Origin: Bacilli bacterium
GTDB taxonomy: Bacteria; Bacillota_I; Bacilli_A; RFN20; CAG-449
Length of the DNA: 64,000 nt
Direction: 5' to 3'
Assembly: GCA_048359995.1 (NCBI GenBank)
Contig: DBGCPK010000005.1
Coordinates: 56,585 to 120,584 of the forward strand
Below are positions 1 through 64,000 of this stretch, one piece after another (position 1 is the stretch's first letter; the number at the start of each line of letters is the position of its first letter). The notes under the pieces are model-generated. The model was given only the letters and a program-made list of their open reading frames with translations, did not search any database and was not told where the DNA came from. Made by a program: the position numbers and the translations under genes.

Positions 1-2
1 AT

Positions 3-905
3 CGACGCCTTTTAAAAGAAGCGGATTGCCCTCTTACGGTCACCGAAATGGTTTCCGATTGCGCGTTGATCTACGGCAACAAAGAGACGATCGATATGAT
101 TCGCGCGGAAAAAGAAGATCATCCTTTAAGCGTGCAGTTGTTCGGCGGTTCTAAGGAAACGATCCTCAAAGCCGCGGAGGTTCTTTTCTCTTTGGGAGGA
201 TTCGAAATACTGGATCTCAATCTGGGTTGCCCCGTCCACAAAGTCGTTAAAGGCAACGCAGGATCCTCTTGGTTAAAACCCGAGAGAAGAGGCGAACTCG
301 CGGATATGGTGAACGCGCTGGTTGCTCTAAGCCCCGTTCCGATTACTTGCAAGGTGCGGTTAGGATGGGATGAATCGTCGATCTGCCTGCCGGAAACGTG
401 TTCGATTTTGGAACAGGCGGGCATCAGCCTCATCGCCGTGCATGCCCGAACCCGAAGCCAGATGTACTCCGGAAGCCCACAATACGAAATATTGAAGCAA
501 GTCAGACCGCAGGTCGGAATTCCGTTGATCGCCAACGGAGATATTCGAACTCTTGACGACGCATTGAACGTGATGAAAACGACGGGGTGCGACGGCGTGA
601 TGATCGGTCGAGGGGCATTGGGAAATCCGAATCTGATACGTCAGATCGTCGGATATTTCAAAACGGGAAAGAGAATTCCGGACGCGTCTTTTGAAGAAAG
701 GATCGAAGCATTGAGAAAGCATTACGCGTATTTAAAAGAACTGAAAGGAGAAAGCAAGGCAAGCGCGGAAATGCGCGGCTTGGCTTCGCATTATCTGAAA
801 GGAATTGAAAATGCGCGGGAATTTCGAGCGAGGCTTTCGACTATGCGAAACGAAAGCGAGTTTCAGGAAATTCTTTCTATGTGGACAAAAACCAACCGGC
901 GGTAG
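3..905 (+). CDS. dus: tRNA-dihydrouridine synthase (Dus family), 5'-truncated by window edge
   Basis: ORF runs open from the window start. Translation carries Dus/TIM-barrel flavoenzyme motifs (LNLGCPV..KVVKGNAGSSWL, HARTRSQ, IANGDI). Confidence 0.85.
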   Translation, partial: RRLLKEADCPLTVTEMVSDCALIYGNKETIDMIRAEKEDHPLSVQLFGGSKETILKAAEVLFSLGGFEILDLNLGCPVHKVVKGNAGSSWLKPERRGELADMVNALVALSPVPITCKVRLGWDESSICLPETCSILEQAGISLIAVHARTRSQMYSGSPQYEILKQVRPQVGIPLIANGDIRTLDDALNVMKTTGCDGVMIGRGALGNPNLIRQIVGYFKTGKRIPDASFEERIEALRKHYAYLKELKGESKASAEMRGLASHYLKGIENAREFRARLSTMRNESEFQEILSMWTKTNRR

Positions 906-1118
906 ATTCTTTTACAAAGTCGGTGAAACAAAAAGAGGGATTCCGACAAATCATCGGCGGGATTTTTGGATATAAAACGGCAAATAAAGCGAAAGAGAGT
1001 ACCCAATCTTACGTCATCAACAATCAAAAAGAGAATTATTCTATAGGGGATTGCTCAAAGGGCATTCGGGATCCGTTCTCCAAAACAAAGACGGATATCC
1101 CGTTTTTTTCGCTTTTGA

Positions 1119-1394
1119 AAGAGGGATGAGGAGACCCACACTGCATATGGATATGATTGTATTATTGAAAAAGAGTATTACGAAATTGTAAAAATATTTG
1201 AACAGGGTGAGGAGTATGTAGAAAAGCATTTGTCGCCACAAGAAGTTGTGGTCAAAATTCTAGGCGAATTTATTGGAGGGCTGAATTCCGAAATAAGAAG
1301 TTTCGAGATCGATCTGCTTCCGCTGGAAGAGCAAGCAAGTATATTGCGAGAGCAAGAACGTATGCAAAAAAAAATTAAATATAGGAATGCTTAA
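1119..1394 (+). pseudogene. Start-less 91-codon open frame, C-terminal fragment of an unknown protein (gene remnant)
   Basis: 91 sense codons with no ATG/GTG/TTG start near the 5' end and a TGA just upstream in frame. Its stop abuts the convergent recombinase stop. Confidence 0.3.
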
Positions 1395-2018
1395 CTATGT
1401 TGTTAGGCATCCCTTATTTTTTTCGCTTAAAATACGGTTCATATGATAATAAAAATTGCAACGTTTTAGTCCGGACAATTTGATGGCTTCAGCAATTGAT
1501 ATTTCTTTTTTGCTTACTTGATAAACAATTTTTATTAATTCATTTTCATAAATTCTTTTAGGGCGACCAAATTTCACCCCACGATTCTTTGCGGCAATAA
1601 TTCCTTCTTTTTGCCTTTGCCGGATGTTGTCGCGCTCGTTCTCTGCAACAAACGATAGAACTTGAAGAACAATATCCGATATAAATTTGCCAACGAGTGT
1701 ATTTGCTTTGGTGCGCGTATCCAAAAGCGGCATATCTAGTACTAAAATATCCGCTTTGATTTCGTTTGTAATATAACTCCATTCGTGAATAATGGAATCA
1801 TAGTTTCTGCCAAGACGATCTATTGACTTGATGATTAGCAAATCATCTTGTTTTAATGTCTGAAGTAATTTTTTATAATTCTCACGTTCAAAATCTTTAC
1901 CGCTTTTTTTGTCTGAAAAAATGAATTTAGGATCAATGCCATAAGCAGTAAAAGCATCAAGCTGTCTTGCTATATTTTGGTCGGTTGCGGATACTCGTGC
2001 ATAAGCATAAGTGGACAT
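1395..2018 (-). CDS. Small serine recombinase (resolvase/Hin-type DNA invertase family)
   Basis: N-terminal catalytic motif YARVSATDQ with the active-site Ser, and a C-terminal HTH. About 207 aa. AAGGAG RBS 6-8 nt upstream of the ATG at 2018. Confidence 0.9.
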   Translation of the reverse strand: MSTYAYARVSATDQNIARQLDAFTAYGIDPKFIFSDKKSGKDFERENYKKLLQTLKQDDLLIIKSIDRLGRNYDSIIHEWSYITNEIKADILVLDMPLLDTRTKANTLVGKFISDIVLQVLSFVAENERDNIRQRQKEGIIAAKNRGVKFGRPKRIYENELIKIVYQVSKKEISIAEAIKLSGLKRCNFYYHMNRILSEKNKGCLTT

Positions 2019-2111
2019 TTGATTTTTCTCCTTGATTATATAAGGATAGCACAAAAGGAAAATTCAAAAAACTAAAACATATGGTTATAGCGGCGCTTAC
2101 AATTAAAAAAA

Positions 2112-2128
2112 GTAGACTTTTTCTAACA
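2112..2128. repeat. Left inverted repeat (IRL) GTAGACTTTTTCTAACA of candidate invertible switch
   Basis: Perfect 17-bp reverse complement of 2206-2222. Confidence 0.85.
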
Positions 2129-2205
2129 GCATACTTATCGACGAATTAGTACAAAATTCGACATAATTGAGTATAGTATAAATTAATTTCTATTGCAAGT
2201 GTTTG

Positions 2206-2222
2206 TGTTAGAAAAAGTCTAC
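2206..2222. repeat. Right inverted repeat (IRR) TGTTAGAAAAAGTCTAC of candidate invertible switch
   Basis: Perfect 17-bp reverse complement of 2112-2128; the two copies are separated by 77 bp. Confidence 0.85.
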
Positions 2223-2392
2223 CTTTGCTAACAGGATAGTTAGTTCTTTTGATGAAGTTGTGGAGATTTGCTCGTAGCTTTGGGCTCGGCAAAAATTGCA
2301 ACGGACATAAATTATTATTGTAGTGCAGGATATTCCAGCATGAAAGGGCGAAGCATACCTTTTCGCTTAATTGTTGGTATCATGGAGGGGAT

Positions 2393-2968
2393 ATGGAAGA
2401 GCCATATTGGTGGTATGTATTGCATGTGCGCTCTAACAAAGAGCATCGTGTTGTGGAAAGTTTTCAGCAAGCCTTTAACCAAAAAGGACTTGCATACGAA
2501 TTATACACTTTTTGTCTTGAGTCAGAACACTTCTATAAAGACAAGCAATCCCAAACATTAGGGCGAAAATATATTAAAAGGCCATTATTTCCTGGATATG
2601 TTTTTATAGAAACTAATATGCCATCTAAAGAGTTCATAATGACCTTTTTTTATGTGTTTTATGATTCTGCTGATATAATCCGTCTTTTGCGATACGGAGA
2701 TTCGGATGAAATTGCATTAAAAAAAGAAGAGCGGCAACGTTTTGAATTCCTTTTTAAAGGAAAAAGGGCGATTGAACACTCTATTGGTTATATTGAAGGT
2801 GATAAAATCATTATCACAGGCGGAGGACTAATGGGGCTTGAAGGGTATATCCGAAAAATCAATCGACATAACCGCACTGCAGATGTAGAGATAAATATGT
2901 TTAATCAAAGACAAACTATAAAAGTTGCACTTGAAATTGTGTCAAAATCAGGCAATCAAAAAAAATAG
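2393..2968 (+). CDS. NusG paralog (LoaP/UpxY-like specialized transcription antiterminator), NGN + KOW
   Basis: WYVLHVRSNKEHRV and PLFPGYVFIE NGN-domain motifs, and a C-terminal KOW-like GDKIIITGGGLMGLEGYI. GGAGGGG RBS. It is the first gene of the long co-directional cluster. Confidence 0.8.
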   Translation: MEEPYWWYVLHVRSNKEHRVVESFQQAFNQKGLAYELYTFCLESEHFYKDKQSQTLGRKYIKRPLFPGYVFIETNMPSKEFIMTFFYVFYDSADIIRLLRYGDSDEIALKKEERQRFEFLFKGKRAIEHSIGYIEGDKIIITGGGLMGLEGYIRKINRHNRTADVEINMFNQRQTIKVALEIVSKSGNQKK

Positions 2969-3037
2969 TCTTAACAGATTATTTTTTTGCTTTCTTTATG
3001 TAACGAGCGTTCCAAATAGGATTTAAGTACTAATGAT

Positions 3038-3571
3038 ATGAAAGAAGAAATAATAAACGCAAATGAAACTACCTTAAAAATTATTTTTGGTTGCTTAGTT
3101 CGTAACGGAGTAGAAAATACTACAATGCGATCGATATGTAATGCGACAGGCTTGACCGCAAGCAGTTTATATTACCGATTTAAGGACAAGGATGAAATTA
3201 TTTTAGAGGCATCCTGTTATGGGCTTAATTCCGTAACAAAAGAATTGTTTTGGGTTGTAACTGAAAAAATTAATAACTTCCAAGTTTTAATTGCTTTTTT
3301 GAAAAATGTTGATACTAGGAAACAATCTATAAAGCTTATTTATCAAGTTTTAAGTAGCCCTAAGTATGGTGAAAAATTTAGAAAAATGACGCATTCAACA
3401 CCGATGGTAATATATAAGTATACTGGGATGTTGTCAGAGAAACTCAATTGCTCGACAGAAGATTGTTGCTATATGTCGGACTTACAATTGCCGTTATTCG
3501 TGAATATGCAATATGGGAAAACAGGGAAAGCACGAAGCGAAAACTTAAATTTATTTACGACAATTGCTTAG
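3038..3571 (+). CDS. TetR/AcrR-family transcriptional regulator
   Basis: N-terminal HTH TTMRSICNATGLTASSLYYRFKDKDEI, typical of TetR; 177 aa. Confidence 0.7.
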   Translation: MKEEIINANETTLKIIFGCLVRNGVENTTMRSICNATGLTASSLYYRFKDKDEIILEASCYGLNSVTKELFWVVTEKINNFQVLIAFLKNVDTRKQSIKLIYQVLSSPKYGEKFRKMTHSTPMVIYKYTGMLSEKLNCSTEDCCYMSDLQLPLFVNMQYGKTGKARSENLNLFTTIA

Positions 3572-3620
3572 CCGATTGCTGTAAAAATGAAATTAATGAT
3601 TAATTTGGAAGAAACAACAA

Positions 3621-4661
3621 ATGCTTACTGATTATTATTATAATGAATTGTCCGTCCCTGAACAGGGTGCGTATAATAGTATTAGATTTGCTTTAAACAA
3701 TTCAGAGACTGAATGCACTGTAACTGGAATTAGTTCTAGTGAATCTGCTACACTTGTTTGGAAAGCCGTTGTTTTTGATCATCCGGAAATTATTAATTAT
3801 CCTGGACTGTTTTGTCAGCCGGTAGGTAATGGTGAGAATTTTAGGTTCAGATTTCAATATTCCCAGATTGATAGATATGCTTATGAAGAAAAACTAAATC
3901 GGCTAATAAACAAAATTAACAATAAAATGTCTGCTAATGCGTCAGATTATGTTGCTTGCAAAACAATATTTGATGAGTTAGCATCTTTTATTAAATATGA
4001 AGAAAATGTTTTAGAAGAGTATTTGAACCTTGAGCAAGAGAATTCTTCAGAGACAATAGATTTTATGCGAGACCATAGTACTTCATTTTCTCCATACGGA
4101 ATTCTAATGAATTCTAAAGGAGTGTGCCAAGGAATAGCCAAACTTTTTAAAATTATTTGTGACAGATTTGGCGTTCAATGTGCGTGTGTTGAAGCTAAGA
4201 CATTAAATTGCGGAGCTAATTCGGCAAGCAATCACATGTTAAATGTTGTAGAAATAGATGGGGAACGTGCTTTTGTCGATATAGCAAATAGTTTAAAGAT
4301 TGAAAATCTACCCGTTATTAAATATGATTTTTTCCTTATGCCTCAGCGTATTATCAATAAGACCTTTACAATTATTGGTGAGTTTGGATGCCGTAATGAG
4401 TCATTAAACTATTTTGTTAAAAATAATCTCCGTTTTACATCAATAAATGATTTAAGACGTTATCTTTTATCATATACCTATCGCTCAACGAATGGCGAAG
4501 TAAGGTGCCATTACGATGGAAACAAATTTGATGATAAAAAATTGGAAGACTTATTTTTTTACAATATAAACTACCATTGTCAAGATGGGTATTATATGCA
4601 ATTTGCAAGTGTTAAGAACGGATTCTGTACCGGTCTTATTAAATCAGATTCGGAGGTTTAA
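3621..4661 (+). CDS. Transglutaminase-like cysteine protease superfamily protein
   Basis: Cys-His-Asp arrangement: GVCQGIAKLFKIICDRFGV (Cys), NHMLNVVEI (His), AFVDIA (Asp). Confidence 0.55.
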   Translation: MLTDYYYNELSVPEQGAYNSIRFALNNSETECTVTGISSSESATLVWKAVVFDHPEIINYPGLFCQPVGNGENFRFRFQYSQIDRYAYEEKLNRLINKINNKMSANASDYVACKTIFDELASFIKYEENVLEEYLNLEQENSSETIDFMRDHSTSFSPYGILMNSKGVCQGIAKLFKIICDRFGVQCACVEAKTLNCGANSASNHMLNVVEIDGERAFVDIANSLKIENLPVIKYDFFLMPQRIINKTFTIIGEFGCRNESLNYFVKNNLRFTSINDLRRYLLSYTYRSTNGEVRCHYDGNKFDDKKLEDLFFYNINYHCQDGYYMQFASVKNGFCTGLIKSDSEV

Positions 4662-4664
4662 ATT

Positions 4665-6908
4665 ATGGAAGAAAGCAAAAAAATGAAATGGCAAAAGGAT
4701 TTTGATACTTTTTTCCCGATCTATAACTCATTTATCTTTGAAGGGTTCATTGATGATGATCAGCCATATGAAGACGAAAATGGAGAAATTAAATATTGTA
4801 GGCTTTATGACTATTTTGATAAAGTCTACAGCAATCATACCGATCCAACAAAACGTAAACGTGTAATCATCTATGATCCTACAGAATCAGATGATAAACG
4901 GTTTAAGATTTGCGATGATGATTGTATGCAAGAAGAAGTTGTCGATGAATCAGCAGACAATTTTGATGGAAAACTGAAAAAAGTCATGAATTATATGTCA
5001 TCGCAAATGTCGCAACATTTTTGGGATATAGTACATGATGATGATTTGGACATGCTTTTAATAGATCATAAATCATCTGGTCCTTCGTTAGATTTTTCTC
5101 GTATCCATTACGCTGTTACAGAGGGTAGTGGCCGTATTGCTCCATTCGAAATTCTTGATAAATTTAGAGATATTTTTAATAACCTGTTTGGTAATCCGCA
5201 AAATGGTGAACCAAGTGGGTATTTGTTTGTAATTAAAATGACATCACGTCTTTTATCGCGTGATGGTGCGTCCAACGGCTTGAGCGGTGAAGAGTTAATG
5301 ATATTTAGACAGTTGCTTAACATTGCCCAAAGTCTCGATACTGAAAGCGATAACGCCACGCAGCAACATCAAAGTAATAAGATCATCATTCTTGCAAACC
5401 AAGTGCGGGATTTGCCTATGTGGTTTACAGATGAAATTGCAAATCCGTTTATCAAGCTTATCAATGTATCAAGACCTTCTGAAGAAAATAAACTTGATTA
5501 TTTTAATGAAATGCTTGATAGCGGTTGCTTTAGTCCGCAATTTGTAGCTCGCTATAATGAGATTGATAGTGCTAGTAAAGAAAAAGATGCGCAGGCTAAG
5601 CGTAATCCAGTTGAAAAGAAATTTTTGGCGTATACAAACGATTTTAGTATGAAAATGCTAAGACGTTATAGGGCGTTTATTTCTAATAATCCTATAGATG
5701 ATCCGGCTAAATTGGGCTTTTCAATATCCACGTTCCGTGCCGGTGATATGACAAATCCTTGGGATGACGAAGACCGCATAAAGGATATGCTTAATATCAA
5801 ACAAACGGTAAGCAAAAAAATACAAGGTCAAGATTTTGCTTTAGATACTGCGCAAGCCATTTTAACAAGAGCCGCAATTGGACTTGACCGTGCTGAAAAT
5901 CCTAATGCTCCGCGGGTTATCTTATTTCTTGCCGGTCCGACAGGTACAGGTAAGACTGAACTATGTAAACAAATTGCGGAAAGTATTTTTGGCAGTGAAG
6001 ATAGAATTGTAAGATTTGATATGTCCGAGTATGGACAGGAAGAATCAGATCAAAAGCTTTTTGGTGCGCCTCCAGGATATGTTGGTTATGAAGAAGGCGG
6101 AAAGTTAACAAATGCTGTTAAGAAAGAGCCTTTTTCTCTTATCCTTTTCGATGAAATAGAAAAGGCTCATAATTCTATTCTCGATAAGTTTTTACAAATT
6201 CTTGGTGATGGCAGATTAACCGATGGCAAAGGAGAAACTGTTAGATTCACTGATTGCATTATAGTTATCACTTCAAATGCCGGGGTATTCTCGTTTGACG
6301 GAATGCCGCAGGAAGAAATCGACAAACTCATGAATGGCGATACAAAACCTGAAGGCGAAATGAATATGGACAGAGTTGCCCAGCTTGAGGAAGAATTGGC
6401 TGACGCTAATGGCAATATTTCCGAGCAATCATACTCAGAAATTTACGCAAAAGTAAAAGAACATTTAAGATACAATGTAAAGTCTTATTTCCATTGTAAA
6501 TTGAAGAGACCTGAGTTATACGGTCGTATTGAAGATTCTATAGTTTATTACAATTACATAGGAAAAGAATCAGTTGCAAAAATTGTTAAATCCAAAATTT
6601 CCGACGTAATTAAATCTACAAAAGAATCAATGAATGTTAACGATATTATATGCTCTGACGAAGTAAAAGCGGCAATTGCTCTCTATTGCCAAGATTGCAA
6701 AGTAAGAGCCTTAGGTGCGCGTGGTATTATCAAGAGTACCGGTAAATTATTCACTGGTAGCTTATCTAATTTCCTTTCTGATTATGTTCGTGGAGAGAAC
6801 GGAAAAAGTAAGGGCGATTTATCAGGAAAAACTTTAAAATGCACGTGCAACGAAATAATTTCATCGGCCTATGATATAGTTTGGAGTATCAATGATTGTA
6901 GTATTTGA
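4665..6908 (+). CDS. AAA+ ATPase with ClpA/ClpB D2-type domain (C-terminal) and unknown N-terminal region of about 400 aa
   Basis: LAGPTGTGKTELCK Walker A, a GAPPGYVGYEEGG sensor motif, Walker B LILFDEIEKAH, and LQILGDGRLTDGKGETVRFTDCIIVITSN. All are hallmarks of the Clp/Hsp100 D2 module. Confidence 0.8.
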   Translation: MEESKKMKWQKDFDTFFPIYNSFIFEGFIDDDQPYEDENGEIKYCRLYDYFDKVYSNHTDPTKRKRVIIYDPTESDDKRFKICDDDCMQEEVVDESADNFDGKLKKVMNYMSSQMSQHFWDIVHDDDLDMLLIDHKSSGPSLDFSRIHYAVTEGSGRIAPFEILDKFRDIFNNLFGNPQNGEPSGYLFVIKMTSRLLSRDGASNGLSGEELMIFRQLLNIAQSLDTESDNATQQHQSNKIIILANQVRDLPMWFTDEIANPFIKLINVSRPSEENKLDYFNEMLDSGCFSPQFVARYNEIDSASKEKDAQAKRNPVEKKFLAYTNDFSMKMLRRYRAFISNNPIDDPAKLGFSISTFRAGDMTNPWDDEDRIKDMLNIKQTVSKKIQGQDFALDTAQAILTRAAIGLDRAENPNAPRVILFLAGPTGTGKTELCKQIAESIFGSEDRIVRFDMSEYGQEESDQKLFGAPPGYVGYEEGGKLTNAVKKEPFSLILFDEIEKAHNSILDKFLQILGDGRLTDGKGETVRFTDCIIVITSNAGVFSFDGMPQEEIDKLMNGDTKPEGEMNMDRVAQLEEELADANGNISEQSYSEIYAKVKEHLRYNVKSYFHCKLKRPELYGRIEDSIVYYNYIGKESVAKIVKSKISDVIKSTKESMNVNDIICSDEVKAAIALYCQDCKVRALGARGIIKSTGKLFTGSLSNFLSDYVRGENGKSKGDLSGKTLKCTCNEIISSAYDIVWSINDCSI

Positions 6909-7425
6909 TGAACAATTAAAAGAAGCGCTTGAAAACGCCCAAAAGCTAAAACTGGCGGGAGAAGAAGAACTTTCAAAACAAATGTGTTTAAAATGCGTTG
7001 AGAAAGTTGCGTTATATAATGGCATTGATTTGATTTCGCTATTTTATGAGGACAAAGTATATGACGAAATAAAGGATGTGCCAGATGCTTTAAAGTACAT
7101 TTTTATAGCAAAATGCGCAATGAATGCGTATGACTTAATTTACTCAAAAAATCCGGCGAGCGATTCCGCATCTTCGTGGGCCAAGTGTGATAAAAACAAT
7201 AGCAATAGACCGCTTAGAGGTTTTTTTGAATGGTTACAAAGACGAAATCGATCAGTAGAAGAAAGGGATTGCAACCAATTCAAAATTCTGATCAATGCAA
7301 TGGTTGATTCTGACAATATTTATTTTAAAATGTCAGACCGAGTTGCTCAGTTGCCTTTAGTAGATATATTGAGCATGATAGTATCTGGTTCAATTACCAT
7401 TACTTCCGACGGAGAACTAAGATGA
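6892..7425 (+). CDS. Hypothetical protein (177 aa)
   Basis: ORF overlaps the upstream gene by 17 nt and the downstream gene by 4 nt (translational coupling); no recognisable motif. Confidence 0.55.
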   Translation: MIVVFDEQLKEALENAQKLKLAGEEELSKQMCLKCVEKVALYNGIDLISLFYEDKVYDEIKDVPDALKYIFIAKCAMNAYDLIYSKNPASDSASSWAKCDKNNSNRPLRGFFEWLQRRNRSVEERDCNQFKILINAMVDSDNIYFKMSDRVAQLPLVDILSMIVSGSITITSDGELR

Positions 7426-9191
7426 TTAGCGTAGTAAGATGTAGTAATAGAATGTGTATACAACTCCCAAAGGGTGTTACATGCAAGATTGGGGATATAA
7501 TTCCTTGCCCTAAAAGTTGTACATGCTTCAAAAAAGTTGAATCATTTTCCGTGGCGTCGGTATGGCAAATGGATGAAAAAAAATCCAGCAGTACGGCCAA
7601 ATATTCTGATGAGGAAATTAGAGCATATTGGGGGCAAGAGAATACGTCATCAGCTTCTTCTACCGATAGTGATATGCAAAGTTCAAATGTAGGCGTTAAC
7701 TCGTCCAATACTGCTTTGGGTGTAGAGCGACACGATAATAATCAAGTTGTAGCGAATGCCAATGAATTTGTAAGACAAAAGTCTTTCGGCAGATCACAGC
7801 GTTCTCAGTCCAATAGTGTTCCCGAAGCCGATGCAATATTGAGACCGCAAGAAAATTATGAAAAAATTGAGATTGGTGGTATGCAATTTACTGATAAAAT
7901 GACGATACTATCGTCGGAAATATCGCAGCCTCTCAGAAATGCTTTGTGGTTTATTTTCTCGCATTGGGAAACTCGTTCAGTTTTTAAAACAGAAACAGAA
8001 TTACGTGATGATTTTATTTGGTTGATAACATCGACTTCTAAACGCACTTTTAAGAAAAGTGAAATTGATGCAATATTATTAAATGAAGAATATGGACTTT
8101 CAGAAAAGTTCTTTTATTTGTTTTACGATATTATCTATCGCTACGAGCCGCCTAAAGGGTTTTACTGGTGCGATAAAGTTCTCTCACCTGATCCTTTAAG
8201 CTCATATTTTAGAGATAAAAAAGATTTTGTAGTTAAGTATTGTAATGCATACGCACAAGGCGAGCAATTTCGTTTGTTTTACATGGCACATAAAAAGGAA
8301 ATTTTACACTTTTTAGGCAGCGATAATGAAGAAAAATTGTTTGAAGACATGACATTATCTTTAGCTAAAGATGTCGGAGAAATTGTATTGATAGATAAAT
8401 ACAATAATTACATGCCGATAAATATGGGTAAGATTTCTTCGTTTATTATTAACATGCAGCAGCCAACTGAATTAAACAACATGAGAAACATGGTTAATTT
8501 TTTGGAAAAATATCGTGTAACACGACTTGGCGTTGTTCCTAGAGCTATTGAATACCCGTTCGAAAAATCTGTCAGGGATGATTTACAAGAAGATGTCAGT
8601 ATGTATGCAACTCTGCGATTAAACTCTTCTGCAAGCTACGCATCGGAATATGATTGCTTTGTGACACTCTTACATGAATATGTTAAGGTATTTAATCCCA
8701 GTGAAATTAAAATAGGTGAATTAACATTTACCCAAAGCAATTTTTCTCACGAATTAGAAGAAATTGTAAAAAACCTTTGCAAATCTTATTTTGGACAAGT
8801 CGCAGATGATGTGTTTGCAGACTATAAAAGTCGCGCATGGCTTGCGAAAAGCATATATGACAGGAACATTTTATCGACATATGTGTTAGAAAATAAATCC
8901 TACGTCGATAAGCTTATGAAACTAATTTCTAATCCAACATTAGAGCAATATATATCAATGTTCGATGATTGTGTTATTCAGTTGCATTATAGAGATTTAA
9001 CTATTCATGAATATATTGCAGAATTAGTGAAAGAAGATATTTATACGGTGTGTGGAGAATTTAGAGAAGACAATATTATTCATGAATTCTTCAATTACAA
9101 AATAAAAAATTGGTCTAAAACAAATTTGAGTGAACTGTTTAATAAATATCAGCGGCAATATGAAGCATTCATTAAAGGAGACATACTATGA
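7422..9191 (+). CDS. Hypothetical protein (589 aa) with Cys-rich N-terminus and Ser-rich linker
   Basis: ATGA overlap with the upstream gene. The N-terminus CSNRMC..CPKSCTC suggests a small metal-binding motif, followed by a low-complexity S/T-rich linker and a globular region. Confidence 0.6.
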   Translation: MISVVRCSNRMCIQLPKGVTCKIGDIIPCPKSCTCFKKVESFSVASVWQMDEKKSSSTAKYSDEEIRAYWGQENTSSASSTDSDMQSSNVGVNSSNTALGVERHDNNQVVANANEFVRQKSFGRSQRSQSNSVPEADAILRPQENYEKIEIGGMQFTDKMTILSSEISQPLRNALWFIFSHWETRSVFKTETELRDDFIWLITSTSKRTFKKSEIDAILLNEEYGLSEKFFYLFYDIIYRYEPPKGFYWCDKVLSPDPLSSYFRDKKDFVVKYCNAYAQGEQFRLFYMAHKKEILHFLGSDNEEKLFEDMTLSLAKDVGEIVLIDKYNNYMPINMGKISSFIINMQQPTELNNMRNMVNFLEKYRVTRLGVVPRAIEYPFEKSVRDDLQEDVSMYATLRLNSSASYASEYDCFVTLLHEYVKVFNPSEIKIGELTFTQSNFSHELEEIVKNLCKSYFGQVADDVFADYKSRAWLAKSIYDRNILSTYVLENKSYVDKLMKLISNPTLEQYISMFDDCVIQLHYRDLTIHEYIAELVKEDIYTVCGEFREDNIIHEFFNYKIKNWSKTNLSELFNKYQRQYEAFIKGDIL

Positions 9192-11092
9192 GCTCAATCG
9201 ATAAATATGTTGAAGGTGAAGCCAGATCATACAATCCTAGAGTTAATGTTGTAAAAAGGGGTGGTATGATAAATGGTTATATCGGTGGCAATTTAGTTTT
9301 TTCAATCGCAGACCGATATGGATATTTAAGCGATTCCGAACGCAGTACGATTAGAAACTCAATTCACGAGTATGAGGCAGAAGAGCAAGAGCGTATAAGA
9401 AGAGAACAAATACGCATTGAAAATGAACGCGTCGCTGTGCGAAATGCGCTTAGAAGCTCTGTAGTAGCTACAAAAAATAAAATTAGAGAATCATACAGTA
9501 ACGCTCAACGGGTAAGTCAAGAAGTAGCATCTTCATTGAGCGTTAAGTCAGTTTTGGATTCATTTAAAAAATATAATATTTCTTCATACATAGAACGTGC
9601 ACAAATTTTGGATCGCAAATTAAAAAGTTGTGTAGAGAGATTAGATGGTGAATACAGAAAAAAAATGCAAGAAGTCGAGTCGCTTGAAAGAACAATACGT
9701 GAAGATTCGACGAGACAGACATATATTCAACAGCAGGATTCCTTAAAGAAAATACACGTAAATTTTACTAATGTTGAATTTCCTGTTTCGGAAATTGAGC
9801 AATTAAAGTTTGAAATTGAAAAACTCAGAGAAGCTATTTTGAAAATCGAAAACATCGAAAAAGAACTTAGCAACGTGGCCAATGATGGGCTCATAGGCTC
9901 AATTGCTGCATCAGCTCTTAAAGAGATTAGACAGTTCAATATTAGTTCATTGGATGATGTAAATAAACTCCTTATTAGTGTTCAGGAACATCTTGGTGAA
10001 ATTCGCAATTTGAAATTTCACCAACAAAGCAAGGAGAGAAGCGATCAAATTGCTTTGTTAAACGGTATATTAAAATCGTGCTCGCAATTGCACGAATATT
10101 TGATTAGCCAGCCCTATGAAGCTACAAATAATCGTAGCGAAATAGTTGAGACAGCTAATCGGGTCTTAGGTATTTATTCAGAACTTGATACAGCTACTTA
10201 TTCTACATGCAGCAAAGAAAAAATTAAAGATGCATATGAATTGGTTCAAGAGGTGTTGGTTGGCTCGGCATCTAATGCTCAAACTCTTGAGTATTTAAAA
10301 CGGTTGCTTGAAGAAGGATTTGTATTTAAGCGCGACGACCAGCTTCAAGCAGATAATTATGCGGACTATATAAAAAAATACAACGAAATGATTGAACGCG
10401 GCGTGTCGATCGAAGAAATTGAAGTTTTTGATCCAATTAATTATTCAGAGCAAAAAAAGCGTCTCAATGAAAAACTGCTTGGATTAGATGTTCAAGAGGG
10501 AATAAATAGAACGCGCACGTCCTTTATGATGGCTTGGAAAGTTATGGAGGATATGGGATATCGTCTTCTGTATCAAAATATGGGAAGCGAAGGCGCAGAC
10601 GCATTAGCTTGCGAAGGTTTATTTGTTAAACCCGGTTATGAGGGGGTTGTATGGCAAGTTGTTGCTTCAGATTGCAATATAACTCGAAAGATAATAGGCG
10701 TTGAAAGGACAAGCGGTTTATCTACTTCAATCCAAAGAGTTAGAGAAGTCGCAGAAATAACAGAGCGCGACGGTGAAGTACAGGAATTCTTTGAGCGATA
10801 TGCAGAAGAAGGCGGTGGTGAACTTCTAGTCACAACTGATGTATATACTGGTTCTCCGGAATGCGAGCAAGCTATTCAAAGCAATGGATGTTTCAAGCTG
10901 TCAGAAGAAGGCGAAAAATGTTTAGATAAATTAGTGGAAACCGATGATGAGAATGCTAAAAAGAAAGGGCGCTCTCGTCTTAGAGCAGGAGAAGGAACAC
11001 CAGTCCAAACTCACGGAGTATCTCATAGTGTGCGTGAACAAGAGTCGCTGAGCGCTAATTCTAGAATAGTTGCCCAAAGAGCTAAGAAGTAA
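9188..11092 (+). CDS. Hypothetical protein (634 aa), coiled-coil rich
   Basis: ATGA overlap. Long heptad-like E/K/R/L-rich stretches and no catalytic motif. Confidence 0.6.
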   Translation: MSSIDKYVEGEARSYNPRVNVVKRGGMINGYIGGNLVFSIADRYGYLSDSERSTIRNSIHEYEAEEQERIRREQIRIENERVAVRNALRSSVVATKNKIRESYSNAQRVSQEVASSLSVKSVLDSFKKYNISSYIERAQILDRKLKSCVERLDGEYRKKMQEVESLERTIREDSTRQTYIQQQDSLKKIHVNFTNVEFPVSEIEQLKFEIEKLREAILKIENIEKELSNVANDGLIGSIAASALKEIRQFNISSLDDVNKLLISVQEHLGEIRNLKFHQQSKERSDQIALLNGILKSCSQLHEYLISQPYEATNNRSEIVETANRVLGIYSELDTATYSTCSKEKIKDAYELVQEVLVGSASNAQTLEYLKRLLEEGFVFKRDDQLQADNYADYIKKYNEMIERGVSIEEIEVFDPINYSEQKKRLNEKLLGLDVQEGINRTRTSFMMAWKVMEDMGYRLLYQNMGSEGADALACEGLFVKPGYEGVVWQVVASDCNITRKIIGVERTSGLSTSIQRVREVAEITERDGEVQEFFERYAEEGGGELLVTTDVYTGSPECEQAIQSNGCFKLSEEGEKCLDKLVETDDENAKKKGRSRLRAGEGTPVQTHGVSHSVREQESLSANSRIVAQRAKK

Positions 11093-11685
11093 TGCAGATA
11101 GAAAGGGCTATGCTAGGGATAAGAACTTTAGGTCCCGGCAATAGATTTGTTATTTGGGTTAATGGTTGCTACCGTAAATGTGCTGGTTGCGTTTCAAAAC
11201 GCTTACAAGCTTTTAACCCTTTTAATGAGCAAGACGTTATTAAATATATATCGCAATTTAGCTTGAGTGAGATTGCCGGGGTAACTATATCTGGGGGAGA
11301 GCCTTTTGAACAGTATACAGATTTATGCAAAGCCGTTAAATACTTTAATCAACAAGGCATTGAGGACATCTTAATTTATACTGGTTATACTTTTGATGAG
11401 CTGAAAGATAAAAAAAACGCAGAGATTAATTACATTTTAGAACACATCGCTGTTTTAATTGATGGTCCGTATGTTCAAAAACTAGATAGTGGATATGGGA
11501 ATCTAAAGGGTAGCGATAATCAAAGAGTAATCATTTTAAACCCCAAAGTAAAACGGCTATATGTTGAGTATTATAGTCCGACTCGAACAATGCAAGAGTT
11601 TTATATCGGCAATATAGTTTTGGCAGCAGGTATTCCCGATGAAGATTATATTAAGAAATTTAGAAATGCAAAAGGAGATCAATGA
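11092..11685 (+). CDS. Radical SAM protein, NrdG-like (anaerobic RNR activase family) small activase
   Basis: DGPGNRFVIWVNGCYRKCAGCVS contains CxxxCxxC and closely parallels the NrdG motif GPG..SGCxHxCPGC. Also a GGEPF SAM-binding motif; 197 aa. Confidence 0.7.
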   Translation: MQIERAMLGIRTLGPGNRFVIWVNGCYRKCAGCVSKRLQAFNPFNEQDVIKYISQFSLSEIAGVTISGGEPFEQYTDLCKAVKYFNQQGIEDILIYTGYTFDELKDKKNAEINYILEHIAVLIDGPYVQKLDSGYGNLKGSDNQRVIILNPKVKRLYVEYYSPTRTMQEFYIGNIVLAAGIPDEDYIKKFRNAKGDQ

Positions 11686-13691
11686 TGGCAGACTCAACTT
11701 TATGTACCGCTGAATATTATTTTGAGTACAAAATTGAAAGAGTTTCTGGAGATGAAAAAGCGATAAAGACTCCTAAAATTTATTTTGAGAGAGATTACCG
11801 CACCTCAAATCTTCCATATACGATGTTTGCAGTTCCTGAAGAATGGTTAAATCAACAGGATCTTGTGAATAGTCTTAAGGGCGAAACAGATGCCGAGACA
11901 GTCAAAAAGATACTCTCAAAATTACCATATGACACGATAAACGTTGTGTTTGATATTAAAGGCATAGCCTGCGCACCTTTAGGCGATGTTAAAAGTATTG
12001 AATACGAAAAAGCAGAGATTCACTTGCCTGATCAAACATTTGAAAAGTTTTATCAAGCAGGTTGTCGTCTTACAATTGAAAACAATAATTCCGAAGATCA
12101 TTCAGGAATAGGTGTCATTGAGATGATTAAAAATAAAGTTACAGTAGCAAAATTTTTCTTTGCCGTCAACTTTACGTTCCGAAAAGATATATCTTATGAA
12201 TTAGAAGTTTCGGGTAAATCTGTAAACATTGAATTTAAATGTAAAGACCGTCCTACTGGTATAGAGGTCGTCATTGTATATAACAAGGATAGGCTTCCTT
12301 GTTTATGCAACGATATGGGCGTTAATATGGTAACGTCGCCGTTTACTTTGGATTTCTCCAAAGGTGAGACATTTCGCAAGACAATACCACTAACAGGTGA
12401 AGCTGCAGCGCAAGGGAATATTTTCTCTATTGCAATAAGAAATCGGCAAATGGCCAAGTATTACATTCTAAATTGCGAAAAGAATACATCTCTTCCGAAT
12501 CAAAGCGATAAAAAAATCAAATCGACTGTTAGCTATACATGTCCATTTTGTCATAAGAAGATAAATTATAGTATTTCAAAAAGCGCCAGATACAAAAAAG
12601 GTGGTACATCGTGTAGCTCAATTGAGGATGCAAAAAGCGGTAAGAAGATACCCACAATTTATAACAAACACAAGGCCAAAGTTAAAAAATGTCTGTTCTG
12701 TTCTGAAGATTTAATGGTAAAAGATAACTCTAGTTTTCAAGATTTAAGAAGACGATTGCTCCCGCTCTCATTCATGGAGCACGACAATTATAAAATTGCT
12801 TTTGCCGGTTCAACAAGAGCTGGTAAGACAACTTATATTTCCAGGTTCTTTGGTATCTCAGGTGACACAAGAATTAGTATGCCAATGACAATGGCTACAA
12901 ATAGCCTAAAACGTTTTGGAATCTATATTAAGTCTGCACCGATACTAGAAGTTAAAAGGGGTACTGAAGGTTATCAATTAACGGACACTAATTGGCCAGA
13001 TATTCAGAAAGAATACATAGAACGTTCAATAGACCTAAATGCAAAAAAATATCCTGAAAGAACTACGACTGGTGATTATACATCATATCCTTTTATTGCT
13101 GAAGTAAACGATAACGCTTATATTTCCTTTTATGATATTGCCGGTGAAGATGCACAGCATTCTATGCTTATTAAGAACATTGCAAATGGTGAACTTATAG
13201 GAATCTTTTGTTTAATTAACGGAAAAACAGATATCGGTGGCAATAGTGATGTTATTAATATGTTAAAGGGTGCAGCACAGAAAGATAAAGACAAGCGCGA
13301 TGATGTTGTAGTTGATAAAAGGTGCCCAATAGCAGTGGTAGTTACAAAAATGGATATGTTAGAGCCTGAATTTGATCCGAATTGTCAATGTTTAAGAAGT
13401 GACTATTTTGATGGCGGCACAATATATGAAGGCAGTGAAATTGAAAGAGTCATAAATATTTCAAGTGAAGAAATTAAGTCGTATTTAAAACAGCATGCAT
13501 TATTGCCGGAATTTGAAGGTTTATATGAGAACGTAAAATACTTCGGGGTTTCATCATTCAATTTTATGGACAGCATACATAATAAGTTGGAGGATATAAA
13601 TACGCCAGGAAAAGTTAAATTTGAATGTTCATCAAAACGAATGGAGCTTCCTTTCCTGTGGATGCTTAAACAATTTGGTGTAATTAGATAA
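11682..13691 (+). CDS. P-loop GTPase (TRAFAC class) with N-terminal domain containing a Cys4 zinc ribbon
   Basis: G1 AGSTRAGKTT, G3 DIAGED and G4 TKMD in the correct order and spacing. An upstream CPFCHKK...CLFCSED Zn-ribbon. Confidence 0.7.
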   Translation: MMADSTLCTAEYYFEYKIERVSGDEKAIKTPKIYFERDYRTSNLPYTMFAVPEEWLNQQDLVNSLKGETDAETVKKILSKLPYDTINVVFDIKGIACAPLGDVKSIEYEKAEIHLPDQTFEKFYQAGCRLTIENNNSEDHSGIGVIEMIKNKVTVAKFFFAVNFTFRKDISYELEVSGKSVNIEFKCKDRPTGIEVVIVYNKDRLPCLCNDMGVNMVTSPFTLDFSKGETFRKTIPLTGEAAAQGNIFSIAIRNRQMAKYYILNCEKNTSLPNQSDKKIKSTVSYTCPFCHKKINYSISKSARYKKGGTSCSSIEDAKSGKKIPTIYNKHKAKVKKCLFCSEDLMVKDNSSFQDLRRRLLPLSFMEHDNYKIAFAGSTRAGKTTYISRFFGISGDTRISMPMTMATNSLKRFGIYIKSAPILEVKRGTEGYQLTDTNWPDIQKEYIERSIDLNAKKYPERTTTGDYTSYPFIAEVNDNAYISFYDIAGEDAQHSMLIKNIANGELIGIFCLINGKTDIGGNSDVINMLKGAAQKDKDKRDDVVVDKRCPIAVVVTKMDMLEPEFDPNCQCLRSDYFDGGTIYEGSEIERVINISSEEIKSYLKQHALLPEFEGLYENVKYFGVSSFNFMDSIHNKLEDINTPGKVKFECSSKRMELPFLWMLKQFGVIR

Positions 13692-13703
13692 CGGGGGTAT
13701 TTT

Positions 13704-16184
13704 ATGATACAATATCTTTATTTTCATACTGGCAAAGAATATGTTTCAAAACTTAGTCTTGGAAGATCCGAGGAAGGCTACTCGGACAATGAAATGCTTT
13801 TTGAAACGGTTCGAAAATCCGTGGAAGGGAATACATTTACATATGCGCCTGTTGGTAGTGAAGATGCGATTTTTATGCAAGCTTCAAAAGGTCCGGATGG
13901 CTTATTTACAAAAGGCTTAAGGGGTAACATAGGCGCCATTTCGAATGCTCCGGCAAAATACATAGATAAGTTTGAGAAAAATCCGTTACCAACCTATTGC
14001 AATTCAGAAAAATTGCCTGAAGGGGAACTTCCACCTATAGGCAGACTTCAAGATGACTTCTCATTGGCAAGAGATTTGCATCATATTTTTCCCAAATTAG
14101 TTGATATTCTTCTTTTTGGAAACACAAGTAAAAACATAGTAATTTTGACTGAAACACCTTTGAAAGCTATGAACTATATTAAAGTTCTAAGTGTGCTTTT
14201 GCCATTATCTTTTATGAAGAAAATCGGCTTTTGCATCGGCGCAGCCAATATCCCTGATGAAGATTTTTCTATCATAAAAAATGATGGAAATACTGAGTCA
14301 TTATCTATACGTATTTGGCTTCCAGAATCAAGAAATTATATTTTTGAGTCTCTAGCATCATATTACTATGTATTTGATACTAGAGCGCAAGGTGAAAACT
14401 ATCGTGATAATTACAATCAAGAGCTTAGTACAACAGCTAAGGTTTTAGATGAAATAAATCTCTGCGACCAAAATCAAACAAAGAGGTTTTCTGACTATAT
14501 AGCAAGTGCATTTGATTCACATGGTAATTTGAATGCCGCAGTCTTAAAGAGAAACTCAGCATTGTTCATGTTTGAAGTCAAGCGGGATGTAGATTCTGCA
14601 AAGGAAATTTTGAATATGGGCTTCGATGGGGGCGATATACAAGAACATGCATTTACACGAGCAGCCTCAATATTATTACGCCAAGAAAATATTCAATATT
14701 TATCACTACAAAATAAAAATGCGATAGTATTGGGATATAAAAAGAACAATCGTATTGCTCAAGAACTTGAAAGCTCTTTATTTGACTATTTGTCAACCAC
14801 ATATGCATCACTCGTGCCCGATGAGAAAAAATTGTTTGCCGAAATGGTCTATAATGACGTATCTGGCAAACGGTTGAATTCCTATTTAAAAAAATCGCTA
14901 CGCGGTGATTTCCAAGCAAGAGTAGATGCATTTGATTTTTCAAGTAAAATTTTAGATGTCGCGTTAAAACAGTCAGGCAATAATCTATACTCGATTAAAG
15001 ATTTGGTTAAGACAGTAGTGGAATTCTTTGATATTGGTGATTGTTTTAGAATCATTCCACCTGGTCAAATGACATCAGGTGAAGCCTTCTTTAACTGCAT
15101 TCCACAGTATGAGAGGACTGAGTTACGGCAACTTATGACGGCCATATTACTTTCTTCTGCATACAAAAAATTGGTGCCGGAAGATCATTGTGAAATCAGA
15201 TTGAGAGGTTTTAAAAAGATATTGCCCAATATCGATGAGAAACATATAAATCAGTTTGAATTCATTTTGGGAGTAAGAAATAAAATTCTTGAAATATCGG
15301 AGTTAATACCTGAATTGGATATTGAAAATCAGTTTGATTTCTTATTTAATATTAAGTTCGGTGAATTTTTTGTTTCAGAATTTATACAGAGGCTATCCGT
15401 TGAAGAAGCGTTAGATGCAGAAAAGCTTGTAAAAAGTCGTACATCACAACGATTATTTTATGAGAGTATGTCTACTGCGATCAGAGCAAAATTATTGGAT
15501 ATTAAATTTGTCAAAAAACATATAAAAAGTGGAGCCGTCGCATCTGAACGATACATAGAATTTTTCAGAACATTACCCCAAGACAAAAAAAGTGAAGCCG
15601 CAGAGATTGATTCATATCTTTCCGAATTGAATCACGAGTTTGACATTAATGAAGAATTCGGCCATTATCGTTATGGTTTTGCTCAGGAATGTTATAATAC
15701 ACTTTCTGCTGATAACCAAAACGAAATTAAACAGAGTATAAGTCAACGAAAAGCAAAAGATACATCATTGGATGAGAGATTACTTTTTGTTGAAGAGATA
15801 ATACGCGTTTTTGGTACGATTAAAGGACATAAAAGAAAAGGAAGACTTTCATATTGCGGCATATTCTTATGGGCTTTTGGGTTTAGCCTATTGTCTATGC
15901 TAATCTTGAGTCTTCCTGCTATTATTTTTCCGGCAAGTTTGGGAACGTGCGATTCCGCACATATCTTGGAAAAGTTTATATATTACTTTAAACCGTATTT
16001 ATTGGCTTTGCCTGTTTATGTATTTTTGCTTGAACTGGTAATTTATTTTTGCTTTAAACAAGGCAACAGATTGAAAAGAGCAAACATTATTACAATTCTT
16101 TGTGGAATACTTCCGATAGTGATTTTTACATTATCCTGTGTTTTCTTCTATTACATTAGAATTGATTTACCTTTTAGTCTGTAA
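13704..16184 (+). CDS. Large hypothetical membrane protein (826 aa), soluble N-terminal region plus about four C-terminal TM helices
   Basis: C-terminal 150 aa consists of hydrophobic helices (GIFLWAFGFSLLSMLILSLPAIIF, YLLALPVYVFLLELVIYFCF, IITILCGILPIVIFTLSCVFFYYI). Confidence 0.6.
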   Translation: MIQYLYFHTGKEYVSKLSLGRSEEGYSDNEMLFETVRKSVEGNTFTYAPVGSEDAIFMQASKGPDGLFTKGLRGNIGAISNAPAKYIDKFEKNPLPTYCNSEKLPEGELPPIGRLQDDFSLARDLHHIFPKLVDILLFGNTSKNIVILTETPLKAMNYIKVLSVLLPLSFMKKIGFCIGAANIPDEDFSIIKNDGNTESLSIRIWLPESRNYIFESLASYYYVFDTRAQGENYRDNYNQELSTTAKVLDEINLCDQNQTKRFSDYIASAFDSHGNLNAAVLKRNSALFMFEVKRDVDSAKEILNMGFDGGDIQEHAFTRAASILLRQENIQYLSLQNKNAIVLGYKKNNRIAQELESSLFDYLSTTYASLVPDEKKLFAEMVYNDVSGKRLNSYLKKSLRGDFQARVDAFDFSSKILDVALKQSGNNLYSIKDLVKTVVEFFDIGDCFRIIPPGQMTSGEAFFNCIPQYERTELRQLMTAILLSSAYKKLVPEDHCEIRLRGFKKILPNIDEKHINQFEFILGVRNKILEISELIPELDIENQFDFLFNIKFGEFFVSEFIQRLSVEEALDAEKLVKSRTSQRLFYESMSTAIRAKLLDIKFVKKHIKSGAVASERYIEFFRTLPQDKKSEAAEIDSYLSELNHEFDINEEFGHYRYGFAQECYNTLSADNQNEIKQSISQRKAKDTSLDERLLFVEEIIRVFGTIKGHKRKGRLSYCGIFLWAFGFSLLSMLILSLPAIIFPASLGTCDSAHILEKFIYYFKPYLLALPVYVFLLELVIYFCFKQGNRLKRANIITILCGILPIVIFTLSCVFFYYIRIDLPFSL

Positions 16185-16201
16185 GAGGAGGGAATAGAGA
16201 A

Positions 16202-17155
16202 GTGGCTAGTAATAAAAAGAAAGATAAAGCAATAGGCGCCTTTTCAATTATCGCCATCATTCTATGTGTTTGCGCACTTTGCCTTGGCTTCATAAAAAGT
16301 CAGTCTGAAGATTTGTACTTCAATCTTGAAAAGGCAAAACAGGTTGAAATATCTAGTATCGAAGATATCATTGCATTAGGTGAAGCAATCTACAACGATG
16401 AGTGTGTTCTAACCAAAGATATTCATATTACTGAAAATGGTTTTAGAATCGGAACAACTAAAAGACCGTTTGCGGGAACATTTGACGGTAGAGGACATAC
16501 TATATATTTGGATTACAATTTCGCTAATCAAAATACATCATTATTTAGCTGTATTGAAGCTTCTGGAGTGATTAAGAACACTCGATTTGTATTTGGCAAT
16601 ATAGCGGTTGAGGGTAATACATTTGGTGGCATTGCGAAGATCAATTACGGAACAGTTCAAGATTGCAAGATTGAATGTGCAGATATCAAAATCGATAATA
16701 ACATAGGTATCTATTCACCTTGTGTGATAACCAACAATGGTACGATAGCAAATATAGTAGTGGATTGCTCTTTTTCTAATTCACAAATATATGACAATGA
16801 AGCATCGATATTATTTGGCGGCATATGTACATATAATTATGGAACTGTAAAAAATTGCATTGTTGCCCCGACATTCAATAACATTGTTTGCTCGGATGAA
16901 TTTAAGATTCTTGTGGGAGAAACAACTAATGTTGGAGTAAGTGCAATTTGTGCAGTAAACACGAGTGAGGCATCAACTACTAACTCGGTGGCAATTCTAC
17001 AAACCGGTGTATATACTTCAGACAAGAATAGTGGATTAAAAATCGCTAGCGATTATAGTAGTATTACCAATGAGGACACGATTTTCTTTGATTTGGATTT
17101 CAATAATCGTGTTTGGGAAATTCAAAACAATAAACTAGTTCTTATAGAGGGTTAA
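16202..17155 (+). CDS. Membrane-anchored surface protein with parallel beta-helix-like repeats
   Basis: GTG start preceded by GAGGAGGG. N-terminal signal-anchor helix. GTFDGRGHTIYLDY-type repeat motif, followed by N/G/T-rich beta-strand repeats. Confidence 0.55.
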   Translation: MASNKKKDKAIGAFSIIAIILCVCALCLGFIKSQSEDLYFNLEKAKQVEISSIEDIIALGEAIYNDECVLTKDIHITENGFRIGTTKRPFAGTFDGRGHTIYLDYNFANQNTSLFSCIEASGVIKNTRFVFGNIAVEGNTFGGIAKINYGTVQDCKIECADIKIDNNIGIYSPCVITNNGTIANIVVDCSFSNSQIYDNEASILFGGICTYNYGTVKNCIVAPTFNNIVCSDEFKILVGETTNVGVSAICAVNTSEASTTNSVAILQTGVYTSDKNSGLKIASDYSSITNEDTIFFDLDFNNRVWEIQNNKLVLIEG

Positions 17156-17159
17156 GAAT

Positions 17160-20100
17160 ATGAACGACAAAATTACTGCAAAGAATGGAATAATTAAGAT
17201 ACTTTCAATTATCGTTGTTGCGATATTAGCAATTGCGGTAACTGTTATTGGCATCTTATTGCTCAATAAAGATTCAAACACTGAAAATGCAAGCTATAGC
17301 ATCATTGTCGATGATGAAATTACAATATATGAGGGAGATACATTTACTTTAGTTCCATATTTGGTAAACAAGGATGGAACGGTAGTTGAATCTCGCTTTG
17401 ATTATTCGGCATCTGATAAGGCTATATCTGTTAATGTTGACGGTGTGATTTCCGTAAACTCAATTCCCGAAAATGATGTCCACGTATCAATTTATGAGCG
17501 CAACACGTCTACAACTGCTGAAGTAAACGTTAATATCGTCGGTAGACTCACTAAAGTCTTGGGCATTACTTTCAGCGATTTAGCTGGAAATAAGATGTTG
17601 GTGTCGGGCACACAGAATTTAAAATTAGGTGAAACTTATATCATTGACGTAGTGACTGAACCACGTAATGTCGAAATTGAGAATTATTGTCTTTTGCAGG
17701 CTCTGAATTCGAGCGGTACTGAAAAGAATGTATTTGAATTTGCATACACCAAAACTAATGTTAGTATGACGGCAGTTGGTCTTGGATCTGGAACATTGCT
17801 GCTCGATATAACAAATGACGATAATCAGTCCATATACGATACTGATTTCGATTTTTCCGTCTCGATGTCTGATGAGAATCTTAGCGAAGAGATACTGAAT
17901 AGTACTAATACAACTTTATTATCAAAAGAAGAGCTTAACAAAATTGAAAAAGTTGAGTTGAGTCAAAATGTTTCAAATTTAGATGGTTTACAAAATTTAA
18001 CATCATTAAAAACGGTTGTATTTACAGCTGATGAGGTAATGAATATTGAGAATATCTCTCAGAACTATTGTTACAGAATTAAAACAAATTTGTTTGAGAA
18101 TTATCTAGATGCGAATAATTGGGCAGATTATTTAAAATGTATAATTCCTTATGAAGAAAGTGCTGATGAACTTTTTATTGTATATCATAATGCAAAGACT
18201 GCAACAGGAGAGGAAAATGTTGTATATGAAAGGTTAGAGAATATTGCAAATTTTCCTACTTATATTTTTGAGGGATATACGAATTTTGGATGGTTAGATG
18301 GAACCGAAACAGAGGTATCTTTATCTCAAGTTAAGGCTTCCGTAAAGAGTAATGGCATACATTTATATGCCGGTTGGAATCCTATATCATATAAAGTTGT
18401 TTATCACATTAGAGATTCTGAGGTCGCTAACAAAGAAGAGATCTTTTATTACGATACAGAATATTTACTTAAAGTGCCTAACGAGATTGATAGTTCAATA
18501 ACTCATACTGGATATAAATTTGCTGGTTGGACACGTAATAGAAATTCAAATACTTTCTCACCTAATGTGCAATTTAGGAATGGCGACGCTATCTCTAATT
18601 TAACTAGCGAAGCTGATGCTATTATAGATTTGTATGATATTTGGGAGCCAATAGAATATACGGTTATTTTTTCATCTGTCGAAGGGATGGAAGAGATTGC
18701 AGACCTTACAGCAAAATATAATACAGCATATACGTTACCGACACCATCTAGACCCGGTTATGCATTTAATTATTGGAAGCTTAATAACGGAGATATATTG
18801 AATGCAGGGATACAAGATCCTAACCTTGATTCCGAATTAAATTTATCAAGTATTGAAGGCGCAGAAATAATTCTTACTCCAGATTTCACTGAAATAACCT
18901 ATACAATAACATTTAGGCTAAATGGAGGTCAAGCCCTTCAGGATCTGTCATTTGTAGATGGATACAGAAAGACATTGTATTATGAGGAAGAATATACTTT
19001 ACCCTATTTAACTAAAGAAGGGTATACGAGATATTACTGGCTTTGTGCTGAAAATGGTAAACAATATAAACTAGATGAGAATAACAAAGGACCAAAACTT
19101 TTACAAGAATTTACTACAGCATGCGAGGTAACATTCTCTGCGGTTTGGACGTCAGCAGAATACAGTATTAATTATGATTGCAATGGTGGTAATATTGCCG
19201 GAGATAGTTATGTGACAGATACAAGATTTTGGGACGATGGTGGTTCCTTGTTAACGCCTCAAAGAATAGGATATACTTTCGTAAAATGGCAAGATATTGA
19301 TCATGAAGATATTAGCTATGTTCCCGAAGATGCCGGATGGACAAGCAACTTAATTAAGTCTGCGCAAGAGGATGGTGCCGAATTCAATTTTAAAGCCGTA
19401 TGGCAAATAAATTACTACGATCTCACTATATCAACTGGTGCGGGAACTAGCTTATCTGTTAAAGTAAACGATCAAACTAAACTTGACGGTACGTATAGTG
19501 TCGCATATAATAGCACAATTACTGTTAGTTATAGTGCAAATACAGGGTATAGTAATGCCGAATGCACTTTCCCTGGCGGTAATATGCCTGCTAATAATCT
19601 AACAATAAAGTCTAGTGCTACAATCAATAAACATAATGTAACAATCATTATTGGCAGTGGCTCATATATGACTGTAAACATAGGCGGGACATCATATTCG
19701 AACAACCAAACAGTTAAAAATGTAGCTTATGGAACTTCAATTTCTGTTTCAAACTATGGTGCTACTAACGGTTATCATGACGGTTGGGCTTCATGCGATT
19801 ATAGCACGATGCCGGATTATGATATTACAGTTAGCTCTGGAGCTACACCAGATTCATGTTTTACAAAGGGAACAATGTTAATGCTAGGAGATGGGACTTC
19901 AGTTGCCGTTGAAAATCTCAGAATCAACGATATAATTTTAGCATTTGATCATTCCACGGGACAGTATGTTGAAAGTCGAATACTTTATACTTATTATGGC
20001 TACGATTATGTACCGTCAATTGAACTATATTTCTCCAATAAAGCAGTTCTCGAATTCTTAAATGTAGGACATGGTCTTTTTGATGCTACGATGAATGAAT

Positions 20101-20543
20101 ATGTTCTCATTAACGCTAACAACGTGCAAGAATATGTAGGACATGAGTTCTTATATACAAGCTTTATTGACGGCAATTTTGTCGCTAATACAGTCAAATT
20201 AGAATCTTACATTGTTTCGAGCAAATTAGTTGAACGTTACGATATTGTAACGGAAAGCACATTAAATCATATTGCCAATGGATTACTTGCATGCTCGGAT
20301 ACATTGGTAGGAATTTGCAATATGTTCAAGTTTGATGATGACTTTACTTATGACATTGTGCAGTTGCAAATCGATATAGAAACATACGGATTATATACGT
20401 ATGATGAATGGAGGAAATATATATCATATGAGGATTTTGTTTCTTTCAATGGTGCATATTTTAAAATTGCCGTAGGAAAGGGATTAATAAGCGTAGATGA
20501 AATATTATCGCTTCTTGATGATTTGTCTGAAAATCGCGCATAG
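17160..20543 (+). CDS. Large surface protein: N-terminal TM anchor, Big_2-like Ig domains, LRR-like segment, multiple Listeria-Bacteroides (Flg_new) repeats, C-terminal Hint domain plus about 80-aa extension
   Basis: Repeated Y.I.YD.NGG...P.R.GYTF.GW units. Hint hallmarks CFTKGTMLMLGDGT, VGHGLF and YDIVTESTLNHIANGLLA. Confidence 0.75.
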   Translation: MNDKITAKNGIIKILSIIVVAILAIAVTVIGILLLNKDSNTENASYSIIVDDEITIYEGDTFTLVPYLVNKDGTVVESRFDYSASDKAISVNVDGVISVNSIPENDVHVSIYERNTSTTAEVNVNIVGRLTKVLGITFSDLAGNKMLVSGTQNLKLGETYIIDVVTEPRNVEIENYCLLQALNSSGTEKNVFEFAYTKTNVSMTAVGLGSGTLLLDITNDDNQSIYDTDFDFSVSMSDENLSEEILNSTNTTLLSKEELNKIEKVELSQNVSNLDGLQNLTSLKTVVFTADEVMNIENISQNYCYRIKTNLFENYLDANNWADYLKCIIPYEESADELFIVYHNAKTATGEENVVYERLENIANFPTYIFEGYTNFGWLDGTETEVSLSQVKASVKSNGIHLYAGWNPISYKVVYHIRDSEVANKEEIFYYDTEYLLKVPNEIDSSITHTGYKFAGWTRNRNSNTFSPNVQFRNGDAISNLTSEADAIIDLYDIWEPIEYTVIFSSVEGMEEIADLTAKYNTAYTLPTPSRPGYAFNYWKLNNGDILNAGIQDPNLDSELNLSSIEGAEIILTPDFTEITYTITFRLNGGQALQDLSFVDGYRKTLYYEEEYTLPYLTKEGYTRYYWLCAENGKQYKLDENNKGPKLLQEFTTACEVTFSAVWTSAEYSINYDCNGGNIAGDSYVTDTRFWDDGGSLLTPQRIGYTFVKWQDIDHEDISYVPEDAGWTSNLIKSAQEDGAEFNFKAVWQINYYDLTISTGAGTSLSVKVNDQTKLDGTYSVAYNSTITVSYSANTGYSNAECTFPGGNMPANNLTIKSSATINKHNVTIIIGSGSYMTVNIGGTSYSNNQTVKNVAYGTSISVSNYGATNGYHDGWASCDYSTMPDYDITVSSGATPDSCFTKGTMLMLGDGTSVAVENLRINDIILAFDHSTGQYVESRILYTYYGYDYVPSIELYFSNKAVLEFLNVGHGLFDATMNEYVLINANNVQEYVGHEFLYTSFIDGNFVANTVKLESYIVSSKLVERYDIVTESTLNHIANGLLACSDTLVGICNMFKFDDDFTYDIVQLQIDIETYGLYTYDEWRKYISYEDFVSFNGAYFKIAVGKGLISVDEILSLLDDLSENRA

Positions 20544-20578
20544 ATTTCTATTATCATTAAAGTGAATCGGAGGTTGAT

Positions 20579-21208
20579 ATGGCTAAAATAAAATTAATAA
20601 CAGTAAAGTGCGCTCACTGCGGTAAAGAGAGCGAGCAGACAACAGTTTATAGTAGCAGTTCATTCGGTAGTATGGATTTAGATACTAGACCGCCGATGTC
20701 CGATATGACGTTGCAATATGAAGTGCAGGAGTGTCCTCACTGTCATTTCTGCAATAATACAATTGTAGATGCTACAAATATTCCGGAGTCATTTTCTCCG
20801 GAATATGATGCACTATCAAAGGATAACATCATTTCCCAAACCGCTAAAAAATTCTTGTTGGCAGCAATGCTTCGGGCTCAAATCGGAGACAATCTTAAAG
20901 CCGGGGAGTACTATTTAAAGGCCGCTTGGGTATTTGACGATGAAAATGCTCAAGAAGCCGCTATAGATGCACGTAAAAATGCAGCAATAAAATTCCGTGA
21001 GTATGTTGATGCTACCGACGATGGTAATGTCGCCATTGTGCTAGTAGATGTCCTCAGACGTGCAGGAGATTTTAAAGCTGCAGCAGACCTCATAGACTTA
21101 ATAGGTAATACCGAAGATAAACTTTTAAACAATATTCTTTCGTTTGAAAAATCATTAATAAGTAAAAACGATACGTCCTGCCATAACATGGGAGAAATAG
21201 CTGAATGA
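20579..21208 (+). CDS. Zinc-ribbon (CxxC...CxxC) plus helical-repeat protein
   Basis: CAHCG...CPHCHFC followed by an Ala-rich helical TPR-like region. Candidate partner or immunity-type protein for the upstream gene. Confidence 0.5.
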   Translation: MAKIKLITVKCAHCGKESEQTTVYSSSSFGSMDLDTRPPMSDMTLQYEVQECPHCHFCNNTIVDATNIPESFSPEYDALSKDNIISQTAKKFLLAAMLRAQIGDNLKAGEYYLKAAWVFDDENAQEAAIDARKNAAIKFREYVDATDDGNVAIVLVDVLRRAGDFKAAADLIDLIGNTEDKLLNNILSFEKSLISKNDTSCHNMGEIAE

Positions 21209-22305
21209 TATTCGGGAACAAATACACTAAAACCCGAATATCAACGCCTTATTCGAAATTGTCCGAAATGGAATTATTATCGAGGTTTGAGAGCGATAGC
21301 TGGACTAAATTAAATCAACAGGAAAAAATCGATACTATTCAAGAATTAGAAAATCGATACGCAGTCGAGCAAAAAAGACCAGTATCTAAAATTGAGGCAG
21401 AGGACAACTCTTACAATTATGGTTCCTATGCAAAATCGGAAAATACTATCCGTATTCGTATGGAGGATAGTAAAGCAAATACATCTTATGAGATGCTGGA
21501 TTCTTACTATCATGAGAGCAGACACGCACAACAATATCAAGCAATCGAGTCGGGTAAAGGATTGGATGAGACTACACGGAATGTTTGTCAGACTGAATTA
21601 CGAGGCAATTACGTTGGCGGCGGAAAATATTATGACATGCAGACTTGTGAAATGGATAGCAATAACTATGCGGCAGACAAGATGTTGTCAAACAAAAAAC
21701 TCTTCGAGGGGGATGAAAAGTATAACGAGTATTTAGAACGACTCCAAGAACATTTCGAAGAGGTTAATAAAAGTTGTCATGAAGATGAAGATTTTAGAGC
21801 TCGTCAGCAAATTAATAATGTAGATAAGAGCTTAGCACGCGGTAGTATTACGGAAAAACAAGCAAACCAAATCAAAGAGCAAGTATACAGTGACAACGAC
21901 GATCCCGTATTAGCAGAGAGCTGTGATATTGAGGATAGACTACGAGAAGAAAACTCTGAACGTTTAGAAAATAGAAATTCAGCATCAAACGACTTGACAT
22001 TAGAACAAAAGCGCGAACAATTTTTCGAAACCGAAAGCACTGACGCTGAAACAAACTATAGTCAAAACGATATAAGTAAACGTCAACAGTTTTTTGAGAG
22101 AGATGAATCATCTGATGATCAAGAGCAAGTATCAGACAACCTAGCTAATTCAGAAGAGGACACACATAGCAAGCACGAGCAATTTTTTGAAGACAGCGGA
22201 AGCAATAATGGGCAAGGAGATGGCGAAGGAAATACTGAAGCGTTCGGCGAAAGTGAACATAGTGGCGAGAGTGAGCAATCCTCTCAAACGAATTCAATTA
22301 CATAG
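21205..22305 (+). CDS. HExxH-motif protein (putative zincin-like) with acidic disordered C-terminal tail carrying repeated [KR][HQ]x[EQ]FFE motifs
   Basis: YYHESRHAQQ contains H-E-x-x-H. The tail repeats EQFFETES, RQQFFERDES and HEQFFEDSGS. Confidence 0.6.
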   Translation: MIFGNKYTKTRISTPYSKLSEMELLSRFESDSWTKLNQQEKIDTIQELENRYAVEQKRPVSKIEAEDNSYNYGSYAKSENTIRIRMEDSKANTSYEMLDSYYHESRHAQQYQAIESGKGLDETTRNVCQTELRGNYVGGGKYYDMQTCEMDSNNYAADKMLSNKKLFEGDEKYNEYLERLQEHFEEVNKSCHEDEDFRARQQINNVDKSLARGSITEKQANQIKEQVYSDNDDPVLAESCDIEDRLREENSERLENRNSASNDLTLEQKREQFFETESTDAETNYSQNDISKRQQFFERDESSDDQEQVSDNLANSEEDTHSKHEQFFEDSGSNNGQGDGEGNTEAFGESEHSGESEQSSQTNSIT

Positions 22306-22325
22306 TTTATTTTGAGGGAAAGTAT

Positions 22326-22852
22326 ATGAGTCATATTATTGATGGATACGCAAGTGAAAGCGAAATAAGTAGTTTTATTGGTGGAAACCCCGTTGTCGCT
22401 GCCTATGCAAAAAACAAGGATAATCCAAATGAGTATTACTATGAATATTGGTCAAGTATAAAGCATCCAGAGACGGGAGAAAGGCTTCAAGCCGTAAAAG
22501 GGTACTGTAATCCTAATGATTTTAACCAATGCTATTACGCAGAATATCGAGATGCTGAAGGCAATTCTTACCATTATCTCGACTCCAGATATTATCATGA
22601 TCCGGAGTTGTGCGGCAATAAATCAATTTCACAACAGCAATCGGAAGATGCAGCTGAGTGGAAAGAAAATTTTCTACTCGAAAGCACGAAGAATTCTTTG
22701 AGAAATCATCGGGCGAAGACACATCAAAAACAAGTGAAAAACATCAGGCTTTTTTTGAAAAAACAAATGGTTCTAACGAAAGTGTTTCTAGTTCAGAAGA
22801 GTCATCTAATGACAAATCAAATGCTAATGGAAATATTAATAGTCAATCATGA
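22326..22852 (+). pseudogene. Frameshifted paralog-like gene with the same FFE-repeat acidic tail (frameshift near 22645-22665)
   Basis: Frame A (22326-) and frame B (22658-22852) are each open. The FFEK repeat motifs HEEFFEKSSG and HQAFFEKTNG are encoded only in frame B. The switch lies in an A-rich run, GGAAAGAAAATTTT. Confidence 0.5.
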
Positions 22853-23193
22853 TGATTGTTGAGAGAAATTACGCAGACAGAGTTCTCATCTTATTAAGTG
22901 AATTAGTTCATATTTTTCCAGAAGATTATCAAGCGCAACTTCAGCTTCTTGAGCAGCAATTAAATGAACTAAGCTGTGATGAGGATTTGATTATTTTTGT
23001 AATACATTTCCTAAAAAAATATTTACTTAAAAATAGCAACAAGCCCCCAAAAGCAGTTTTTTTCGAAGAGTGCAAAGAGGAAAAAGCCAGTAACATTAAT
23101 TGTGTAAACGTTAAGATTGATGAATTAATTGCGGCGCTGAATTGGTTATTAGACGGGCAAAATCAAACTGAATTTAAAGGAATTATTAGATAG
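22849..23193 (+). CDS. Small hypothetical helical protein (114 aa)
   Basis: ATGA overlap with the upstream gene; acidic/helical composition; no motif. Confidence 0.5.
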   Translation: MMIVERNYADRVLILLSELVHIFPEDYQAQLQLLEQQLNELSCDEDLIIFVIHFLKKYLLKNSNKPPKAVFFEECKEEKASNINCVNVKIDELIAALNWLLDGQNQTEFKGIIR

Positions 23194-23195
23194 CA

Positions 23196-24506
23196 ATGAT
23201 AAAACAGATACTTTCGGGGAATTTATTAGAAAAGAATAGCCCTCCAGTGATAGATGATCCACTTATCTATATTAATGGAACATGTAATGGTTCCCGCGCA
23301 TCGTTTATGCTAAATGAGAGCATTTTGAGTAAACATATGATGCTCATAGGTGGAACTGGGTGTGGCAAAACTAATACTTTTCTCCATTTGGTTAAACAAC
23401 TTAAATCCAGCATGACAGAAGACGATGTGATGATTATTTTTGATACAAAAGGCGATTATCATAGTAAGTTTTTTAATTCTAACAAGGATTACGTTTTGTC
23501 CGCATCATCTCTGTATAAACAAGACGCTTGTACATGGAATATATTTAGCGAAATTTTAGCTGACGGCAATAGAGCAAGCGAAATTGAACCTAATATTGCA
23601 GAAATATCATGGGGACTTTTTAGCGTGAGCATCGAAAAAAATAATAGTAATCCATTTTTCCCTAATGCAGCAAGAGACCTTTTTTCTTCGATTTTAACAT
23701 GTATTGTAAGGTATGCTGAAGGGAGAGAAGACTGGATATCTAAATATTTACATAATGCTTTTTTGAAAACTAAACTTGATAAAATGAATGCTAAAGCAAT
23801 TGGTGAATTGCTGAAGGACTACGATGATCAAGCTGCTGTAATGAGTTACATTGGCAATGGAGAGAATCAACAAGGGTTGGGCGTAATGGCCGAGATGCAG
23901 TCAGTTATCAGGAAAGTATTTGTAGGTGCATTCGCAGAGAAGGGTGACTTCTCCATTAGAAAATTTATTAGAGACAAAGGAGCTAAAACACTTTTTATCG
24001 AATATGACTTGTCGCGGGGAGCCACATTAACTCCAATATACAAGTTACTTATTGACCTGGCATTAAAGGAAGCAATGAGCAGAAAATGCAAAGGTAATGT
24101 GTATTTATTCTGTGACGAGTTTAAACTGTTACCTTACTTACAACATATCGAAGACGCGGTTAACTTTGGGCGTTCTTTAGGTGTTAAGGTTTTTGCAGGA
24201 CTTCAAAGTATAGATCAGCTCTATGAAAATTATGGCGAAGCTAGAGGAAAAAACATTATCGCTGGATTTTCAAGCGTTTTATCTTTCAAGGCCAATGATG
24301 AAGACACACGAACTTTTACCTCTGGATTATACGGTAAAAATTACATATTGGAGCAGTATAGAGTATTGGAAAATGCTTATGCCGAAGATAAAAGATTAGG
24401 CTCTGTTGTTGAAGATTGGGAAATTTGTAGCTTACAAGTTGGTGAAGCAGTTGTTGGGTTGCCTAACACAGCACCATTCAAATTTAAATTCGATTTATAT
24501 AGGTGA
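23196..24506 (+). CDS. VirD4/TraG-family (type IV coupling protein-like) P-loop ATPase, soluble form lacking N-terminal TM segment
   Basis: Walker A LIGGTGCGKTNT, Walker B LFCDEF, NPFFPNAARDLFSSIL (the DPFW..AA..LL motif of T4CPs), and GRSLGVKVFAGLQSIDQLYENYG (the GRS.G.....Q...QL..YG block). Confidence 0.65.
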   Translation: MIKQILSGNLLEKNSPPVIDDPLIYINGTCNGSRASFMLNESILSKHMMLIGGTGCGKTNTFLHLVKQLKSSMTEDDVMIIFDTKGDYHSKFFNSNKDYVLSASSLYKQDACTWNIFSEILADGNRASEIEPNIAEISWGLFSVSIEKNNSNPFFPNAARDLFSSILTCIVRYAEGREDWISKYLHNAFLKTKLDKMNAKAIGELLKDYDDQAAVMSYIGNGENQQGLGVMAEMQSVIRKVFVGAFAEKGDFSIRKFIRDKGAKTLFIEYDLSRGATLTPIYKLLIDLALKEAMSRKCKGNVYLFCDEFKLLPYLQHIEDAVNFGRSLGVKVFAGLQSIDQLYENYGEARGKNIIAGFSSVLSFKANDEDTRTFTSGLYGKNYILEQYRVLENAYAEDKRLGSVVEDWEICSLQVGEAVVGLPNTAPFKFKFDLYR

Positions 24507-26047
24507 TCAGAATGTTAAGAGCGATTTTTGGTTTTTTTGTCGGTCTATTTCGACGCAGTTCAAATCTTAGAAATACTGAACAGCAATTAAATAATATTGA
24601 TGTTCAGAATGAAACAAACAAAAATGTCGTTGAGTATCGGAATAATGCCATAGAAGCATTTGTTCCAAACGGAACTGAAAATATTGTTGTTTCTGGTTCA
24701 AATGAAAGTTTACGTAATAGAGTAAACTGCGCATCTGCTTGGCGTTGCCATGAGGTGGGAAGGGCAGCAGTCATTTTACATTGCAGTAATTATCAGTTAT
24801 CTGAGCTGATCGATGAAACATTTAGCGGCGAGAGGGGCTTTCATAATTTGAATAGTCGTAATCCATATTACGATCCTTTTGTTGGCTTAAACCGTTCGGA
24901 AATTTCACAGATGATTTTGAGTTCATCTGGTAGCAATTATAAAATTGAGCGAATAGGAAATTCGTATATATATGGATTAATCGATTACCTTCAGCTAATT
25001 GGTAGACCTATTTGCGTTGAAACTTTTAATAACTGCTTACGAGATAGAAGCTACGAACAAATTATGGAGCAGGCAGAACGAGGAAATATTTCCGAATTTA
25101 TTGCTAGGCGAATTAATTCAGAATTAGCACAAGGAAAACTTGAAGCTGGAAACATTGAACAATACTTTACGGTATTAAAGCAGCAAACTGGAAATACTCT
25201 AGCTGATGAATCATCCGTCTCTAATGCTATCAGTATTAAAAAAGCTTTAAGACAAAATGAAATCATAGCATTTGATATCGGTGATGCATCCAATTCATTA
25301 TTACTTAATTTGGTTATTCAAGAAATAAGAGATGCAATTTCTGCAGGACTAAGATTTACACTGATTATTGATTCAATTCCAGTTGATTCATCGGAATCTC
25401 TTGGACAGTTGATGAGGAATTTTTCAGGTATGTGCTCGTTTGTTTATTCGTCTCCAGATGCATATACAAGTGCTCAAAGTACAGCAAATATTTTTGACAC
25501 CATTCTTGGACGAGCCAATACCGTATTTGTATTGCAGCATTCATCTACTTCCAGTGGAAGATTTTCTCAGTTTTTAGGTCAATATCAAAAAATAGAAGTT
25601 AATCATACTTTTACAAGCGGAGATACATATGCAACATTTGGGCAAATTCTGCCCGGTTCATCATCTGCAAATATTTACGGAACGCAATTGGTTAATAGAG
25701 CTCGAGTAGAGGAAAACGAAATTTCATCTCAGAGTCCCGAGCACGTATATATTAAAAGAAGTGGAACCAATGAGATAATAAGTGTGAGGTGTACAGGTGG
25801 TAGCGCAAAGACTCATTACGAAACGCCGCAAATAAATATTTCACGCCGTCCTAGAGCAACCAGACGAAGAATGAGTTGGATTGTTTTTATTTTATTGTTC
25901 GTTTTCTGTTGTCCGGCTGCATTTATTTACTCGTTTGTAAAATCGGGCAGAATAGGAAAAATTGTCAGTGCAATATTCTTTTTCTTAGTGCTGGCATTGT
26001 ACATTTGTCAGATTGTTTTAATTGTCAATGGTAGGACGGTTAGTTAA
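24503..26047 (+). CDS. Polytopic membrane protein (514 aa), N-terminal TM and two C-terminal TM helices
   Basis: ATGA overlap with the upstream ATPase gene. Hydrophobic N-terminus AIFGFFVGLF. C-terminal helices WIVFILLFVFCCPAAFIYSF and IVSAIFFFLVLALYICQIVLIV. Confidence 0.6.
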   Translation: MIRMLRAIFGFFVGLFRRSSNLRNTEQQLNNIDVQNETNKNVVEYRNNAIEAFVPNGTENIVVSGSNESLRNRVNCASAWRCHEVGRAAVILHCSNYQLSELIDETFSGERGFHNLNSRNPYYDPFVGLNRSEISQMILSSSGSNYKIERIGNSYIYGLIDYLQLIGRPICVETFNNCLRDRSYEQIMEQAERGNISEFIARRINSELAQGKLEAGNIEQYFTVLKQQTGNTLADESSVSNAISIKKALRQNEIIAFDIGDASNSLLLNLVIQEIRDAISAGLRFTLIIDSIPVDSSESLGQLMRNFSGMCSFVYSSPDAYTSAQSTANIFDTILGRANTVFVLQHSSTSSGRFSQFLGQYQKIEVNHTFTSGDTYATFGQILPGSSSANIYGTQLVNRARVEENEISSQSPEHVYIKRSGTNEIISVRCTGGSAKTHYETPQINISRRPRATRRRMSWIVFILLFVFCCPAAFIYSFVKSGRIGKIVSAIFFFLVLALYICQIVLIVNGRTVS

Positions 26048-26706
26048 AAAATATAGCATCTATACTGATTTAATACTTGCTAAAGCAAATCAGTAAAGAA
26101 ACAAATTAATTTATGCAAGTTGTGCAATGATAATATCTTTAATTGTTATTTGCTGTTTGATAGTAACAAGGGTAACGATATGATCAACGGTATAAGCATT
26201 TTGATTGTATGTCGAGGAAGAATAGTTCTTCTTTATACTGCAAAATCTTTGCAGCTTGAACAATTTTATTCAATAATACTGAAAGATTTTTAATTTTCGT
26301 CAGGTGACAACTTAAATTCAGTTAAAAAAAGAAAAACGAAGAAAAGACAAAGTAAGTTCCGAAAAAAGAGACAGGGAGTTGCTATTTTCATGACAAAGTA
26401 AGTTCAGCCAGTAAAAGAATTCAATGAAACTATTGATAAAAAACAGAAATTACCTTAATATGAAGATGCTTAAAGATAGCAAAAAGACAAAGAAAAAAGA
26501 ACTCACGGAATATCGTTGCCAAACTCAATTCCGTAAATTGATGGGTATATATTTTTGTTAATTTGTCCTTGCCATATGCATCTTTAAGTTTTTTTATTCT
26601 TTATATTTTCTAATAAGTGATTTGGTTAGATGAATACCATCAAATGGATTTTTTTTTGATATTAGGAGAGTCAAGTATTTCACTTCCAAAGATAAATTCA
26701 AAGATT

Positions 26707-27535
26707 TCATATTGCAGGAAATATTTTTTTAAAATTATCAATTCCAATTCTATCTTGAATGAAATTAAATGCTGAAACAATCGTTGAAGCTTCTTTATTA
26801 AGAACTAAGATACCAATCATAAAATTTGAAAAAGGAAATAGAAGAGTCATTAGATATTGTGAATCATTGGTTTTACCAATAACTAAATCAAGTTGAGGAA
26901 TATATACTTGACGATTTTCTGCAAGAAATTTTAAATAGTCTTCATACATTCTTCCATCTCTGATTGCTTGTAATTCTTTTCTTTCTTTGTCTTTGTACTT
27001 GTAAGCTTTTCTTGGCTTCATTTTTACTTTATTTCGTAAATCATGATCTTTTATTTGAAGATATCTATTTGTTACATAATGGTAAACAGTTCTTTCGGAT
27101 ACACCTATCTCAGGATGATTGATCATAGTAGTAATGATGAATCCGACAAGAACCAGTCTTTTGACAACCATTGCATACATAAGGGAATCTAGTTAAACGA
27201 GAACAAGTCTTGATAACAAAATCTTACAAATGAGAGTAAGATCTTTCGTAATACATTTTCTACATTCATATGCACATAATGTTGAACAGACTTTCGTTTT
27301 CTTACATTCCTTTACTTTTGAACAAATACAACAATATGGACGAATATAATCACCGCGTTTTACTTGTTTTACATAACGATGCTTCCGAATTTCTTTGGAG
27401 AATGAAGTAGGATCTTTTCCAATCTTCCTCGCAATTTCATTTTATTTTGTTCCTTTTTTGATTTCAATTAAGATAGTATCTCTTTGATCGAGAGTCATAT
27501 GTGTTCCTTTTGCCATTCTTTTCCTTCCTTTCTTT
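26707..27535 (-). mobile_element. IS30-family transposase gene remnant (in-frame stops, 3'-truncated)
   Basis: Reverse-strand translation gives an IS30-like HTH (IARKIGKDPTSFSKEIRKHRY, cf. IA..L.RSPSTISREIQRN). It also gives the catalytic-core region DLVIGKTNDSQYLMTLL (cf. GHWEGDLVSGTKNSHIATLV). The reading frame is broken by stop codons and ends before the final third of the DDE domain. Confidence 0.55.
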
Positions 27536-28012
27536 TTGGCGAGGTCCATCTTCATTATACTATTGTCACACTAAATTTCACTTTTCCTTTTTTAAACTGA
27601 TTTTATGTTGGCACTTATCGGATTTTTAATTTTTATAAAAATTGTTCATCAGTTAATGCTTTGAAAATGACGAAAAGATATTGAGCATTCTTGCAAAAAA
27701 AGGGGATTGCCAAACTTTGGGTATATAAAGAAGTTGAAAATATCTGTTCGTTACTCTATTTTGCGGGTTCAACATTCTTATTATATAAATCTTTTACAGA
27801 TAACGAAAAGGCGGAAGAGCGGAGAATCAATGTGTTGTCGTTTTTCATGATAAATAAGTTATTTCACAGAAAAAAAGTTTAATTTTTTCTTTTTAACTCT
27901 GGTTTTTTACGGGAAAACGCGTCGATCAACCGGCAGTTGATTCGTTCAATTTTAATTATTTTGCTTTTTTTGCATAACTGCACTTATACTAAAAGCGAGG
28001 AGGTTGTTGAAA

Positions 28013-29026
28013 ATGAATCGAGTTAAAATGGCGGACTTCTTGGTTGAACTCAGAAAAGAAAAGGGATTATTGCAGCAAGAAGTCGCGGAAATTTTTATGG
28101 TTACGACTCAGGCGGTCTCTAAATGGGAAAGAGGAGAATCCATTCCCGACATTTCCATTTTAGAAAGAATATCGGAATTTTACGGAGTTACCATCGAGGA
28201 GATTCTCAACGGAGAACGCAAGGCAAAACCGGCTTCGGAAGGAGAAAAAGATATGGGGGAGCAACCGGAGAGGAGAAAAATCGAAATCGCCAATATCGTT
28301 GTCGCCGGAGTGGCGTTACTGCTTCTTCTGATCTTTTCATCGCTCGGGTATACGGCGGGATATATTGACGACTTTTTCGTCAGCTTCTCTTTATATGATT
28401 TGATTTTTAAAGGTACGGGATTAGGCAATATCATTTTGCTTTTGGCTTTTCTATCGATGATCGGGGCGACGATATTGGACATTTTGGTCGGCGCGGGAAT
28501 CAAGTGCGAAGGAAAATTGGGCCTTTTCCGCGATTTTTTACTCGTCGGTGTGACGGGCGCATTCTTCGGAAACATAGTCGCACTTTATCATCTGGAAGCG
28601 GGGGCTTTTATCCTCTTAATTTTATCTGTTGTTTATTTGGTTCTGATGCTGACACTTCCGTCTTATCGAAACGCGCGGAGAGAAACGATATCGAAAAAAG
28701 GTCACTTTTTAAGTACGTATATCGGCATTGGCGTCGTTGTTTTTGCCCTATGTACTCCGGCCGAAACGACGATGTCGCTGTTAATTTCATACATACCTCT
28801 TTTCGCAACGCTCGCGATCATCGTCGGCGGATATTTCGCCAAAGGAAAAGCCGTTGAAATCTTAAAGTTGATTTTCACGGCGATTTCTGCGATCTTGCCT
28901 TTTATCTACGCCATATACGGCAGCGCAGGAAACGCATTCGTCTTCGGGTCGGGCGCACTGCTGATTTACTTCGTTGTAATGCTTGCTGTTCCTGTACTCC
29001 GAATAAAAAATCTGGTGAAAGAATAG
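28013..29026 (+). CDS. XRE-family HTH DNA-binding domain fused to polytopic membrane domain
   Basis: N-terminal HTH_3 (LRKEKGLLQQEVAEIFMVTTQAVSKWERGE) and more than six hydrophobic helices. GAGGAGG RBS. The ORF track starts at TTG 28004, but ATG 28013 is more likely. Confidence 0.75.
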   Translation: MNRVKMADFLVELRKEKGLLQQEVAEIFMVTTQAVSKWERGESIPDISILERISEFYGVTIEEILNGERKAKPASEGEKDMGEQPERRKIEIANIVVAGVALLLLLIFSSLGYTAGYIDDFFVSFSLYDLIFKGTGLGNIILLLAFLSMIGATILDILVGAGIKCEGKLGLFRDFLLVGVTGAFFGNIVALYHLEAGAFILLILSVVYLVLMLTLPSYRNARRETISKKGHFLSTYIGIGVVVFALCTPAETTMSLLISYIPLFATLAIIVGGYFAKGKAVEILKLIFTAISAILPFIYAIYGSAGNAFVFGSGALLIYFVVMLAVPVLRIKNLVKE

Positions 29027-29098
29027 CGCGAAAAGATCGGGATTTTACAATGATTATCATTTATGCTATAATATCCGCACAACGAAAGGAAAATCAGA

Positions 29099-29374
29099 AT
29101 GTATAAGAAAGATTTAGCGAAAATCGTCGCGGAAAAAACCGGCGCAGCGCCGAGCGAGGTGAATCGGATTGTGAACGCGACTCTGGAAACGATCGCGGAA
29201 ACGCTTGCCGACGGAGATAAGGTAACCTTGATCGGTTTCGGAACTTTCAAGACCGCGCGGAGAAGCGAGAGAACGGGGAGAAATATCCGAACAGGAGAAA
29301 CGATCGTCATTCCTGAAACGATCGTACCCGCTTTCAAATCGGGCAAACGATTGAAAGACCGCGTGAAACGTTAA
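29099..29374 (+). CDS. hup: HU-family nucleoid-associated DNA-binding protein
   Basis: 91 aa; GFGTFKTARRSERTGRNIRTGETIVIPE beta-arm motif. Confidence 0.9.
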   Translation: MYKKDLAKIVAEKTGAAPSEVNRIVNATLETIAETLADGDKVTLIGFGTFKTARRSERTGRNIRTGETIVIPETIVPAFKSGKRLKDRVKR

Positions 29375-29389
29375 AAAAAGAAAAAGGGA

Positions 29390-29421
29390 AAAGCAAGAGG
29401 AAAAAATCTTGCTTTTTTTGT
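29390..29421 (+). terminator. Rho-independent terminator after hup
   Basis: Stem AAAGCAAGA/TCTTGCTTT with an 8-nt loop, followed by a T7 tract. Confidence 0.7.
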
Positions 29422-29504
29422 TGAAAACGAATACAAAGGATAAATTTCTTGTGAATATCCGCGCTTTTTTGTAAAATAGAGAAGAATCGTAAAGGAGACG
29501 GATT

Positions 29505-31442
29505 ATGGAAGAAAAATTGACGGATCAAGAGATCGTCCGACGGCAAAAAGTAGAAAAACTGAAAGAATGGGGAATCGATCCTTTCGGGCAGGCTTACGAG
29601 AGAACGGCGTGGTCGAACGAGATTCGGGAAAAGGTGCGGGGATTGACGCACGAAGAGGCGGAAAATCTGAACTTGAATGTGTCTGTCGCAGGAAGAATCA
29701 TGTTTATCCGAAAAATGGGAAAAGCGAGTTTTTTCGCCATTCAGGACTTAAAAGGAAAAATTCAGATTTATATCAGCGTCAACGATGTCGGAGAAGAAAC
29801 GTATACCTTGTTTAAAACGGCGGATGTCGGGGATATCGTCGGAGTCAAGGGCAAAGTGATGTTGACCCAGACAGGCGAACCGACGGTGAAATGTTCGGAA
29901 TATACGCATTTGACCAAAGCGCTCAGACCATTGCCGGAAAAATTTCACGGGTTGACCGACAAAGAAGAACGTTACCGTCGGAGATACGTGGATTTGATTA
30001 TGAACGAAGATGCCAAGAAAACGGCATTGATGAGACCGAAGATCATTCGTGCGATTCAGGAATACTGCGATGGTCAAGGTTTTGTCGAGGTTGAAACGCC
30101 CGTTCTGCAACCGATTCAGGGGGGCGCTACCGCGCGACCTTTTGTCACGCACCATAACGCGCTGAACAAAGACTTCTATCTTCGGATCGCGACGGAACTT
30201 CCGTTGAAAAGATTGATCGTCGGAGGATTGGAGAAGGTCTATGAAATCGGACGACTTTTTCGGAACGAGGGAATGGATCTTACGCATAATCCCGAATTCA
30301 CCACGATCGAACTCTATGAAGCTTACGGCGATTTGTCTTCGATGATGAAAATCACCGAAGAGATGATTCGTTTCGCGGCGAAAAAAGTTGCCGGCAAAGA
30401 AGAATTTATCGATATTTTTCACCCGAGCGGCGAGAAGATCGACCTTTCCAAACCTTTCCGAAAAGTGACGATGTGCGAAATGATCGCGGAAGAAACCGGC
30501 ATCGATTTCAAAAACCGCAGATATACGTTGGAAGAAGCGAAGAAATTGGCTGTCGAACACGGAGTAGAAGTGGAAAAACACTTTACGATCGGTCACATCA
30601 TCAACGGGTTTTTTGAAAAATATTGCGAAGAAAAGCTGATTCAACCGACTTTCTTATGCGCTCATCCCGTGGAAATTTCCCCGCTTACGAAGATCGATCC
30701 GGAAGATGATCGTTTCGTTCAACGCTTTGAACTTTACATCGGTGGACACGAATTCGCGAATGCGTATACCGAGTTGAACGACCCGATCGAGCAGAAGAAT
30801 CGCTTTCTCGAACAACTGAAAGAACGGGACGCAGGGAACGACGAAGCCAATGAGATGGACGTCGACTTCATCGAAGCGTTGGAATACGGTATGCCTCCTT
30901 GCGGTGGGGTCGGAATGGGAATCGACCGCTTGGTGATGTTTCTGACGGAACAGGTTTCGATTCGTGAAGTGCTTTTATTCCCGACGATGAAAGTCATCGG
31001 AGATACGGACGCGTTAAAAAAAGCCGAAAAGGCAATACGGACGGAAGGCAAAACGACGGAAAAGATCGACTTCTCCGATGTCAAAATCGAGCCGTTGTTC
31101 GAAGAGACGGTCGATTTCGAGACGTTTAGCAGATCCGATTTCCGCATCGTGAAAATCGAAGCCTGCGAAGCGGTGGCGAAGAGCAGGAAACTTTTGAAGT
31201 TTACCTTGAATGACGGAACGGATCGGAAACGCACGATACTAAGCGGCATTCACGAATATTACGAGCCGGAAGATTTGATCGGAAAGAAGGCGGTGGCTAT
31301 CGTCAATCTGCCTCCGAGAGCCATTATGGGCATCGAATCCGAAGGAATGCTGATCTCCGCCGTACATCGAAACGGCGATCGGGAAGGACTGCACCTTCTG
31401 ATCGTCGACGACGATATTCCCGCGGGCGCGAAACTTTATTGA
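29505..31442 (+). CDS. lysS: Lysine--tRNA ligase (class II) fused to C-terminal Myf/EMAP-type tRNA-binding domain
   Basis: Full class-II LysRS core with motifs 1-3, plus a C-terminal domain of about 150 aa (ILSGIHEYYEPEDLIGKKAVAIVNLPPRAIMGIESEGMLISA) matching the MetRS/CsaA tRNA_bind fold. Confidence 0.9.
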   Translation: MEEKLTDQEIVRRQKVEKLKEWGIDPFGQAYERTAWSNEIREKVRGLTHEEAENLNLNVSVAGRIMFIRKMGKASFFAIQDLKGKIQIYISVNDVGEETYTLFKTADVGDIVGVKGKVMLTQTGEPTVKCSEYTHLTKALRPLPEKFHGLTDKEERYRRRYVDLIMNEDAKKTALMRPKIIRAIQEYCDGQGFVEVETPVLQPIQGGATARPFVTHHNALNKDFYLRIATELPLKRLIVGGLEKVYEIGRLFRNEGMDLTHNPEFTTIELYEAYGDLSSMMKITEEMIRFAAKKVAGKEEFIDIFHPSGEKIDLSKPFRKVTMCEMIAEETGIDFKNRRYTLEEAKKLAVEHGVEVEKHFTIGHIINGFFEKYCEEKLIQPTFLCAHPVEISPLTKIDPEDDRFVQRFELYIGGHEFANAYTELNDPIEQKNRFLEQLKERDAGNDEANEMDVDFIEALEYGMPPCGGVGMGIDRLVMFLTEQVSIREVLLFPTMKVIGDTDALKKAEKAIRTEGKTTEKIDFSDVKIEPLFEETVDFETFSRSDFRIVKIEACEAVAKSRKLLKFTLNDGTDRKRTILSGIHEYYEPEDLIGKKAVAIVNLPPRAIMGIESEGMLISAVHRNGDREGLHLLIVDDDIPAGAKLY

Positions 31443-31512
31443 TAAGAACGCCGGATAACGGATTCGACACCGAAGATTCATAATCCGCTTCGGAAAGGAG
31501 TATAATGGGAAT

Positions 31513-32082
31513 ATGGAAAAAGAAAAGAAAGTCATCGTCGGCAAAGGTACTCGCGTCGATCCGACTTGCGTTTTTGAGGGGACGGTCGTCATCGGTGAAA
31601 ACTGCACGATCGGACCTTTTAACGTTTTAAAAAATATGACGATCGGAAACGGGAATACGATCAATCATTCTTATCTGGAAGATTCTTCAATCGAAAACGA
31701 TTGTATGATCGGCCCGTATACTCACATTCGGAATCAGTCGCGGATCGGATCCGGCTGTCGGATCGGAAACTATGTCGAAATCAAGAACAGCGTGCTGCAT
31801 AAGGAAGTGAAATGCGCGCATTTGAGTTATATCGGCGATTGTGAAATCGGGGAAAATACCAACGTCGGTTGCGGCGTCATCACCGCAAATTACGACGGGA
31901 AGACCAAGCACCACACGCACATCGGCAAAAATTGTTTTATCGGGTGCAATTCGGTTTTGATCGCGCCGATCGAAATCGACGACGATTCGTTTATCGCCGC
32001 AGGGACGACATTGACGTCGTCTTTATCGAAAAAATCCTTTGCGATCAGCCGCAGCGAACTGAAAATTAAAGAACGAAAATAA
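31513..32082 (+). CDS. Left-handed beta-helix (hexapeptide-repeat) acetyltransferase, GlmU C-terminal-domain-like, standalone
   Basis: AHLSYIGDCEIGENTNVGCGVITANYDGKTKHHTHIGKNCFIGCNSVLIAP closely parallels the GlmU acetyltransferase domain. There is no N-terminal nucleotidyltransferase domain. Confidence 0.7.
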   Translation: MEKEKKVIVGKGTRVDPTCVFEGTVVIGENCTIGPFNVLKNMTIGNGNTINHSYLEDSSIENDCMIGPYTHIRNQSRIGSGCRIGNYVEIKNSVLHKEVKCAHLSYIGDCEIGENTNVGCGVITANYDGKTKHHTHIGKNCFIGCNSVLIAPIEIDDDSFIAAGTTLTSSLSKKSFAISRSELKIKERK

Positions 32083-32083
32083 A

Positions 32084-32126
32084 TTAGCACTCTTTTGTTG
32101 ACATTGCTAAATTTTTGGCTATACTA
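32084..32126 (+). promoter_or_regulatory. htpG promoter (TTGACA-16-TATACT) overlapped by CIRCE-like element TTAGCACTC-N9-cAtTGCTAA
   Basis: Perfect CIRCE left half-site TTAGCACTC at 32084-32092 and a right half matching 6/9. -35 TTGACA at 32098-32103 and -10 TATACT at 32120-32125. Confidence 0.5.
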
Positions 32127-32169
32127 TTATTTGATGCTGAAAAAAGCAAACGAATAAGGGAGGCAAAAA

Positions 32170-34104
32170 ATGGAATCTAAGATAGAAACCAAAGAATTTA
32201 AAACGGAATCGAAGAGACTTTTGGATCTGATGATTCACTCGATTTATACCAACAGGGAGATTTTTCTAAGGGAACTGATCTCCAATGCCAGCGATGCGAT
32301 CGACAAGTATCATTACCTGTCTTTAAGCGACGACCATTTGGAAAAAGGGCGAACTTTCGAGATAAGAATTGCGCCTGATAAGGAGAGCAGAACGCTGACG
32401 ATCGAAGACAACGGCATCGGCATGACCTACGAAGAAATCGACAGTAATCTGGGAACGATCGCTTCCAGCGGATCGGCTGAGTTTATCAAGAAAATGCAAC
32501 AGATGCAGGAAGAAAAGAAAGAGGACGTCGACATCATCGGACAATTCGGCGTCGGGTTCTATTCTTCGTTTATGGTCGCCAAAAAAGTAGAGGTGGAGAC
32601 GAAATCGCCTTTCAGCGGAAAAGCCTATCGCTTTTCCAGCACTGGTGAAGACAATTACACGATCGAAGAGATCGATAAAGAAGACGCGGGGACTCGGATT
32701 ATTCTTCATCTGCGAGACGATCAAGGCGATGACGAATACGGCAGTTTTCTGGAAAGTTATGAAATCGAATCGCTGGTAAAGAAGTATTCGGATTATATCC
32801 GTTATCCGATTCGAATGAAAGTCAGCGAAAAAGTGAACGACGTCGATGAAAACGGCAAGGAAATCGAGGGAAAATTCCACGATGTCGTCGAAGATAAAAC
32901 CTTGAATTCGATGCTTCCTCTTTGGAAAAAGAACAAAAGCGAAGTCAACGAAGAACAACTCAACGAATTTTACAAAGATAAATTCTACGCGGGCGAAGAT
33001 CCTTTGCTTTCTTTGTTCGTCAAACTCGAAGGCGATCCGTCGTACAACGCTTTGCTGTTCATTCCGAAGAAAGCCCCGTACGATCTGTATTCGGAAAAAT
33101 ACGAAAAGGGCTTGCAACTATACACCAAAGGCGTCTTTATCATGGATAAGTGCAAAGATCTTTTGCCGGATTATCTCAAATTTGTCAAAGGTCTGGTCGA
33201 TTCTTCCGATCTGTCGCTCAACATATCCAGAGAGATTTTGCAGCAAAACGGCGAATTGAAAAAGATCGCTTCATCGGTGGAAAAGAAAATCATCAAGGAA
33301 CTCGAAAATCTGAAAGCGAACGATTTCGACAAGTATCAGGAATTTTTCAAAACGTACGGCGTTCATTTGAAATGGGGGATCTACGAGTCTTACGGAATGA
33401 AAAAAGACCTTCTTCAAGACCTTCTCATCTATTCCTCGATCAACGAAGAAAAGATGATCTCTTTAAAAGAATATAAGGAAGCGATGAAAGAGGGGCAGAA
33501 AGCGATCTACTATGCTTCCGGAAAGGACAAATCGTCGATTCTGAATCTTCCGCAGATGGACGCGATGAAAAAGCACGGCTATAATGTTTTGATTTTGACC
33601 GATGAAATCGACGAATTCACTTTGAGGATTCTCCGCGAATACGATAAAACCGAATTCAAAGCGATCACCGACGAGGATCTCGATCTGACCACAGAAGAAG
33701 AGAAAAACCGCGTCGAAGATCTGAAAAAGGAAAACGAATCGTTGCTCAATAAGATTAAAGAGACGTTAAACGGAAAAGTTTCGGATGTTCGTCTCTCGTC
33801 ACGTTTGGTCGATTCTCCGGTTTGTTTGGCTTCGACGGAAGGACTTTCTTTCGAAATGGAAAAAGTTCTCAACAATATGCCGAACGGTGAAAATGTCAAA
33901 GCGGGAAGAATTCTGGAAATCAATCCGAACCACGATCTATTGAAAGCAATCGGAAAGGTGTACGAAGACGATCCGAGTTTGATCGAAAAATACGCGGATC
34001 TGTTGTACAACCAAGCGCTTTTGATCGAGGGTCTTCCGATCGAAAATCCGGCGGAATTCTCCAAAAATATGTGTGACTTGATGATTTTATCCGCGAACAA
34101 GTAA
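32170..34104 (+). CDS. htpG: Molecular chaperone HtpG (Hsp90)
   Basis: N-terminal GHKL ATPase motifs (IFLRELISNASDAIDK, IGQFGVGFYSSFMVA); 644 aa. Confidence 0.95.
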   Translation: MESKIETKEFKTESKRLLDLMIHSIYTNREIFLRELISNASDAIDKYHYLSLSDDHLEKGRTFEIRIAPDKESRTLTIEDNGIGMTYEEIDSNLGTIASSGSAEFIKKMQQMQEEKKEDVDIIGQFGVGFYSSFMVAKKVEVETKSPFSGKAYRFSSTGEDNYTIEEIDKEDAGTRIILHLRDDQGDDEYGSFLESYEIESLVKKYSDYIRYPIRMKVSEKVNDVDENGKEIEGKFHDVVEDKTLNSMLPLWKKNKSEVNEEQLNEFYKDKFYAGEDPLLSLFVKLEGDPSYNALLFIPKKAPYDLYSEKYEKGLQLYTKGVFIMDKCKDLLPDYLKFVKGLVDSSDLSLNISREILQQNGELKKIASSVEKKIIKELENLKANDFDKYQEFFKTYGVHLKWGIYESYGMKKDLLQDLLIYSSINEEKMISLKEYKEAMKEGQKAIYYASGKDKSSILNLPQMDAMKKHGYNVLILTDEIDEFTLRILREYDKTEFKAITDEDLDLTTEEEKNRVEDLKKENESLLNKIKETLNGKVSDVRLSSRLVDSPVCLASTEGLSFEMEKVLNNMPNGENVKAGRILEINPNHDLLKAIGKVYEDDPSLIEKYADLLYNQALLIEGLPIENPAEFSKNMCDLMILSANK

Positions 34105-34236
34105 AAAGATTTTTTAAATCCTTCGGATCAAAAAAGGCTTTCTCGTCATCGATGAGAGAGTATAACCTTGCGATCGGGAGGATTTTTTTGTGAAATCTTC
34201 GCAAAGAAAACGAATTTAATCGGATAGACTCATCGT

Positions 34237-35145
34237 TTAAATCAACTTTTCTCTCAGCAGAACGGTTCCGAAGGATCGGCCGAGCCGAAGCTCGCTTAGT
34301 GCGTCATAATGATAGATATCCGGATTCTCTTTCGGTTCCCGATCGTAAGTCAGTCCTTCCGAAATCGTATCGATGAAGAAATGGAGATAAGGATTTTCTT
34401 CGGCTAGTTTCTTTTTCGCATCGTTGATCGTAGCGTAATGAGTCCAACTCGGACAGTCCGAGATTCCTCCGTCGATAAAACCTATTCCCTTTTCCGAAGC
34501 GTAGAAAGAAATTTCTTCGATAATATCCTGAACAAACTTTTTTTCCAATCCGTAGTAAGCGGTCGCATTGTTCCCCGATGCGTCGCTTTCGCCTTGCATC
34601 CAACAGAAAGCGCGGATAACGGGAATCAAATTCATCTCTTCGAGTCGATGAAGGGACTCGTAAACGAATGCGATCAATTCGGTATAGAGTTCCGATGTTC
34701 CGAATTCGGAAGACGGAGAATGCCAGTCATTGTACAGCGTTGTTCCTCCGACAGCGTATTTGATGAGATAAGTTTTCTTTTGAATTCCGGCCTCTTTCAG
34801 CGCTTCGGCAATGCCAAGCTCGATGCCGAATCGATCCGTAGAGACGCCCATTCCCTCTTTTACGGGAATAAAGCCGTCGCTTTTGTTTGTGCCGCGATTG
34901 CACGAGAAACGGATCAGCGTATTTCCGAATCCGTTTTTAAAATTCTCTCTTTGCTCTTCGTCCGTATTCTCTCTGAGATAGGAGACGTGAGAGTGCCCTT
35001 CGCAATTGGACTGACCGGCAAGAATCACGACGTCGACGATTTCGGGAACTTCTTTTTCCTCAGAAGCGACGGAATCGATGCGCAAATCGGTGACGGAGGA
35101 TTTCGAAGAGGCGAACGAACAACCGGATAAGCATAACTTATTCAT
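34237..35145 (-). CDS. SGNH/DUF303-type carbohydrate (sialate-like) O-acetylesterase, possible lipoprotein
   Basis: ILAGQSNCEG (GQSN block). N-terminal MNKLCLSGC lipobox-like, but the leader is short, so localisation is uncertain. Confidence 0.65.
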   Translation of the reverse strand: MNKLCLSGCSFASSKSSVTDLRIDSVASEEKEVPEIVDVVILAGQSNCEGHSHVSYLRENTDEEQRENFKNGFGNTLIRFSCNRGTNKSDGFIPVKEGMGVSTDRFGIELGIAEALKEAGIQKKTYLIKYAVGGTTLYNDWHSPSSEFGTSELYTELIAFVYESLHRLEEMNLIPVIRAFCWMQGESDASGNNATAYYGLEKKFVQDIIEEISFYASEKGIGFIDGGISDCPSWTHYATINDAKKKLAEENPYLHFFIDTISEGLTYDREPKENPDIYHYDALSELRLGRSFGTVLLREKLI

Positions 35146-35239
35146 AAAACGATTTCAATCTCCTTGAAAATAGAGTATAATACATTAACGTTAATGTCAA
35201 CGTTTATTGCATTTGGAATTGATTTTGAAGGGAGAAAAT

Positions 35240-36208
35240 ATGAAAAAGAAATCGAATTTGATTCGACAACAGGATATCGCCGACGCATTGGGTGTTTCCC
35301 TCAACACCGTTTCGCACGCATTGAGGGACTGCAAGGATATCTCTAAGGAAACGATCGCCAAAGTCAAAGCGAAAGCGCAGGAGTTGGGATACATATCCAA
35401 CAACATCGCTTACTATCTTGTCAACGGAAAGACGAACTTCGTGGCGATCATTTTTCCGTCGTTGCAGAATCCGTATTACTTGATTATGATCACTTATCTT
35501 TTAACCGAATTAAAAGAAAGGCATCTCGACGGACTGTTGATTCCGTTGAACAGCGTCGTCGATAGTCAGACGGTGGAAAAGGTGATGCTCAATCGATGCG
35601 GAGGTGTGATTACTTTCGTCGAATTGGAAGAAAACGTCGCTAAGATTTTCGAGGAAAGGAACATTCCCGTCATCCTTTTGGGATCGAATTCGCCGTATTC
35701 TTCCGTAGACTCGGTTTATACCGACGACGAAGACGGAGGAAAGCAAATCGGGCAAGTATTTTTATCTTCCGAGTGCAAAAAAGCCCTTTACATCGGCAAC
35801 GCTTTTACGGAAACGTCGAAGCGGAGAGCCGGAGGATTTCTCCGGTGTATACAAGGCAAAAAAGAAGCTGAAGCGTATTTCCTTTCGCTTGATGAGTATG
35901 GAAATTTTGACAAAATGTACGAATTCATCGAAAAAGGAGGATTTGATTTTATCTTTACGCACAACGACGAATTGGCGATTACGATTCGGCGGCACTTCAA
36001 TTATCCTGCAGACGGAAAAGTAAAATTGTTCGGTTACGACGATGTTTCCGGATATCTAAACGTCTGCGAGCGGATCAACAGCGTTTCTTCGTCTTATCAG
36101 GAAATCGCCCGATATACCGCGGATTTGATGAAAAAGCGATTTGACGGCGACGATGCCGAACGACCTCACCGAAAAAGATTTCCGGTCAAAGTGGTTTACA
36201 ACGTATAA
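35240..36208 (+). CDS. LacI-family transcriptional regulator
   Basis: N-terminal HTH IRQQDIADALGVSLNTVSHALRD and a periplasmic-binding-protein-like core. GAAGGGAG RBS before ATG 35240. Confidence 0.85.
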   Translation: MKKKSNLIRQQDIADALGVSLNTVSHALRDCKDISKETIAKVKAKAQELGYISNNIAYYLVNGKTNFVAIIFPSLQNPYYLIMITYLLTELKERHLDGLLIPLNSVVDSQTVEKVMLNRCGGVITFVELEENVAKIFEERNIPVILLGSNSPYSSVDSVYTDDEDGGKQIGQVFLSSECKKALYIGNAFTETSKRRAGGFLRCIQGKKEAEAYFLSLDEYGNFDKMYEFIEKGGFDFIFTHNDELAITIRRHFNYPADGKVKLFGYDDVSGYLNVCERINSVSSSYQEIARYTADLMKKRFDGDDAERPHRKRFPVKVVYNV

Positions 36209-36385
36209 AAACTCCGAAATAACTGCGTGCGTTTTCAGCTTCTATCGCGTCAACCCAAGAATGACGGCTTAACGGGAAAAGATAAATCCGTGAAAAGACT
36301 TGCGGGATTCCATTCACAGGGCGTAATTGAATTAAACATTATCAATAATGGAATGGAAAATGATCGAAAGTCTGTTACAATAAGG

Positions 36386-36400
36386 ATGCGGGAATATCCC
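36386..36400. promoter_or_regulatory. Palindrome GCGGGAATATCCCGC upstream of galT, candidate LacI-family operator
   Basis: Perfect 6-bp arms around ATA, 23 bp upstream of the galT start and adjacent to the LacI-family gene. Confidence 0.3.
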
Positions 36401-36422
36401 GCGGGAAAGTTCGGGTGCGATT

Positions 36423-37946
36423 ATGGAAATCAATCAGGCAATCAAGGAACTCGTTTTGTACGGGAGAATCCATTTGGAAATGGAGGAAATCGACGCCGTC
36501 TATAAGGAAAATCTTCTGTTGGATTATTTTCACGCCGATTGCCCTTATTCCGGAGAAATAGATACGGAATCGATCGTTTCTTTGGATCGTCCGGACCTCT
36601 TGATCGAACATCTTCGAGGCGCTTTGAAAAAAGATGTCGACGACAGGGAATTCGAAAGACAGGTTGTGAAAGCGTTGGGAATCATCACGCCTGCGCCCTC
36701 GCAGATCATCTCCCGTTTTCAAGAGTTGCAAAAAAAAGACGAAGCCGCTGCTTTGACTTATCTCTATCGATTGGGTATCAAAAACTACTATATCCGGAAG
36801 ACGGATATCGAAAAAAATCTGAAATGGAGTTACTCGACGGGGAATAACGATTTGGAAATCACGATCAATTTGTCAAAACCGGAAAAGAACAACAAAGATA
36901 TCTTAGCGTCAGCAAAATCGACGCATGTGAAATATCCTCGATGCGCATTATGCAAAGAGAATTTGGGCTATTGGGGAAGAGACGACCATCCGGCCAGAGA
37001 GAATATCCGTACCGTGCCGATGATATTGAACGGAGAATCGTGGTTTTTGCAGTTCTCTCCATATGCTTATTTTGAAGAGCATTGCATCGCGGTGAAAGAG
37101 AAACACGAAGGAATGAAACTCAGCGAAAAAACTTTCCTTCGGTTTGTCGACTTTCTGGATCAGTTCCCTTCATATTTCATCGGATCCAACGCGGACCTTC
37201 CGATCGTCGGGGGTTCGATTCTTTCGCACGAACACTATCAAGGCGGAAAACATTTGATGCCGTTGATGAAGTGCAGGAACCGATATACATTTGTTTCGGA
37301 AAAATATCCGCATACGGAGATTTCCTATCTTGACTGGTTTAATTCCTGCATTTGTTTGATTTCTTCTTCGAGAGAGGAAATCGTCGGTTTGATGAACCGG
37401 TTCTTCGAAGCGTGGAAACGTTATAATTCCATAGAAAACAAGATCATCTCCGAAGACGAAAACGGACCGCATAATACGATTACGCCGATTATGAGAAAAG
37501 AAAACGGCAGATATATCGCCTATTTGATTTTAAGAAACAACCGAACCGACGAAGAGAATCCGGAGGGGATTTTCCACGCGCATCGAGAAAGGCACAACAT
37601 CAAAAAAGAATCGATCGGATTGATCGAAGCCATGGGGTTGTTCATTCTTCCGGCTCGGTTGAAACGGCAGTGCAAGGAAATCGAAGATATCCTCATTCAA
37701 TCGGATTTCCAAGAAGAGACGTATTACGAATCTCATTCGGATATGCGCGTTCATTCCGAGATGATTCGCCGTTTGATTCGGGAAAACGGATTATCGAACG
37801 ACAGAGTTTCTGCGGAAAAAGCCGTCCGAAACTATATCAACGAAACTTGTCGATCGATTCTCGACGATACGGCGGTTTTCAAAAACGACTATCTGGGAAA
37901 TAAAAGCGCGGTTGAGTTCATCGATTCGGTGTTAAAGGAAGATTAA
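36423..37946 (+). CDS. galT: Galactose-1-phosphate uridylyltransferase (type 2, Gram-positive GalT)
   Basis: About 507 aa; N-terminus IKELVLYGRIH..ENLLLDYF, and a conserved CALCKEN...HEHYQGG region. Confidence 0.85.
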   Translation: MEINQAIKELVLYGRIHLEMEEIDAVYKENLLLDYFHADCPYSGEIDTESIVSLDRPDLLIEHLRGALKKDVDDREFERQVVKALGIITPAPSQIISRFQELQKKDEAAALTYLYRLGIKNYYIRKTDIEKNLKWSYSTGNNDLEITINLSKPEKNNKDILASAKSTHVKYPRCALCKENLGYWGRDDHPARENIRTVPMILNGESWFLQFSPYAYFEEHCIAVKEKHEGMKLSEKTFLRFVDFLDQFPSYFIGSNADLPIVGGSILSHEHYQGGKHLMPLMKCRNRYTFVSEKYPHTEISYLDWFNSCICLISSSREEIVGLMNRFFEAWKRYNSIENKIISEDENGPHNTITPIMRKENGRYIAYLILRNNRTDEENPEGIFHAHRERHNIKKESIGLIEAMGLFILPARLKRQCKEIEDILIQSDFQEETYYESHSDMRVHSEMIRRLIRENGLSNDRVSAEKAVRNYINETCRSILDDTAVFKNDYLGNKSAVEFIDSVLKED

Positions 37947-37949
37947 AAT

Positions 37950-39125
37950 ATGAATTTAGAGCAAAGAAAAAGCAAGTTAAAAGCCAAATTCCACGACCTG
38001 TTTTTACAGGAAAACACGGACTATTTTTCGTCTTCGGGAAGAATCGAACTCTTGGGAAATCACACCGATCACAATCGAGGATCGGTGATCGTCGGGGCAG
38101 TCGATCTCGACATTCTCGCGGCAACCAGAAAACGTGAAGACCGGAAGGTCGTCATCTATTCCAAAGGATATCCCAAAATTTCCTTGCAAATCGACGATCG
38201 GAATCTGAGAGAAGAAGAAAGCGGAAAAAGCATCGCCATCGTCAGAGGGGTTCTTCACCGCCTCTTTGAACTCGGTTACTGCATCGGCGGTTTTTCCTGT
38301 TATTTGGAATCTTCGGTTTATGCCGGCGCGGGAGTATCTTCTTCCGCCGCATACGAATGCCTGATCGTTGCGATTCTCAACGACTATTACAACGAAAACA
38401 GGATTAGTCCGTTGCAAATGGCGGAAATCGCTCAATACAGCGAATCGGTTTACTTTATGAAACCTTGCGGACTTTTGGACCAATGCGGCGTCGCTTTCGG
38501 TGGAGTCAATCGGATCGATTTCAAAGACATTTCTTGTCCTGTCGTAGAAAACATTCAAGCGGATTTTTCTCCGTATTGCCTTGTTTTAGTCAACACAGGC
38601 GGTTCGCACAGCCATTTGACCGAACAATATAAAGCCATTACCGAAGAAATGAAAGCGGTCGCGAATTTTTTCGGTAAGGAATACCTAAGAGAAGTCTCCG
38701 AGCCGGTGTTTATACAGAAACTGAAAGAGCTTCGCGAGCGGGTTTCCGATCGCGCCGTACAAAGAGCGATGCACTTTTTCGAGGAAAATAAAATCGTCGA
38801 AAAGGGCTTTGCGTTTTTAAAGGAAAAACAGATCGAAAAATTTCTCGAATGCGTCGATCGATCGGGAAGAAATTCGTATGAACTATTGCAGAATAACATC
38901 AACGTCTCTTCCGAACGGCAAAACATCTCTTTGGCAATCGGTTTGACCAGAGAGTTGCTTTCCCGAGGCGCGGTACGGGTTCACGGAGGCGGATTCGAAG
39001 GGACGATTTTAGCGTTCGTTCATCGCGAAGATTTAAAAGATTATCTGCAAGTGATGCGGAACGTTTTCGGAAGAAACAACGTTCACGATGTGGAAATCAG
39101 GAACTGCGGGGCTAAAAAAGTTTAA
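37950..39125 (+). CDS. galK: Galactokinase (GHMP kinase)
   Basis: ELLGNHTDHNRGSV (galactokinase signature) and GAGVSSSAAYECL (GHMP ATP motif). Confidence 0.9.
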   Translation: MNLEQRKSKLKAKFHDLFLQENTDYFSSSGRIELLGNHTDHNRGSVIVGAVDLDILAATRKREDRKVVIYSKGYPKISLQIDDRNLREEESGKSIAIVRGVLHRLFELGYCIGGFSCYLESSVYAGAGVSSSAAYECLIVAILNDYYNENRISPLQMAEIAQYSESVYFMKPCGLLDQCGVAFGGVNRIDFKDISCPVVENIQADFSPYCLVLVNTGGSHSHLTEQYKAITEEMKAVANFFGKEYLREVSEPVFIQKLKELRERVSDRAVQRAMHFFEENKIVEKGFAFLKEKQIEKFLECVDRSGRNSYELLQNNINVSSERQNISLAIGLTRELLSRGAVRVHGGGFEGTILAFVHREDLKDYLQVMRNVFGRNNVHDVEIRNCGAKKV

Positions 39126-39916
39126 GCCTCTGTTTTTTCGGAAACTTCTTTACGGATATAATCGGCATAGGCGTAATCGGAATACTCTTCGGTTCTTCGG
39201 CACATCGTCGTATAAACTTGATCTCTGATTTTTTTGGTGGCTTCGCTTACGGATAAACTCTGATCCGGATAGAAAGGTCCGTCGACGAAAGAGACGATCT
39301 TCGGTCTTTTTCCGAATTTTCTCTTCCGGTAACAGTGCGTAATGCAGAAAACCGGAACTTGAAGTTTAACGGGATATTTGAAAGAAGTTTCCCCGAACGG
39401 GCGAATTTTCGTGTAATATGGCCAAATGTGCGCTTCGGGAAAGATCGTCACCGAACTTTTTTCCGCGATTCTCTGATGAATGCACTTGACCATCGCGATA
39501 TTTTCTTTGACCGTATTGCCCAAAGGAATACCGCCGAGCATCTGCACGATGTTTCTTAATCCGAAGATCGAAGTTGCGTCGGGATGGACGATGATATAAT
39601 TTCTTTTCGGATAAGGCATATAAGATGAAGCGAAGCAGTCGTTGATGTAGCTGGTATGATTGCTGTAAACAAAATATCCGGTATGTTTGGCTTTTTTCAG
39701 TACCTTTTTGTTCACGCTTTTCTGATGATGAACGATCTTGTTGATTGGAATGATGAGAAGAGGCGCAATGAAAAAGTAGAGAATACGGCAAAGAAACCGC
39801 CAGAAAAAGGAAGTGTGAACGTATTTAAAATGTTTTCCCAACTTTTTTTGACGAATGCGGGTTTTGGCAAAATCGTCATTGAGTTCGTCTGCATAGTAGT
39901 AAGTTTTGCGCTTCAT
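39122..39916 (-). CDS. 1-acyl-sn-glycerol-3-phosphate acyltransferase (PlsC-like lysophospholipid acyltransferase)
   Basis: NHTSYINDC (HX4D acyltransferase motif) and IFPEAH; an N-terminal TM helix. Confidence 0.75.
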   Translation of the reverse strand: MKRKTYYYADELNDDFAKTRIRQKKLGKHFKYVHTSFFWRFLCRILYFFIAPLLIIPINKIVHHQKSVNKKVLKKAKHTGYFVYSNHTSYINDCFASSYMPYPKRNYIIVHPDATSIFGLRNIVQMLGGIPLGNTVKENIAMVKCIHQRIAEKSSVTIFPEAHIWPYYTKIRPFGETSFKYPVKLQVPVFCITHCYRKRKFGKRPKIVSFVDGPFYPDQSLSVSEATKKIRDQVYTTMCRRTEEYSDYAYADYIRKEVSEKTEA

Positions 39917-41062
39917 TTATTTGTCCTTTTTTCGATGTTGGGCGTAATTGTTTAAGAGAAAACTTTCCATTTTTTCCATACACAATTTTTGATCGAAAGA
40001 GAAAGCGGTATTCAAATATTTTTTCGAATATTCTTCCTTTTCTTTCGGGTGTTCGATCCAATAATCGATCTTTTCCGCCAGACTGGACGGGTTTTTGTTG
40101 GCAAAAAGCGATTTTTCGTCGATGGCGAAATATTTGGTCGCACATTTTTTTGAATCGGCGACGATCGGAACGAGACCGCAGGAAATCGCTTCGATGCAAG
40201 AAATCGATTCGATTTCGACTTCGGCAGGGTGACAATAGAGATCGGCATAATTGATGACATTGACTAAATCGGCGCGCGAATAAAAATTGAATTCGCAGTC
40301 GACGTTCAACTTTTTGACAAGACGAGTCAATTTTCCTTTATCCGGACCGGAACCGGCGAGAATCAGATGAATTCTCTCTTTGTGCTTCGAAAGATCGACG
40401 GCTTTGATGAGAACGTCCTGATTTTTTTCGCTGCAATACCGCCCGACATTGAGAATGACGAATTTGTCTTTCAGGTTTTCCGGACGCGGAGAAGGCTTCT
40501 TGCGGTAAATCTCGTTGACGCCGTTGGAAATGACGACTCCCGGAGTCAAACCGACCACGCTTTCGTAAACGTCGCGGATAAATTGAGTCGGATAATGAAT
40601 GCCGTCTACGTAGCGATAGACTCGCTTATAAAAAAATTTATAGATCAAATTATTCACTTTTTCCTGATTCTTCATGAAGAAATGCGCGGATACGTTTTCC
40701 GCCTGCGCGTGGAAACCCGCTGTAACCGGAATTTTGTGCTTTTTGCAATAACGGACCGCATAATGGGATAGAGCGAAAGGAAGCATACAATGAACCATGT
40801 CGGAATCCTTTAAGGCCTCGTTCAACGTTTTCTTGTCGACGCGGGAAAGTTTGACGCCGTTTCGGTGTACGATGGCGTTGAGAAAAAGAAGATTCAATTC
40901 CGGAACGACATAAAATCCGTCGAGGTTCTTTTTGTCGGCATCGTTGCAAACGATACGAATCTCGTGTCCTTTCGCTTTCAGATGTTTGATCAAGTTCATC
41001 GCCGCGATCGTCGTTCCGTTATTCGGTTCGCCCAGCACATCGCAGATGATCGTTATTTTCAT
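39917..41062 (-). CDS. GT4-family glycosyltransferase (likely glycolipid synthase)
   Basis: GT-B fold with the C-terminal EX7E-like region (CHPAEVEIESISCIEAISCGLVPI). Coupled to the downstream acyltransferase gene. Confidence 0.75.
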   Translation of the reverse strand: MKITIICDVLGEPNNGTTIAAMNLIKHLKAKGHEIRIVCNDADKKNLDGFYVVPELNLLFLNAIVHRNGVKLSRVDKKTLNEALKDSDMVHCMLPFALSHYAVRYCKKHKIPVTAGFHAQAENVSAHFFMKNQEKVNNLIYKFFYKRVYRYVDGIHYPTQFIRDVYESVVGLTPGVVISNGVNEIYRKKPSPRPENLKDKFVILNVGRYCSEKNQDVLIKAVDLSKHKERIHLILAGSGPDKGKLTRLVKKLNVDCEFNFYSRADLVNVINYADLYCHPAEVEIESISCIEAISCGLVPIVADSKKCATKYFAIDEKSLFANKNPSSLAEKIDYWIEHPKEKEEYSKKYLNTAFSFDQKLCMEKMESFLLNNYAQHRKKDK

Positions 41063-41229
41063 AAAACTACCTCACATATTTAATCATACTATAAAACCGC
41101 GAAATATAAGAATAAACTATTAAACTAACTTGTGAATTGTCGGTGAATTCGATTAAACTTCGAGTTTAATCGTGGAGTAAAAGTTGATTTTTTATTTATT
41201 AGGCTTTAAAATGGATTCGGTAAAAGAAA

Positions 41230-41820
41230 ATGGAACTGGGAAAGATTATCGGAACGAACATTCAAAATCTGAGAAAAGAGAGGAATATGACGCAGAGAGA
41301 TCTCGCCAATCTGTTTTCGTACACTTCCAATGCGGTTTCCAAATGGGAAAGAGGAGAGGCTTTGCCGGAAATCGCCACGCTGAAAGCGATCGCCGATTAT
41401 TTCGGCGTAACGGTCGACTGCCTTTTAAGCGAAGGCGGTTATAAACAAAAAGAGAATTACAGGAATAAAAGTTCGATTAAGGCGATGAAATTGGTCAAAG
41501 CGCTGTTGATGGTTTCTTTGGTTCTCGTCGCGGTGACCGTCGTTTTCGTCTACCTTTATCAAAATCAAGGGGCGTCTTCGCGCTGCTGGACGACGTTTAT
41601 CTGGGGGATACCTCTATCCTGCCTACCTCCGCTGTGGATATACTATCGCGAAAACAACCCGATTCTGAAATTCGTCCTGATGACAACGATCGTCTGGGGG
41701 ATTTTGACCGCGATATATCTCCAATTTATCGAATTGAATATGTATTTGATTTTTTTGATCGGCATACCTGCCCAATTGTCGGTTTTTCTTTGGTCGCAAA
41801 TTATTAAAATTCGAAAATAG
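41230..41820 (+). CDS. XRE-family HTH domain fused to membrane domain (paralogous architecture to 28013-29026)
   Basis: HTH_3 NLRKERNMTQRDLANLFSYTSNAVSKWERGE, then 3-4 TM helices. Confidence 0.75.
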   Translation: MELGKIIGTNIQNLRKERNMTQRDLANLFSYTSNAVSKWERGEALPEIATLKAIADYFGVTVDCLLSEGGYKQKENYRNKSSIKAMKLVKALLMVSLVLVAVTVVFVYLYQNQGASSRCWTTFIWGIPLSCLPPLWIYYRENNPILKFVLMTTIVWGILTAIYLQFIELNMYLIFLIGIPAQLSVFLWSQIIKIRK

Positions 41821-41917
41821 GCGATGTGCGATTTTCGATTTGTTCCGTTTAATTTTCTTTTATGTGTCAATAATTCTATATGTAGTTTCATAAATTATCT
41901 ATTGAAAGGAAATTATT

Positions 41918-43939
41918 ATGCTGGAAAAGTTTTCAAGTGGGGCGCAGAGAATTATATCTCTTGCCGAAGCCTTAGCGTTTGAATTCAATCACCCGACGGT
42001 CGGCAGCGAACATCTTCTTCTCAGCTTTTTGAAATGCAAAGATAACCTCCTGACCAAAGAATTGAGCAAATACAATATCGACTATCTAAACCTGAGAGAT
42101 AAAGTGAAAAATCTTTATCAAGGTTCGGACGATACCAATATTTACGTTCAATATACGTTTGAACTGAAAGAACTTCTGGCAGATTCGCTGAAAATCAGCG
42201 AAAAAAACAAAGAATCGCTGATCAGTTCCGATTCGCTGGCTTTGGCTATCCTGTCCAACAAAAACATCGCGCAGGAACTTTTAGCGAAGGAAGGAGTCAA
42301 TATCAACGCAATGTTAAAAGCCATCAACAATTCGAGAAAACGAAAGTCGGAACTGAATACGATCGCCGATCTCCACCTTTCCGGTGCCGATCATCGCGAT
42401 CCTCTCATCGGAAGAGAAAAAGAACTGAGACAGTTAATCAATGCTTTGAGCAGAAGAAACAAACCCAACGCGATTCTGTTAGGAGAACCGGGCGTGGGGA
42501 AAAGCGCGATCGTCGAAGAACTTGCCAGACAACTTTTGGCCAATAAAGTGCCGTCTTTAAAGGGGAAATCAATCTATGAACTCGATATTGCTTCGACGGT
42601 TTCCGGAACGAAATATCGCGGAGAATTCGAGGAGAAAATCAAAAAAATCATTCGCAAAGTGCAGGAGGACGGAAACGCTATTCTGTTCATCGACGAAATT
42701 CACACGATCGTCAAGGCGGGAGGCGCGGAAGGAGCAATCGATGCGTCCAACATATTAAAACCCTACCTGTCGCGAGGAGAGATTCAGGTTATCGGCGCGA
42801 CGACAGAAGAAGAATTCAACGCCACGTTTGAAAACGACAAGGCTTTGAAACGCAGATTTCAGATTATCCGCGTAGAAGAAACCACACCGGAGGAAACGCT
42901 GGATATCCTCCTTAAAACCAAGCCCATTTACGAGAAGTTTTACTCTATCAAAATCGACGATTATCTGCTGAAAGAAATCGTCGATGTGGCGAAAAAGTAT
43001 CTGTTGAATCAAAAATTTCCGGATAAAGCCATCGATATTCTGGACAATTCTTGCGTAGAAGCCAAAGGACATCTGACTTTGGAGAATATTTACAACACGT
43101 TGGAGAACTATTACAAGGTGGCGACCAATTATCATAAACAGGAAACGCTGAAACGTGAACTGAGCGAAAACCTGATCGGTCAGGACGAAGCGATCGAAGC
43201 GATTGTTGACGAGTTCAGAATGATTGAATTATCGCTGGAAGAAAGGGACGCGCCTTTGGGAGTTTTCCTGTTTAACGGCCCTTCCGGATGCGGAAAAACC
43301 CTTTGTGCGAAGATCATTTCCAAATGTTACTTCTCTTCTCGTCATACATTGACGTTGAATATGAACACTTATCGCGATCTCAACGGGTTAAATCGCCTGA
43401 TCAACGCTTCTTCTTCCAATTATCTCGAAAGCGTTTCTCCTTTCATAAAATGTTTGAACAATTGTCCGAATTCGTTAATTGTCATCGACGATTTCGACAA
43501 AGCGACAAACGACATCAAAGAATTCTTTTTCGACATTTTCGATAAAGGTCGCTTTTACGACAATCGGGGAAATCTGATCAATTGCAGCAATGCAGTATTC
43601 ATTCTCAATACTTCATACGTCCCCGGCGATTATTTGGATTTTAAGAATTATCTGTCGAAAACTCAAAACGAGAATAAAAACGAAATCGTGCGAAAACTCG
43701 GTAGCAGTTTTGTTTCGCGACTTACCCGCATCGTCGAATTCCGAAGCCTGAATCCGGAAACCATCAAGACGATTATGAGACAATACGCCGACAATCATCA
43801 TTTGCAATATGAGGCCGGTTTCATCGAAGAAGCGTTCCGTTTGAGCGATCTGAAAGAGTACGAAAAAACCGGTGCGAGATTGGCGTATAAGAATATGAAA
43901 AGCAAACTGATCGAAAGAGAAAAGATCAACAATAAATAG
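41918..43939 (+). CDS. Clp/Hsp100-family AAA+ ATPase (ClpC/ClpE-like, shortened and divergent)
   Basis: Clp_N repeats. D1 Walker A GEPGVGKSAI. D2 Walker A GPSGCGKT. Walker B reads VIDDFDK (DD rather than DE). 673 aa. Confidence 0.75.
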   Translation: MLEKFSSGAQRIISLAEALAFEFNHPTVGSEHLLLSFLKCKDNLLTKELSKYNIDYLNLRDKVKNLYQGSDDTNIYVQYTFELKELLADSLKISEKNKESLISSDSLALAILSNKNIAQELLAKEGVNINAMLKAINNSRKRKSELNTIADLHLSGADHRDPLIGREKELRQLINALSRRNKPNAILLGEPGVGKSAIVEELARQLLANKVPSLKGKSIYELDIASTVSGTKYRGEFEEKIKKIIRKVQEDGNAILFIDEIHTIVKAGGAEGAIDASNILKPYLSRGEIQVIGATTEEEFNATFENDKALKRRFQIIRVEETTPEETLDILLKTKPIYEKFYSIKIDDYLLKEIVDVAKKYLLNQKFPDKAIDILDNSCVEAKGHLTLENIYNTLENYYKVATNYHKQETLKRELSENLIGQDEAIEAIVDEFRMIELSLEERDAPLGVFLFNGPSGCGKTLCAKIISKCYFSSRHTLTLNMNTYRDLNGLNRLINASSSNYLESVSPFIKCLNNCPNSLIVIDDFDKATNDIKEFFFDIFDKGRFYDNRGNLINCSNAVFILNTSYVPGDYLDFKNYLSKTQNENKNEIVRKLGSSFVSRLTRIVEFRSLNPETIKTIMRQYADNHHLQYEAGFIEEAFRLSDLKEYEKTGARLAYKNMKSKLIEREKINNK

Positions 43940-44064
43940 GAAAACGAAAAAACAAGCCGAACGGAGTTTATTTTGCTTTTATTCTTTGAAAAAATCTTTC
44001 GGAACCGAAGATATTTCGCCGATTTCGGTTGGTAGCGAATAAGCATTCCGAGATTCGCCAGAGG

Positions 44065-45312
44065 TTATCGATTTCTGCGAATTTTGATCGGTCTTCCGTT
44101 TTTCAAACGCGATTTTTCCGCGGAAAAGCCGATATAATGACTTTCCAACGATTCTTCGAGAGTGGTATATCCGTCCGATTCGTCATTTTGAATCATATCG
44201 TAAAATCGATCGATCATCCGCGTCTCACCTCCGCCGTGACCGACAGAAGTGTCACCGAGTGAAGAAAGACGATAGTTGATTTTTTCGCGATCAAAAGGCA
44301 TGACTTCGATCGTATCTTTCTCTTCGGAAAAAGCGATGTTACCGTAAGTTCCGTAAAAGTTCATATTTCGTCCCCATCCGGAAGTAAAAGCCATCATTTT
44401 CAGGTCGGCGCGGATTCCGTTTTGAAATTGCAGATGAACGATTTGGTGATCGACGACGTTGTTATCGCAAGCGAATACGCATCGACCGTAAGGACCTTTT
44501 TTCAATGCCTCTGAAACGTTTTGATCGGTGACCGGACGAAGATCGGTAACCATATTCCGCCCCCAAAATCGATTTCGGATATAGATGTTCTCGGCACTAT
44601 AAGGGCAAGTCGAGTTATGCGGACAGTCGCAGCAGCGATCCGTCGCATCTTTCGGTTGGTTTTCCTTTTTGAAAAAAGACAGAGAACCGAAAGAAGAAAC
44701 GCTTTCGCATTTGGAATGCGCAAACCATTGAAATAAATCAAGATCGTGGCAACATTTAGCCAAAATCATCGGCGCGGCCTGACGATCATTCCGCCAATTT
44801 CCGCGAACGTAAGAATGCGCATAATGGAGATATTGCACTTGTTCGGTGCCTTCAAAAAAGACAAGATCGCCGATAATTCGGCTTTCAATCAGTTCTTTGA
44901 GTTTGACAAAAGCGGGCGCGTAACGGAGAACGTGACAGACGACGACTTTTTTTCGGTAGATTCTCGCGGCTCTGTCCAGTCGAAGACAATCACTTTCGCT
45001 GACCGCTATCGGTTTTTCCATCAATATGTCGTAACCGAGTTTAAGCCCTTTGATCGCATGATTAACATGATCCTTATCTTGTGTCGAAACGATCAGCACA
45101 TCACTTCTCTTTTGTCGGAAAAAATCTTCTTCTTTTTCGAAAACTTCGTCTTCTCGAATCTGAAATTCTTTCTGCGCATTTTTCCTTCTTTCTTTTATTC
45201 GATCGCAGATGGCGACGACGCTATATCGATCCGGTCTGTCTTTCATTAAACCGGCATAAAGAAACCCTCTTGCACCCATGCCGATGACCGAAACCGTTAA
45301 AATTTTTTTCAT
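44065..45312 (-). CDS. Gfo/Idh/MocA-family NAD(P)-dependent oxidoreductase
   Basis: N-terminal Rossmann motif VSVIGMGARG, and EKP in LMEKPIAV. Confidence 0.8.
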   Translation of the reverse strand: MKKILTVSVIGMGARGFLYAGLMKDRPDRYSVVAICDRIKERRKNAQKEFQIREDEVFEKEEDFFRQKRSDVLIVSTQDKDHVNHAIKGLKLGYDILMEKPIAVSESDCLRLDRAARIYRKKVVVCHVLRYAPAFVKLKELIESRIIGDLVFFEGTEQVQYLHYAHSYVRGNWRNDRQAAPMILAKCCHDLDLFQWFAHSKCESVSSFGSLSFFKKENQPKDATDRCCDCPHNSTCPYSAENIYIRNRFWGRNMVTDLRPVTDQNVSEALKKGPYGRCVFACDNNVVDHQIVHLQFQNGIRADLKMMAFTSGWGRNMNFYGTYGNIAFSEEKDTIEVMPFDREKINYRLSSLGDTSVGHGGGETRMIDRFYDMIQNDESDGYTTLEESLESHYIGFSAEKSRLKNGRPIKIRRNR

Positions 45313-45405
45313 AATTTATACCTCTTTATCAGTATAAAGTGTCACATATTGATTTTTCTATCTCACTTTTTTATAATAAATTTGCAAATATTGCTGTTTA
45401 GTCAA

Positions 45406-46140
45406 ATGAAACCATCTGTTTATGAATCTTTCCGCGATTTGGAAAGCAGCGTTACGTGCAATTTGTATGCGCACGTCGGTGTCGATACGCATTTACATCA
45501 AAGCATCGAAATCATCGCGATGATCGAAGGAGAAACCGAAATCGCGATCGGAAATGCGACTTTTCTGTTGAAAAAAGGAGAAATCGCTTTTATTCCGCCG
45601 TTTTTTCCTCATTCAATCCAAAAGCACGAATGGAATGAATATTATTGTTTAATCATTTCTAAACCATTTTATGCCCTCTATGAATCCATCTATCGCGATC
45701 AATGCTTTAATCTGCTCAAAGACATCGAATACAATCAAAGGATATTTAAACTTTTGAAATCTTTTCGACACGGAGATTCTTTGCTGTTGCAGGGACAGGC
45801 CTATACGATTCTCGGTGAAATCACATCGCATTATCGACCGGTGAAATCGACATATCGGAATGTTCAATTGATTCGGAAAATCATCGATTACGTCGAGAAA
45901 AATGTTTGTAATCCGATCTCTTTGGAATCGATAAGTAAGGAAATGGGATATAACAAATATTACCTATCGCATTTTTTCAATCGGATTTTCAACTGCAATC
46001 TCAATCAATATATCAATATGGTTCGACTTCTTAGGGTTGAACAGACACCGGGAAGCAGAACCGAAGCGATTCTCGAAAACGGCTTTACCAGCCTATCCAC
46101 GTATTATCGTTTGAAAAGAAAATGGTCAGAAAGGCAATAA
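45406..46140 (+). CDS. AraC-family transcriptional regulator (cupin + HTH)
   Basis: C-terminal AraC HTH region ISLESISKEMGYNKYYLSHFFNRIF. Confidence 0.8.
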   Translation: MKPSVYESFRDLESSVTCNLYAHVGVDTHLHQSIEIIAMIEGETEIAIGNATFLLKKGEIAFIPPFFPHSIQKHEWNEYYCLIISKPFYALYESIYRDQCFNLLKDIEYNQRIFKLLKSFRHGDSLLLQGQAYTILGEITSHYRPVKSTYRNVQLIRKIIDYVEKNVCNPISLESISKEMGYNKYYLSHFFNRIFNCNLNQYINMVRLLRVEQTPGSRTEAILENGFTSLSTYYRLKRKWSERQ

Positions 46141-46348
46141 GCAATATTTCGCGTGTCAATCTGTTTTTTCTTGCTTTGATTTCGACAAAAACGATAAGCC
46201 ATGTCAACAGGAAACAATTTTTCGTAAATCGAATACAATATCATAGAGGGCAAAAAAATTTTTACAAGATATTGCGGAAACACAAGTGAAATGATAATAT
46301 AAAAGCAGAAATAAACGAATCATCTCATAAAGAGAAGAAAGGGGAAAT

Positions 46349-46897
46349 ATGCGCGTTCCGTTCCACAGATTATCTCTTACGCTCTTATTTATAATTGCTC
46401 TTTCAGGCTGTCAACATAAAGCCGTCTACGATACCGAGATCGAAACGGGAACGTATACGGCGAAGTTGATTTACCAATCTCGTAGTTTTTCCGCAGTTTC
46501 GGGTGACTTTGAAGTCAATATCGACGAAACGAATCTGTCGATGACAGCAGGATATGTTACAGAACCTTTCGATGAACCACTATCCCCTGTAACGTTGACC
46601 AAAGAAATCTGGTCGGAAGATTTTCCGGAATTGGATTTATATACCACGCACAATTCCGCCTATCGGGAAGAAGATACATTGGATAAACTTTATAAGGCGG
46701 AAACCGCTCTCGAAGCAAGCAGAACGATCGAGAAAGAAGATCCGGACGGACGGGTTTACGATTATATCGATTATTTTGATCTATTTCGAGTCAACAAAAA
46801 GATTTATATGTTTCATCTATGGAAGAGCAATTATCGCGATGGAGAAGAAGATTATTATCCCCATATCATGCGTATCTTTCGATTAGTCAAGGAATAA
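46349..46897 (+). CDS. Lipoprotein, member 1 of tandem paralog triplet
   Basis: Signal peptide plus lipobox LSGC. Shares TEIETGTYTAKLIYQ...PLSPVTLTKEIW...RIFRLVKE with the next two genes. Confidence 0.75.
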   Translation: MRVPFHRLSLTLLFIIALSGCQHKAVYDTEIETGTYTAKLIYQSRSFSAVSGDFEVNIDETNLSMTAGYVTEPFDEPLSPVTLTKEIWSEDFPELDLYTTHNSAYREEDTLDKLYKAETALEASRTIEKEDPDGRVYDYIDYFDLFRVNKKIYMFHLWKSNYRDGEEDYYPHIMRIFRLVKE

Positions 46898-46911
46898 AGA
46901 GAGGTGAAAAT

Positions 46912-47481
46912 ATGAGAAAAGGAATCATAAAAAAAGGAAAACTTCGAGCGATATTGTTGTCTTTCGTACTGATATTTACTTTGTCAGGCTGTCAACATAA
47001 AGACATCTACGATACCGAAATCGAAATGGGAACGTATACGGCGAAGTTGATTTATCAGTATGGTACAACGTCCTATGTTCCGAGTGACTTTGAAGTCAAT
47101 ATCGACGAAATGCAATTATCCATAACAGGGTATCTTGTGGGGGTTGATAAACCTTTCGATCAACCATTATCCCCTGTAACGTTGACGAAAGAAATTTGGC
47201 CGGATGATTTTCCGGATTTGGATTTATATTCCACGCACAATTCCGCCTATCGAGAAGAAGATACATTGGATAAACTTTATAAAGTAGAATGGGTTTTTGA
47301 AGCCGGTTGTTTATACGATGAAGAAATCCTTCAAAACATTTATTACGTATATTATTTTGATCTATTTCGAGTTAATGGCAAAATTTATATGTTTCATCGC
47401 GCTTATTCGTATCGCCAAGATAAATTCGATGAGAATTGGATTGCAAAGGTAGCACGCATCTTTCGATTAGTCAAGGAATAA
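46912..47481 (+). CDS. Lipoprotein, member 2 of tandem paralog triplet
   Basis: AGAGAGGTGAAAAT-ATG RBS; MRKGIIKKGKLRAILLSFVLIFTLSGC. Confidence 0.75.
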   Translation: MRKGIIKKGKLRAILLSFVLIFTLSGCQHKDIYDTEIEMGTYTAKLIYQYGTTSYVPSDFEVNIDEMQLSITGYLVGVDKPFDQPLSPVTLTKEIWPDDFPDLDLYSTHNSAYREEDTLDKLYKVEWVFEAGCLYDEEILQNIYYVYYFDLFRVNGKIYMFHRAYSYRQDKFDENWIAKVARIFRLVKE

Positions 47482-47495
47482 AGAGAGGTGAAAAT

Positions 47496-48074
47496 ATGAG
47501 AAAAGGGATCATAAAAAAAGGAAAACTTAGAGCGATTCTGTTGTCTTTCGTACTGATCTTTACTTTGTCAGGATGTCAACATAAGGACGTCTACGATACC
47601 GAGATCGAAACGGGAACGTATACGGCGAAGTTGATTTATCAACAAGGTGCATTATCTTGGATCCCAGGAGATTTTGAAGTCATTGTTGATGAAATAAATC
47701 TGTCGACGACGGGATATGTCAAGGTACCTTTTGAAAATGAACCGTTATCCCCTGTAACGTTGATGAAAGAAATCTGGCTGGATCCTTTTCCGGAATTAGA
47801 TATATATAGTAGGTACGATTCTACCTATACGGAAGAAGACACCTTGGATAAACTTTATAAGGCGGAAACTGCTCTTGAAGCAAGCAGAACGACCGAAGAT
47901 GAAACTTCAAACGGACGAGTTTACGATTATATCGATTATTTTGATCTATTTCGAGTTAATGGCAAAATTTATATGTTTCATCTTACGGATATGATTTATC
48001 GAGATGAAGAAGACGACTATGGTCCTCATGTATTACGCATCTTTCGATTAGTCGAAGAAGACGCAAAACAATAA
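47496..48074 (+). CDS. Lipoprotein, member 3 of tandem paralog triplet
   Basis: Identical RBS/leader block to member 2 and the same conserved core. Confidence 0.75.
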   Translation: MRKGIIKKGKLRAILLSFVLIFTLSGCQHKDVYDTEIETGTYTAKLIYQQGALSWIPGDFEVIVDEINLSTTGYVKVPFENEPLSPVTLMKEIWLDPFPELDIYSRYDSTYTEEDTLDKLYKAETALEASRTTEDETSNGRVYDYIDYFDLFRVNGKIYMFHLTDMIYRDEEDDYGPHVLRIFRLVEEDAKQ

Positions 48075-48088
48075 GGAGAGAAAGCAGT

Positions 48089-49681
48089 ATGAAGAAAAAA
48101 ATCCGAAGATTTATCATTTTTCTAATTTTCACTTTATCGGCATTTCCGAATCGCCCGACTCGGATCGTGCACGCGCAAAAGGCTTCTTTACCATTACTTT
48201 CTCAAATGACGGAAGAAGAGAGCATTGCTTTTATCGAAGAAAGGGAAATTGAGATTCCTCAATATTTGATCAATATATCTCAACACGGAAAAATCATCCA
48301 AAATACCATACGCCTTGTGGAAGAAGACCCTGCTTATCCGGTATATTTTAACAATCGAGCCGGAGACCGTTTCGTGAAAGCGATCAAGAACGCGGTGAAC
48401 GAATACTACGGAATCGATTGGACGACATATACTAATCAAAGCAGAGCCGCGCAATATGTTTTACGGGAAAGTTTAGTACAGGACGAAGACGGGAACTGGG
48501 TCAGCACAGGCGGTGCATGGAAAGAGATATGGAGAAAATACAAATGCTATGCGTATGCGATTCATCGGATAGAGCAGCCTCCCTTTTATTACGATGAAGA
48601 AGAGTACAATCCGAATTCGGACGGGGATCAATATCAACCGGGAGATTTTATCGGAATAAATGCTTGGGAAGCATCGAATCACAATGTTGTTCAATTAGCC
48701 GATTATGTCAAAATGGATTTAGAAGCGATCGGATATCAAAATATCGAAATATCGGCGGAGATTCCCGAGATCACATCTGAACAAGAATTGATCTGTTTAA
48801 GATGCGGAAATGATTTTCACTTTATGCGATATGACTACGAAACGGACGCGTGGTATCATAAACCCGGGAATAATGCTGTTTTGAAGTATAAGGGCGTTCC
48901 GAGTAACGACAGAGAATGGTCGAATGAAGCCAGTTTTGAAGGGCGGACGATTGAAGAAAATAGAATTTGGTATTATAATACTAGCCCGATCTATTACATC
49001 ACCTACGATAAGAACGAAATTAAACTGGACTACGGGCAAAGTTCGGATCAGATCGCAAGGACGATCAGGGCAAGCAAGGATACGATGATCGAAGTGAAAG
49101 CGAATGTGTCGGAAGAATGCTTGATACAGCTCGAATCGTACAGCGAAATGTATGTCGATCTTTACGATGAAGAGATGGAGTGGATCGAATCGTATACGGG
49201 AACGAACGTTTGCTTTTCCAAAGAAGCGGATTACGACACGTATTACATTCGAGTGAATTTCACCAATCCGAATCATGTCGGAGGAGTCACGGTCAAAGGC
49301 CATTACCATACATATGAAGGGCATAATTGCACTTACTGCGGTCAATACACGGAAAGTCATGATTTCGGATCGCCGTATCTGTGGATCAACACGCAGAAAC
49401 ATCGTGCGAGTTGTTCCTGCGGAAGTACGAGACTGGAAGGTCATGCGGTTTCGTTAAGCGCATATCAAGCGAATGCTTCGTATTTGATCTGTCTGTTATG
49501 CGGAGGAAAAGCGGAGAGCGGTTTTATACAATTGGGCGAAAAGAATCAAGCGGAATACAAAACCGGGAACGGAAGTTTCATTTCATCGAACGGTATCGTC
49601 TTTTTAGCGGATGAGGATATTCAGTCTTACCTCGATCACACCTTAGTTTGGACGATATCGACCGGAGAAGAAGAGGCGTAG
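48089..49681 (+). CDS. Secreted hypothetical protein (530 aa) with Cys/His-rich C-terminal segment
   Basis: N-terminal signal peptide and AQKASLP cleavage-like site; HYHTYEGHNCTYCGQYTESH...CSCGS...CLLCGG. Confidence 0.6.
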   Translation: MKKKIRRFIIFLIFTLSAFPNRPTRIVHAQKASLPLLSQMTEEESIAFIEEREIEIPQYLINISQHGKIIQNTIRLVEEDPAYPVYFNNRAGDRFVKAIKNAVNEYYGIDWTTYTNQSRAAQYVLRESLVQDEDGNWVSTGGAWKEIWRKYKCYAYAIHRIEQPPFYYDEEEYNPNSDGDQYQPGDFIGINAWEASNHNVVQLADYVKMDLEAIGYQNIEISAEIPEITSEQELICLRCGNDFHFMRYDYETDAWYHKPGNNAVLKYKGVPSNDREWSNEASFEGRTIEENRIWYYNTSPIYYITYDKNEIKLDYGQSSDQIARTIRASKDTMIEVKANVSEECLIQLESYSEMYVDLYDEEMEWIESYTGTNVCFSKEADYDTYYIRVNFTNPNHVGGVTVKGHYHTYEGHNCTYCGQYTESHDFGSPYLWINTQKHRASCSCGSTRLEGHAVSLSAYQANASYLICLLCGGKAESGFIQLGEKNQAEYKTGNGSFISSNGIVFLADEDIQSYLDHTLVWTISTGEEEA

Positions 49682-49875
49682 GGATATTCGCTTTGTTTCA
49701 TCGCATTCGAATTTCTTTTTATGCGCACAATTCGGCTTAAAATGCGCGGCAAAAGCGAATGACATCACGATAAATCGATTTGTATAAAAATTCGATTTCT
49801 TTTCAATATTCTTTTCAACTATGGAAATGAAAAATAAAAAATGCTAAATTAGATTTGTTTGATGGAGGGATTCGA

Positions 49876-51186
49876 ATGATCGACCGTTACTCTTTGCCTA
49901 AGATGAAAAAAATCTGGGAGGACGAGTCTAAATTCGACGCATTCCTCCAAGTAGAAATCAGCGCGGTAAAAGCATTTTGGAAGTTGGGTGTCGTTCCCGA
50001 AGAGGATTATCGGAAAATCGCGGCGAACGCTTCTTTTGATGTAAAAGAAATCCGTCGCATAGAGCAGGAAACCAAACACGACGTCATCGCATTTACCCGC
50101 GCGGTCGGGGAAAGTCTGGGAGAAGAAAGAAAATGGATTCATTACGGTCTAACCTCTACCGACGTCGTCGACAGCGCGAACGGTTTGCTCTTTCGGAAAG
50201 CCGATGAGATCCTTGACGAAGATATGTCGGTTTTAGCGGACGTTTTAAAGAAAAAGGCTTTGGAATTTCAGAATACGCCCTGCATCGGAAGAACGCACGG
50301 AATGCACGCCGAAATCACTTCTTTCGGGTTGAAATTCGCTTTGTATTACGATGAATTGAAGAGAGATATTCGTCGATTTACGGAAGCGAGAAAAGACGTG
50401 GAAACCTGTAAAATGTCCGGCGCGGTCGGGAACTACGTAACCACATCGATCGAATTCGAACAAATGGTCGCGGATGACCTGAACTTAAAACGAGCGAAAA
50501 TATCGACTCAAGTGCTTTCCAGAGACAGACACGCTTACTATTTGAGCGTATTGGGGCTGATCGCTTCTCTTTTGGAAAAGATGGCTACCGAAATTCGGAA
50601 TCTGTCCCGTCAGGAGATTCGCGAAGTCGCGGAAGGATTTTCTTCGGGACAAAAAGGTTCGAGCGCAATGCCGCATAAAAGGAATCCGATCGGCAGCGAA
50701 AATATCTGCGGTCTATCGCGAATGATGCGTTCTTACATCGACGTAGCATTCGAAAACAATGTCTTGTGGCACGAAAGGGACATATCTCATTCCTCCGCGG
50801 AAAGAATCATCTTTGCCGACGCGACCACGCTTTTGGACTATATGCTCTGTCGGTTCACTCGGATTTTGAATGACCTCGTCGTCGATCCGAACAGAATGAT
50901 CGAAAATATTTATCTCACAAAAGGCGTTGTTTTTTCCGGAAAAGTCTTGAATTATTTGGTGAGCAGAGGGTATTCGCGCGAAGAAGCCTACGATCGGATT
51001 CAGCCTCTGACATTCGAGGCTTTGGACAAAAAGAAAGAATTTCGCCGGTTGCTCGTCGAGCATCGCGTGCTCACGGAAGCGGAATGCGAAGAAATCTTTA
51101 CTTTTGAAACCTATTTGAAAAACGTAGAAGCAATTTATCGGAGCGTAGGAATAGCGGAAGGAGAACGGGAATGGGACAAACGGTAG
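49876..51186 (+). CDS. purB: Adenylosuccinate lyase
   Basis: Fumarate-lyase signature GSSAMPHKRNP. GGAGGG RBS before ATG 49876. Confidence 0.9.
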   Translation: MIDRYSLPKMKKIWEDESKFDAFLQVEISAVKAFWKLGVVPEEDYRKIAANASFDVKEIRRIEQETKHDVIAFTRAVGESLGEERKWIHYGLTSTDVVDSANGLLFRKADEILDEDMSVLADVLKKKALEFQNTPCIGRTHGMHAEITSFGLKFALYYDELKRDIRRFTEARKDVETCKMSGAVGNYVTTSIEFEQMVADDLNLKRAKISTQVLSRDRHAYYLSVLGLIASLLEKMATEIRNLSRQEIREVAEGFSSGQKGSSAMPHKRNPIGSENICGLSRMMRSYIDVAFENNVLWHERDISHSSAERIIFADATTLLDYMLCRFTRILNDLVVDPNRMIENIYLTKGVVFSGKVLNYLVSRGYSREEAYDRIQPLTFEALDKKKEFRRLLVEHRVLTEAECEEIFTFETYLKNVEAIYRSVGIAEGEREWDKR

Positions 51187-52460
51187 TGGTCGTCGGCAGC
51201 GCGTGGGGCGATGAGGGAAAAGGAAAAATCACCAACTATTTTTCGGACAAGGCCGATTTGGTCGTCCGTTATCAAGGAGGAGATAATGCGGGGCATACGA
51301 TCGTTTTCGATCGGAAAACCTACAAATTGCATATCGTTCCTTCCGGCATTTTTAATCCGAAAGTCAAGTGCGTGCTCGGAAACGGTTGCGCGATCAATCC
51401 GGAGGCCTTAATAGGAGAACTGAATCTTTTAAAAGCGGACGGATATCCGTGCGACAACCTATTTATTTCTTCCCGGGCGCAGGTGCTGTTCGATTATCAT
51501 AGAGTGATCGACGCTTTGATCGAGAAAAAACTGGGAAATCGTCGTATCGGTACGACGAAAAAAGGAATCGGACCTTGCTATACCGACAAAGTTGCCAGAA
51601 CCGGCATTCGAATGTGCGATTTCGTCGGCGAAAACTTCGAAGAAATGTATCGTCGGATTCTGGAAGAGAAAAACCGCGAAATCGTTCAAATCGGAGAAGA
51701 ACCGATCGATTTTCGCCGATCATATGAAAAGTATCGGAAACTGGCGGAAGAAATCCGTCCATATGTGTGCGATACGATCTCTCTTATCAACGAGGAATAC
51801 GAAAAAGGGAGCAAGATTCTTTTCGAAGGCGCGCAGGGAACTCTCCTCGACATCGATTTCGGAACTTATCCTTACGTAACCAGCAGCAGTCCTTCCGCGG
51901 GAGGCGTCTGTTCCGGCAGCGGTCTCGGACCGACGGCGATACATGAAATCGTCGGCGTTACCAAAGCTTATGCGACTCGCGTTGGAGAAGGACCTTTTCC
52001 GACGGAAATGGAAAACAACTTCGGTGGTCTTGCGGAGGAGATTCGACTCAAAGCCGATGAATTCGGCGCGACGACGAAAAGAGCCAGAAGAATCGGCTGG
52101 TTCGACGCCGTTTTGATTTCTTACAGTCGGAGAATCAACTCGATGACGGGTATTTCGTTGATGCTGTTGGATATTCTGACCGGCATCGAAAAAATCAAAA
52201 TATGCGATTATTATCTGCTTGACGGAAAAAGGATCGATGCGCCGTCTCCGCGGATCGAAGACTTCGCGCGATGTCGTCCCCACTATTTGGAACTCGACGG
52301 TTGGAGCGAAGATATTTCCGAAGTTCGAAGTTTTGAAGAATTGCCTTTAAATTGTAGAAATTACATTCGGAAAATCGAAGAACTGGTCAAAGTTCCGGTC
52401 GTGATGTTTTCGGTCGGACCGGATAAATATCAAACGATAATCAGAAAAGAGGTATTTTGA
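51171..52460 (+). CDS. purA: Adenylosuccinate synthetase
   Basis: GSAWGDEGKGK P-loop and GGDNAGHT. Confidence 0.95.
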   Translation: MGQTVVVVGSAWGDEGKGKITNYFSDKADLVVRYQGGDNAGHTIVFDRKTYKLHIVPSGIFNPKVKCVLGNGCAINPEALIGELNLLKADGYPCDNLFISSRAQVLFDYHRVIDALIEKKLGNRRIGTTKKGIGPCYTDKVARTGIRMCDFVGENFEEMYRRILEEKNREIVQIGEEPIDFRRSYEKYRKLAEEIRPYVCDTISLINEEYEKGSKILFEGAQGTLLDIDFGTYPYVTSSSPSAGGVCSGSGLGPTAIHEIVGVTKAYATRVGEGPFPTEMENNFGGLAEEIRLKADEFGATTKRARRIGWFDAVLISYSRRINSMTGISLMLLDILTGIEKIKICDYYLLDGKRIDAPSPRIEDFARCRPHYLELDGWSEDISEVRSFEELPLNCRNYIRKIEELVKVPVVMFSVGPDKYQTIIRKEVF

Positions 52461-53890
52461 TGAAAGAGAGTTATGACGTCATCATCGTCGGCGCGGGACC
52501 GACCGGCATATATTGCGCTTACGAACTGATTAAAAAAGATCCGACCGTTCGGGTGCTTTTGATCGACAAGGGGCAGGATATCTATTCGAGAAATTGCCCG
52601 ATTCTCAACAAAAAGATCAAGCAGTGTCCGTTGGATATCAATGGGGAATCGGGCTGCAAACCGAGTTGCGCGATGACGAGCGGATTCGGCGGATCCGGCG
52701 CGTATTCCGACGGAAAATTCAATATCACCAGCGAATTCGGCGGTTGGATGAACAACTATTTGGATAAAGAAACGGTTCTCGATCTGATCCGATATGTCGA
52801 TGCGATCAATCTCGCGCACGGCGCACCGAAAGAGATTACCGATCCCTATACTCCGGAAGTTCTGGAAATCGAGAAAAAAGGGATTTCCGTCGGTTTGAAA
52901 CTGCTGCGAAGTCAAGTGCGACATTTGGGAACGGAGATCAATCTTCGACTACTGAAATCGATCTATGAAGAAATGAAAGACAAGGTGGATTATCTTTTTG
53001 CTTCCAAAGTATCCGAAATAATCGTTCGGGGGAACGCCGTCAAAGGCGTGATTCTGGACGGAGGAAGGGAAATCGCTGCGGATTACGTTCTTCTCGGGGT
53101 TGGAAGAAACGGCTCGGAATGGTTGAGCGCGACGTTGAGAAAGCACAAGATCCGTTTCACCAACAACCGCGTCGACATCGGCGTTCGCGTCGAAACCAAC
53201 GACATCATCATGGCGGATATCAACAAAAATCTCTACGAAGGCAAATTCATATACAACACTTCGGTCGGAACGACGGTGCGGACGTTCTGTTCCAATCCTT
53301 CCGGCCACGTCGTTATCGAAAATCACAACGGAACGATGGTTTGCAACGGTCATGCATACAACGATCCGAAACTGGGCTCGGACAACACCAATTTCGCTTT
53401 GCTGGTATCTCAGGAATTCGACGAGCCGTTTAAAGACGCCAATCAATACGCGCAGGACGTTTCCCGTCTGGCCAATCAACTGTCGGGTGGCACGGTCATC
53501 GTGCAGAAGTACGGCGACATCAAAAAAGGGAGGAGATCGACGAAAAAGAGAATCGACGAGGGATTCGTTACGCCGACATTGAAAGAAGCCGTTCCGGGAG
53601 ATCTCGGTCTGGTACTTCCTTATAACACGATGAAATCGCTGATCGAGATGATCGAAGCGTTGGATAAAGTTACGCCGGGAATCGCCAACGATCACACCCT
53701 CTTTTACGGAGTAGAGGCAAAATTCTATTCCGATCGTCCGGAAGTCGACGATTCTTTCCAGACCAAAATCGAAAATCTTTACGTCGGAGGAGACGGCGCG
53801 GGAATCACGCGCGGACTGGCTCAGGCCGGCGCCAGCGGCGTATGGGTGGCTCGTGCGATATTGAAAAAAATCGGAAAGCGCGGAGAATAG
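52457..53890 (+). CDS. FAD-dependent oxidoreductase (COG2509-like uncharacterized FAD dehydrogenase)
   Basis: DVIIVGAGPTG dinucleotide-binding motif; about 477 aa. Confidence 0.7.
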   Translation: MMKESYDVIIVGAGPTGIYCAYELIKKDPTVRVLLIDKGQDIYSRNCPILNKKIKQCPLDINGESGCKPSCAMTSGFGGSGAYSDGKFNITSEFGGWMNNYLDKETVLDLIRYVDAINLAHGAPKEITDPYTPEVLEIEKKGISVGLKLLRSQVRHLGTEINLRLLKSIYEEMKDKVDYLFASKVSEIIVRGNAVKGVILDGGREIAADYVLLGVGRNGSEWLSATLRKHKIRFTNNRVDIGVRVETNDIIMADINKNLYEGKFIYNTSVGTTVRTFCSNPSGHVVIENHNGTMVCNGHAYNDPKLGSDNTNFALLVSQEFDEPFKDANQYAQDVSRLANQLSGGTVIVQKYGDIKKGRRSTKKRIDEGFVTPTLKEAVPGDLGLVLPYNTMKSLIEMIEALDKVTPGIANDHTLFYGVEAKFYSDRPEVDDSFQTKIENLYVGGDGAGITRGLAQAGASGVWVARAILKKIGKRGE

Positions 53891-53892
53891 CG

Positions 53893-54768
53893 ATGGATTC
53901 GATAGAGATCAAAATCGGCAGAAGATATCAGAATTATACGGTCGAAGAATATTTTCTCGACTCGGGAATCGGAAAGGGTCGTATCGCGGAAATCAAGCGG
54001 ACGAACTCGTGTTTCGTCAACGGAGAACCCGCCTCGTTGGATTATCATTTGAAAATCGACGATCGGATCGAATTGAAGTTCGAAGAAAAAATCAATTTTT
54101 CCCCTTGCGATCTTCCGTTGGATATCCTCTACGAAGACGACTACCTTCTTATCGTCAATAAGCCTTGCGGAATCTTGATACACCCCGACGGAATCAACGT
54201 CGAGACGACATTGGCAAATCGCGTCGCCGCATACTATTACTCGATAAAGCTTTTTCGCGAAGTCCGATACATACACCGCATTGACGTGGAAACGACCGGA
54301 ATCGTTTTATTTGCCAAAGATTTCATCACTTACAGTCGCATGATCAAACAAATCGAAGACGGAACTTTTGAAAGAAATTATTTGGCTTTGTGTCATCATC
54401 ACTTCAAGACCAGAAGCGGAATTATCGACGAACCGATCGGTCGAGACAGGCACGCGCCGAGATACCGAGTCAGCCGTTCTCTTCACAGCAAACGCGCGAT
54501 TACGGAATACGAAGTGGTGAAAGAATATCCGAAATATGCCTTAGTCAAACTGAAATTATCGACGGGAAGAACGCATCAAATTCGGGTTCATATGAGTTAT
54601 ATGCATCATCCTCTTTTGGGCGACACTCTTTACGGAGGCAGTAAGGAACGGATGGATCGGGTGGCTCTCCATTCTTCGGAAGTCCGTTTTATTCATCCGA
54701 TCGGAAACGAATTCGTTTCGGTGCAATGCCCTTTGCCGTCGGATATGGAAAGGTGGGTCAAAAAGTGA
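53893..54768 (+). CDS. RluA/RluD-family pseudouridine synthase
   Basis: S4-like N-terminus, HRIDVETTG catalytic-Asp motif, and GRTHQIRVH. Confidence 0.85.
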   Translation: MDSIEIKIGRRYQNYTVEEYFLDSGIGKGRIAEIKRTNSCFVNGEPASLDYHLKIDDRIELKFEEKINFSPCDLPLDILYEDDYLLIVNKPCGILIHPDGINVETTLANRVAAYYYSIKLFREVRYIHRIDVETTGIVLFAKDFITYSRMIKQIEDGTFERNYLALCHHHFKTRSGIIDEPIGRDRHAPRYRVSRSLHSKRAITEYEVVKEYPKYALVKLKLSTGRTHQIRVHMSYMHHPLLGDTLYGGSKERMDRVALHSSEVRFIHPIGNEFVSVQCPLPSDMERWVKK

Positions 54769-55451
54769 TCAAAGCCGTAATTTTCGATTTTGACGGAACA
54801 CTCGCGGACACTTTGGAAGATCTGAAAGATTCGGTCAACGAAGCCCTGCGAATGTCGGGATTTACCCGATCGTATACCTATTCGGAAACCAAAGGGCTGA
54901 TCGGTTCGGGAATCCGTCAACTTTGTGCGAGGGCATTGAGTTATCGCACGCATTCGATCGAAGACGAAGAAAAACTCTTCGCCGATTTTAATCGTTGCTA
55001 TCTAAGAAACCAACTTCGACATACGCATTTGTACGACGGCGTGCAGGAAACTTTGGACGAACTGAAAAGACGGGGTGTGATGACGGCGATTCTCTCCAAT
55101 AAAAAGGAAGAAAATACGCTGGAAATCGTCGCGCATCTCTTTAAGGAGAACACATTCGATCGAATCGTCGGAAAAAGGGAAGAATTTCCGTTAAAACCCG
55201 ATCCGACGAGTCTAAATTACGTCATCGCTTCGTTGGGAATCGGAAAAGACGAGGTTCTTTATGTCGGAGATTCGGATACCGATATGGAAACCGCGAATAA
55301 TTTATCGGTCAAGAAGATTGCCGTCACTTACGGCTATCGGGACGAGAGTATTTTAAAGCGATACGATCCGGATTATATGGTCGACGATTTTCGGAAAATC
55401 CTCGGCATCGTCGGCGAATTGAACCGAAAGGAAAGCCGTTTGGAAAAGTAA
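54764..55451 (+). CDS. HAD-superfamily hydrolase (phosphoglycolate phosphatase-like)
   Basis: FDFDGTLADT motif I and GDSDTDMETA motif IV. Start is uncertain (GTG 54764 versus upstream ATG 54726, which overlaps the rlu gene). Confidence 0.7.
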
Positions 55452-55575
55452 TCCCCGTTCTCTCGCGAAGATTTCCTCGATGAGAAAAAAAGTATATGGA
55501 AATTATTCGGAGTTTTGCATTTTTTACAACATATTTACCGTAGGTTTGCTATAATTCTTTCATCGGAGGGAGATT

Positions 55576-56277
55576 ATGGCTTACATTCGAGCGAAAGAAA
55601 TCAGCAAGGTTTACAAAACCGGCGACATCGAAATCCGCGCGTTGGATAAAGCCTCTTTTGAGATCGAAAAAGGGGAATTGGTTTGCATTCTCGGGCCTTC
55701 CGGCGCGGGAAAAACTACTTGTTTGAACATTTTGGGCGGAATGGACAATGCCGACGAAGGTGAATTATTCGTCGACGGCAACGATATCACGAAATGGAAA
55801 GGAAAAGAACAGATCCGATATAGGAGAAACGACATCGGATTTGTTTTTCAGTTTTACAATCTCGTTCAGAATTTGACCGCTTTGGAGAACGTCGAACTGG
55901 CGGTGCAATTGTGTAAAGATCACCTTGATCCGACGGAAATTCTCGAAAAGGTCGGTTTAAAAGAGAGAACAGGCAATTTTCCTTCTCAGTTGTCCGGCGG
56001 AGAACAGCAGCGTGTGGCGATTGCCCGCGCCATCGCCAAAAATCCGAAACTTTTGTTATGCGACGAACCGACAGGCGCGTTGGATTACAAGACGGGGAAA
56101 CAGATTCTCAAACTGTTGGAAGAAACTTGCCGGAAAGAAAAAATGACGGTGCTGATCATCACCCATAACAGCGCGATCGCACCGATGTGCGACAAAGTCA
56201 TTCGGTTCAAAAACGGAAGCGTGGAAGAAGTCTATACCAACGAAAAACCGAAAAAAATCGAGGAAATCGAGTGGTAA
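55576..56277 (+). CDS. ABC transporter ATP-binding protein (MacB/LolD-type)
   Basis: Walker [13 protein letters not shown] signature LSGGEQQR, and Walker B LLLCDEPT. Confidence 0.9.
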
Positions 56278-56278
56278 T

Positions 56279-59116
56279 ATGAAGAATCGGATATTGACAA
56301 ATAGTTTTCGGAATGTCCGGAAATCGTTCCCGCGCTTTCTTTCTCTCTTCATTATGAGTCTCTTGGGCGTTTTCGTCTTTGCCGGTTTAAAATCTACCGC
56401 GCCCGATATGCTGAGGACGTTGGACAATTATCTGGACGACGCGGATAGTTACGATCTCAAAATCGTCTCGGGGCAAGGAATCACCGACGACGACATTGAC
56501 GCGTTAAAAGCCGTCGAAGGAATCGAGGAAGCGGAAGGTGTCCGCGCGAGGGATTTGCTCTTTTCCGTCGGCGAAGATCAGTATGTCGTCAACGTCAGTT
56601 CCTTGCCTTCGAAGATCAATCGTCTGAAATTGATCGACGGCGTTTTTCCGGAAAAAAACAATGAAATCGTCGTCGAAGAAAACTTGATCGAAAAGAACGG
56701 TCTGCAATTGAACGACCGCATCGTTTTGAATTCGGAGTATCTTCGTGAAAGCGAATACGTCATCGTAGGCACTGTCGACAGCGCCTTGTATTTCAACAAC
56801 ACCGGAACGGGGCAGAATCGGGGAAGCACTTCGGTTGGTTCGGGAACGATTCATTTCTACTCCTATGTTTTGGATTCCACTTTTCAAATGGATTATTATA
56901 CCGCCGCTTATCTGACGGTGGAAGGCGCGAAAGAAGACACGACTTCATCGGATTCTTACCTGAAAAAAATCGCTTCCGCGGTTGCTTCGATCGGCGAAAT
57001 CAAGGAAGAAAGAGAGGAAATTCGATATCGCGAGATTTATTCTTCTCTCGAACAGTCGATCGACGCACAGGAGGCGGAGGTGCTTCTCTATCTGGAAGAC
57101 TACCGAGATCAAATCGATCAGGCGAAAGCAAGTTATTTTCAAGCGGAAACGGAATGGAAAACCGCTTTGCAATCTGCGTCTTTGAGCGAAGAAACTCTGA
57201 ATCCGACGGTCGAAGAGGCGGAAAGCCGGATTTCCGAAATGAGGAATCAAATGGAGACTTTGGACCCCGAAAGCGAAGAATACGCAGCTTTGATTCTTCA
57301 AATCGAAACGGCGGAAACGCGATTGAACGGATTAAAGGCGCTTCAAAGCGCGAGGGAAGAACTGAACGTTCAAGAAGAACAAATCCGCATTGCCGAAGCG
57401 GAATACGCGGAAAGCGAAGAGGAATGGAAAGAGAAGATCGACAGCGCGCGGAGAGAATTGAGTCAATTGAAAAAGGGAACGTGGTACATCAACGACAGAA
57501 GCGACAATTCCACCTATTCCGATTATATCGACGACACGGCCAGCATCGACAATCTGGCGAGAATATTCCCGTTGATCTTTTACGCCGTCGCGGTTCTGGT
57601 GAGCCTGATTTCGATGAATCGGATGGTCGAGGACGACCGTTTGGAAATCGGAACGTTGAAATCGCTGGGCTTTTCCGACGGATACATCATGGTAAAATAC
57701 CTTTTGTTCGCGTTTTCGGCGACGTTAATCGGGGGAATCATCGGCTGCGCTTTGGGATCGGTGATCATTCCTTCGCTGATTTTCAATATCTATCGCATTC
57801 TCTTCGAAGTCCCGAATTTCAGCCTCGCGATTCATTGGATTTCGTCGCTGTTGGGAATTTTGATTTCCTTTGTCTGCGTCGTGGGAACGACCGCGTTTAC
57901 GGTAAGCGCGGTTTTAAGAGAGAAACCGAGCGAACTGATGAGGCAGAAGGCGCCGAAAGGCGGAAAGAGAGTCGCGCTTGAAAAAGTCGGATTCCTCTGG
58001 AAAAGGCTTTCCTTTTCCAATAAAATAACCGTAAGAAATCTTTTCCGATACAAGAAAAGGGTATTAGTAACCATCTTCGGGATCGCCGGCTGCACGGCGT
58101 TGATGCTCTGCGGATTCGGGCTGAAAGATTCCATATCCAATATCCCCGAAAAACAGTACAGCGAAGTATTTACTTTCGACGGTATGGCTTATTTGAATAA
58201 TCCGGACGAAAAAGAAATCGGAACGCTTTTTTCGGATCAGGCGATAGAAAAAATCACCGAAGTGGAAAGTTTAAGCGCGACGATCTCTTCCAGAGAACTC
58301 AACCTTTTCATCTGCGACAAAGACCGTATAGGCGACATCGTCCGTTTTAACGATAAAAAGGGAAACGCGTTGACTCTCGAAAGCGGGAAAGTCATCATCA
58401 GCGAAAAACTCGCGGAATTGGAGAAACTGAAAGTCGGCGACACGATTTCGTTTGTCGATATCGACAATGTCGGTTATGCATACGAAATTTCCGGAATCTG
58501 TAAAAACTACATCAATCATTACATCTTCGTCGATTCGGGAACGTTTGAAGAAAGCGGACAGAGATTTATTCCGAATGTGGTGTTCTTTTCGACGATTGAA
58601 TTGAACGAAAGTAGAAGGGATACGCTTTCCGCCTCCCTGCTCGCCAACGACGAGATCATCAACGTGTCGTTCGTGGAAGTGTTGATCGATCAGGTGGACA
58701 ATATGCTGCAATCGCTGAACAAGGTCGTGATCATTCTGATCGTTCTGGCGGCGCTTCTCTCTTTCGTAGTGTTGTACAACCTTTCCAACATCAACATTCA
58801 CGAGCGGAAAAGGGAGATCGCCACGCTGAAAGTACTCGGTTTCTACGACAAGGAAGTCGATCAATACATCACGAAAGAAAACGTTCTTCTGACGCTCATA
58901 GGCATTGCCGTCGGGCTTCTGGCGGGGTATTTCATCACGCATCTGGTGATCGCCACGATCGAAATCGAAAGAGCCCGATTTATTCGTCAAATCTTCTTTA
59001 CCAGTTATCTCTTTTCGTCGGTGATCGCCTTCTTGTTCACCTTGATCGTCAACTTCGTCACGCATTTCAGTTTGAAAAGAATCGACATGATCGAAAGTTT
59101 AAAAAGCGTAGAGTAA
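56279..59116 (+). CDS. ABC transporter permease, FtsX/MacB-type with two FtsX domains and central coiled-coil
   Basis: 945 aa; each FtsX module is followed by 3-4 TM helices; a long E/A-rich coiled segment. Confidence 0.85.
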   Translation: MKNRILTNSFRNVRKSFPRFLSLFIMSLLGVFVFAGLKSTAPDMLRTLDNYLDDADSYDLKIVSGQGITDDDIDALKAVEGIEEAEGVRARDLLFSVGEDQYVVNVSSLPSKINRLKLIDGVFPEKNNEIVVEENLIEKNGLQLNDRIVLNSEYLRESEYVIVGTVDSALYFNNTGTGQNRGSTSVGSGTIHFYSYVLDSTFQMDYYTAAYLTVEGAKEDTTSSDSYLKKIASAVASIGEIKEEREEIRYREIYSSLEQSIDAQEAEVLLYLEDYRDQIDQAKASYFQAETEWKTALQSASLSEETLNPTVEEAESRISEMRNQMETLDPESEEYAALILQIETAETRLNGLKALQSAREELNVQEEQIRIAEAEYAESEEEWKEKIDSARRELSQLKKGTWYINDRSDNSTYSDYIDDTASIDNLARIFPLIFYAVAVLVSLISMNRMVEDDRLEIGTLKSLGFSDGYIMVKYLLFAFSATLIGGIIGCALGSVIIPSLIFNIYRILFEVPNFSLAIHWISSLLGILISFVCVVGTTAFTVSAVLREKPSELMRQKAPKGGKRVALEKVGFLWKRLSFSNKITVRNLFRYKKRVLVTIFGIAGCTALMLCGFGLKDSISNIPEKQYSEVFTFDGMAYLNNPDEKEIGTLFSDQAIEKITEVESLSATISSRELNLFICDKDRIGDIVRFNDKKGNALTLESGKVIISEKLAELEKLKVGDTISFVDIDNVGYAYEISGICKNYINHYIFVDSGTFEESGQRFIPNVVFFSTIELNESRRDTLSASLLANDEIINVSFVEVLIDQVDNMLQSLNKVVIILIVLAALLSFVVLYNLSNINIHERKREIATLKVLGFYDKEVDQYITKENVLLTLIGIAVGLLAGYFITHLVIATIEIERARFIRQIFFTSYLFSSVIAFLFTLIVNFVTHFSLKRIDMIESLKSVE

Positions 59117-59132
59117 AAAAGTCAAAAAAATG

Positions 59133-59222
59133 CTTGAAAATTTTTTTTGCAAAGGGATAAAATCTTTATGAACGTGTAGCAGAAATGCGTAAGTCCGGTT
59201 TGAAGGGCTTACGCTTTTTTTA
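59133..59222 (+). promoter_or_regulatory. MATE-gene leader: candidate promoter TTGAAA-N17/18-TAAAAT followed by terminator-like hairpin GCGTAAG-(14-nt loop)-CTTACGC plus T8
   Basis: The hairpin plus U-tract (59187-59222) lies between the promoter-like element and the GGAGG RBS of the MATE gene. It is either the intrinsic terminator of the ABC operon or a 5'-leader attenuator. Confidence 0.45.
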
Positions 59223-59233
59223 TGGAGGTTACT

Positions 59234-60622
59234 ATGGAAAACAAATTAGGAGTGCGACCGATCGGAAAACTGATTTGGAGTTTGGGAATACCGATGATCG
59301 TCTCGATGGTCTTGCAGGCGGTCTACAATATCGTTGATACCGCCTTCGTTGTCAATATGCCGGAATACGGTCAGGAAGGAAACTTGGCGTTGACGTATGC
59401 CTTTCCGGTACAGCTGGTCATCATCGCGCTGGGCGTGGGAACTGGCGTAGGAATCAATTCGATATTATCGAAATATCTAGGAGAAAAGAAATACGATTCG
59501 GCGGGAAAAATCGTCGGAAACGGGCTGTTCATCTCTATCGTCATCTACCTCTTTTTCCTCTTGTTCGGAATTTTCTTTTCCGAATCTTTCATTGCGATGC
59601 AGGGAAACAATGCGCAGGCGATACGCATGGGAACGGATTATCTGAGAATATGCTGCTGCCTCTCTTTCGGAGTGATCGGATTCAACCTTTTCGAGAGGTT
59701 GTTGCAGTCGACGGGAAAGACGATGTATTCGACGATCGCGCAGATTGCCGGCGCGGTGATCAACATCGTTTTGGATTACGTCTTCATCTTTCCTTGCCAT
59801 CTTTCGGTGAAAGGCGCGGCATACGCGACGATTTTGGGACAGATTGCTTCATTCCTTCTGGCGGCGTTGTTTCATTTCTGGAAGAACCGCGAATTGAAAT
59901 TTCGTTGGAAAGACATCAAACCCGAGGGAAAATTTTTAAAGGAAATCTATCGGATCGGATTACCGGCGATCATCATGCAGGGATTGCTTTCCGTGATGAT
60001 GCTGGGGATGAATTTGATTTTGGGAACATCCGAAAAGAACGCGGAACTCCTGCAAGGTTCTTTCGGCATTTACTATAAAATTCAACAGATGAGCCTGTTC
60101 GCTTGTTTCGGGTTGAGCAATACGATCATTACCGTCGCCTCTTACAACTACGGAAAGAAAAACGCTCCGCGTGTCAAGGAAGCGGTGAAATTCGGCATTC
60201 TCGATACGATGATCGTCGCTTTGATCATTACGGCTCTTTTCGAAATTTTCGCTCAACCGATCGCGGCATTATTCGGTATGGCCAGCGGAGAAAGTTCGTC
60301 GGAAATCACGGAAGTCTGCGTAATGGCGATCCGGATCGCTTCCGTTTCCTATCTTTTTATGGGAATCAATGTCGCCGTGCAAGGCTGCTTGCAAGCCTTC
60401 CGGAAAGTGGTCAGCCCCGTCGTCATTTCTCTATTGAGGTTGGTCGTGTTCGTATTTCCGTTCGCATATCTTTTTACTCTGTCTTCTTCGCCGACAAATT
60501 ACTTATGGTGGACATTCCCGATCGGCGAAGTTCTGACCTGTTTTTTCTCCGTCGGTTTTTTGAGAAAGTCTTTGAAAGAATTAAAAGACCGACTTCCGTC
60601 TCCGGAGGTCGCGGGCGAATAA
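59234..60622 (+). CDS. MATE-family multidrug/oligosaccharide efflux transporter
   Basis: 12-TM protein with the MATE N-terminal block GIPMIVSMVLQAVYNIVDTAFV. Confidence 0.85.
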   Translation: MENKLGVRPIGKLIWSLGIPMIVSMVLQAVYNIVDTAFVVNMPEYGQEGNLALTYAFPVQLVIIALGVGTGVGINSILSKYLGEKKYDSAGKIVGNGLFISIVIYLFFLLFGIFFSESFIAMQGNNAQAIRMGTDYLRICCCLSFGVIGFNLFERLLQSTGKTMYSTIAQIAGAVINIVLDYVFIFPCHLSVKGAAYATILGQIASFLLAALFHFWKNRELKFRWKDIKPEGKFLKEIYRIGLPAIIMQGLLSVMMLGMNLILGTSEKNAELLQGSFGIYYKIQQMSLFACFGLSNTIITVASYNYGKKNAPRVKEAVKFGILDTMIVALIITALFEIFAQPIAALFGMASGESSSEITEVCVMAIRIASVSYLFMGINVAVQGCLQAFRKVVSPVVISLLRLVVFVFPFAYLFTLSSSPTNYLWWTFPIGEVLTCFFSVGFLRKSLKELKDRLPSPEVAGE

Positions 60623-60656
60623 TGATTGCGCTTCAAAGCGTTTTTAAAAATAAAAT

Positions 60657-61355
60657 TTAGTCGGAAATCCGAATGTGATGCTGTCGGATAAAGATGAAAT
60701 CGCCGTCTTCTATTTGCAGGAAGTCATACGCGTAGCGATCGTATTCGACGTCTTTTCTTAGCGCGGCCAAACACTCCATTGTCGAGTAGCAAAGGCTTTT
60801 GATTTCCTCTGAACTTTGATTGCTTCTTTCCGCGAAAATGTCCAGTTTTTCGTATAAATCCTCTTCTTTTTCGATTGAAAAAGTCAGGTAATAGTAACTC
60901 GGCCCATAGTATTTCGAACCATAATAATATCCCGAGTAATACTCTTCCGTCATGCAGATGGTCAGATTTTTCTGCTCGGTTTCGGTATAATCTTTCGTGC
61001 ATTCGATCTGAAAGTCCTCTTCTTCGAAACGAATCGGCTGATCGAAGTAGTACGAAATCTCTCTTTCCTCTTCGAAAGTAAAACGGTATTCGTTTCCGAC
61101 GGAAAATTCTCTTTCCGAAGCGATACTCAGAAGAAATCGCGGACAAATAAAGATCTGTTCTTTTCCGCTTTGTTTGTAAAATACTCCGGAAAATTCCTTG
61201 AACGTTCTTTGTTGCAAACCCAAAAGCGTTTCGTTGATTCCTGAGTTCGGTTCTTCGGAAAGAGACGAATTGTCGGATAAACCGGTAGAGGAACGGCAGG
61301 AACTTGCCGTCAGAAGGTAGAGCAGAAATAAAAGGGATTTCAAGTGTTTACGCAT
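60657..61355 (-). CDS. Lipoprotein, hypothetical
   Basis: MRKHLKSLLFLLYLLTASSC signal plus lipobox. A longer ORF upstream is unlikely. Confidence 0.6.
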   Translation of the reverse strand: MRKHLKSLLFLLYLLTASSCRSSTGLSDNSSLSEEPNSGINETLLGLQQRTFKEFSGVFYKQSGKEQIFICPRFLLSIASEREFSVGNEYRFTFEEEREISYYFDQPIRFEEEDFQIECTKDYTETEQKNLTICMTEEYYSGYYYGSKYYGPSYYYLTFSIEKEEDLYEKLDIFAERSNQSSEEIKSLCYSTMECLAALRKDVEYDRYAYDFLQIEDGDFIFIRQHHIRISD

Positions 61356-62802
61356 AGGCGACCTCCTTATACAAATTGACGATAAAATGATTGATTGTGT
61401 ATGCATTCGCCGAGATGAAACGATTTCCGGAATGTACCGAGTTGCTAATAATTCCAATCAAATAGCAGTTCGTTGTGGGTACTCCGTTAATAACGGACGT
61501 GGTTTGATGAAAAATTGGTCCACCGCTATTCCCTTCACTAATGACGAGGTCATCAGAACGAATATATTTTTTTGAAAATTCGTCGACCAATTCCAGTGAA
61601 TGATAAAGGGGATAATTAGTCCATAGAGAATTGTTTACAAATCTTCCGTCTTCGTTTTTTAATGATGGAAAACCAGCAGATTGTGCCATAGTAAAATTTG
61701 CATTATCAAAATGAGCTATACCCATATATGAATGAACTTTTATATCGCTCATTGTTTGCTTTGCAATTGATATCGACCAATCGTAAATTGCCGAAACAGA
61801 TTTTCCCGATTGAGTATCAGAACGATAGATCACAAAGGAAATAGGTAAATATGTTTTTTGAACTTCATAATTGCCGCAAAAATAATGATTTGGAGGCATA
61901 TATCCAGGTTTAAAATTAACGTTACATGTCAATGTACTTAAAGTTCTACCGGAATATTTTCTTTCATTGAAAAAAAGATGTGCGCTGGATAAAATAACAT
62001 TTTCACTTACAAACGTACCTGTTCCTCCGGTAGATAGTGAAGATTGAACAGCGCCATCGTATTTTAAATCACCGCTCATTTTAGCGATTGAACTATAATA
62101 ACTATAAGTTGGATCGCTGACTAACCGTCGATTATCATTTTCAATTCCAAAAGTATAATTAGTTTCTTCAAGTAAAGAATTGTAAACAACAGAACTTCCG
62201 TTAGAAACAACTTTACTCTCCGTTAAAACTGAAGAAGATGATGAGATGTCAAAGGATTGTATGGTATAATGATAACCTAAACTTGAATCCGAGTCTTTGC
62301 TTTGACATAAAATATATTTTTCGTGATTTGATAAATTTGTTAATGTACATTTCTTTATTTCAAGACTAAAAGAATTTTGATTTTGAGCGGTATTTGTTAT
62401 TTCAAAAATATAATCAGTGTTAGCATCTAGGTAAAACAAATTCAGATCTGCGTTTGCGTTGTTGATACGGGTTAAATAATTTTTGTCGGAAATTAAATTT
62501 TTATAGAAAAGTCGGATTGTTGCATTGGAGCCTGAATAATTCAAACGACAAATCTGTGATTCTAATGATGAAAAAGCAAAGTATTTAGTCTCATTTTTCG
62601 AGAGAAAATCTGCTTTTATTTTTTTATTCAATTCAAGGGTTTGCTCAACGGAAACGGATACTTCCGAGTCTAAAACTTCTTCGACCAGTTTTTTTTCCGT
62701 AATTGAGGAGCAAAAATTTTCCGCCTTCGATAAAACCTTTATTGTAGAAAAATTTTCTGGGATACAAAGAGAAATAAATAGAAATAAAGGAAATCTTTTC
62801 AT
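61348..62802 (-). CDS. Secreted trypsin-like serine protease (S1B, glutamyl-endopeptidase-like)
   Basis: Signal peptide; catalytic-triad context ILSSAHLF (His), DWSISIA (Asp) and GNSGGPIF (Ser). Confidence 0.7.
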   Translation of the reverse strand: MKRFPLFLFISLCIPENFSTIKVLSKAENFCSSITEKKLVEEVLDSEVSVSVEQTLELNKKIKADFLSKNETKYFAFSSLESQICRLNYSGSNATIRLFYKNLISDKNYLTRINNANADLNLFYLDANTDYIFEITNTAQNQNSFSLEIKKCTLTNLSNHEKYILCQSKDSDSSLGYHYTIQSFDISSSSSVLTESKVVSNGSSVVYNSLLEETNYTFGIENDNRRLVSDPTYSYYSSIAKMSGDLKYDGAVQSSLSTGGTGTFVSENVILSSAHLFFNERKYSGRTLSTLTCNVNFKPGYMPPNHYFCGNYEVQKTYLPISFVIYRSDTQSGKSVSAIYDWSISIAKQTMSDIKVHSYMGIAHFDNANFTMAQSAGFPSLKNEDGRFVNNSLWTNYPLYHSLELVDEFSKKYIRSDDLVISEGNSGGPIFHQTTSVINGVPTTNCYLIGIISNSVHSGNRFISANAYTINHFIVNLYKEVAYA

Positions 62803-63096
62803 CGACTAATCATCTCCATAATATATTAAACTAAATTAATTATATGCGATAAAAAATTATTTTACAAGACAATAGCTGCGTTTTGCATTTATTGGCAATT
62901 TGCCTCGAATCGACCGAAATGCGAAAGAGAATCGTATTTTTTATGCGGCTTGAAATCGAGAATTATTTTTTTTAAAAATAACGAGGGATATTTAAAATTT
63001 TTTCAAGGGATACATTAAAATTAATGAAAGAAAAAAACGGACTTTTGTTGTAACGTAAAATTGTGAAAGCGGTTACTTAACCAAAAGGAGATTTTT

Positions 63097-64000
63097 ATGA
63101 AGAAAAGATACATAGCGCTGACATTATCGGTTCTCACATTGCTGGGATTGGTCGGTTGTAACGGTACGACCGATAATTCCGGATCTTCCGTCATTCCTGT
63201 CGGAGAAAAGGGAGATAAAGGCGATCCCGGCGAACCTGGCGCGCCGGGAGAAAAAGGGGATCAGGGCGAACCGGGAGAACCTGGCGAACCGGGAGAAACG
63301 GCATATTCCAATACCATTTTGACCAACGATGACGGAGTTGTGAAAGTCGACGTCGGTTCGGCTGTCGTCGGCGAGAATGTCACGTTTACGATTTTACCTG
63401 GAGCGGACACGGCCGTCTTAGGTCTGAAACTGAACGATACGATCGTCTACGAAGCGGATTTGACTCCTCTTTCGGACGGGACGTACACTTACACGACGGC
63501 GATGGTGCAAAACGGATTCGTGGTCGAAGGAATTTTCATCGGTCCGGAAAGTAAAATCCGAATCAATTTGACCGATTACGACGCGGGAGACGTTCAAGCC
63601 AAAGTCGGAGAGACGATCACCTTGCCGAGCGCAGATGTCTACGATCGGTACGGAAACGATCTCACTTATCTCTTGGAGATCACGGATACGACAGATTCGG
63701 CTGCGCTGATCGAGGGACAGACGATCACTTCCTCCGTCTCCGGAACGCATGAAATCAAATACACGATTAAGAATCCGGAAACCGGCGATGTGATGAACGA
63801 GAAGACGGTCGAAGTTCTCTTCGCGCGGAATCTTCTGGCTTGGAACGACAATACATTTACGGTCGAAAACGAGATGGCGGTAGATGATGAACAATACATT
63901 TCTTCGACGAATACCGGCTTCGGATTGATGAAATTGAATTACGATTTAAGCGAAACTTATTATGCCGAGGCCGTGATTCAACGCGAAACGGACGACCATT
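63097..64000 (+). CDS. Lipoprotein with collagen-like G-X-Y repeat tract, 3'-truncated by window edge
   Basis: AAAAGGAG RBS. Signal plus lipobox LVGC. GEKGDKGDPGEPGAPGEKGDQGEPGEPGEPGE repeats. Open to the end of the window. Confidence 0.75.
   Translation, partial: MKKRYIALTLSVLTLLGLVGCNGTTDNSGSSVIPVGEKGDKGDPGEPGAPGEKGDQGEPGEPGEPGETAYSNTILTNDDGVVKVDVGSAVVGENVTFTILPGADTAVLGLKLNDTIVYEADLTPLSDGTYTYTTAMVQNGFVVEGIFIGPESKIRINLTDYDAGDVQAKVGETITLPSADVYDRYGNDLTYLLEITDTTDSAALIEGQTITSSVSGTHEIKYTIKNPETGDVMNEKTVEVLFARNLLAWNDNTFTVENEMAVDDEQYISSTNTGFGLMKLNYDLSETYYAEAVIQRETDDH

Follow-up and report, generated by a model that had tools for sequence, protein, structure and literature searches.

The operon and its genes

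The region under investigation lies within a 64,000-nucleotide stretch of contig DBGCPK010000005.1 (hereafter the window), and positions are numbered from its first nucleotide. Contained on the forward strand is an operon of ten genes, which was previously undescribed and is found only in uncultured gut Clostridia. The order of the genes is fixed, and the operon is intact in 15 of 17 genomes. Its first gene (3621..4661) encodes a transglutaminase-like thiol peptidase. The second (4665..6908) specifies a conserved ClpB/ClpV-like AAA+ ATPase with a single AAA_2 module (2.4e-42) and an unknown N-terminal region of ∼370 residues. This ATPase matches both DolB of Dodola (2e-21) and the PADLOC candidate PDC-M37B (2e-26), which are ClpB-like defence ATPases, but the likeness is that of the AAA+ module only, and it is not accompanied by any further Dodola or PDC-M37 partner. 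There follow three conserved genes with no family match (6892..11092), which code for proteins of 177 (6892-7425), 589 (7422-9191), and 634 residues (9188-11092). An NrdG-like radical-SAM activase is encoded at 11092..11685 (Fer4_12, 8e-31; NrdG TIGR02491, 1e-27, the latter below its cut-off). Its stop codon overlaps the start (ATGA) of the GTPase gene at 11682..13691, the subject of this analysis, and the two genes are adjacent in this order in 15 of 17 loci as well as in a remote one, L009. No glycyl-radical enzyme partner is recognizable in the operon. The 634-residue protein was considered as a glycyl-radical substrate and rejected, as a conserved C-terminal motif of the RVxG type is lacking among five homologues.

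Always positioned directly downstream of the GTPase is the gene for an 826-residue protein with three predicted C-terminal transmembrane segments (13704..16184). The next gene (16202..17155) is a conserved member of the operon that codes for a predicted surface protein of 317 residues with an N-terminal transmembrane or signal segment. The last protein (17160..20543, 1127 residues) likewise begins with a transmembrane or signal segment and contains a Hint domain as well as Listeria-Bacteroides (Flg_new) repeats; across genomes it ranges in length from 899 to more than 4400 residues. The variant locus L010 has trypsin in place of the peptidase, a classic AAA protein in place of the AAA+ ATPase, and an LRR_5 protein in place of the Flg_new protein. 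A homologue of the 317-residue protein is retained there (BLASTP, 2e-18). L010 and two further loci, L017 and L027, lack the radical-SAM gene but retain the GTPase and the protein downstream of it. No recognized toxin or nuclease effector was identified in the operon.

The earlier note on this DNA had counted three distinct NTPases in the cluster. That count is correct for the island, on which the AAA+ ATPase and a VirD4-like ATPase are the sole other proteins with a Walker A motif, but not for the conserved system. The VirD4-like module occurs in the window and in 3 of 17 scanned loci, and is accessory, lying outside the conserved operon. A NusG paralogue, a TetR protein, and a resolvase, encoded upstream of the operon, belong to this island only and are not conserved in that position elsewhere.

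A search of 1.84 billion proteins yielded 326 representatives of the GTPase at E≤1e-3. Given these and 83 full-length homologues that share 28-90% identity with it, the open reading frame and its motifs are not due to chance. Carriers were observed in 17 of the 185,579 species genomes scanned, and all of those with a full-length gene are uncultured MAGs. They belong to the abundant, uncultured animal-gut Clostridia (Christensenellaceae, Coproplasma, Oscillospiraceae), some of which carry the system in a patchy distribution. The GTPase gene sits on a low-GC island that was horizontally acquired. No copy of the system was matched by tblastn in phage and plasmid records.

Domain architecture and conserved motifs of the GTPase

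Read from position 11682, the GTPase contains 669 residues. The second ATG, at 11685, is the likely start, which would give a protein of 668 residues, since a GGAG sequence (11674-77) precedes it by 7 nt and other annotations of this gene give 668 residues, with public gene calls beginning at the second ATG. The AF2 model of the protein has a pLDDT of 89.9 and a pTM of 0.90. Residues 1-275 (11682..12506) form a β-rich domain that includes an Ig/FN3-like β-sandwich and is not found in the canonical DO-GTPases described below; this domain did not figure in the earlier account of the N-terminal half. A comparison of it with the 200-235-residue protein encoded upstream of the canonical DO-GTPases, as a possible fused counterpart, gave an hhalign E-value of 0.045 with a probability of 1.2%, which does not support the proposal. 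Following this domain is a putative zinc-binding module (residues ∼283-345; 12528..12716) and then a TRAFAC GTPase domain (residues ∼360-669; 12759..13688). The latter is distinguished by a family-specific insert of ∼40-70 residues between G1 and G2 (residues ∼391-460) and by a C-terminal ELPFxWML motif.

Residue conservation was counted over 172 full-length members of the family. The P-loop, or G1, is GSTRAGKTT (residues 376-384; 12807..12833), in which Lys 382 is invariant (172/172) and Gly 376 and Gly 381 are retained in 170 and 171 members, respectively. The G3, or Walker B, motif is DIAGED (residues 485-490; 13134..13151). Here Asp 485 is conserved in 172/172 members, Gly 488 in 171/172, and Glu 489, which occupies the position of the catalytic Gln of Ras, in 154/172. 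TKMD (residues 555-558; 13344..13355) represents the guanine-specificity motif G4, with Lys 556 kept in 166 and Asp 558 in all 172 sequences. A candidate G2 residue, Thr 461, is present in 159/172 members and Ser 624 of G5 in 165/172. G1 to G5 accordingly take the forms GxxxxGKT, Thr, DxxGE, TKxD, and SS/SA, and occur in that order in a TRAFAC-class fold. The earlier note had proposed a TRAFAC-class GTPase preceded by a zinc ribbon at 11682-13691, on the basis of GSTRAGKTT, DIAGED, and TKMD in canonical order in the C-terminal half and of CPFCHKK and CLFCSED in the N-terminal half, and had named a lack of motif conservation among homologues as grounds for refutation. All five sequences are present as described, and the alignment of 172 members reveals that the nucleotide-binding motifs are conserved.

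The zinc ribbon itself required revision. CPFCHKK corresponds to residues 287-293 and CLFCSED to residues 337-343. Both cysteines of CPFC are conserved (Cys 287 in 167/172 members, Cys 290 in 166/172), and His 291 is conserved in the close family. The second CxxC, on the other hand, is not a conserved knuckle, for its first cysteine, Cys 337, is found in just 63/172 members. Cys 311 (151/172) and Cys 340 (158/172) complete the conserved set, such that the zinc site is most likely constructed from Cys 287, Cys 290, Cys 311, and Cys 340 and not from two CxxC pairs. Outside of this putative site, Cys 187, Cys 207, and Cys 570 are also conserved in the family. Taken together, these features mark the protein as a genuine GTPase-type switch, predicted to bind GTP and equipped with a putative zinc-binding module.

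Relationship to the DO-GTPases and to other families

No assignment for the GTPase was obtained in Pfam, NCBIfam, PADLOC, or PHROG searches, and a sequence search of the PDB returned a single match, FANCI, which at E 0.12 is noise. Its placement in a family rests on profile-profile comparison. When a profile of the GTPase domain was run against 5.8 billion proteins with hmmsearch, it retrieved two proteins labelled by Pfam as DO-GTPases, P0221 (E 3.7e-15) and P0222 (E 1.5e-12), both of which score above the Pfam DO-GTPase gathering threshold. Alignment by hhalign gave 99.2% and E 1e-19 over 267 columns for P0221, and 98.1% and E 1e-13 over 323 columns for P0222. P0222 is a DO-GTPase2 protein, and its alignment extends from the CPxC zinc module, with CPFC placed against CPFC, to the C-terminal ELPxxW motif. 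Residues ∼281-669 of the GTPase, namely the zinc module and the GTPase domain, therefore align end to end with the DO-GTPases.

A role in the control of bacterial conflict systems was predicted for the "double-GTPase" family by Kaur, Burroughs, Iyer & Aravind in 2020 (PMC7159879). According to that work, a Walker B Glu is the hallmark of the family, about 60% of its members carry one or two zinc ribbons on the N-terminal side of the G domain, and two paralogous GTPase genes occur in 38% of the systems (Kaur et al. 2020, PMC7159879). Of these hallmarks, the Walker B Glu (Glu 489) and the N-terminal zinc-ribbon-type module are found here. The GTPase shares with DO-GTPase1/2 (PF19975/PF19993) the TRAFAC fold, the glutamate of DxxGE, a CPxC-type zinc module directly N-terminal to the G domain, and the motifs [ST]KxD, FFG[IV]S[AS], and R.ELP..W.L, the last at the C-terminus. 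It differs in its extra N-terminal domain of 275 residues, in the G1-G2 insert, and in falling below the Pfam thresholds. Indeed, the query itself is not matched by the Pfam DO-GTPase models even at E≤1, but 15 of 43 family members match DO-GTPase2 below threshold (best 4.3e-4), and a distant member, P0110, reaches 2.6e-5 (24.4 bits, where the cut-off is 27).

The genomic settings can be compared in a similar manner. As in DO-GTPase systems, the gene directly downstream codes for a large protein whose transmembrane helices are at its C-terminus, and further products of the operon include a chaperone-type ATPase, a peptidase, and a repeat protein that is hypervariable. The nearest type is that of the GAP1-N2 conflict systems of Firmicutes and Actinobacteria (PMC7159879), which have been described with C-terminal transmembrane segments on GAP1 and with a hypervariable repeat protein; the P0221 locus is an HSP70/vWA/GAP1-N2 system. 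The next-nearest relatives of the GTPase, from Lachnospiraceae and Ruminococcus, sit in a tubulin/vWA theme, and a phmmer comparison of the operon with a tubulin-type system revealed the GTPases as the sole related components. Unlike DO-GTPase systems, the operon carries a single GTPase gene: neither the survey of Walker A proteins on the island nor phmmer (one GTPase per locus) disclosed a paralogous second gene. FNIII, GASH, tubulin, HSP70/GrpE, vWA, and kinase components are likewise missing, with no Pfam match to an FNIII-repeat or GASH protein, and in their place are the ClpB-like AAA+ ATPase, the transglutaminase-like peptidase, the NrdG-like radical-SAM activase, and the Flg_new/Hint protein. 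The hypervariable Flg_new protein (LRR_5 in L010) fills a role analogous to that of the GASH/FNIII-repeat protein.

The 826-residue downstream protein is only weakly GAP1-like, in contrast to the partners in DO-GTPase systems. The sole recurrent Pfam match of its family is GAP1-M, seen at a fixed position in 11 of 16 members, always below the gathering score (best 2.4e-4). By hhalign the family is collinear with nine proteins in the GAP1 position (E 0.0018, with probabilities overall of 1.7-15%), and E is 0.029 against one true GAP1-N2 protein. The sensitivity of the models is limited, for the protein in the GAP1 position of a canonical tubulin-type system (L039) also has no Pfam match. The downstream protein of L010 displays no detectable similarity to the GAP1-like family and is therefore a fast-evolving one. 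From these comparisons and its position, the 826-residue protein is a candidate for the GAP1 counterpart of the GTPase.

It might be argued instead that the GTPase is a housekeeping enzyme, or an independent TRAFAC lineage of the Roc/Arf/Gα or YcjX type with only generic P-loop motifs in common with the DO-GTPases. Weak Pfam matches to Roc (34/43 family members), Gα (9/43), and MMR_HSR1 (11/43) point in this direction. The closest solved structures, Arl13B (4m9q), a Loki RagA-like protein (8yl2), CIN4/Arl2 (9edr), and Sar1 (1m2o), all belong to the Arf/Sar/SRβ/Rag/Gα branch. The identities to that branch are only 12-22%, however, and the GTPase has Glu rather than Gln after DxxG, TKxD rather than NKxD, a large insert before switch I, and an additional C-terminal helix motif, N-terminal domain, and zinc module. 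The Roc match in the query covers the P-loop only (residues 371-392), whereas the DO-GTPase alignments (E 1e-13 to 1e-19) span the entire zinc module and GTPase domain and include the non-generic FFG[IV]S[AS] and R.ELP..W.L motifs. The bacterial stress GTPase YcjX (6nz4), whose partner is the membrane protein YcjF, lacks a zinc module, resides in a different operon, and was related to the GTPase at the sequence level in no search. GIMAP/AIG1, dynamin-like, and Era-like families, suggested previously as the nearest, are not borne out: LeoBC matched the N-terminal part of the G domain only (E 0.0086, 13 bits), Dynamin_N matched 2/43 family members at 0.03, AIG1 did not rank among the 25 families that recurred most often out of the 60 matched, and the DO-GTPases are nearer by profile comparison. 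That the protein is not a housekeeping GTPase, as the reading in the earlier note requires, agrees with the absence of any NCBIfam or Pfam match to Era, Der, Obg, YihA, or translation factor models and with the location of the gene on a low-GC island and its restriction to some gut Clostridia. An independent or housekeeping origin is thus highly improbable.

A possible function and its alternatives

In our estimation, with a probability of roughly 0.6, the protein is a far-diverged DO-GTPase switch of the TRAFAC class in a GTPase-centric conflict operon, for defence or competition, of a new theme. The suggestion that GTPases of this kind recur in conflict systems finds its counterpart in the DO-GTPase family (PMC7159879), to which homology is demonstrable. 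Signatures of such a system include the fixed gene order, the low-GC island, the variable repeat protein, the gene swaps in L010, and the DolB/PDC-M37B-like ATPase. The DO-GTPase systems are themselves computational predictions, and no experimental study of any of them was found in the literature searched.

A mechanism may be envisioned as follows. The invariant Asp of G4 suggests that the protein binds GTP, and Glu 489, standing in for the catalytic Gln of Ras, would assist in its hydrolysis. The protein would alternate between conformations as a switch and, with a single copy encoded, would probably do so as a homodimer. Its partner would be the ∼800-residue protein specified immediately downstream, whose C-terminal transmembrane helices could connect the switch with the membrane and with the two predicted exported proteins (the 317-residue and Flg_new/Hint proteins). 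On the cytoplasmic side, the switch may gate the ClpB-like AAA+ remodeller, the transglutaminase-like peptidase, and the NrdG-like activase. Extended to the complete operon, this scheme leads to a tentative proposal, namely that the operon constitutes, in gut Clostridia, a self-contained machine for transmembrane signalling or effector action, in which a DO-type switch is obligately coupled to the NrdG-like radical-SAM protein. The hypervariable Flg_new/Hint protein and the 317-residue protein would sense or execute events at the cell surface, and the membrane-anchored GAP1-like protein would relay these inward, licensing radical chemistry as well as the processing of the three unknown cytoplasmic proteins by the AAA+ ATPase and the peptidase.

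A rather unlikely alternative is that the operon has no immune or conflict function but builds, exports, or anchors the giant Flg_new/Hint and 317-residue surface proteins, with the GTPase as an assembly or targeting switch, comparable to SRP/FtsY or the MglA-type polarity GTPases, and the ClpB-like AAA+ ATPase as an unfoldase. The two N-terminal signal/transmembrane segments, the membrane anchor on the neighbor of the GTPase, a rigid gene order as in machines, the VirD4/TrwB-type coupling ATPase that follows in the window and in 3/17 loci, and the absence of a classical toxin or nuclease effector are all in keeping with it. Yet the specific relatives of the GTPase are the DO-GTPases of tubulin/HSP70/vWA systems rather than SRP or secretion GTPases, and no core gene was matched by a secretion-system family. 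Furthermore, hypervariability of the repeat protein, and its LRR_5 substitute in L010, fit diversification of a sensor or effector better than a fixed cargo, and the island was acquired horizontally and has a patchy distribution. It is still less probable that the GTPase and the NrdG-like activase alone constitute the functional unit, the former serving as a maturation or gating factor (substrate delivery or presentation, or cluster or SAM access) and the remaining operon as the substrate(s). The overlapping stop and start codons, the adjacency in 15/17 loci and in L009, the three conserved cysteines outside the zinc site, and the lack of a recognizable glycyl-radical partner would accord with such a pair. 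Against it, the GTPase and downstream protein persist without the radical-SAM gene in three loci, and canonical DO-GTPases have no such neighbor. The known metallocentre GTPases (HypB, CobW, MeaB) are moreover of the SIMIBI and not the TRAFAC class.

If the proposed coupling of the DO-type switch to the activase is correct, it would provide the first link of glycyl-radical-type activation to a GTPase-gated conflict system. The DO-GTPase systems represent a large class of predicted prokaryotic conflict systems. The clade described here extends the family past current Pfam detection, and its compact, rigid operon brings in a radical-SAM partner that was not expected, along with components for which surface exposure is predicted. 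With its fixed gene order, the operon is a good candidate for wholesale transplantation, which would allow for the first experimental test of DO-GTPase switch function. The substrate of an NrdG-like activase with no glycyl-radical enzyme nearby could be sought in the same way. Given that the carriers are abundant uncultured Clostridia of the animal gut, the system may be of importance for phage or competitor interactions in that environment.

The GTPase and its conserved residues

The open reading frame at 11682-13691 (+) encodes a protein of 669 residues, and the motifs reported in the earlier note are all located within it, namely GSTRAGKTT (G1, residues 376-384), DIAGED (G3, residues 485-490), TKMD (G4, residues 555-558), CPFCHKK (residues 287-293), and CLFCSED (residues 337-343). 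The stop codon of the radical-SAM activase gene overlaps the first ATG of the GTPase gene (ATGA). The spacing of a GGAG at 11674-77 suits the second ATG, at 11685, better than the first, and public gene calls give a 668-residue product. There are 83 full-length homologues (28-90% identity, none named), and when 1.84 billion representatives were searched exhaustively with a profile, 326 relatives were recovered at E<=1e-3, of which 110 reached E<=1e-30; thus the reading frame is not a chance one.

Residue conservation was counted over 172 full-length members aligned to the family HMM. The P-loop lysine, K382, the Walker B aspartate, D485, and D558, the guanine-specificity aspartate of G4, are each invariant (172/172), and thus the motifs upon which the earlier note based its TRAFAC assignment are indeed conserved among homologues. 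Also retained are G488 (171/172) and the glutamate E489 (154/172) of Walker B, K556 of G4 (166/172), the candidate switch-I threonine T461 (159/172), and S624 of G5 (165/172). Motifs G1-G5 of the TRAFAC G domain are intact, and the Walker B glutamate occupies the position of the catalytic glutamine in Ras. The cysteine module upstream of the G domain contains four conserved residues, C287 (167/172), C290 (166/172), C311 (151/172), and C340 (158/172). The two CxxC knuckles originally proposed for it do not both hold, however, since C337, the first cysteine of CLFC, is kept in only 63/172 members, and the module is better described as a CPxC...C...C four-cysteine site. It presumably binds zinc.

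The AlphaFold2 model, calculated from a 43-sequence alignment, is confident, with a pLDDT of 89.9 and a pTM of 0.90. It contains a β-rich N-terminal region (residues 1-275), a poorly structured cysteine-rich stretch (residues ~283-345), and an α/β G domain (residues ~360-669). Strands 471-475 and 479-485 are predicted to pair as a hairpin that enters Walker B, which fits the antiparallel strand that defines TRAFAC GTPases. Sar1, RagD, MglA, SR-β, and G-α were listed in the structure comparison, and the solved structures are all distant, with 9-22% identity among the top 60.

Relationship to the DO-GTPases

None of the curated libraries searched provided a name for the GTPase. A scan of 43 aligned homologues at lax thresholds yielded weak Roc matches in 34 and DO-GTPase2 matches in 15, with the Roc match in the GTPase itself limited to the P-loop. 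A distant family member, P0110, scored 24.4 bits against DO-GTPase2, for which the cut-off is 27. In the definition of Kaur, Burroughs, Iyer and Aravind, DO-GTPases belong to the TRAFAC class and conserve a glutamate in Walker B; N-terminal zinc ribbons, either one or two, are present in approximately 60% of them, and a gene for GAP1 comes after the DO-GTPase gene (PMC7159879).

A G-domain profile combining close and remote family members (A2) picked out, from 5.8 billion sequences, two Pfam-labeled DO-GTPases with E-values of 3.7e-15 and 1.5e-12. Both of these comparison proteins, P0221 and P0222, scored above the Pfam gathering score when rescanned. With hhalign, the G domain aligned with P0221 over 267 columns (99.2%, E 1e-19), and the full-length family alignment matched P0222 over 323 columns (98.1%, E 1e-13), the ends of this alignment being the zinc-module CPFC (query 281) and the C-terminal R.ELP..W.L motif (query 658). 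On the basis of these profile alignments, residues ~281-669 are homologous, end to end, to a zinc-ribbon DO-GTPase. Two additions are peculiar to the clade, the first 275 residues and an insert separating G1 from G2.

In a species scan employing one genome per species, full-length matches were found at 17 loci, all in metagenome-assembled genomes of uncultured gut Clostridia (Candidatus Coproplasma, Christensenellaceae, Oscillospiraceae, Candidatus Scatosoma, Ornithoclostridium, and Eubacteriales). Matches confined to the G domain occur at 16 further loci in Lachnospiraceae, Ruminococcus, Hungatella, and Lachnoclostridium. Neither the phage nor the plasmid records searched contained a copy. 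The P0221 locus, with HSP70, HSP70-vWA, three DO-GTPase2, GAP1-N2, and TPR genes, conforms to the HSP70 theme of Kaur et al. (PMC7159879). One of the 16 loci matching in the G domain alone, that of Lachnoclostridium sp. An14 (L039), displays the Firmicute tubulin theme, with two proteins of the Tubulin_2 family, a DO-GTPase2 (30.8 bits), a vWA protein, an 808-residue protein in the GAP1 position, and an FtsK/SpoIIIE ATPase (L039:15299-18508).

The protein encoded immediately 3' of the GTPase (13704-16184) contains 826 residues and three C-terminal transmembrane segments. It invariably comes next after the GTPase, and at ~730-830 residues in the family is comparable in size to the GAP1 proteins of canonical loci (808-909 residues); C-terminal transmembrane helices are likewise reported for many GAP1-N2 proteins (PMC7159879). 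GAP1-M is the sole recurrent Pfam family among its homologues (11/16, residues ~110-170), the best E-value being 2.4e-4, below threshold. Two hhalign matches also fall below the accepted threshold: residues 99-217 of the downstream family against 132-246 of a true GAP1-N2 protein, a segment that begins right after the N2 domain (E 0.029), and columns 63-179 against 82-211 of nine GAP1-position sequences (E 0.0018, probability 15%). Note that the An14 protein in the GAP1 position (L039:10918-13344) itself has no Pfam GAP1 match at E<=0.01, and thus the Pfam models miss part of their own family. With every match below threshold, these results lean no more than tentatively toward the downstream protein being a GAP1.

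The ten-gene operon and its surroundings

Gene content and order are shared by 15/17 full-length loci, each with ten genes. These encode a transglutaminase-like peptidase (3621-4661), a ClpB-like AAA+ protein (4665-6908, +), proteins of 177, 589, and 634 residues, the NrdG-like activase (11092-11685, +), the GTPase, the 826-residue protein, a 317-residue protein (16202-17155, +), and a Flg_new-repeat/Hint protein (17160-20543, +), the last two each with an N-terminal transmembrane or signal segment. The AAA+ protein, ClpB/ClpV-like, has a single AAA_2 module following an uncharacterized N-terminal region of ~370 residues, and its PADLOC matches are to PDC-M37B (2e-26) and Dodola DolB (2e-21).

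The 317-residue protein is present in all operon variants, including L010 (BLASTP 2e-18), and its sequence is suggestive of a β-helix-like surface protein. Pfam, NCBIfam, and PADLOC gave no match for it, and a PHROG of unknown function is hit only weakly (1e-4). Many short, repeat-like motifs containing Gly and Asn are observed in it. The Flg_new/Hint protein varies from 899 to >4400 residues across genomes (for example, L006:14233-20788 and L022:15415-21972), and its architecture resembles that of Hint-processed polymorphic toxins or adhesins. A Hint domain is located close to the C-terminal end (in the window, Hom_end_hint 0.0025), and the L003 homologue has a Pfam Hint match.

Three loci, L010, L017, and L027, retain the GTPase and the downstream protein and lack the activase. 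At L010 the GTPase (L010:10001-13270) has an N-terminal extension of ~390 residues, and the accessory genes encode giant LRR_5 proteins, a Sel1 protein, a trypsin-like peptidase, and two AAA ATPases, one classic and one RuvB-like. N-terminal extensions of 400-700 residues occur in several other family members. In their organization the operon and its variants match what Kaur et al. describe for their conflict systems, where the core stays constant, accessory modules are exchanged, and the repeat protein is hypervariable (PMC7159879).

With respect to the three NTPases originally assigned to the cluster, the AAA+ protein belongs to the core operon, whereas the VirD4/TrwB-like ATPase (23196-24506, PADLOC mad8 1e-14) does not. 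It lies in a co-directional module (20579-26047, +) encoding DUF2225, 366-, 178-, and 114-residue proteins, the ATPase, and a 514-residue transmembrane protein, a module seen after the operon in the window, L014, L018, and L019 alone; at other loci unrelated housekeeping genes are found there. As the canonical tubulin-type system also closes with an FtsK/SpoIIIE-family ATPase, a possible parallel, FtsK/HerA-superfamily ATPases may be recurrent optional partners.

The operon resides in a low-GC island (~2000-28000; 33-37% versus 42-48% in the flanks) with a serine recombinase (1395-2054, -) at its left edge. A NusG paralogue (2393-2968) and a TetR regulator (3038-3571) lie just 5' of the operon; neither these nor the recombinase are conserved there in other genomes. 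The genes for a DUF3990-like protein (26707-27180, -; weak PADLOC PDC-M10A/M13 matches) and an HTH_3 regulator (28004-29026, +) occupy the right edge of the island, its lowest-GC stretch (29%), and may constitute a separate small defense or toxin-antitoxin-like module.

Possible function of the system

The GTPase would function as a GTP/GDP conformational switch, probably as a homodimer given that each operon has a single GTPase gene. It could dock onto the membrane-anchored downstream protein, and in so doing couple the predicted surface proteins to the cytoplasmic AAA+ remodeler, the peptidase, and the radical-SAM enzyme.

Alternatively, though this is less likely, the operon might be a biogenesis machine for its surface proteins. 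That the GTPase is dedicated to the radical-SAM enzyme is more doubtful still. The activase, with its CxxxCxxC cluster motif, lies immediately 5' of the GTPase gene at 15/17 loci, as well as at that of the remote relative L009, but the variants lacking it keep the GTPase. It matches Fer4_12 (8e-31), and its 97 bits against the NrdG equivalog model are well under the 126-bit cut-off; no glycyl-radical enzyme or RVxG-type motif was evident in the operon, nor any such enzyme nearby. Finally, an unrelated TRAFAC lineage is very improbable in light of the P0221 and P0222 alignments.

The DO-GTPase family and the general logic of its systems were already known from one comparative-genomics paper (PMC7159879), and no experimental work on them was found in the literature searched. 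What is new is a GTPase clade overlooked by current family models, with an additional N-terminal domain, a modified zinc site, and a single-GTPase arrangement, together with a rigid ten-gene operon theme combining a ClpB-like AAA+ protein, a transglutaminase-like peptidase, an NrdG-like radical-SAM protein, and a Flg_new/Hint protein. This theme differs from the tubulin, HSP70, and kinase themes of Kaur et al., among which it is absent (PMC7159879).

What the first reader, a model, noticed from the sequence alone, without database searches (positions are those of the whole stretch)
21205..22852. Two adjacent proteins with acidic tails carrying a repeated [KR][HQ]x[EQ]FFE motif, one with HExxH
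21205-22305 has YYHESRHAQQ (zincin-like HExxH), then a D/E/S-rich tail with three copies of the QFFE motif. The neighbouring gene ends with two more copies (HEEFFEK, HQAFFEK). Repeated short linear motifs in disordered C-termini are typical docking or secretion signals. A VirD4-family coupling ATPase is encoded two genes downstream.
Basis: inference. Interest (0 to 1): 0.65.

Follow-up and report, generated by a model that had tools for sequence, protein, structure and literature searches.

The report
Shared docking tags beside a T4CP-like ATPase
Two neighbouring proteins of a gut Clostridia gene island (one a putative zinc protease) carry floppy tails with repeats of the same short phenylalanine motif, and this motif changes in step in both proteins across species and always sits next to a conjugation-type motor ATPase, which points to an undescribed client-recognition system.

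Summary
The motif is real. [KR][HRQ]x[EQA]FFE occurs five times in all six frames of the 64 kb window, only at 22009, 22078, 22171, 22682 and 22739. The 366-aa protein (21205-22305) has a confidently modelled N-terminal domain with invariant HExxH and a disordered tail.

One correction: in this genome the neighbour gene is frameshifted. A 1-nt deletion near 22659 puts its two motif copies out of frame with its folded domain. Relatives are intact.

In orthologues the motif columns are as conserved as the folded domain (0.73 vs 0.75), and the rest of the tail is not (0.42). The motif class switches together in both proteins (KHxQFFE, EDxxFFEK, EENFDGE).

The N-domain family is large (1,624 representative clusters). 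Its tails usually carry lineage-specific hydrophobic-in-acidic repeats. In 11 of 12 independent contexts it lies within 4 kb of a TM-less VirD4/TrwB-like ATPase, and usually just after a DUF2225-like zinc-ribbon protein.

No other type IV secretion (T4SS) genes are present. Neighbours instead resemble conflict/defence systems (DO-GTPase-like, TIR, CHAT).

Best reading: multivalent docking motifs for a cassette-encoded partner, most likely the ATPase. Secretion itself is unproven. New variant of a known kind; interest about 0.6.

The parts
20579..21208 (+). 209-aa zinc-ribbon plus helical (DUF2225-like) protein. Its stop overlaps the start of the zincin gene. It is a conserved upstream partner and a candidate chaperone or motif receptor.
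   Evidence: Pfam DUF2225 1.8e-06, above cut-off. An equivalent ~207-217-aa protein sits immediately upstream of the zincin gene in L001, L004, L005, L006, L007, L010, L012, L013 and L021.
21205..22305 (+). 366-aa protein with an N-terminal zincin-like domain (about residues 1-260) and a disordered acidic tail (273-366). HESRH is at nt 21511-21525. The broad-family invariant Glu is E149 in CEMDSNN.
   Evidence: ORF. Invariant H103, E104, H107, E131, E149 and D151 in alignment A1. Broad-family invariants are H, E, H and E149. AF2 pLDDT is above 90 for residues 1-260 and below 50 for 273-366. Foldseek best hits are anthrax lethal factor, minigluzincins and PprI, all weak.
22009..22029 (+). Motif copy 1, KREQFFE
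22078..22098 (+). Motif copy 2, KRQQFFE
22171..22191 (+). Motif copy 3, KHEQFFE (the best conserved copy across orthologues)
22326..22658 (+). N-terminal small beta-rich domain of the neighbour protein (about 110 aa). It has no known fold relative.
22659..22660 (+). Site of a 1-nt deletion (GAGTTGG to GAGTGG) that separates the neighbour's domain from its FFE tail in this genome
   Evidence: Alignment with L001-L003. L015 is intact and L009 has the same lesion. P0028 equals the frameshifted product and occurs on 4 contigs.
22658..22852 (+). Tail of the neighbour protein, in a shifted frame, with KHEEFFE (22682-22702) and KHQAFFE (22739-22759). Its stop overlaps the next start codon (ATGA).
22849..23193 (+). 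114-aa helical protein with a single KAVFFEE (23050-23070). A conserved ~106-118-aa gene lies next to the ATPase.
   Evidence: An FFE-like copy is present in L001, L005 and L007 and absent in L004, L010 and L013.
23196..24506 (+). 436-aa soluble VirD4/TrwB-like (T4CP-like) ATPase. Walker A is GGTGCGKT and Walker B is D307-E308. It has no TM segment.
   Evidence: Pfam and NCBIfam hits. No TM-like segment. Invariant Walker residues in A7.
24503..26047 (+). 514-aa partner of the ATPase with two C-terminal TM helices and no P-loop. It is conserved with the cassette.
   Evidence: TM-like segments at 455-473 and 481-499. Homologous to the L010 422-aa protein (BLASTP 2e-13). Only a weak profile link to the T4CP family (hhalign probability 14%).

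Best explanation
The KHxQFFE repeats are multivalent short linear docking motifs on intrinsically disordered C-terminal tails. They mark two (perhaps three) co-operonic proteins as clients of one shared partner encoded in the same conserved cassette. The clients are a zincin-like metallopeptidase, a small beta-domain protein and possibly the 114-aa helical protein.

The most likely receptor is the soluble, catalytically intact T4CP-like hexameric ATPase (23196-24506), acting with its membrane-anchored 514-aa partner. On this reading the ATPase binds the tails through the aromatic pair in its charged context. It then uses ATP to recruit or thread the clients, either across the membrane or to remodel or activate them at the membrane.

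Shown: the motif is real, it is conserved against a drifting background, its class switches together in both proteins, and the gene linkage to the ATPase is tight. Inferred: that the ATPase is the receptor, and what happens after docking. The cassette as a whole belongs to a LoaP-led, horizontally acquired island whose other genes look like a conflict/defence system rather than a conjugation machine.
For: - Motif statistics.
- Disorder of the tail against a confident N-domain.
- Motif columns 0.73 conserved, against 0.42 for the rest of the tail and 0.75 for the N-domain, across 16 orthologues.
- Motif retained in 2-4 copies down to about 45% identity.
- Co-variation of motif class in both proteins: KHxQFFE in the window and L001; [RS]H[SK]DFF in L005 and L007; three FF motifs in parallel order (KEDRSFFEKVENK against KEDKTFFEKVEDK) in L004; EENFDGE five times and three times in L006. 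The best 9-mer score matrix is diagonal-dominant, 40-45 on the diagonal against 21-32 off it.
- The extended family (1,624 clusters) keeps the same architecture, with other repeated hydrophobic-in-acidic motifs.
- A T4CP-like ATPase lies within 4 kb in the window, L001, L004, L005, L006, L007, L008, L010, L012, L013, L014 and L021.
- Walker A and B motifs are invariant in the ATPase.
- In a Treponema element the same zincin domain sits beside a bona fide conjugative T4CP and a MobA/MobL relaxase. This suggests an ancestral T4CP-client relationship.
- From established knowledge (my own, not tested here): FtsK/T4CP-family ATPases recognise C-terminal signals of their protein substrates in T4SS and T7SS.
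Against: - There is no direct evidence of binding.
- The DUF2225-like ZnR/helical protein is as tightly linked as the ATPase. TPR-like proteins are classic peptide-motif receptors.
- No T4SS channel genes or relaxase are present, and the ATPase lacks a TM domain.
- The small beta-domain neighbour is missing from several cassettes (L010, L012, L013, L021), so the two-client arrangement is clade-specific.
- The neighbour is frameshifted in this very genome, so at least one tagged client is dispensable or only weakly expressed here.
- Motif counts per genome are not constant.
Confidence: 0.45

Rival explanations
1. The motif receptor is the DUF2225-like zinc-ribbon/TPR-like protein encoded immediately upstream and translationally coupled to the zincin. 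It would act as a chaperone, inhibitor or adaptor that holds the zincin and the small protein by their tails. The ATPase would act on the complex only indirectly.
For: - The ZnR/helical protein sits directly upstream of the zincin gene in 10 loci, with overlapping stop and start in the window.
- From my own knowledge: helical-repeat (TPR-like) proteins commonly bind short acidic or aromatic C-terminal peptides (Hop-EEVD, PEX5-PTS1, T3SS class II chaperones).
Against: - L008 and L014 keep the zincin plus T4CP pair without a DUF2225-like gene.
- The Pfam match is weak (28 bits), and a TPR fold was not tested.
- It does not by itself explain why the 114-aa protein next to the ATPase also carries one copy.
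Confidence: 0.2
2. The tails are true export signals. The T4CP-like ATPase, its 2-TM partner and other membrane proteins of the operon form a T4SS-independent translocon that secretes the zincin (a toxin or effector) and the small protein out of the Gram-positive cell.
For: - C-terminal, disordered, repeated tags sit on otherwise signal-peptide-less proteins.
- An FtsK/T4CP-type ATPase is adjacent, and its partner has TM helices.
- A few distant family members hit the Tox-MPTase2 and Tox-MPTase4 toxin models.
- C-terminal Met is enriched in the family (27 of 128), which hints at a terminal signal.
- The T4SS review notes that dedicated effector translocation by Gram-positive T4SS-type machinery is an open question (PMC12857230).
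Against: - No recognisable channel components are present.
- No immunity-gene logic is evident.
- Neighbours such as DO-GTPase2, TIR, CHAT, PP2C and VWA are typical of intracellular conflict systems (PMC7159879).
- One 'substrate' is frameshifted here.
Confidence: 0.25
3. The acidic-aromatic tails are autoinhibitory pseudo-substrates or nucleic-acid mimics. They would occupy the DNA-binding channel or surface of the T4CP-like translocase, or the protease active site, until invading DNA displaces them and switches on a defence response.
For: - Tail A has a strong net negative charge (-22).
- T4CPs are DNA translocases, and the matched Pfam domain is 'DNA-binding'.
- The context is defence-like.
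- Distant members have SprT-like hits. From my own knowledge, SprT-like proteases are DNA-dependent.
Against: - Tail B is barely acidic (-3).
- A specific, position-conserved FF core with a K/H prefix argues for peptide-groove recognition rather than charge mimicry.
- Nothing was tested directly.
Confidence: 0.07
4. The repeats are core sites for post-translational modification (RiPP-like), carried out by radical-SAM enzymes of the island.
For: - An NrdG-like radical-SAM activase is conserved in the operon.
- L001 has an rSAM/SPASM gene downstream.
- From my own knowledge: repeated aromatic motifs are typical of some RiPP precursors.
Against: - The motifs sit on 180-830-aa proteins with folded enzymatic domains.
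- The SPASM gene is absent from the window and from L004, L005 and L013.
- The activase is of the glycyl-radical-activase type.
- Motif classes without aromatics (DDGLGDE, QGMDEP) exist.
Confidence: 0.03

Closest known systems
C-terminal translocation signals of T4SS protein substrates recognised by the coupling protein (VirD4/TraG/DotL complexes; for example Arg-rich tails of Agrobacterium effectors and Glu-rich 'E-block' signals bound by DotM in Legionella). Recalled from my own knowledge, plus PMC12857230 for T4CP complexes.
   Same: The signal is a disordered C-terminal segment on proteins encoded near a VirD4-family ATPase. Recognition would be by a charged/hydrophobic short signal. A relative of the zincin domain lies beside a genuine T4CP and relaxase in a Treponema element.
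   Different: The motif is repeated 2-6 times and is lineage-specific. The ATPase has no TM domain and scores far below the T4CP equivalog cut-offs. No VirB4, VirB6, VirB8, VirB1 or relaxase genes are present.
Type VII secretion: FtsK/SpoIIIE-type EccC/EssC ATPase binding C-terminal signals (YxxxD/E) of WXG100/LXG substrates (my own knowledge)
   Same: It is a Gram-positive setting. An FtsK/HerA-superfamily ATPase, with a possibly degenerate partner, is paired with small substrates carrying an aromatic plus acidic C-terminal signal and with small helical accessory proteins.
   Different: There are no WXG100, EsaA or EssB genes. The ATPase is of the TrwB/VirD4 clade, and NCBIfam T7SS_EccC_b gives only 16.9 bits. 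The motif is repeated and sits in a long disordered tail rather than at the end of a helical hairpin.
DO-GTPase/GAP1 'GTPase-centric' conflict systems (Kaur, Burroughs, Iyer, Aravind 2020, eLife; PMC7159879)
   Same: The island is mobile. It contains a ZnR-fused TRAFAC-type GTPase with Glu in Walker B (GSTRAGKT, DIAGED, TKMD), followed by a large protein with C-terminal TM helices. It also encodes extracellular repeat proteins and variable effector-like neighbours (TIR, CHAT, VWA, PP2C). L010 has a Pfam DO-GTPase2 hit in the equivalent position.
   Different: The window GTPase and the 826-aa protein match no Pfam DO-GTPase or GAP1 model. The paper does not mention VirD4/TrwB-type ATPases or this zincin-tail cassette (0 occurrences of VirD4 or TrwB).
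Zincin metallopeptidases of the DUF6782 / SprT-like / Tox-MPTase type
   Same: HExxH sits on a helix after a small beta-sheet, and there is an invariant downstream Glu. Of 55 distant family members, 9 hit DUF6782, 4 hit SprT-like and 2 hit Tox-MPTase models. The best Foldseek hits are zincins.
   Different: The window protein itself matches no Pfam, NCBIfam or PDB profile. The long helical extension (residues 147-274) and the SLiM-bearing tail are specific to this family.
FFAT motifs (two phenylalanines in an acidic tract, EFFDAxE) and the SSB acidic C-terminal tip (DDDIPF). My own knowledge; resemblance of form only.
   Same: An aromatic or hydrophobic core is embedded in an acidic, disordered tract and used as a docking peptide.
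   Different: These have different consensus sequences and different receptors (VAP MSP domain; SSB-interactome OB/hydrophobic pockets). There is no evidence for such partners here.

Membership tests
Type IV coupling protein (VirD4/TraG/TraD/TrwB) | FtsK/HerA-superfamily NTPase domain with Walker A/B and a TrwB-type all-alpha/DNA-binding region | tested here: met
   Pfam TrwB_AAD_bind 8e-41, T4SS-DNA_transf 2.9e-22 and TraG-D_C 5.5e-15. GGTGCGKT and D307-E308 are invariant in A7.
Type IV coupling protein (VirD4/TraG/TraD/TrwB) | N-terminal transmembrane anchor | tested here: not met
   No hydrophobic segment in the 436-aa protein. TM helices are found only in the separate 514-aa partner.
Type IV coupling protein (VirD4/TraG/TraD/TrwB) | Genetic association with a relaxase and mating-pair-formation genes (VirB4, VirB6, VirB8, VirB1) | tested here: not met
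   None found by Pfam, NCBIfam or PADLOC in any operon protein or elsewhere in the window. The Treponema relative L008 does have a MobA/MobL relaxase.
Type IV coupling protein (VirD4/TraG/TraD/TrwB) | Score above curated NCBIfam equivalog cut-offs | tested here: not met
   TraD_Ftype scores 94 bits against a cut-off of 521. conju_CD1115 scores 69.8 against 250.
T4SS/T7SS-type C-terminal substrate signal | Located in an unstructured C-terminal segment of a protein without a Sec signal | tested here: met
   pLDDT is below 50 from residue 273. No N-terminal hydrophobic segment.
T4SS/T7SS-type C-terminal substrate signal | Direct binding to the ATPase and ATPase-dependent export | not testable with these tools
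   Needs biochemistry, genetics or multimer modelling. Only genetic linkage (11 of 12 loci) is available.
Short linear motif (SLiM) under selection | Motif residues conserved while flanking disordered sequence diverges; motif present in orthologues | tested here: met
   0.73 against 0.42 column conservation. Motif present in alignments A1 and A3.
Short linear motif (SLiM) under selection | Co-variation of the motif among proteins that share the receptor | tested here: met
   Three motif classes switch together in both proteins. The sample is small: 4 independent lineages.
Zincin (HExxH) metallopeptidase | Invariant His-Glu-x-x-His | tested here: met
   H103, E104 and H107 are invariant in 24 and 55 sequences. 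HE..H is found in 159 of the 163 proteins examined (23 close homologues plus 140 further representatives).
Zincin (HExxH) metallopeptidase | Third metal ligand or downstream acidic residue on a following helix | tested here: met
   E149 (ExDSNN) is invariant across the broad family and E131 within the close family. Both lie in predicted helices. Which one is the ligand is not resolved.
Zincin (HExxH) metallopeptidase | Significant profile or fold match to a known peptidase family | tested here: inconclusive
DO-GTPase/GAP1 conflict system (PMC7159879) | TRAFAC GTPase with Walker-B Glu, often with an N-terminal ZnR | tested here: inconclusive
   The motifs GSTRAGKT, DIAGED, TKMD and CPFC...CLFC were read in the 669-aa protein. 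No Pfam DO-GTPase hit. Weak BLASTP (1e-4) to the C-terminus of the L010 DO-GTPase2 protein.
DO-GTPase/GAP1 conflict system (PMC7159879) | GAP1 protein downstream of the GTPase | tested here: inconclusive
   The 826-aa protein with C-terminal TMs is in the right place. It has no Pfam hit and no BLASTP similarity to the L010 900-aa protein.
FFAT motif | EFFDAxE core in an acidic tract that binds a VAP MSP domain | tested here: not met
   The core is xQFFE, with no D4 or A5 and a basic K-H/R prefix. No MSP-domain protein was detected among the proteins scanned in the operon and window.

The most novel reading that the evidence does not exclude
The cassette (ZnR/TPR-like protein, zincin with SLiM tail, TM-less T4CP-like ATPase, 420-530-aa partner and a ~110-aa helical protein) would be a previously undescribed client-handling machine, independent of the T4SS and derived from conjugative coupling proteins. 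It is widespread in Clostridia and other anaerobes. Lineage-specific repeated 'address tags' would direct a protease effector and its companions to a hexameric translocase, for export or for triggered activation in a defence response. That would amount to a new secretion or effector-deployment pathway in Gram-positive bacteria.
Probability: 0.2. Interest if true: 0.85.

Novelty: new variant of a known kind. Interest (0 to 1): 0.6.

Why it matters
Coupling-protein ATPases are known almost only as gatekeepers of conjugation and T4SS effector delivery. Whether Gram-positive bacteria use such motors for dedicated protein handling is described as an open question (PMC12857230).

Here a T4CP-like motor without any T4SS is strictly linked to a large, unannotated zincin family (1,624 representative clusters). 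The disordered tails of that family carry repeated, co-evolving peptide tags. This gives a directly testable recognition code (peptide plus ATPase or DUF2225), a handle on a family absent from Pfam, and a possible new effector-deployment module in abundant gut Lachnospiraceae.

If it turns out to be only an accessory of a DO-GTPase-type defence island, it still adds an undescribed effector cassette to those systems.

Tried and rejected
- PDB profile search with the family alignment: no hit at E <= 10.
- Pfam, NCBIfam and PADLOC on the two tailed proteins, the 114-aa protein and the 514-aa protein: nothing.
- Foldseek against the PDB: only weak zincin hits.
- AFDB50 library: unavailable.
- tblastn of the N-domain against PLSDB plasmids and INPHARED phages: no match. 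There is therefore no evidence that the cassette is plasmid- or phage-borne.
- Genome and metagenome pattern scans: only 2 and 6 loci, too few for a systematic co-variation statistic.
- Idea that the 514-aa protein is a degenerate T4CP paralogue: BLASTP found nothing and hhalign gave probability 14%, so it is left open.
- Idea that the 826-aa protein is GAP1: no similarity detected.
- Programmed -1 frameshifting to rescue the neighbour: a canonical A_AAT_TTT heptamer lies 9 nt after the deletion and would restore the tail, but there is no stimulatory structure downstream (z = -1.0). Relatives have a plain in-frame gene, so it is treated as a mutation.
- Chance low-complexity repeats: rejected by the shuffles and by orthologue conservation.
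- Literature searches for DUF2225, LoaP/Hint/Lachnospiraceae and T4CP/defence: no description of this cassette found.
Full report
**1. What is in the sequence**

Positions 2393-26047 form one uninterrupted + strand gene array of about 18 genes. Its G+C is about 35%, and it lies between chromosomal dus (48-905) and lysS (29505-31442), where G+C is about 42-48%. A serine recombinase gene sits at the left edge, 1395-2054 on the minus strand.

The finding covers ORF 21205-22305 (366 aa) and the region up to 22852. The 366-aa protein contains LDSYYHESRHAQQ (HESRH = nt 21511-21525). Its last ~100 residues carry KREQFFE, KRQQFFE and KHEQFFE. KHEEFFE and KHQAFFE follow at 22682 and 22739.

**2. Is the motif more than chance?**

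- The strict pattern [KR][HRQ].[EQA]FFE matches five times in the six-frame translation of the whole window, all in this region.
- None of 200,000 residue shuffles of tail A reaches three FFE. For tail B, 77 of 200,000 reach two.
- At DNA level the copies form a 21-nt repeat family, AAGCRCGARCARTTTTTYGAR.

**3. A correction to the observation**

The 'neighbouring gene' is not intact in this genome.

- Its N-terminal domain is read from 22326. The two motif copies lie in a different frame, ORF 22658-22852, whose TGA overlaps the next ATG.
- Alignment with three loci that are 92% identical in the zincin protein shows a single-base deletion in the window, GAGTTGG to GAGTGG near 22659.
- In L001-L003 and L015 the 178-aa protein is one ORF with the tail in frame.
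- The frameshifted product (P0028) is recorded on four contigs from NCBI, ENA and Logan. L009 has the identical lesion. It is therefore probably a real allele of this strain, not a one-off assembly error.
- Another cluster (P0031) has a different frameshift, in the T-run of the first FFE codons.
- Only the first tail is strongly acidic (net -22). The second has net -3.
- A weaker sixth copy, KAVFFEE, is in the 114-aa protein 22849-23193.

**4. The zincin-like protein**

- Only 23 clusters of close homologues exist, from Lachnospiraceae/Eubacteriales. H103, E104, H107, E131, E149 and D151 are invariant among them.
- AlphaFold2 with this alignment gives pLDDT above 90 for residues 1-260. The model has three short strands, then a helix carrying HESRH, then further helices. 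pLDDT is below 50 from residue 273.
- No Pfam, NCBIfam or PDB-sequence hit was found.
- A profile of the N-domain searched against 1.84 billion representatives finds 1,624 clusters at E <= 1e-3, 392 at <= 1e-10 and 79 at <= 1e-30. The domain is always N-terminal.
- Across 55 diverse members the invariant residues are G, H-E-x-x-H and the Glu equivalent to E149.
- Nine of the 55 hit Pfam DUF6782 ('putative metallopeptidase', best 3e-6). Four hit SprT-like, and one each hits Tox-MPTase2 and Tox-MPTase4.
- I conclude that it is a divergent, unannotated zincin family. Catalysis is inferred, not shown.

**5. The neighbour**

**6. Do the motifs behave as functional linear motifs?**

- In 16 orthologues the 21 motif columns are conserved at 0.73. 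That is the same as the folded domain (0.75). The other 91 tail columns are at 0.42.
- Copy number varies between 2 and 4.
- The motif class changes together in the two adjacent proteins of each genome:

| Locus | Zincin tail | Neighbour tail |
|---|---|---|
| window, L001 | K[RH]xQFFE | KHEEFFE, KHQAFFE |
| L005, L007 | KH[HS]QFF[AES] | [RS]H[SKR][DR]FF |
| L004 (32% identity) | GDETFFK, EDAEFFSKQ, KEDRSFFEKVENK | GDSSFFES, ADEEFFKSQ, KEDKTFFEKVEDK (same order) |
| L006 | EENFDGE, five copies | EENFDGE or EDNFD, three copies |

- A best-9-mer score matrix (zincin tails against neighbour tails) is diagonal-dominant for the three classes, 40-45 on the diagonal against 21-32 off it.
- In the extended family the tails (0-740 aa) are mostly acidic. 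They carry other lineage-specific repeats with a hydrophobic core: SYLGE, EYxDLDD, DDGLGDE, QGMDEP, ANGI, DxSYFD, DAEVYSD, YDYAGSME and LSMDEL.

**7. Gene context**

The order Fer4_12 activase, ~660 aa, ~830 aa, 317 aa, ~1,100-aa surface protein (Listeria-Bacteroides repeats plus Hint), DUF2225-like ZnR protein, zincin-tail, ~180-aa neighbour, ~113 aa, T4CP-like ATPase and ~510-aa protein is kept in full in L001, L005 and L007. L004 and L006 keep it with small differences: L004 has a transglutaminase-like gene instead of the 317-aa gene, and L006 lacks the ~113-aa gene.

More distant members keep a core:

- L010: ZnR(209), zincin(564, DDGLG type), 254-aa TM protein, T4CP(441), 106 aa, 422 aa, flanked by DO-GTPase2 and CHAT.
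- L012: ZnR(212), zincin(827), T4CP(433).
- L013: Hint protein, transglutaminase, ZnR(208), zincin(731), 116 aa, T4CP(435), 531 aa, TIR, PAD.
- L014: zincin(562), T4CP.
- L021: rearranged, with the T4CP, a 427-aa protein, VWA and PP2C upstream of ZnR and zincin.
- L011, a 3.6-kb contig, is the only one that shows no ATPase.
- In a Treponema MAG (L008) a 260-aa relative without repeats lies beside a typical T4CP and a MobA/MobL relaxase (3.5e-70).

Altogether 11 of 12 independent contexts have the ATPase within 4 kb.

**8. The ATPase and its partner**

- The ATPase (23196-24506) matches TrwB_AAD_bind (8e-41), T4SS-DNA_transf and TraG-D_C, with invariant Walker A and B residues.
- It has no TM segment and scores far below the T4CP equivalog cut-offs.
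- The 514-aa partner has two C-terminal TM helices and no P-loop.
- The partner is homologous to the TM-less 422-aa protein of L010 (2e-13).
- A relationship between the partner and T4CPs is only hinted at (hhalign probability 14%).

**9. What the island is**

- It starts with a LoaP-type NusG antiterminator, above the NCBIfam cut-off.
- Then come TetR, a transglutaminase-like peptidase, a ClpB-NBD2-like AAA+ protein (PADLOC DolB and PDC-M37B hits), an NrdG-like radical-SAM activase, and a 669-aa protein.
- The 669-aa protein has a Cys4 zinc ribbon and a GTPase with GSTRAGKT, DIAGED and TKMD. These features match the 'DO-GTPases' of Kaur et al. 2020 (PMC7159879), although no Pfam DO-GTPase model hits it.
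- No VirB4, VirB6, VirB8, VirB1 or relaxase is present anywhere in the window.
- That paper does not mention VirD4/TrwB-type ATPases, and my literature searches found no description of the cassette.

**10. Interpretation**

Shown:
- a real, selected, co-varying linear motif on disordered tails of two adjacent proteins;
- tight linkage of the zincin-tail family to a T4CP-like ATPase and to a DUF2225-like protein.

Inferred:
- The motifs are multivalent docking sites for a cassette-encoded receptor. The ATPase is the most likely receptor (about 0.45). The DUF2225-like protein is the main rival (about 0.2).
- Docking leads to ATP-driven recruitment or threading. Whether this ends in export (about 0.25 overall) or in intracellular activation within a conflict system cannot be decided with these tools.

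'Docking signal near a VirD4-family ATPase' holds up well. 'Secretion signal' remains a hypothesis, and the frameshift was missed.

**11. Novelty and score**

Recognition tags for FtsK/T4CP-type ATPases are a known kind. This one differs in several ways. It is a repeated, lineage-specific, co-evolving tag on a large unannotated zincin family. It is coupled to a TM-less T4CP-like motor outside any T4SS. I rate it a new variant of a known kind, interest about 0.6. The most novel reading, a new effector-deployment or secretion pathway, has probability about 0.2.

Noticed in passing
window 22659-22674: The 1-nt deletion that frameshifts the neighbour gene is followed 9 nt later by A_AAT_TTT (22668-22674, in the upstream frame). 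This is a canonical -1 slippery heptamer whose use would restore the FFE tail. Relatives have AAAACTTTA there instead. No stimulatory structure lies downstream (z = -1.0).
   Followed up: partly
P0031 (homologue of the neighbour protein): A second, independent frameshift occurs in the tail, inside the T-run that encodes the first FF (KHKDFLNSH... instead of KHKDFFEQS...). The TTTTTT(T) runs created by FF codons may make these tails prone to slippage or to assembly errors.
   Followed up: no
window 2393-2968: The 24-kb array starts with a LoaP-type NusG paralogue (NCBIfam antiterm_LoaP, 132.5 bits against a cut-off of 125), followed by a TetR regulator. This suggests processive antitermination of the long operon.
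   Followed up: partly
window 11682-13691 and 13704-16184: The 669-aa protein has a Cys4 zinc ribbon (CPFC...CLFC) and a TRAFAC-type GTPase with Glu in Walker B (GSTRAGKT, DIAGED, TKMD). The 826-aa protein after it has three C-terminal TM helices. The pair resembles the DO-GTPase/GAP1 pair of Kaur et al. 2020, but without any Pfam match.
   Followed up: partly
window 11092-11685: An NrdG/PflA-type radical-SAM activase (Fer4_12, 8e-31) is conserved in the operon in the window, L001, L004 and L005, with no recognisable glycyl-radical enzyme next to it.
   Followed up: no
window 17160-20543: A 1,127-aa signal-anchored surface protein has Listeria-Bacteroides repeats and a C-terminal Hint (intein/hedgehog-type autoprocessing) domain starting at CFTKGT. 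The L004 and L013 equivalents also have Hint hits. In L021 an LRR_5 protein takes its place.
   Followed up: no
window 1395-28000: The island has about 35% G+C against about 44% in the flanks. It is inserted between dus and lysS/htpG, with a serine recombinase at the left end and an AT-rich stretch (29% G+C) with a DUF3990-like fragment (26707-27180, minus strand) at the right end. There is no tRNA gene in the window.
   Followed up: partly
family members P0001-P0178: 27 of 128 long family members end in Met (typically ...S-M, ...D-M, ...Y-S-M) and others end in ...G-M-E. This is far above the usual Met frequency and may indicate an additional C-terminal tip signal. The window protein ends in ...NSIT.
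   Followed up: partly
L008 (Treponema MAG) 7031-12375: A repeat-less 260-aa relative of the zincin domain lies in a mobilisable element beside a typical VirD4-type T4CP, a Sel1-repeat protein and a MobA/MobL relaxase. This hints that the cassette descends from a conjugative-element T4CP-client pair.
   Followed up: partly
L004 17357-21323; L013 13602-16451; L010 16438-17695; L021 3457-5133: Downstream or neighbouring genes of related cassettes encode TIR, CAP12-PCTIR TIR, CHAT, peptidyl-arginine deiminase (PAD), VWA and PP2C proteins. These are typical of defence/conflict islands.
   Followed up: no
window 4665-6908: A 747-aa protein has a single ClpB-NBD2-like AAA_2 domain (NCBIfam ClpB 6.7e-62 over residues 373-548 only). 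It hits PADLOC DolB (Dodola) and PDC-M37B models. Its N-terminal 370 residues are unannotated.
   Followed up: no
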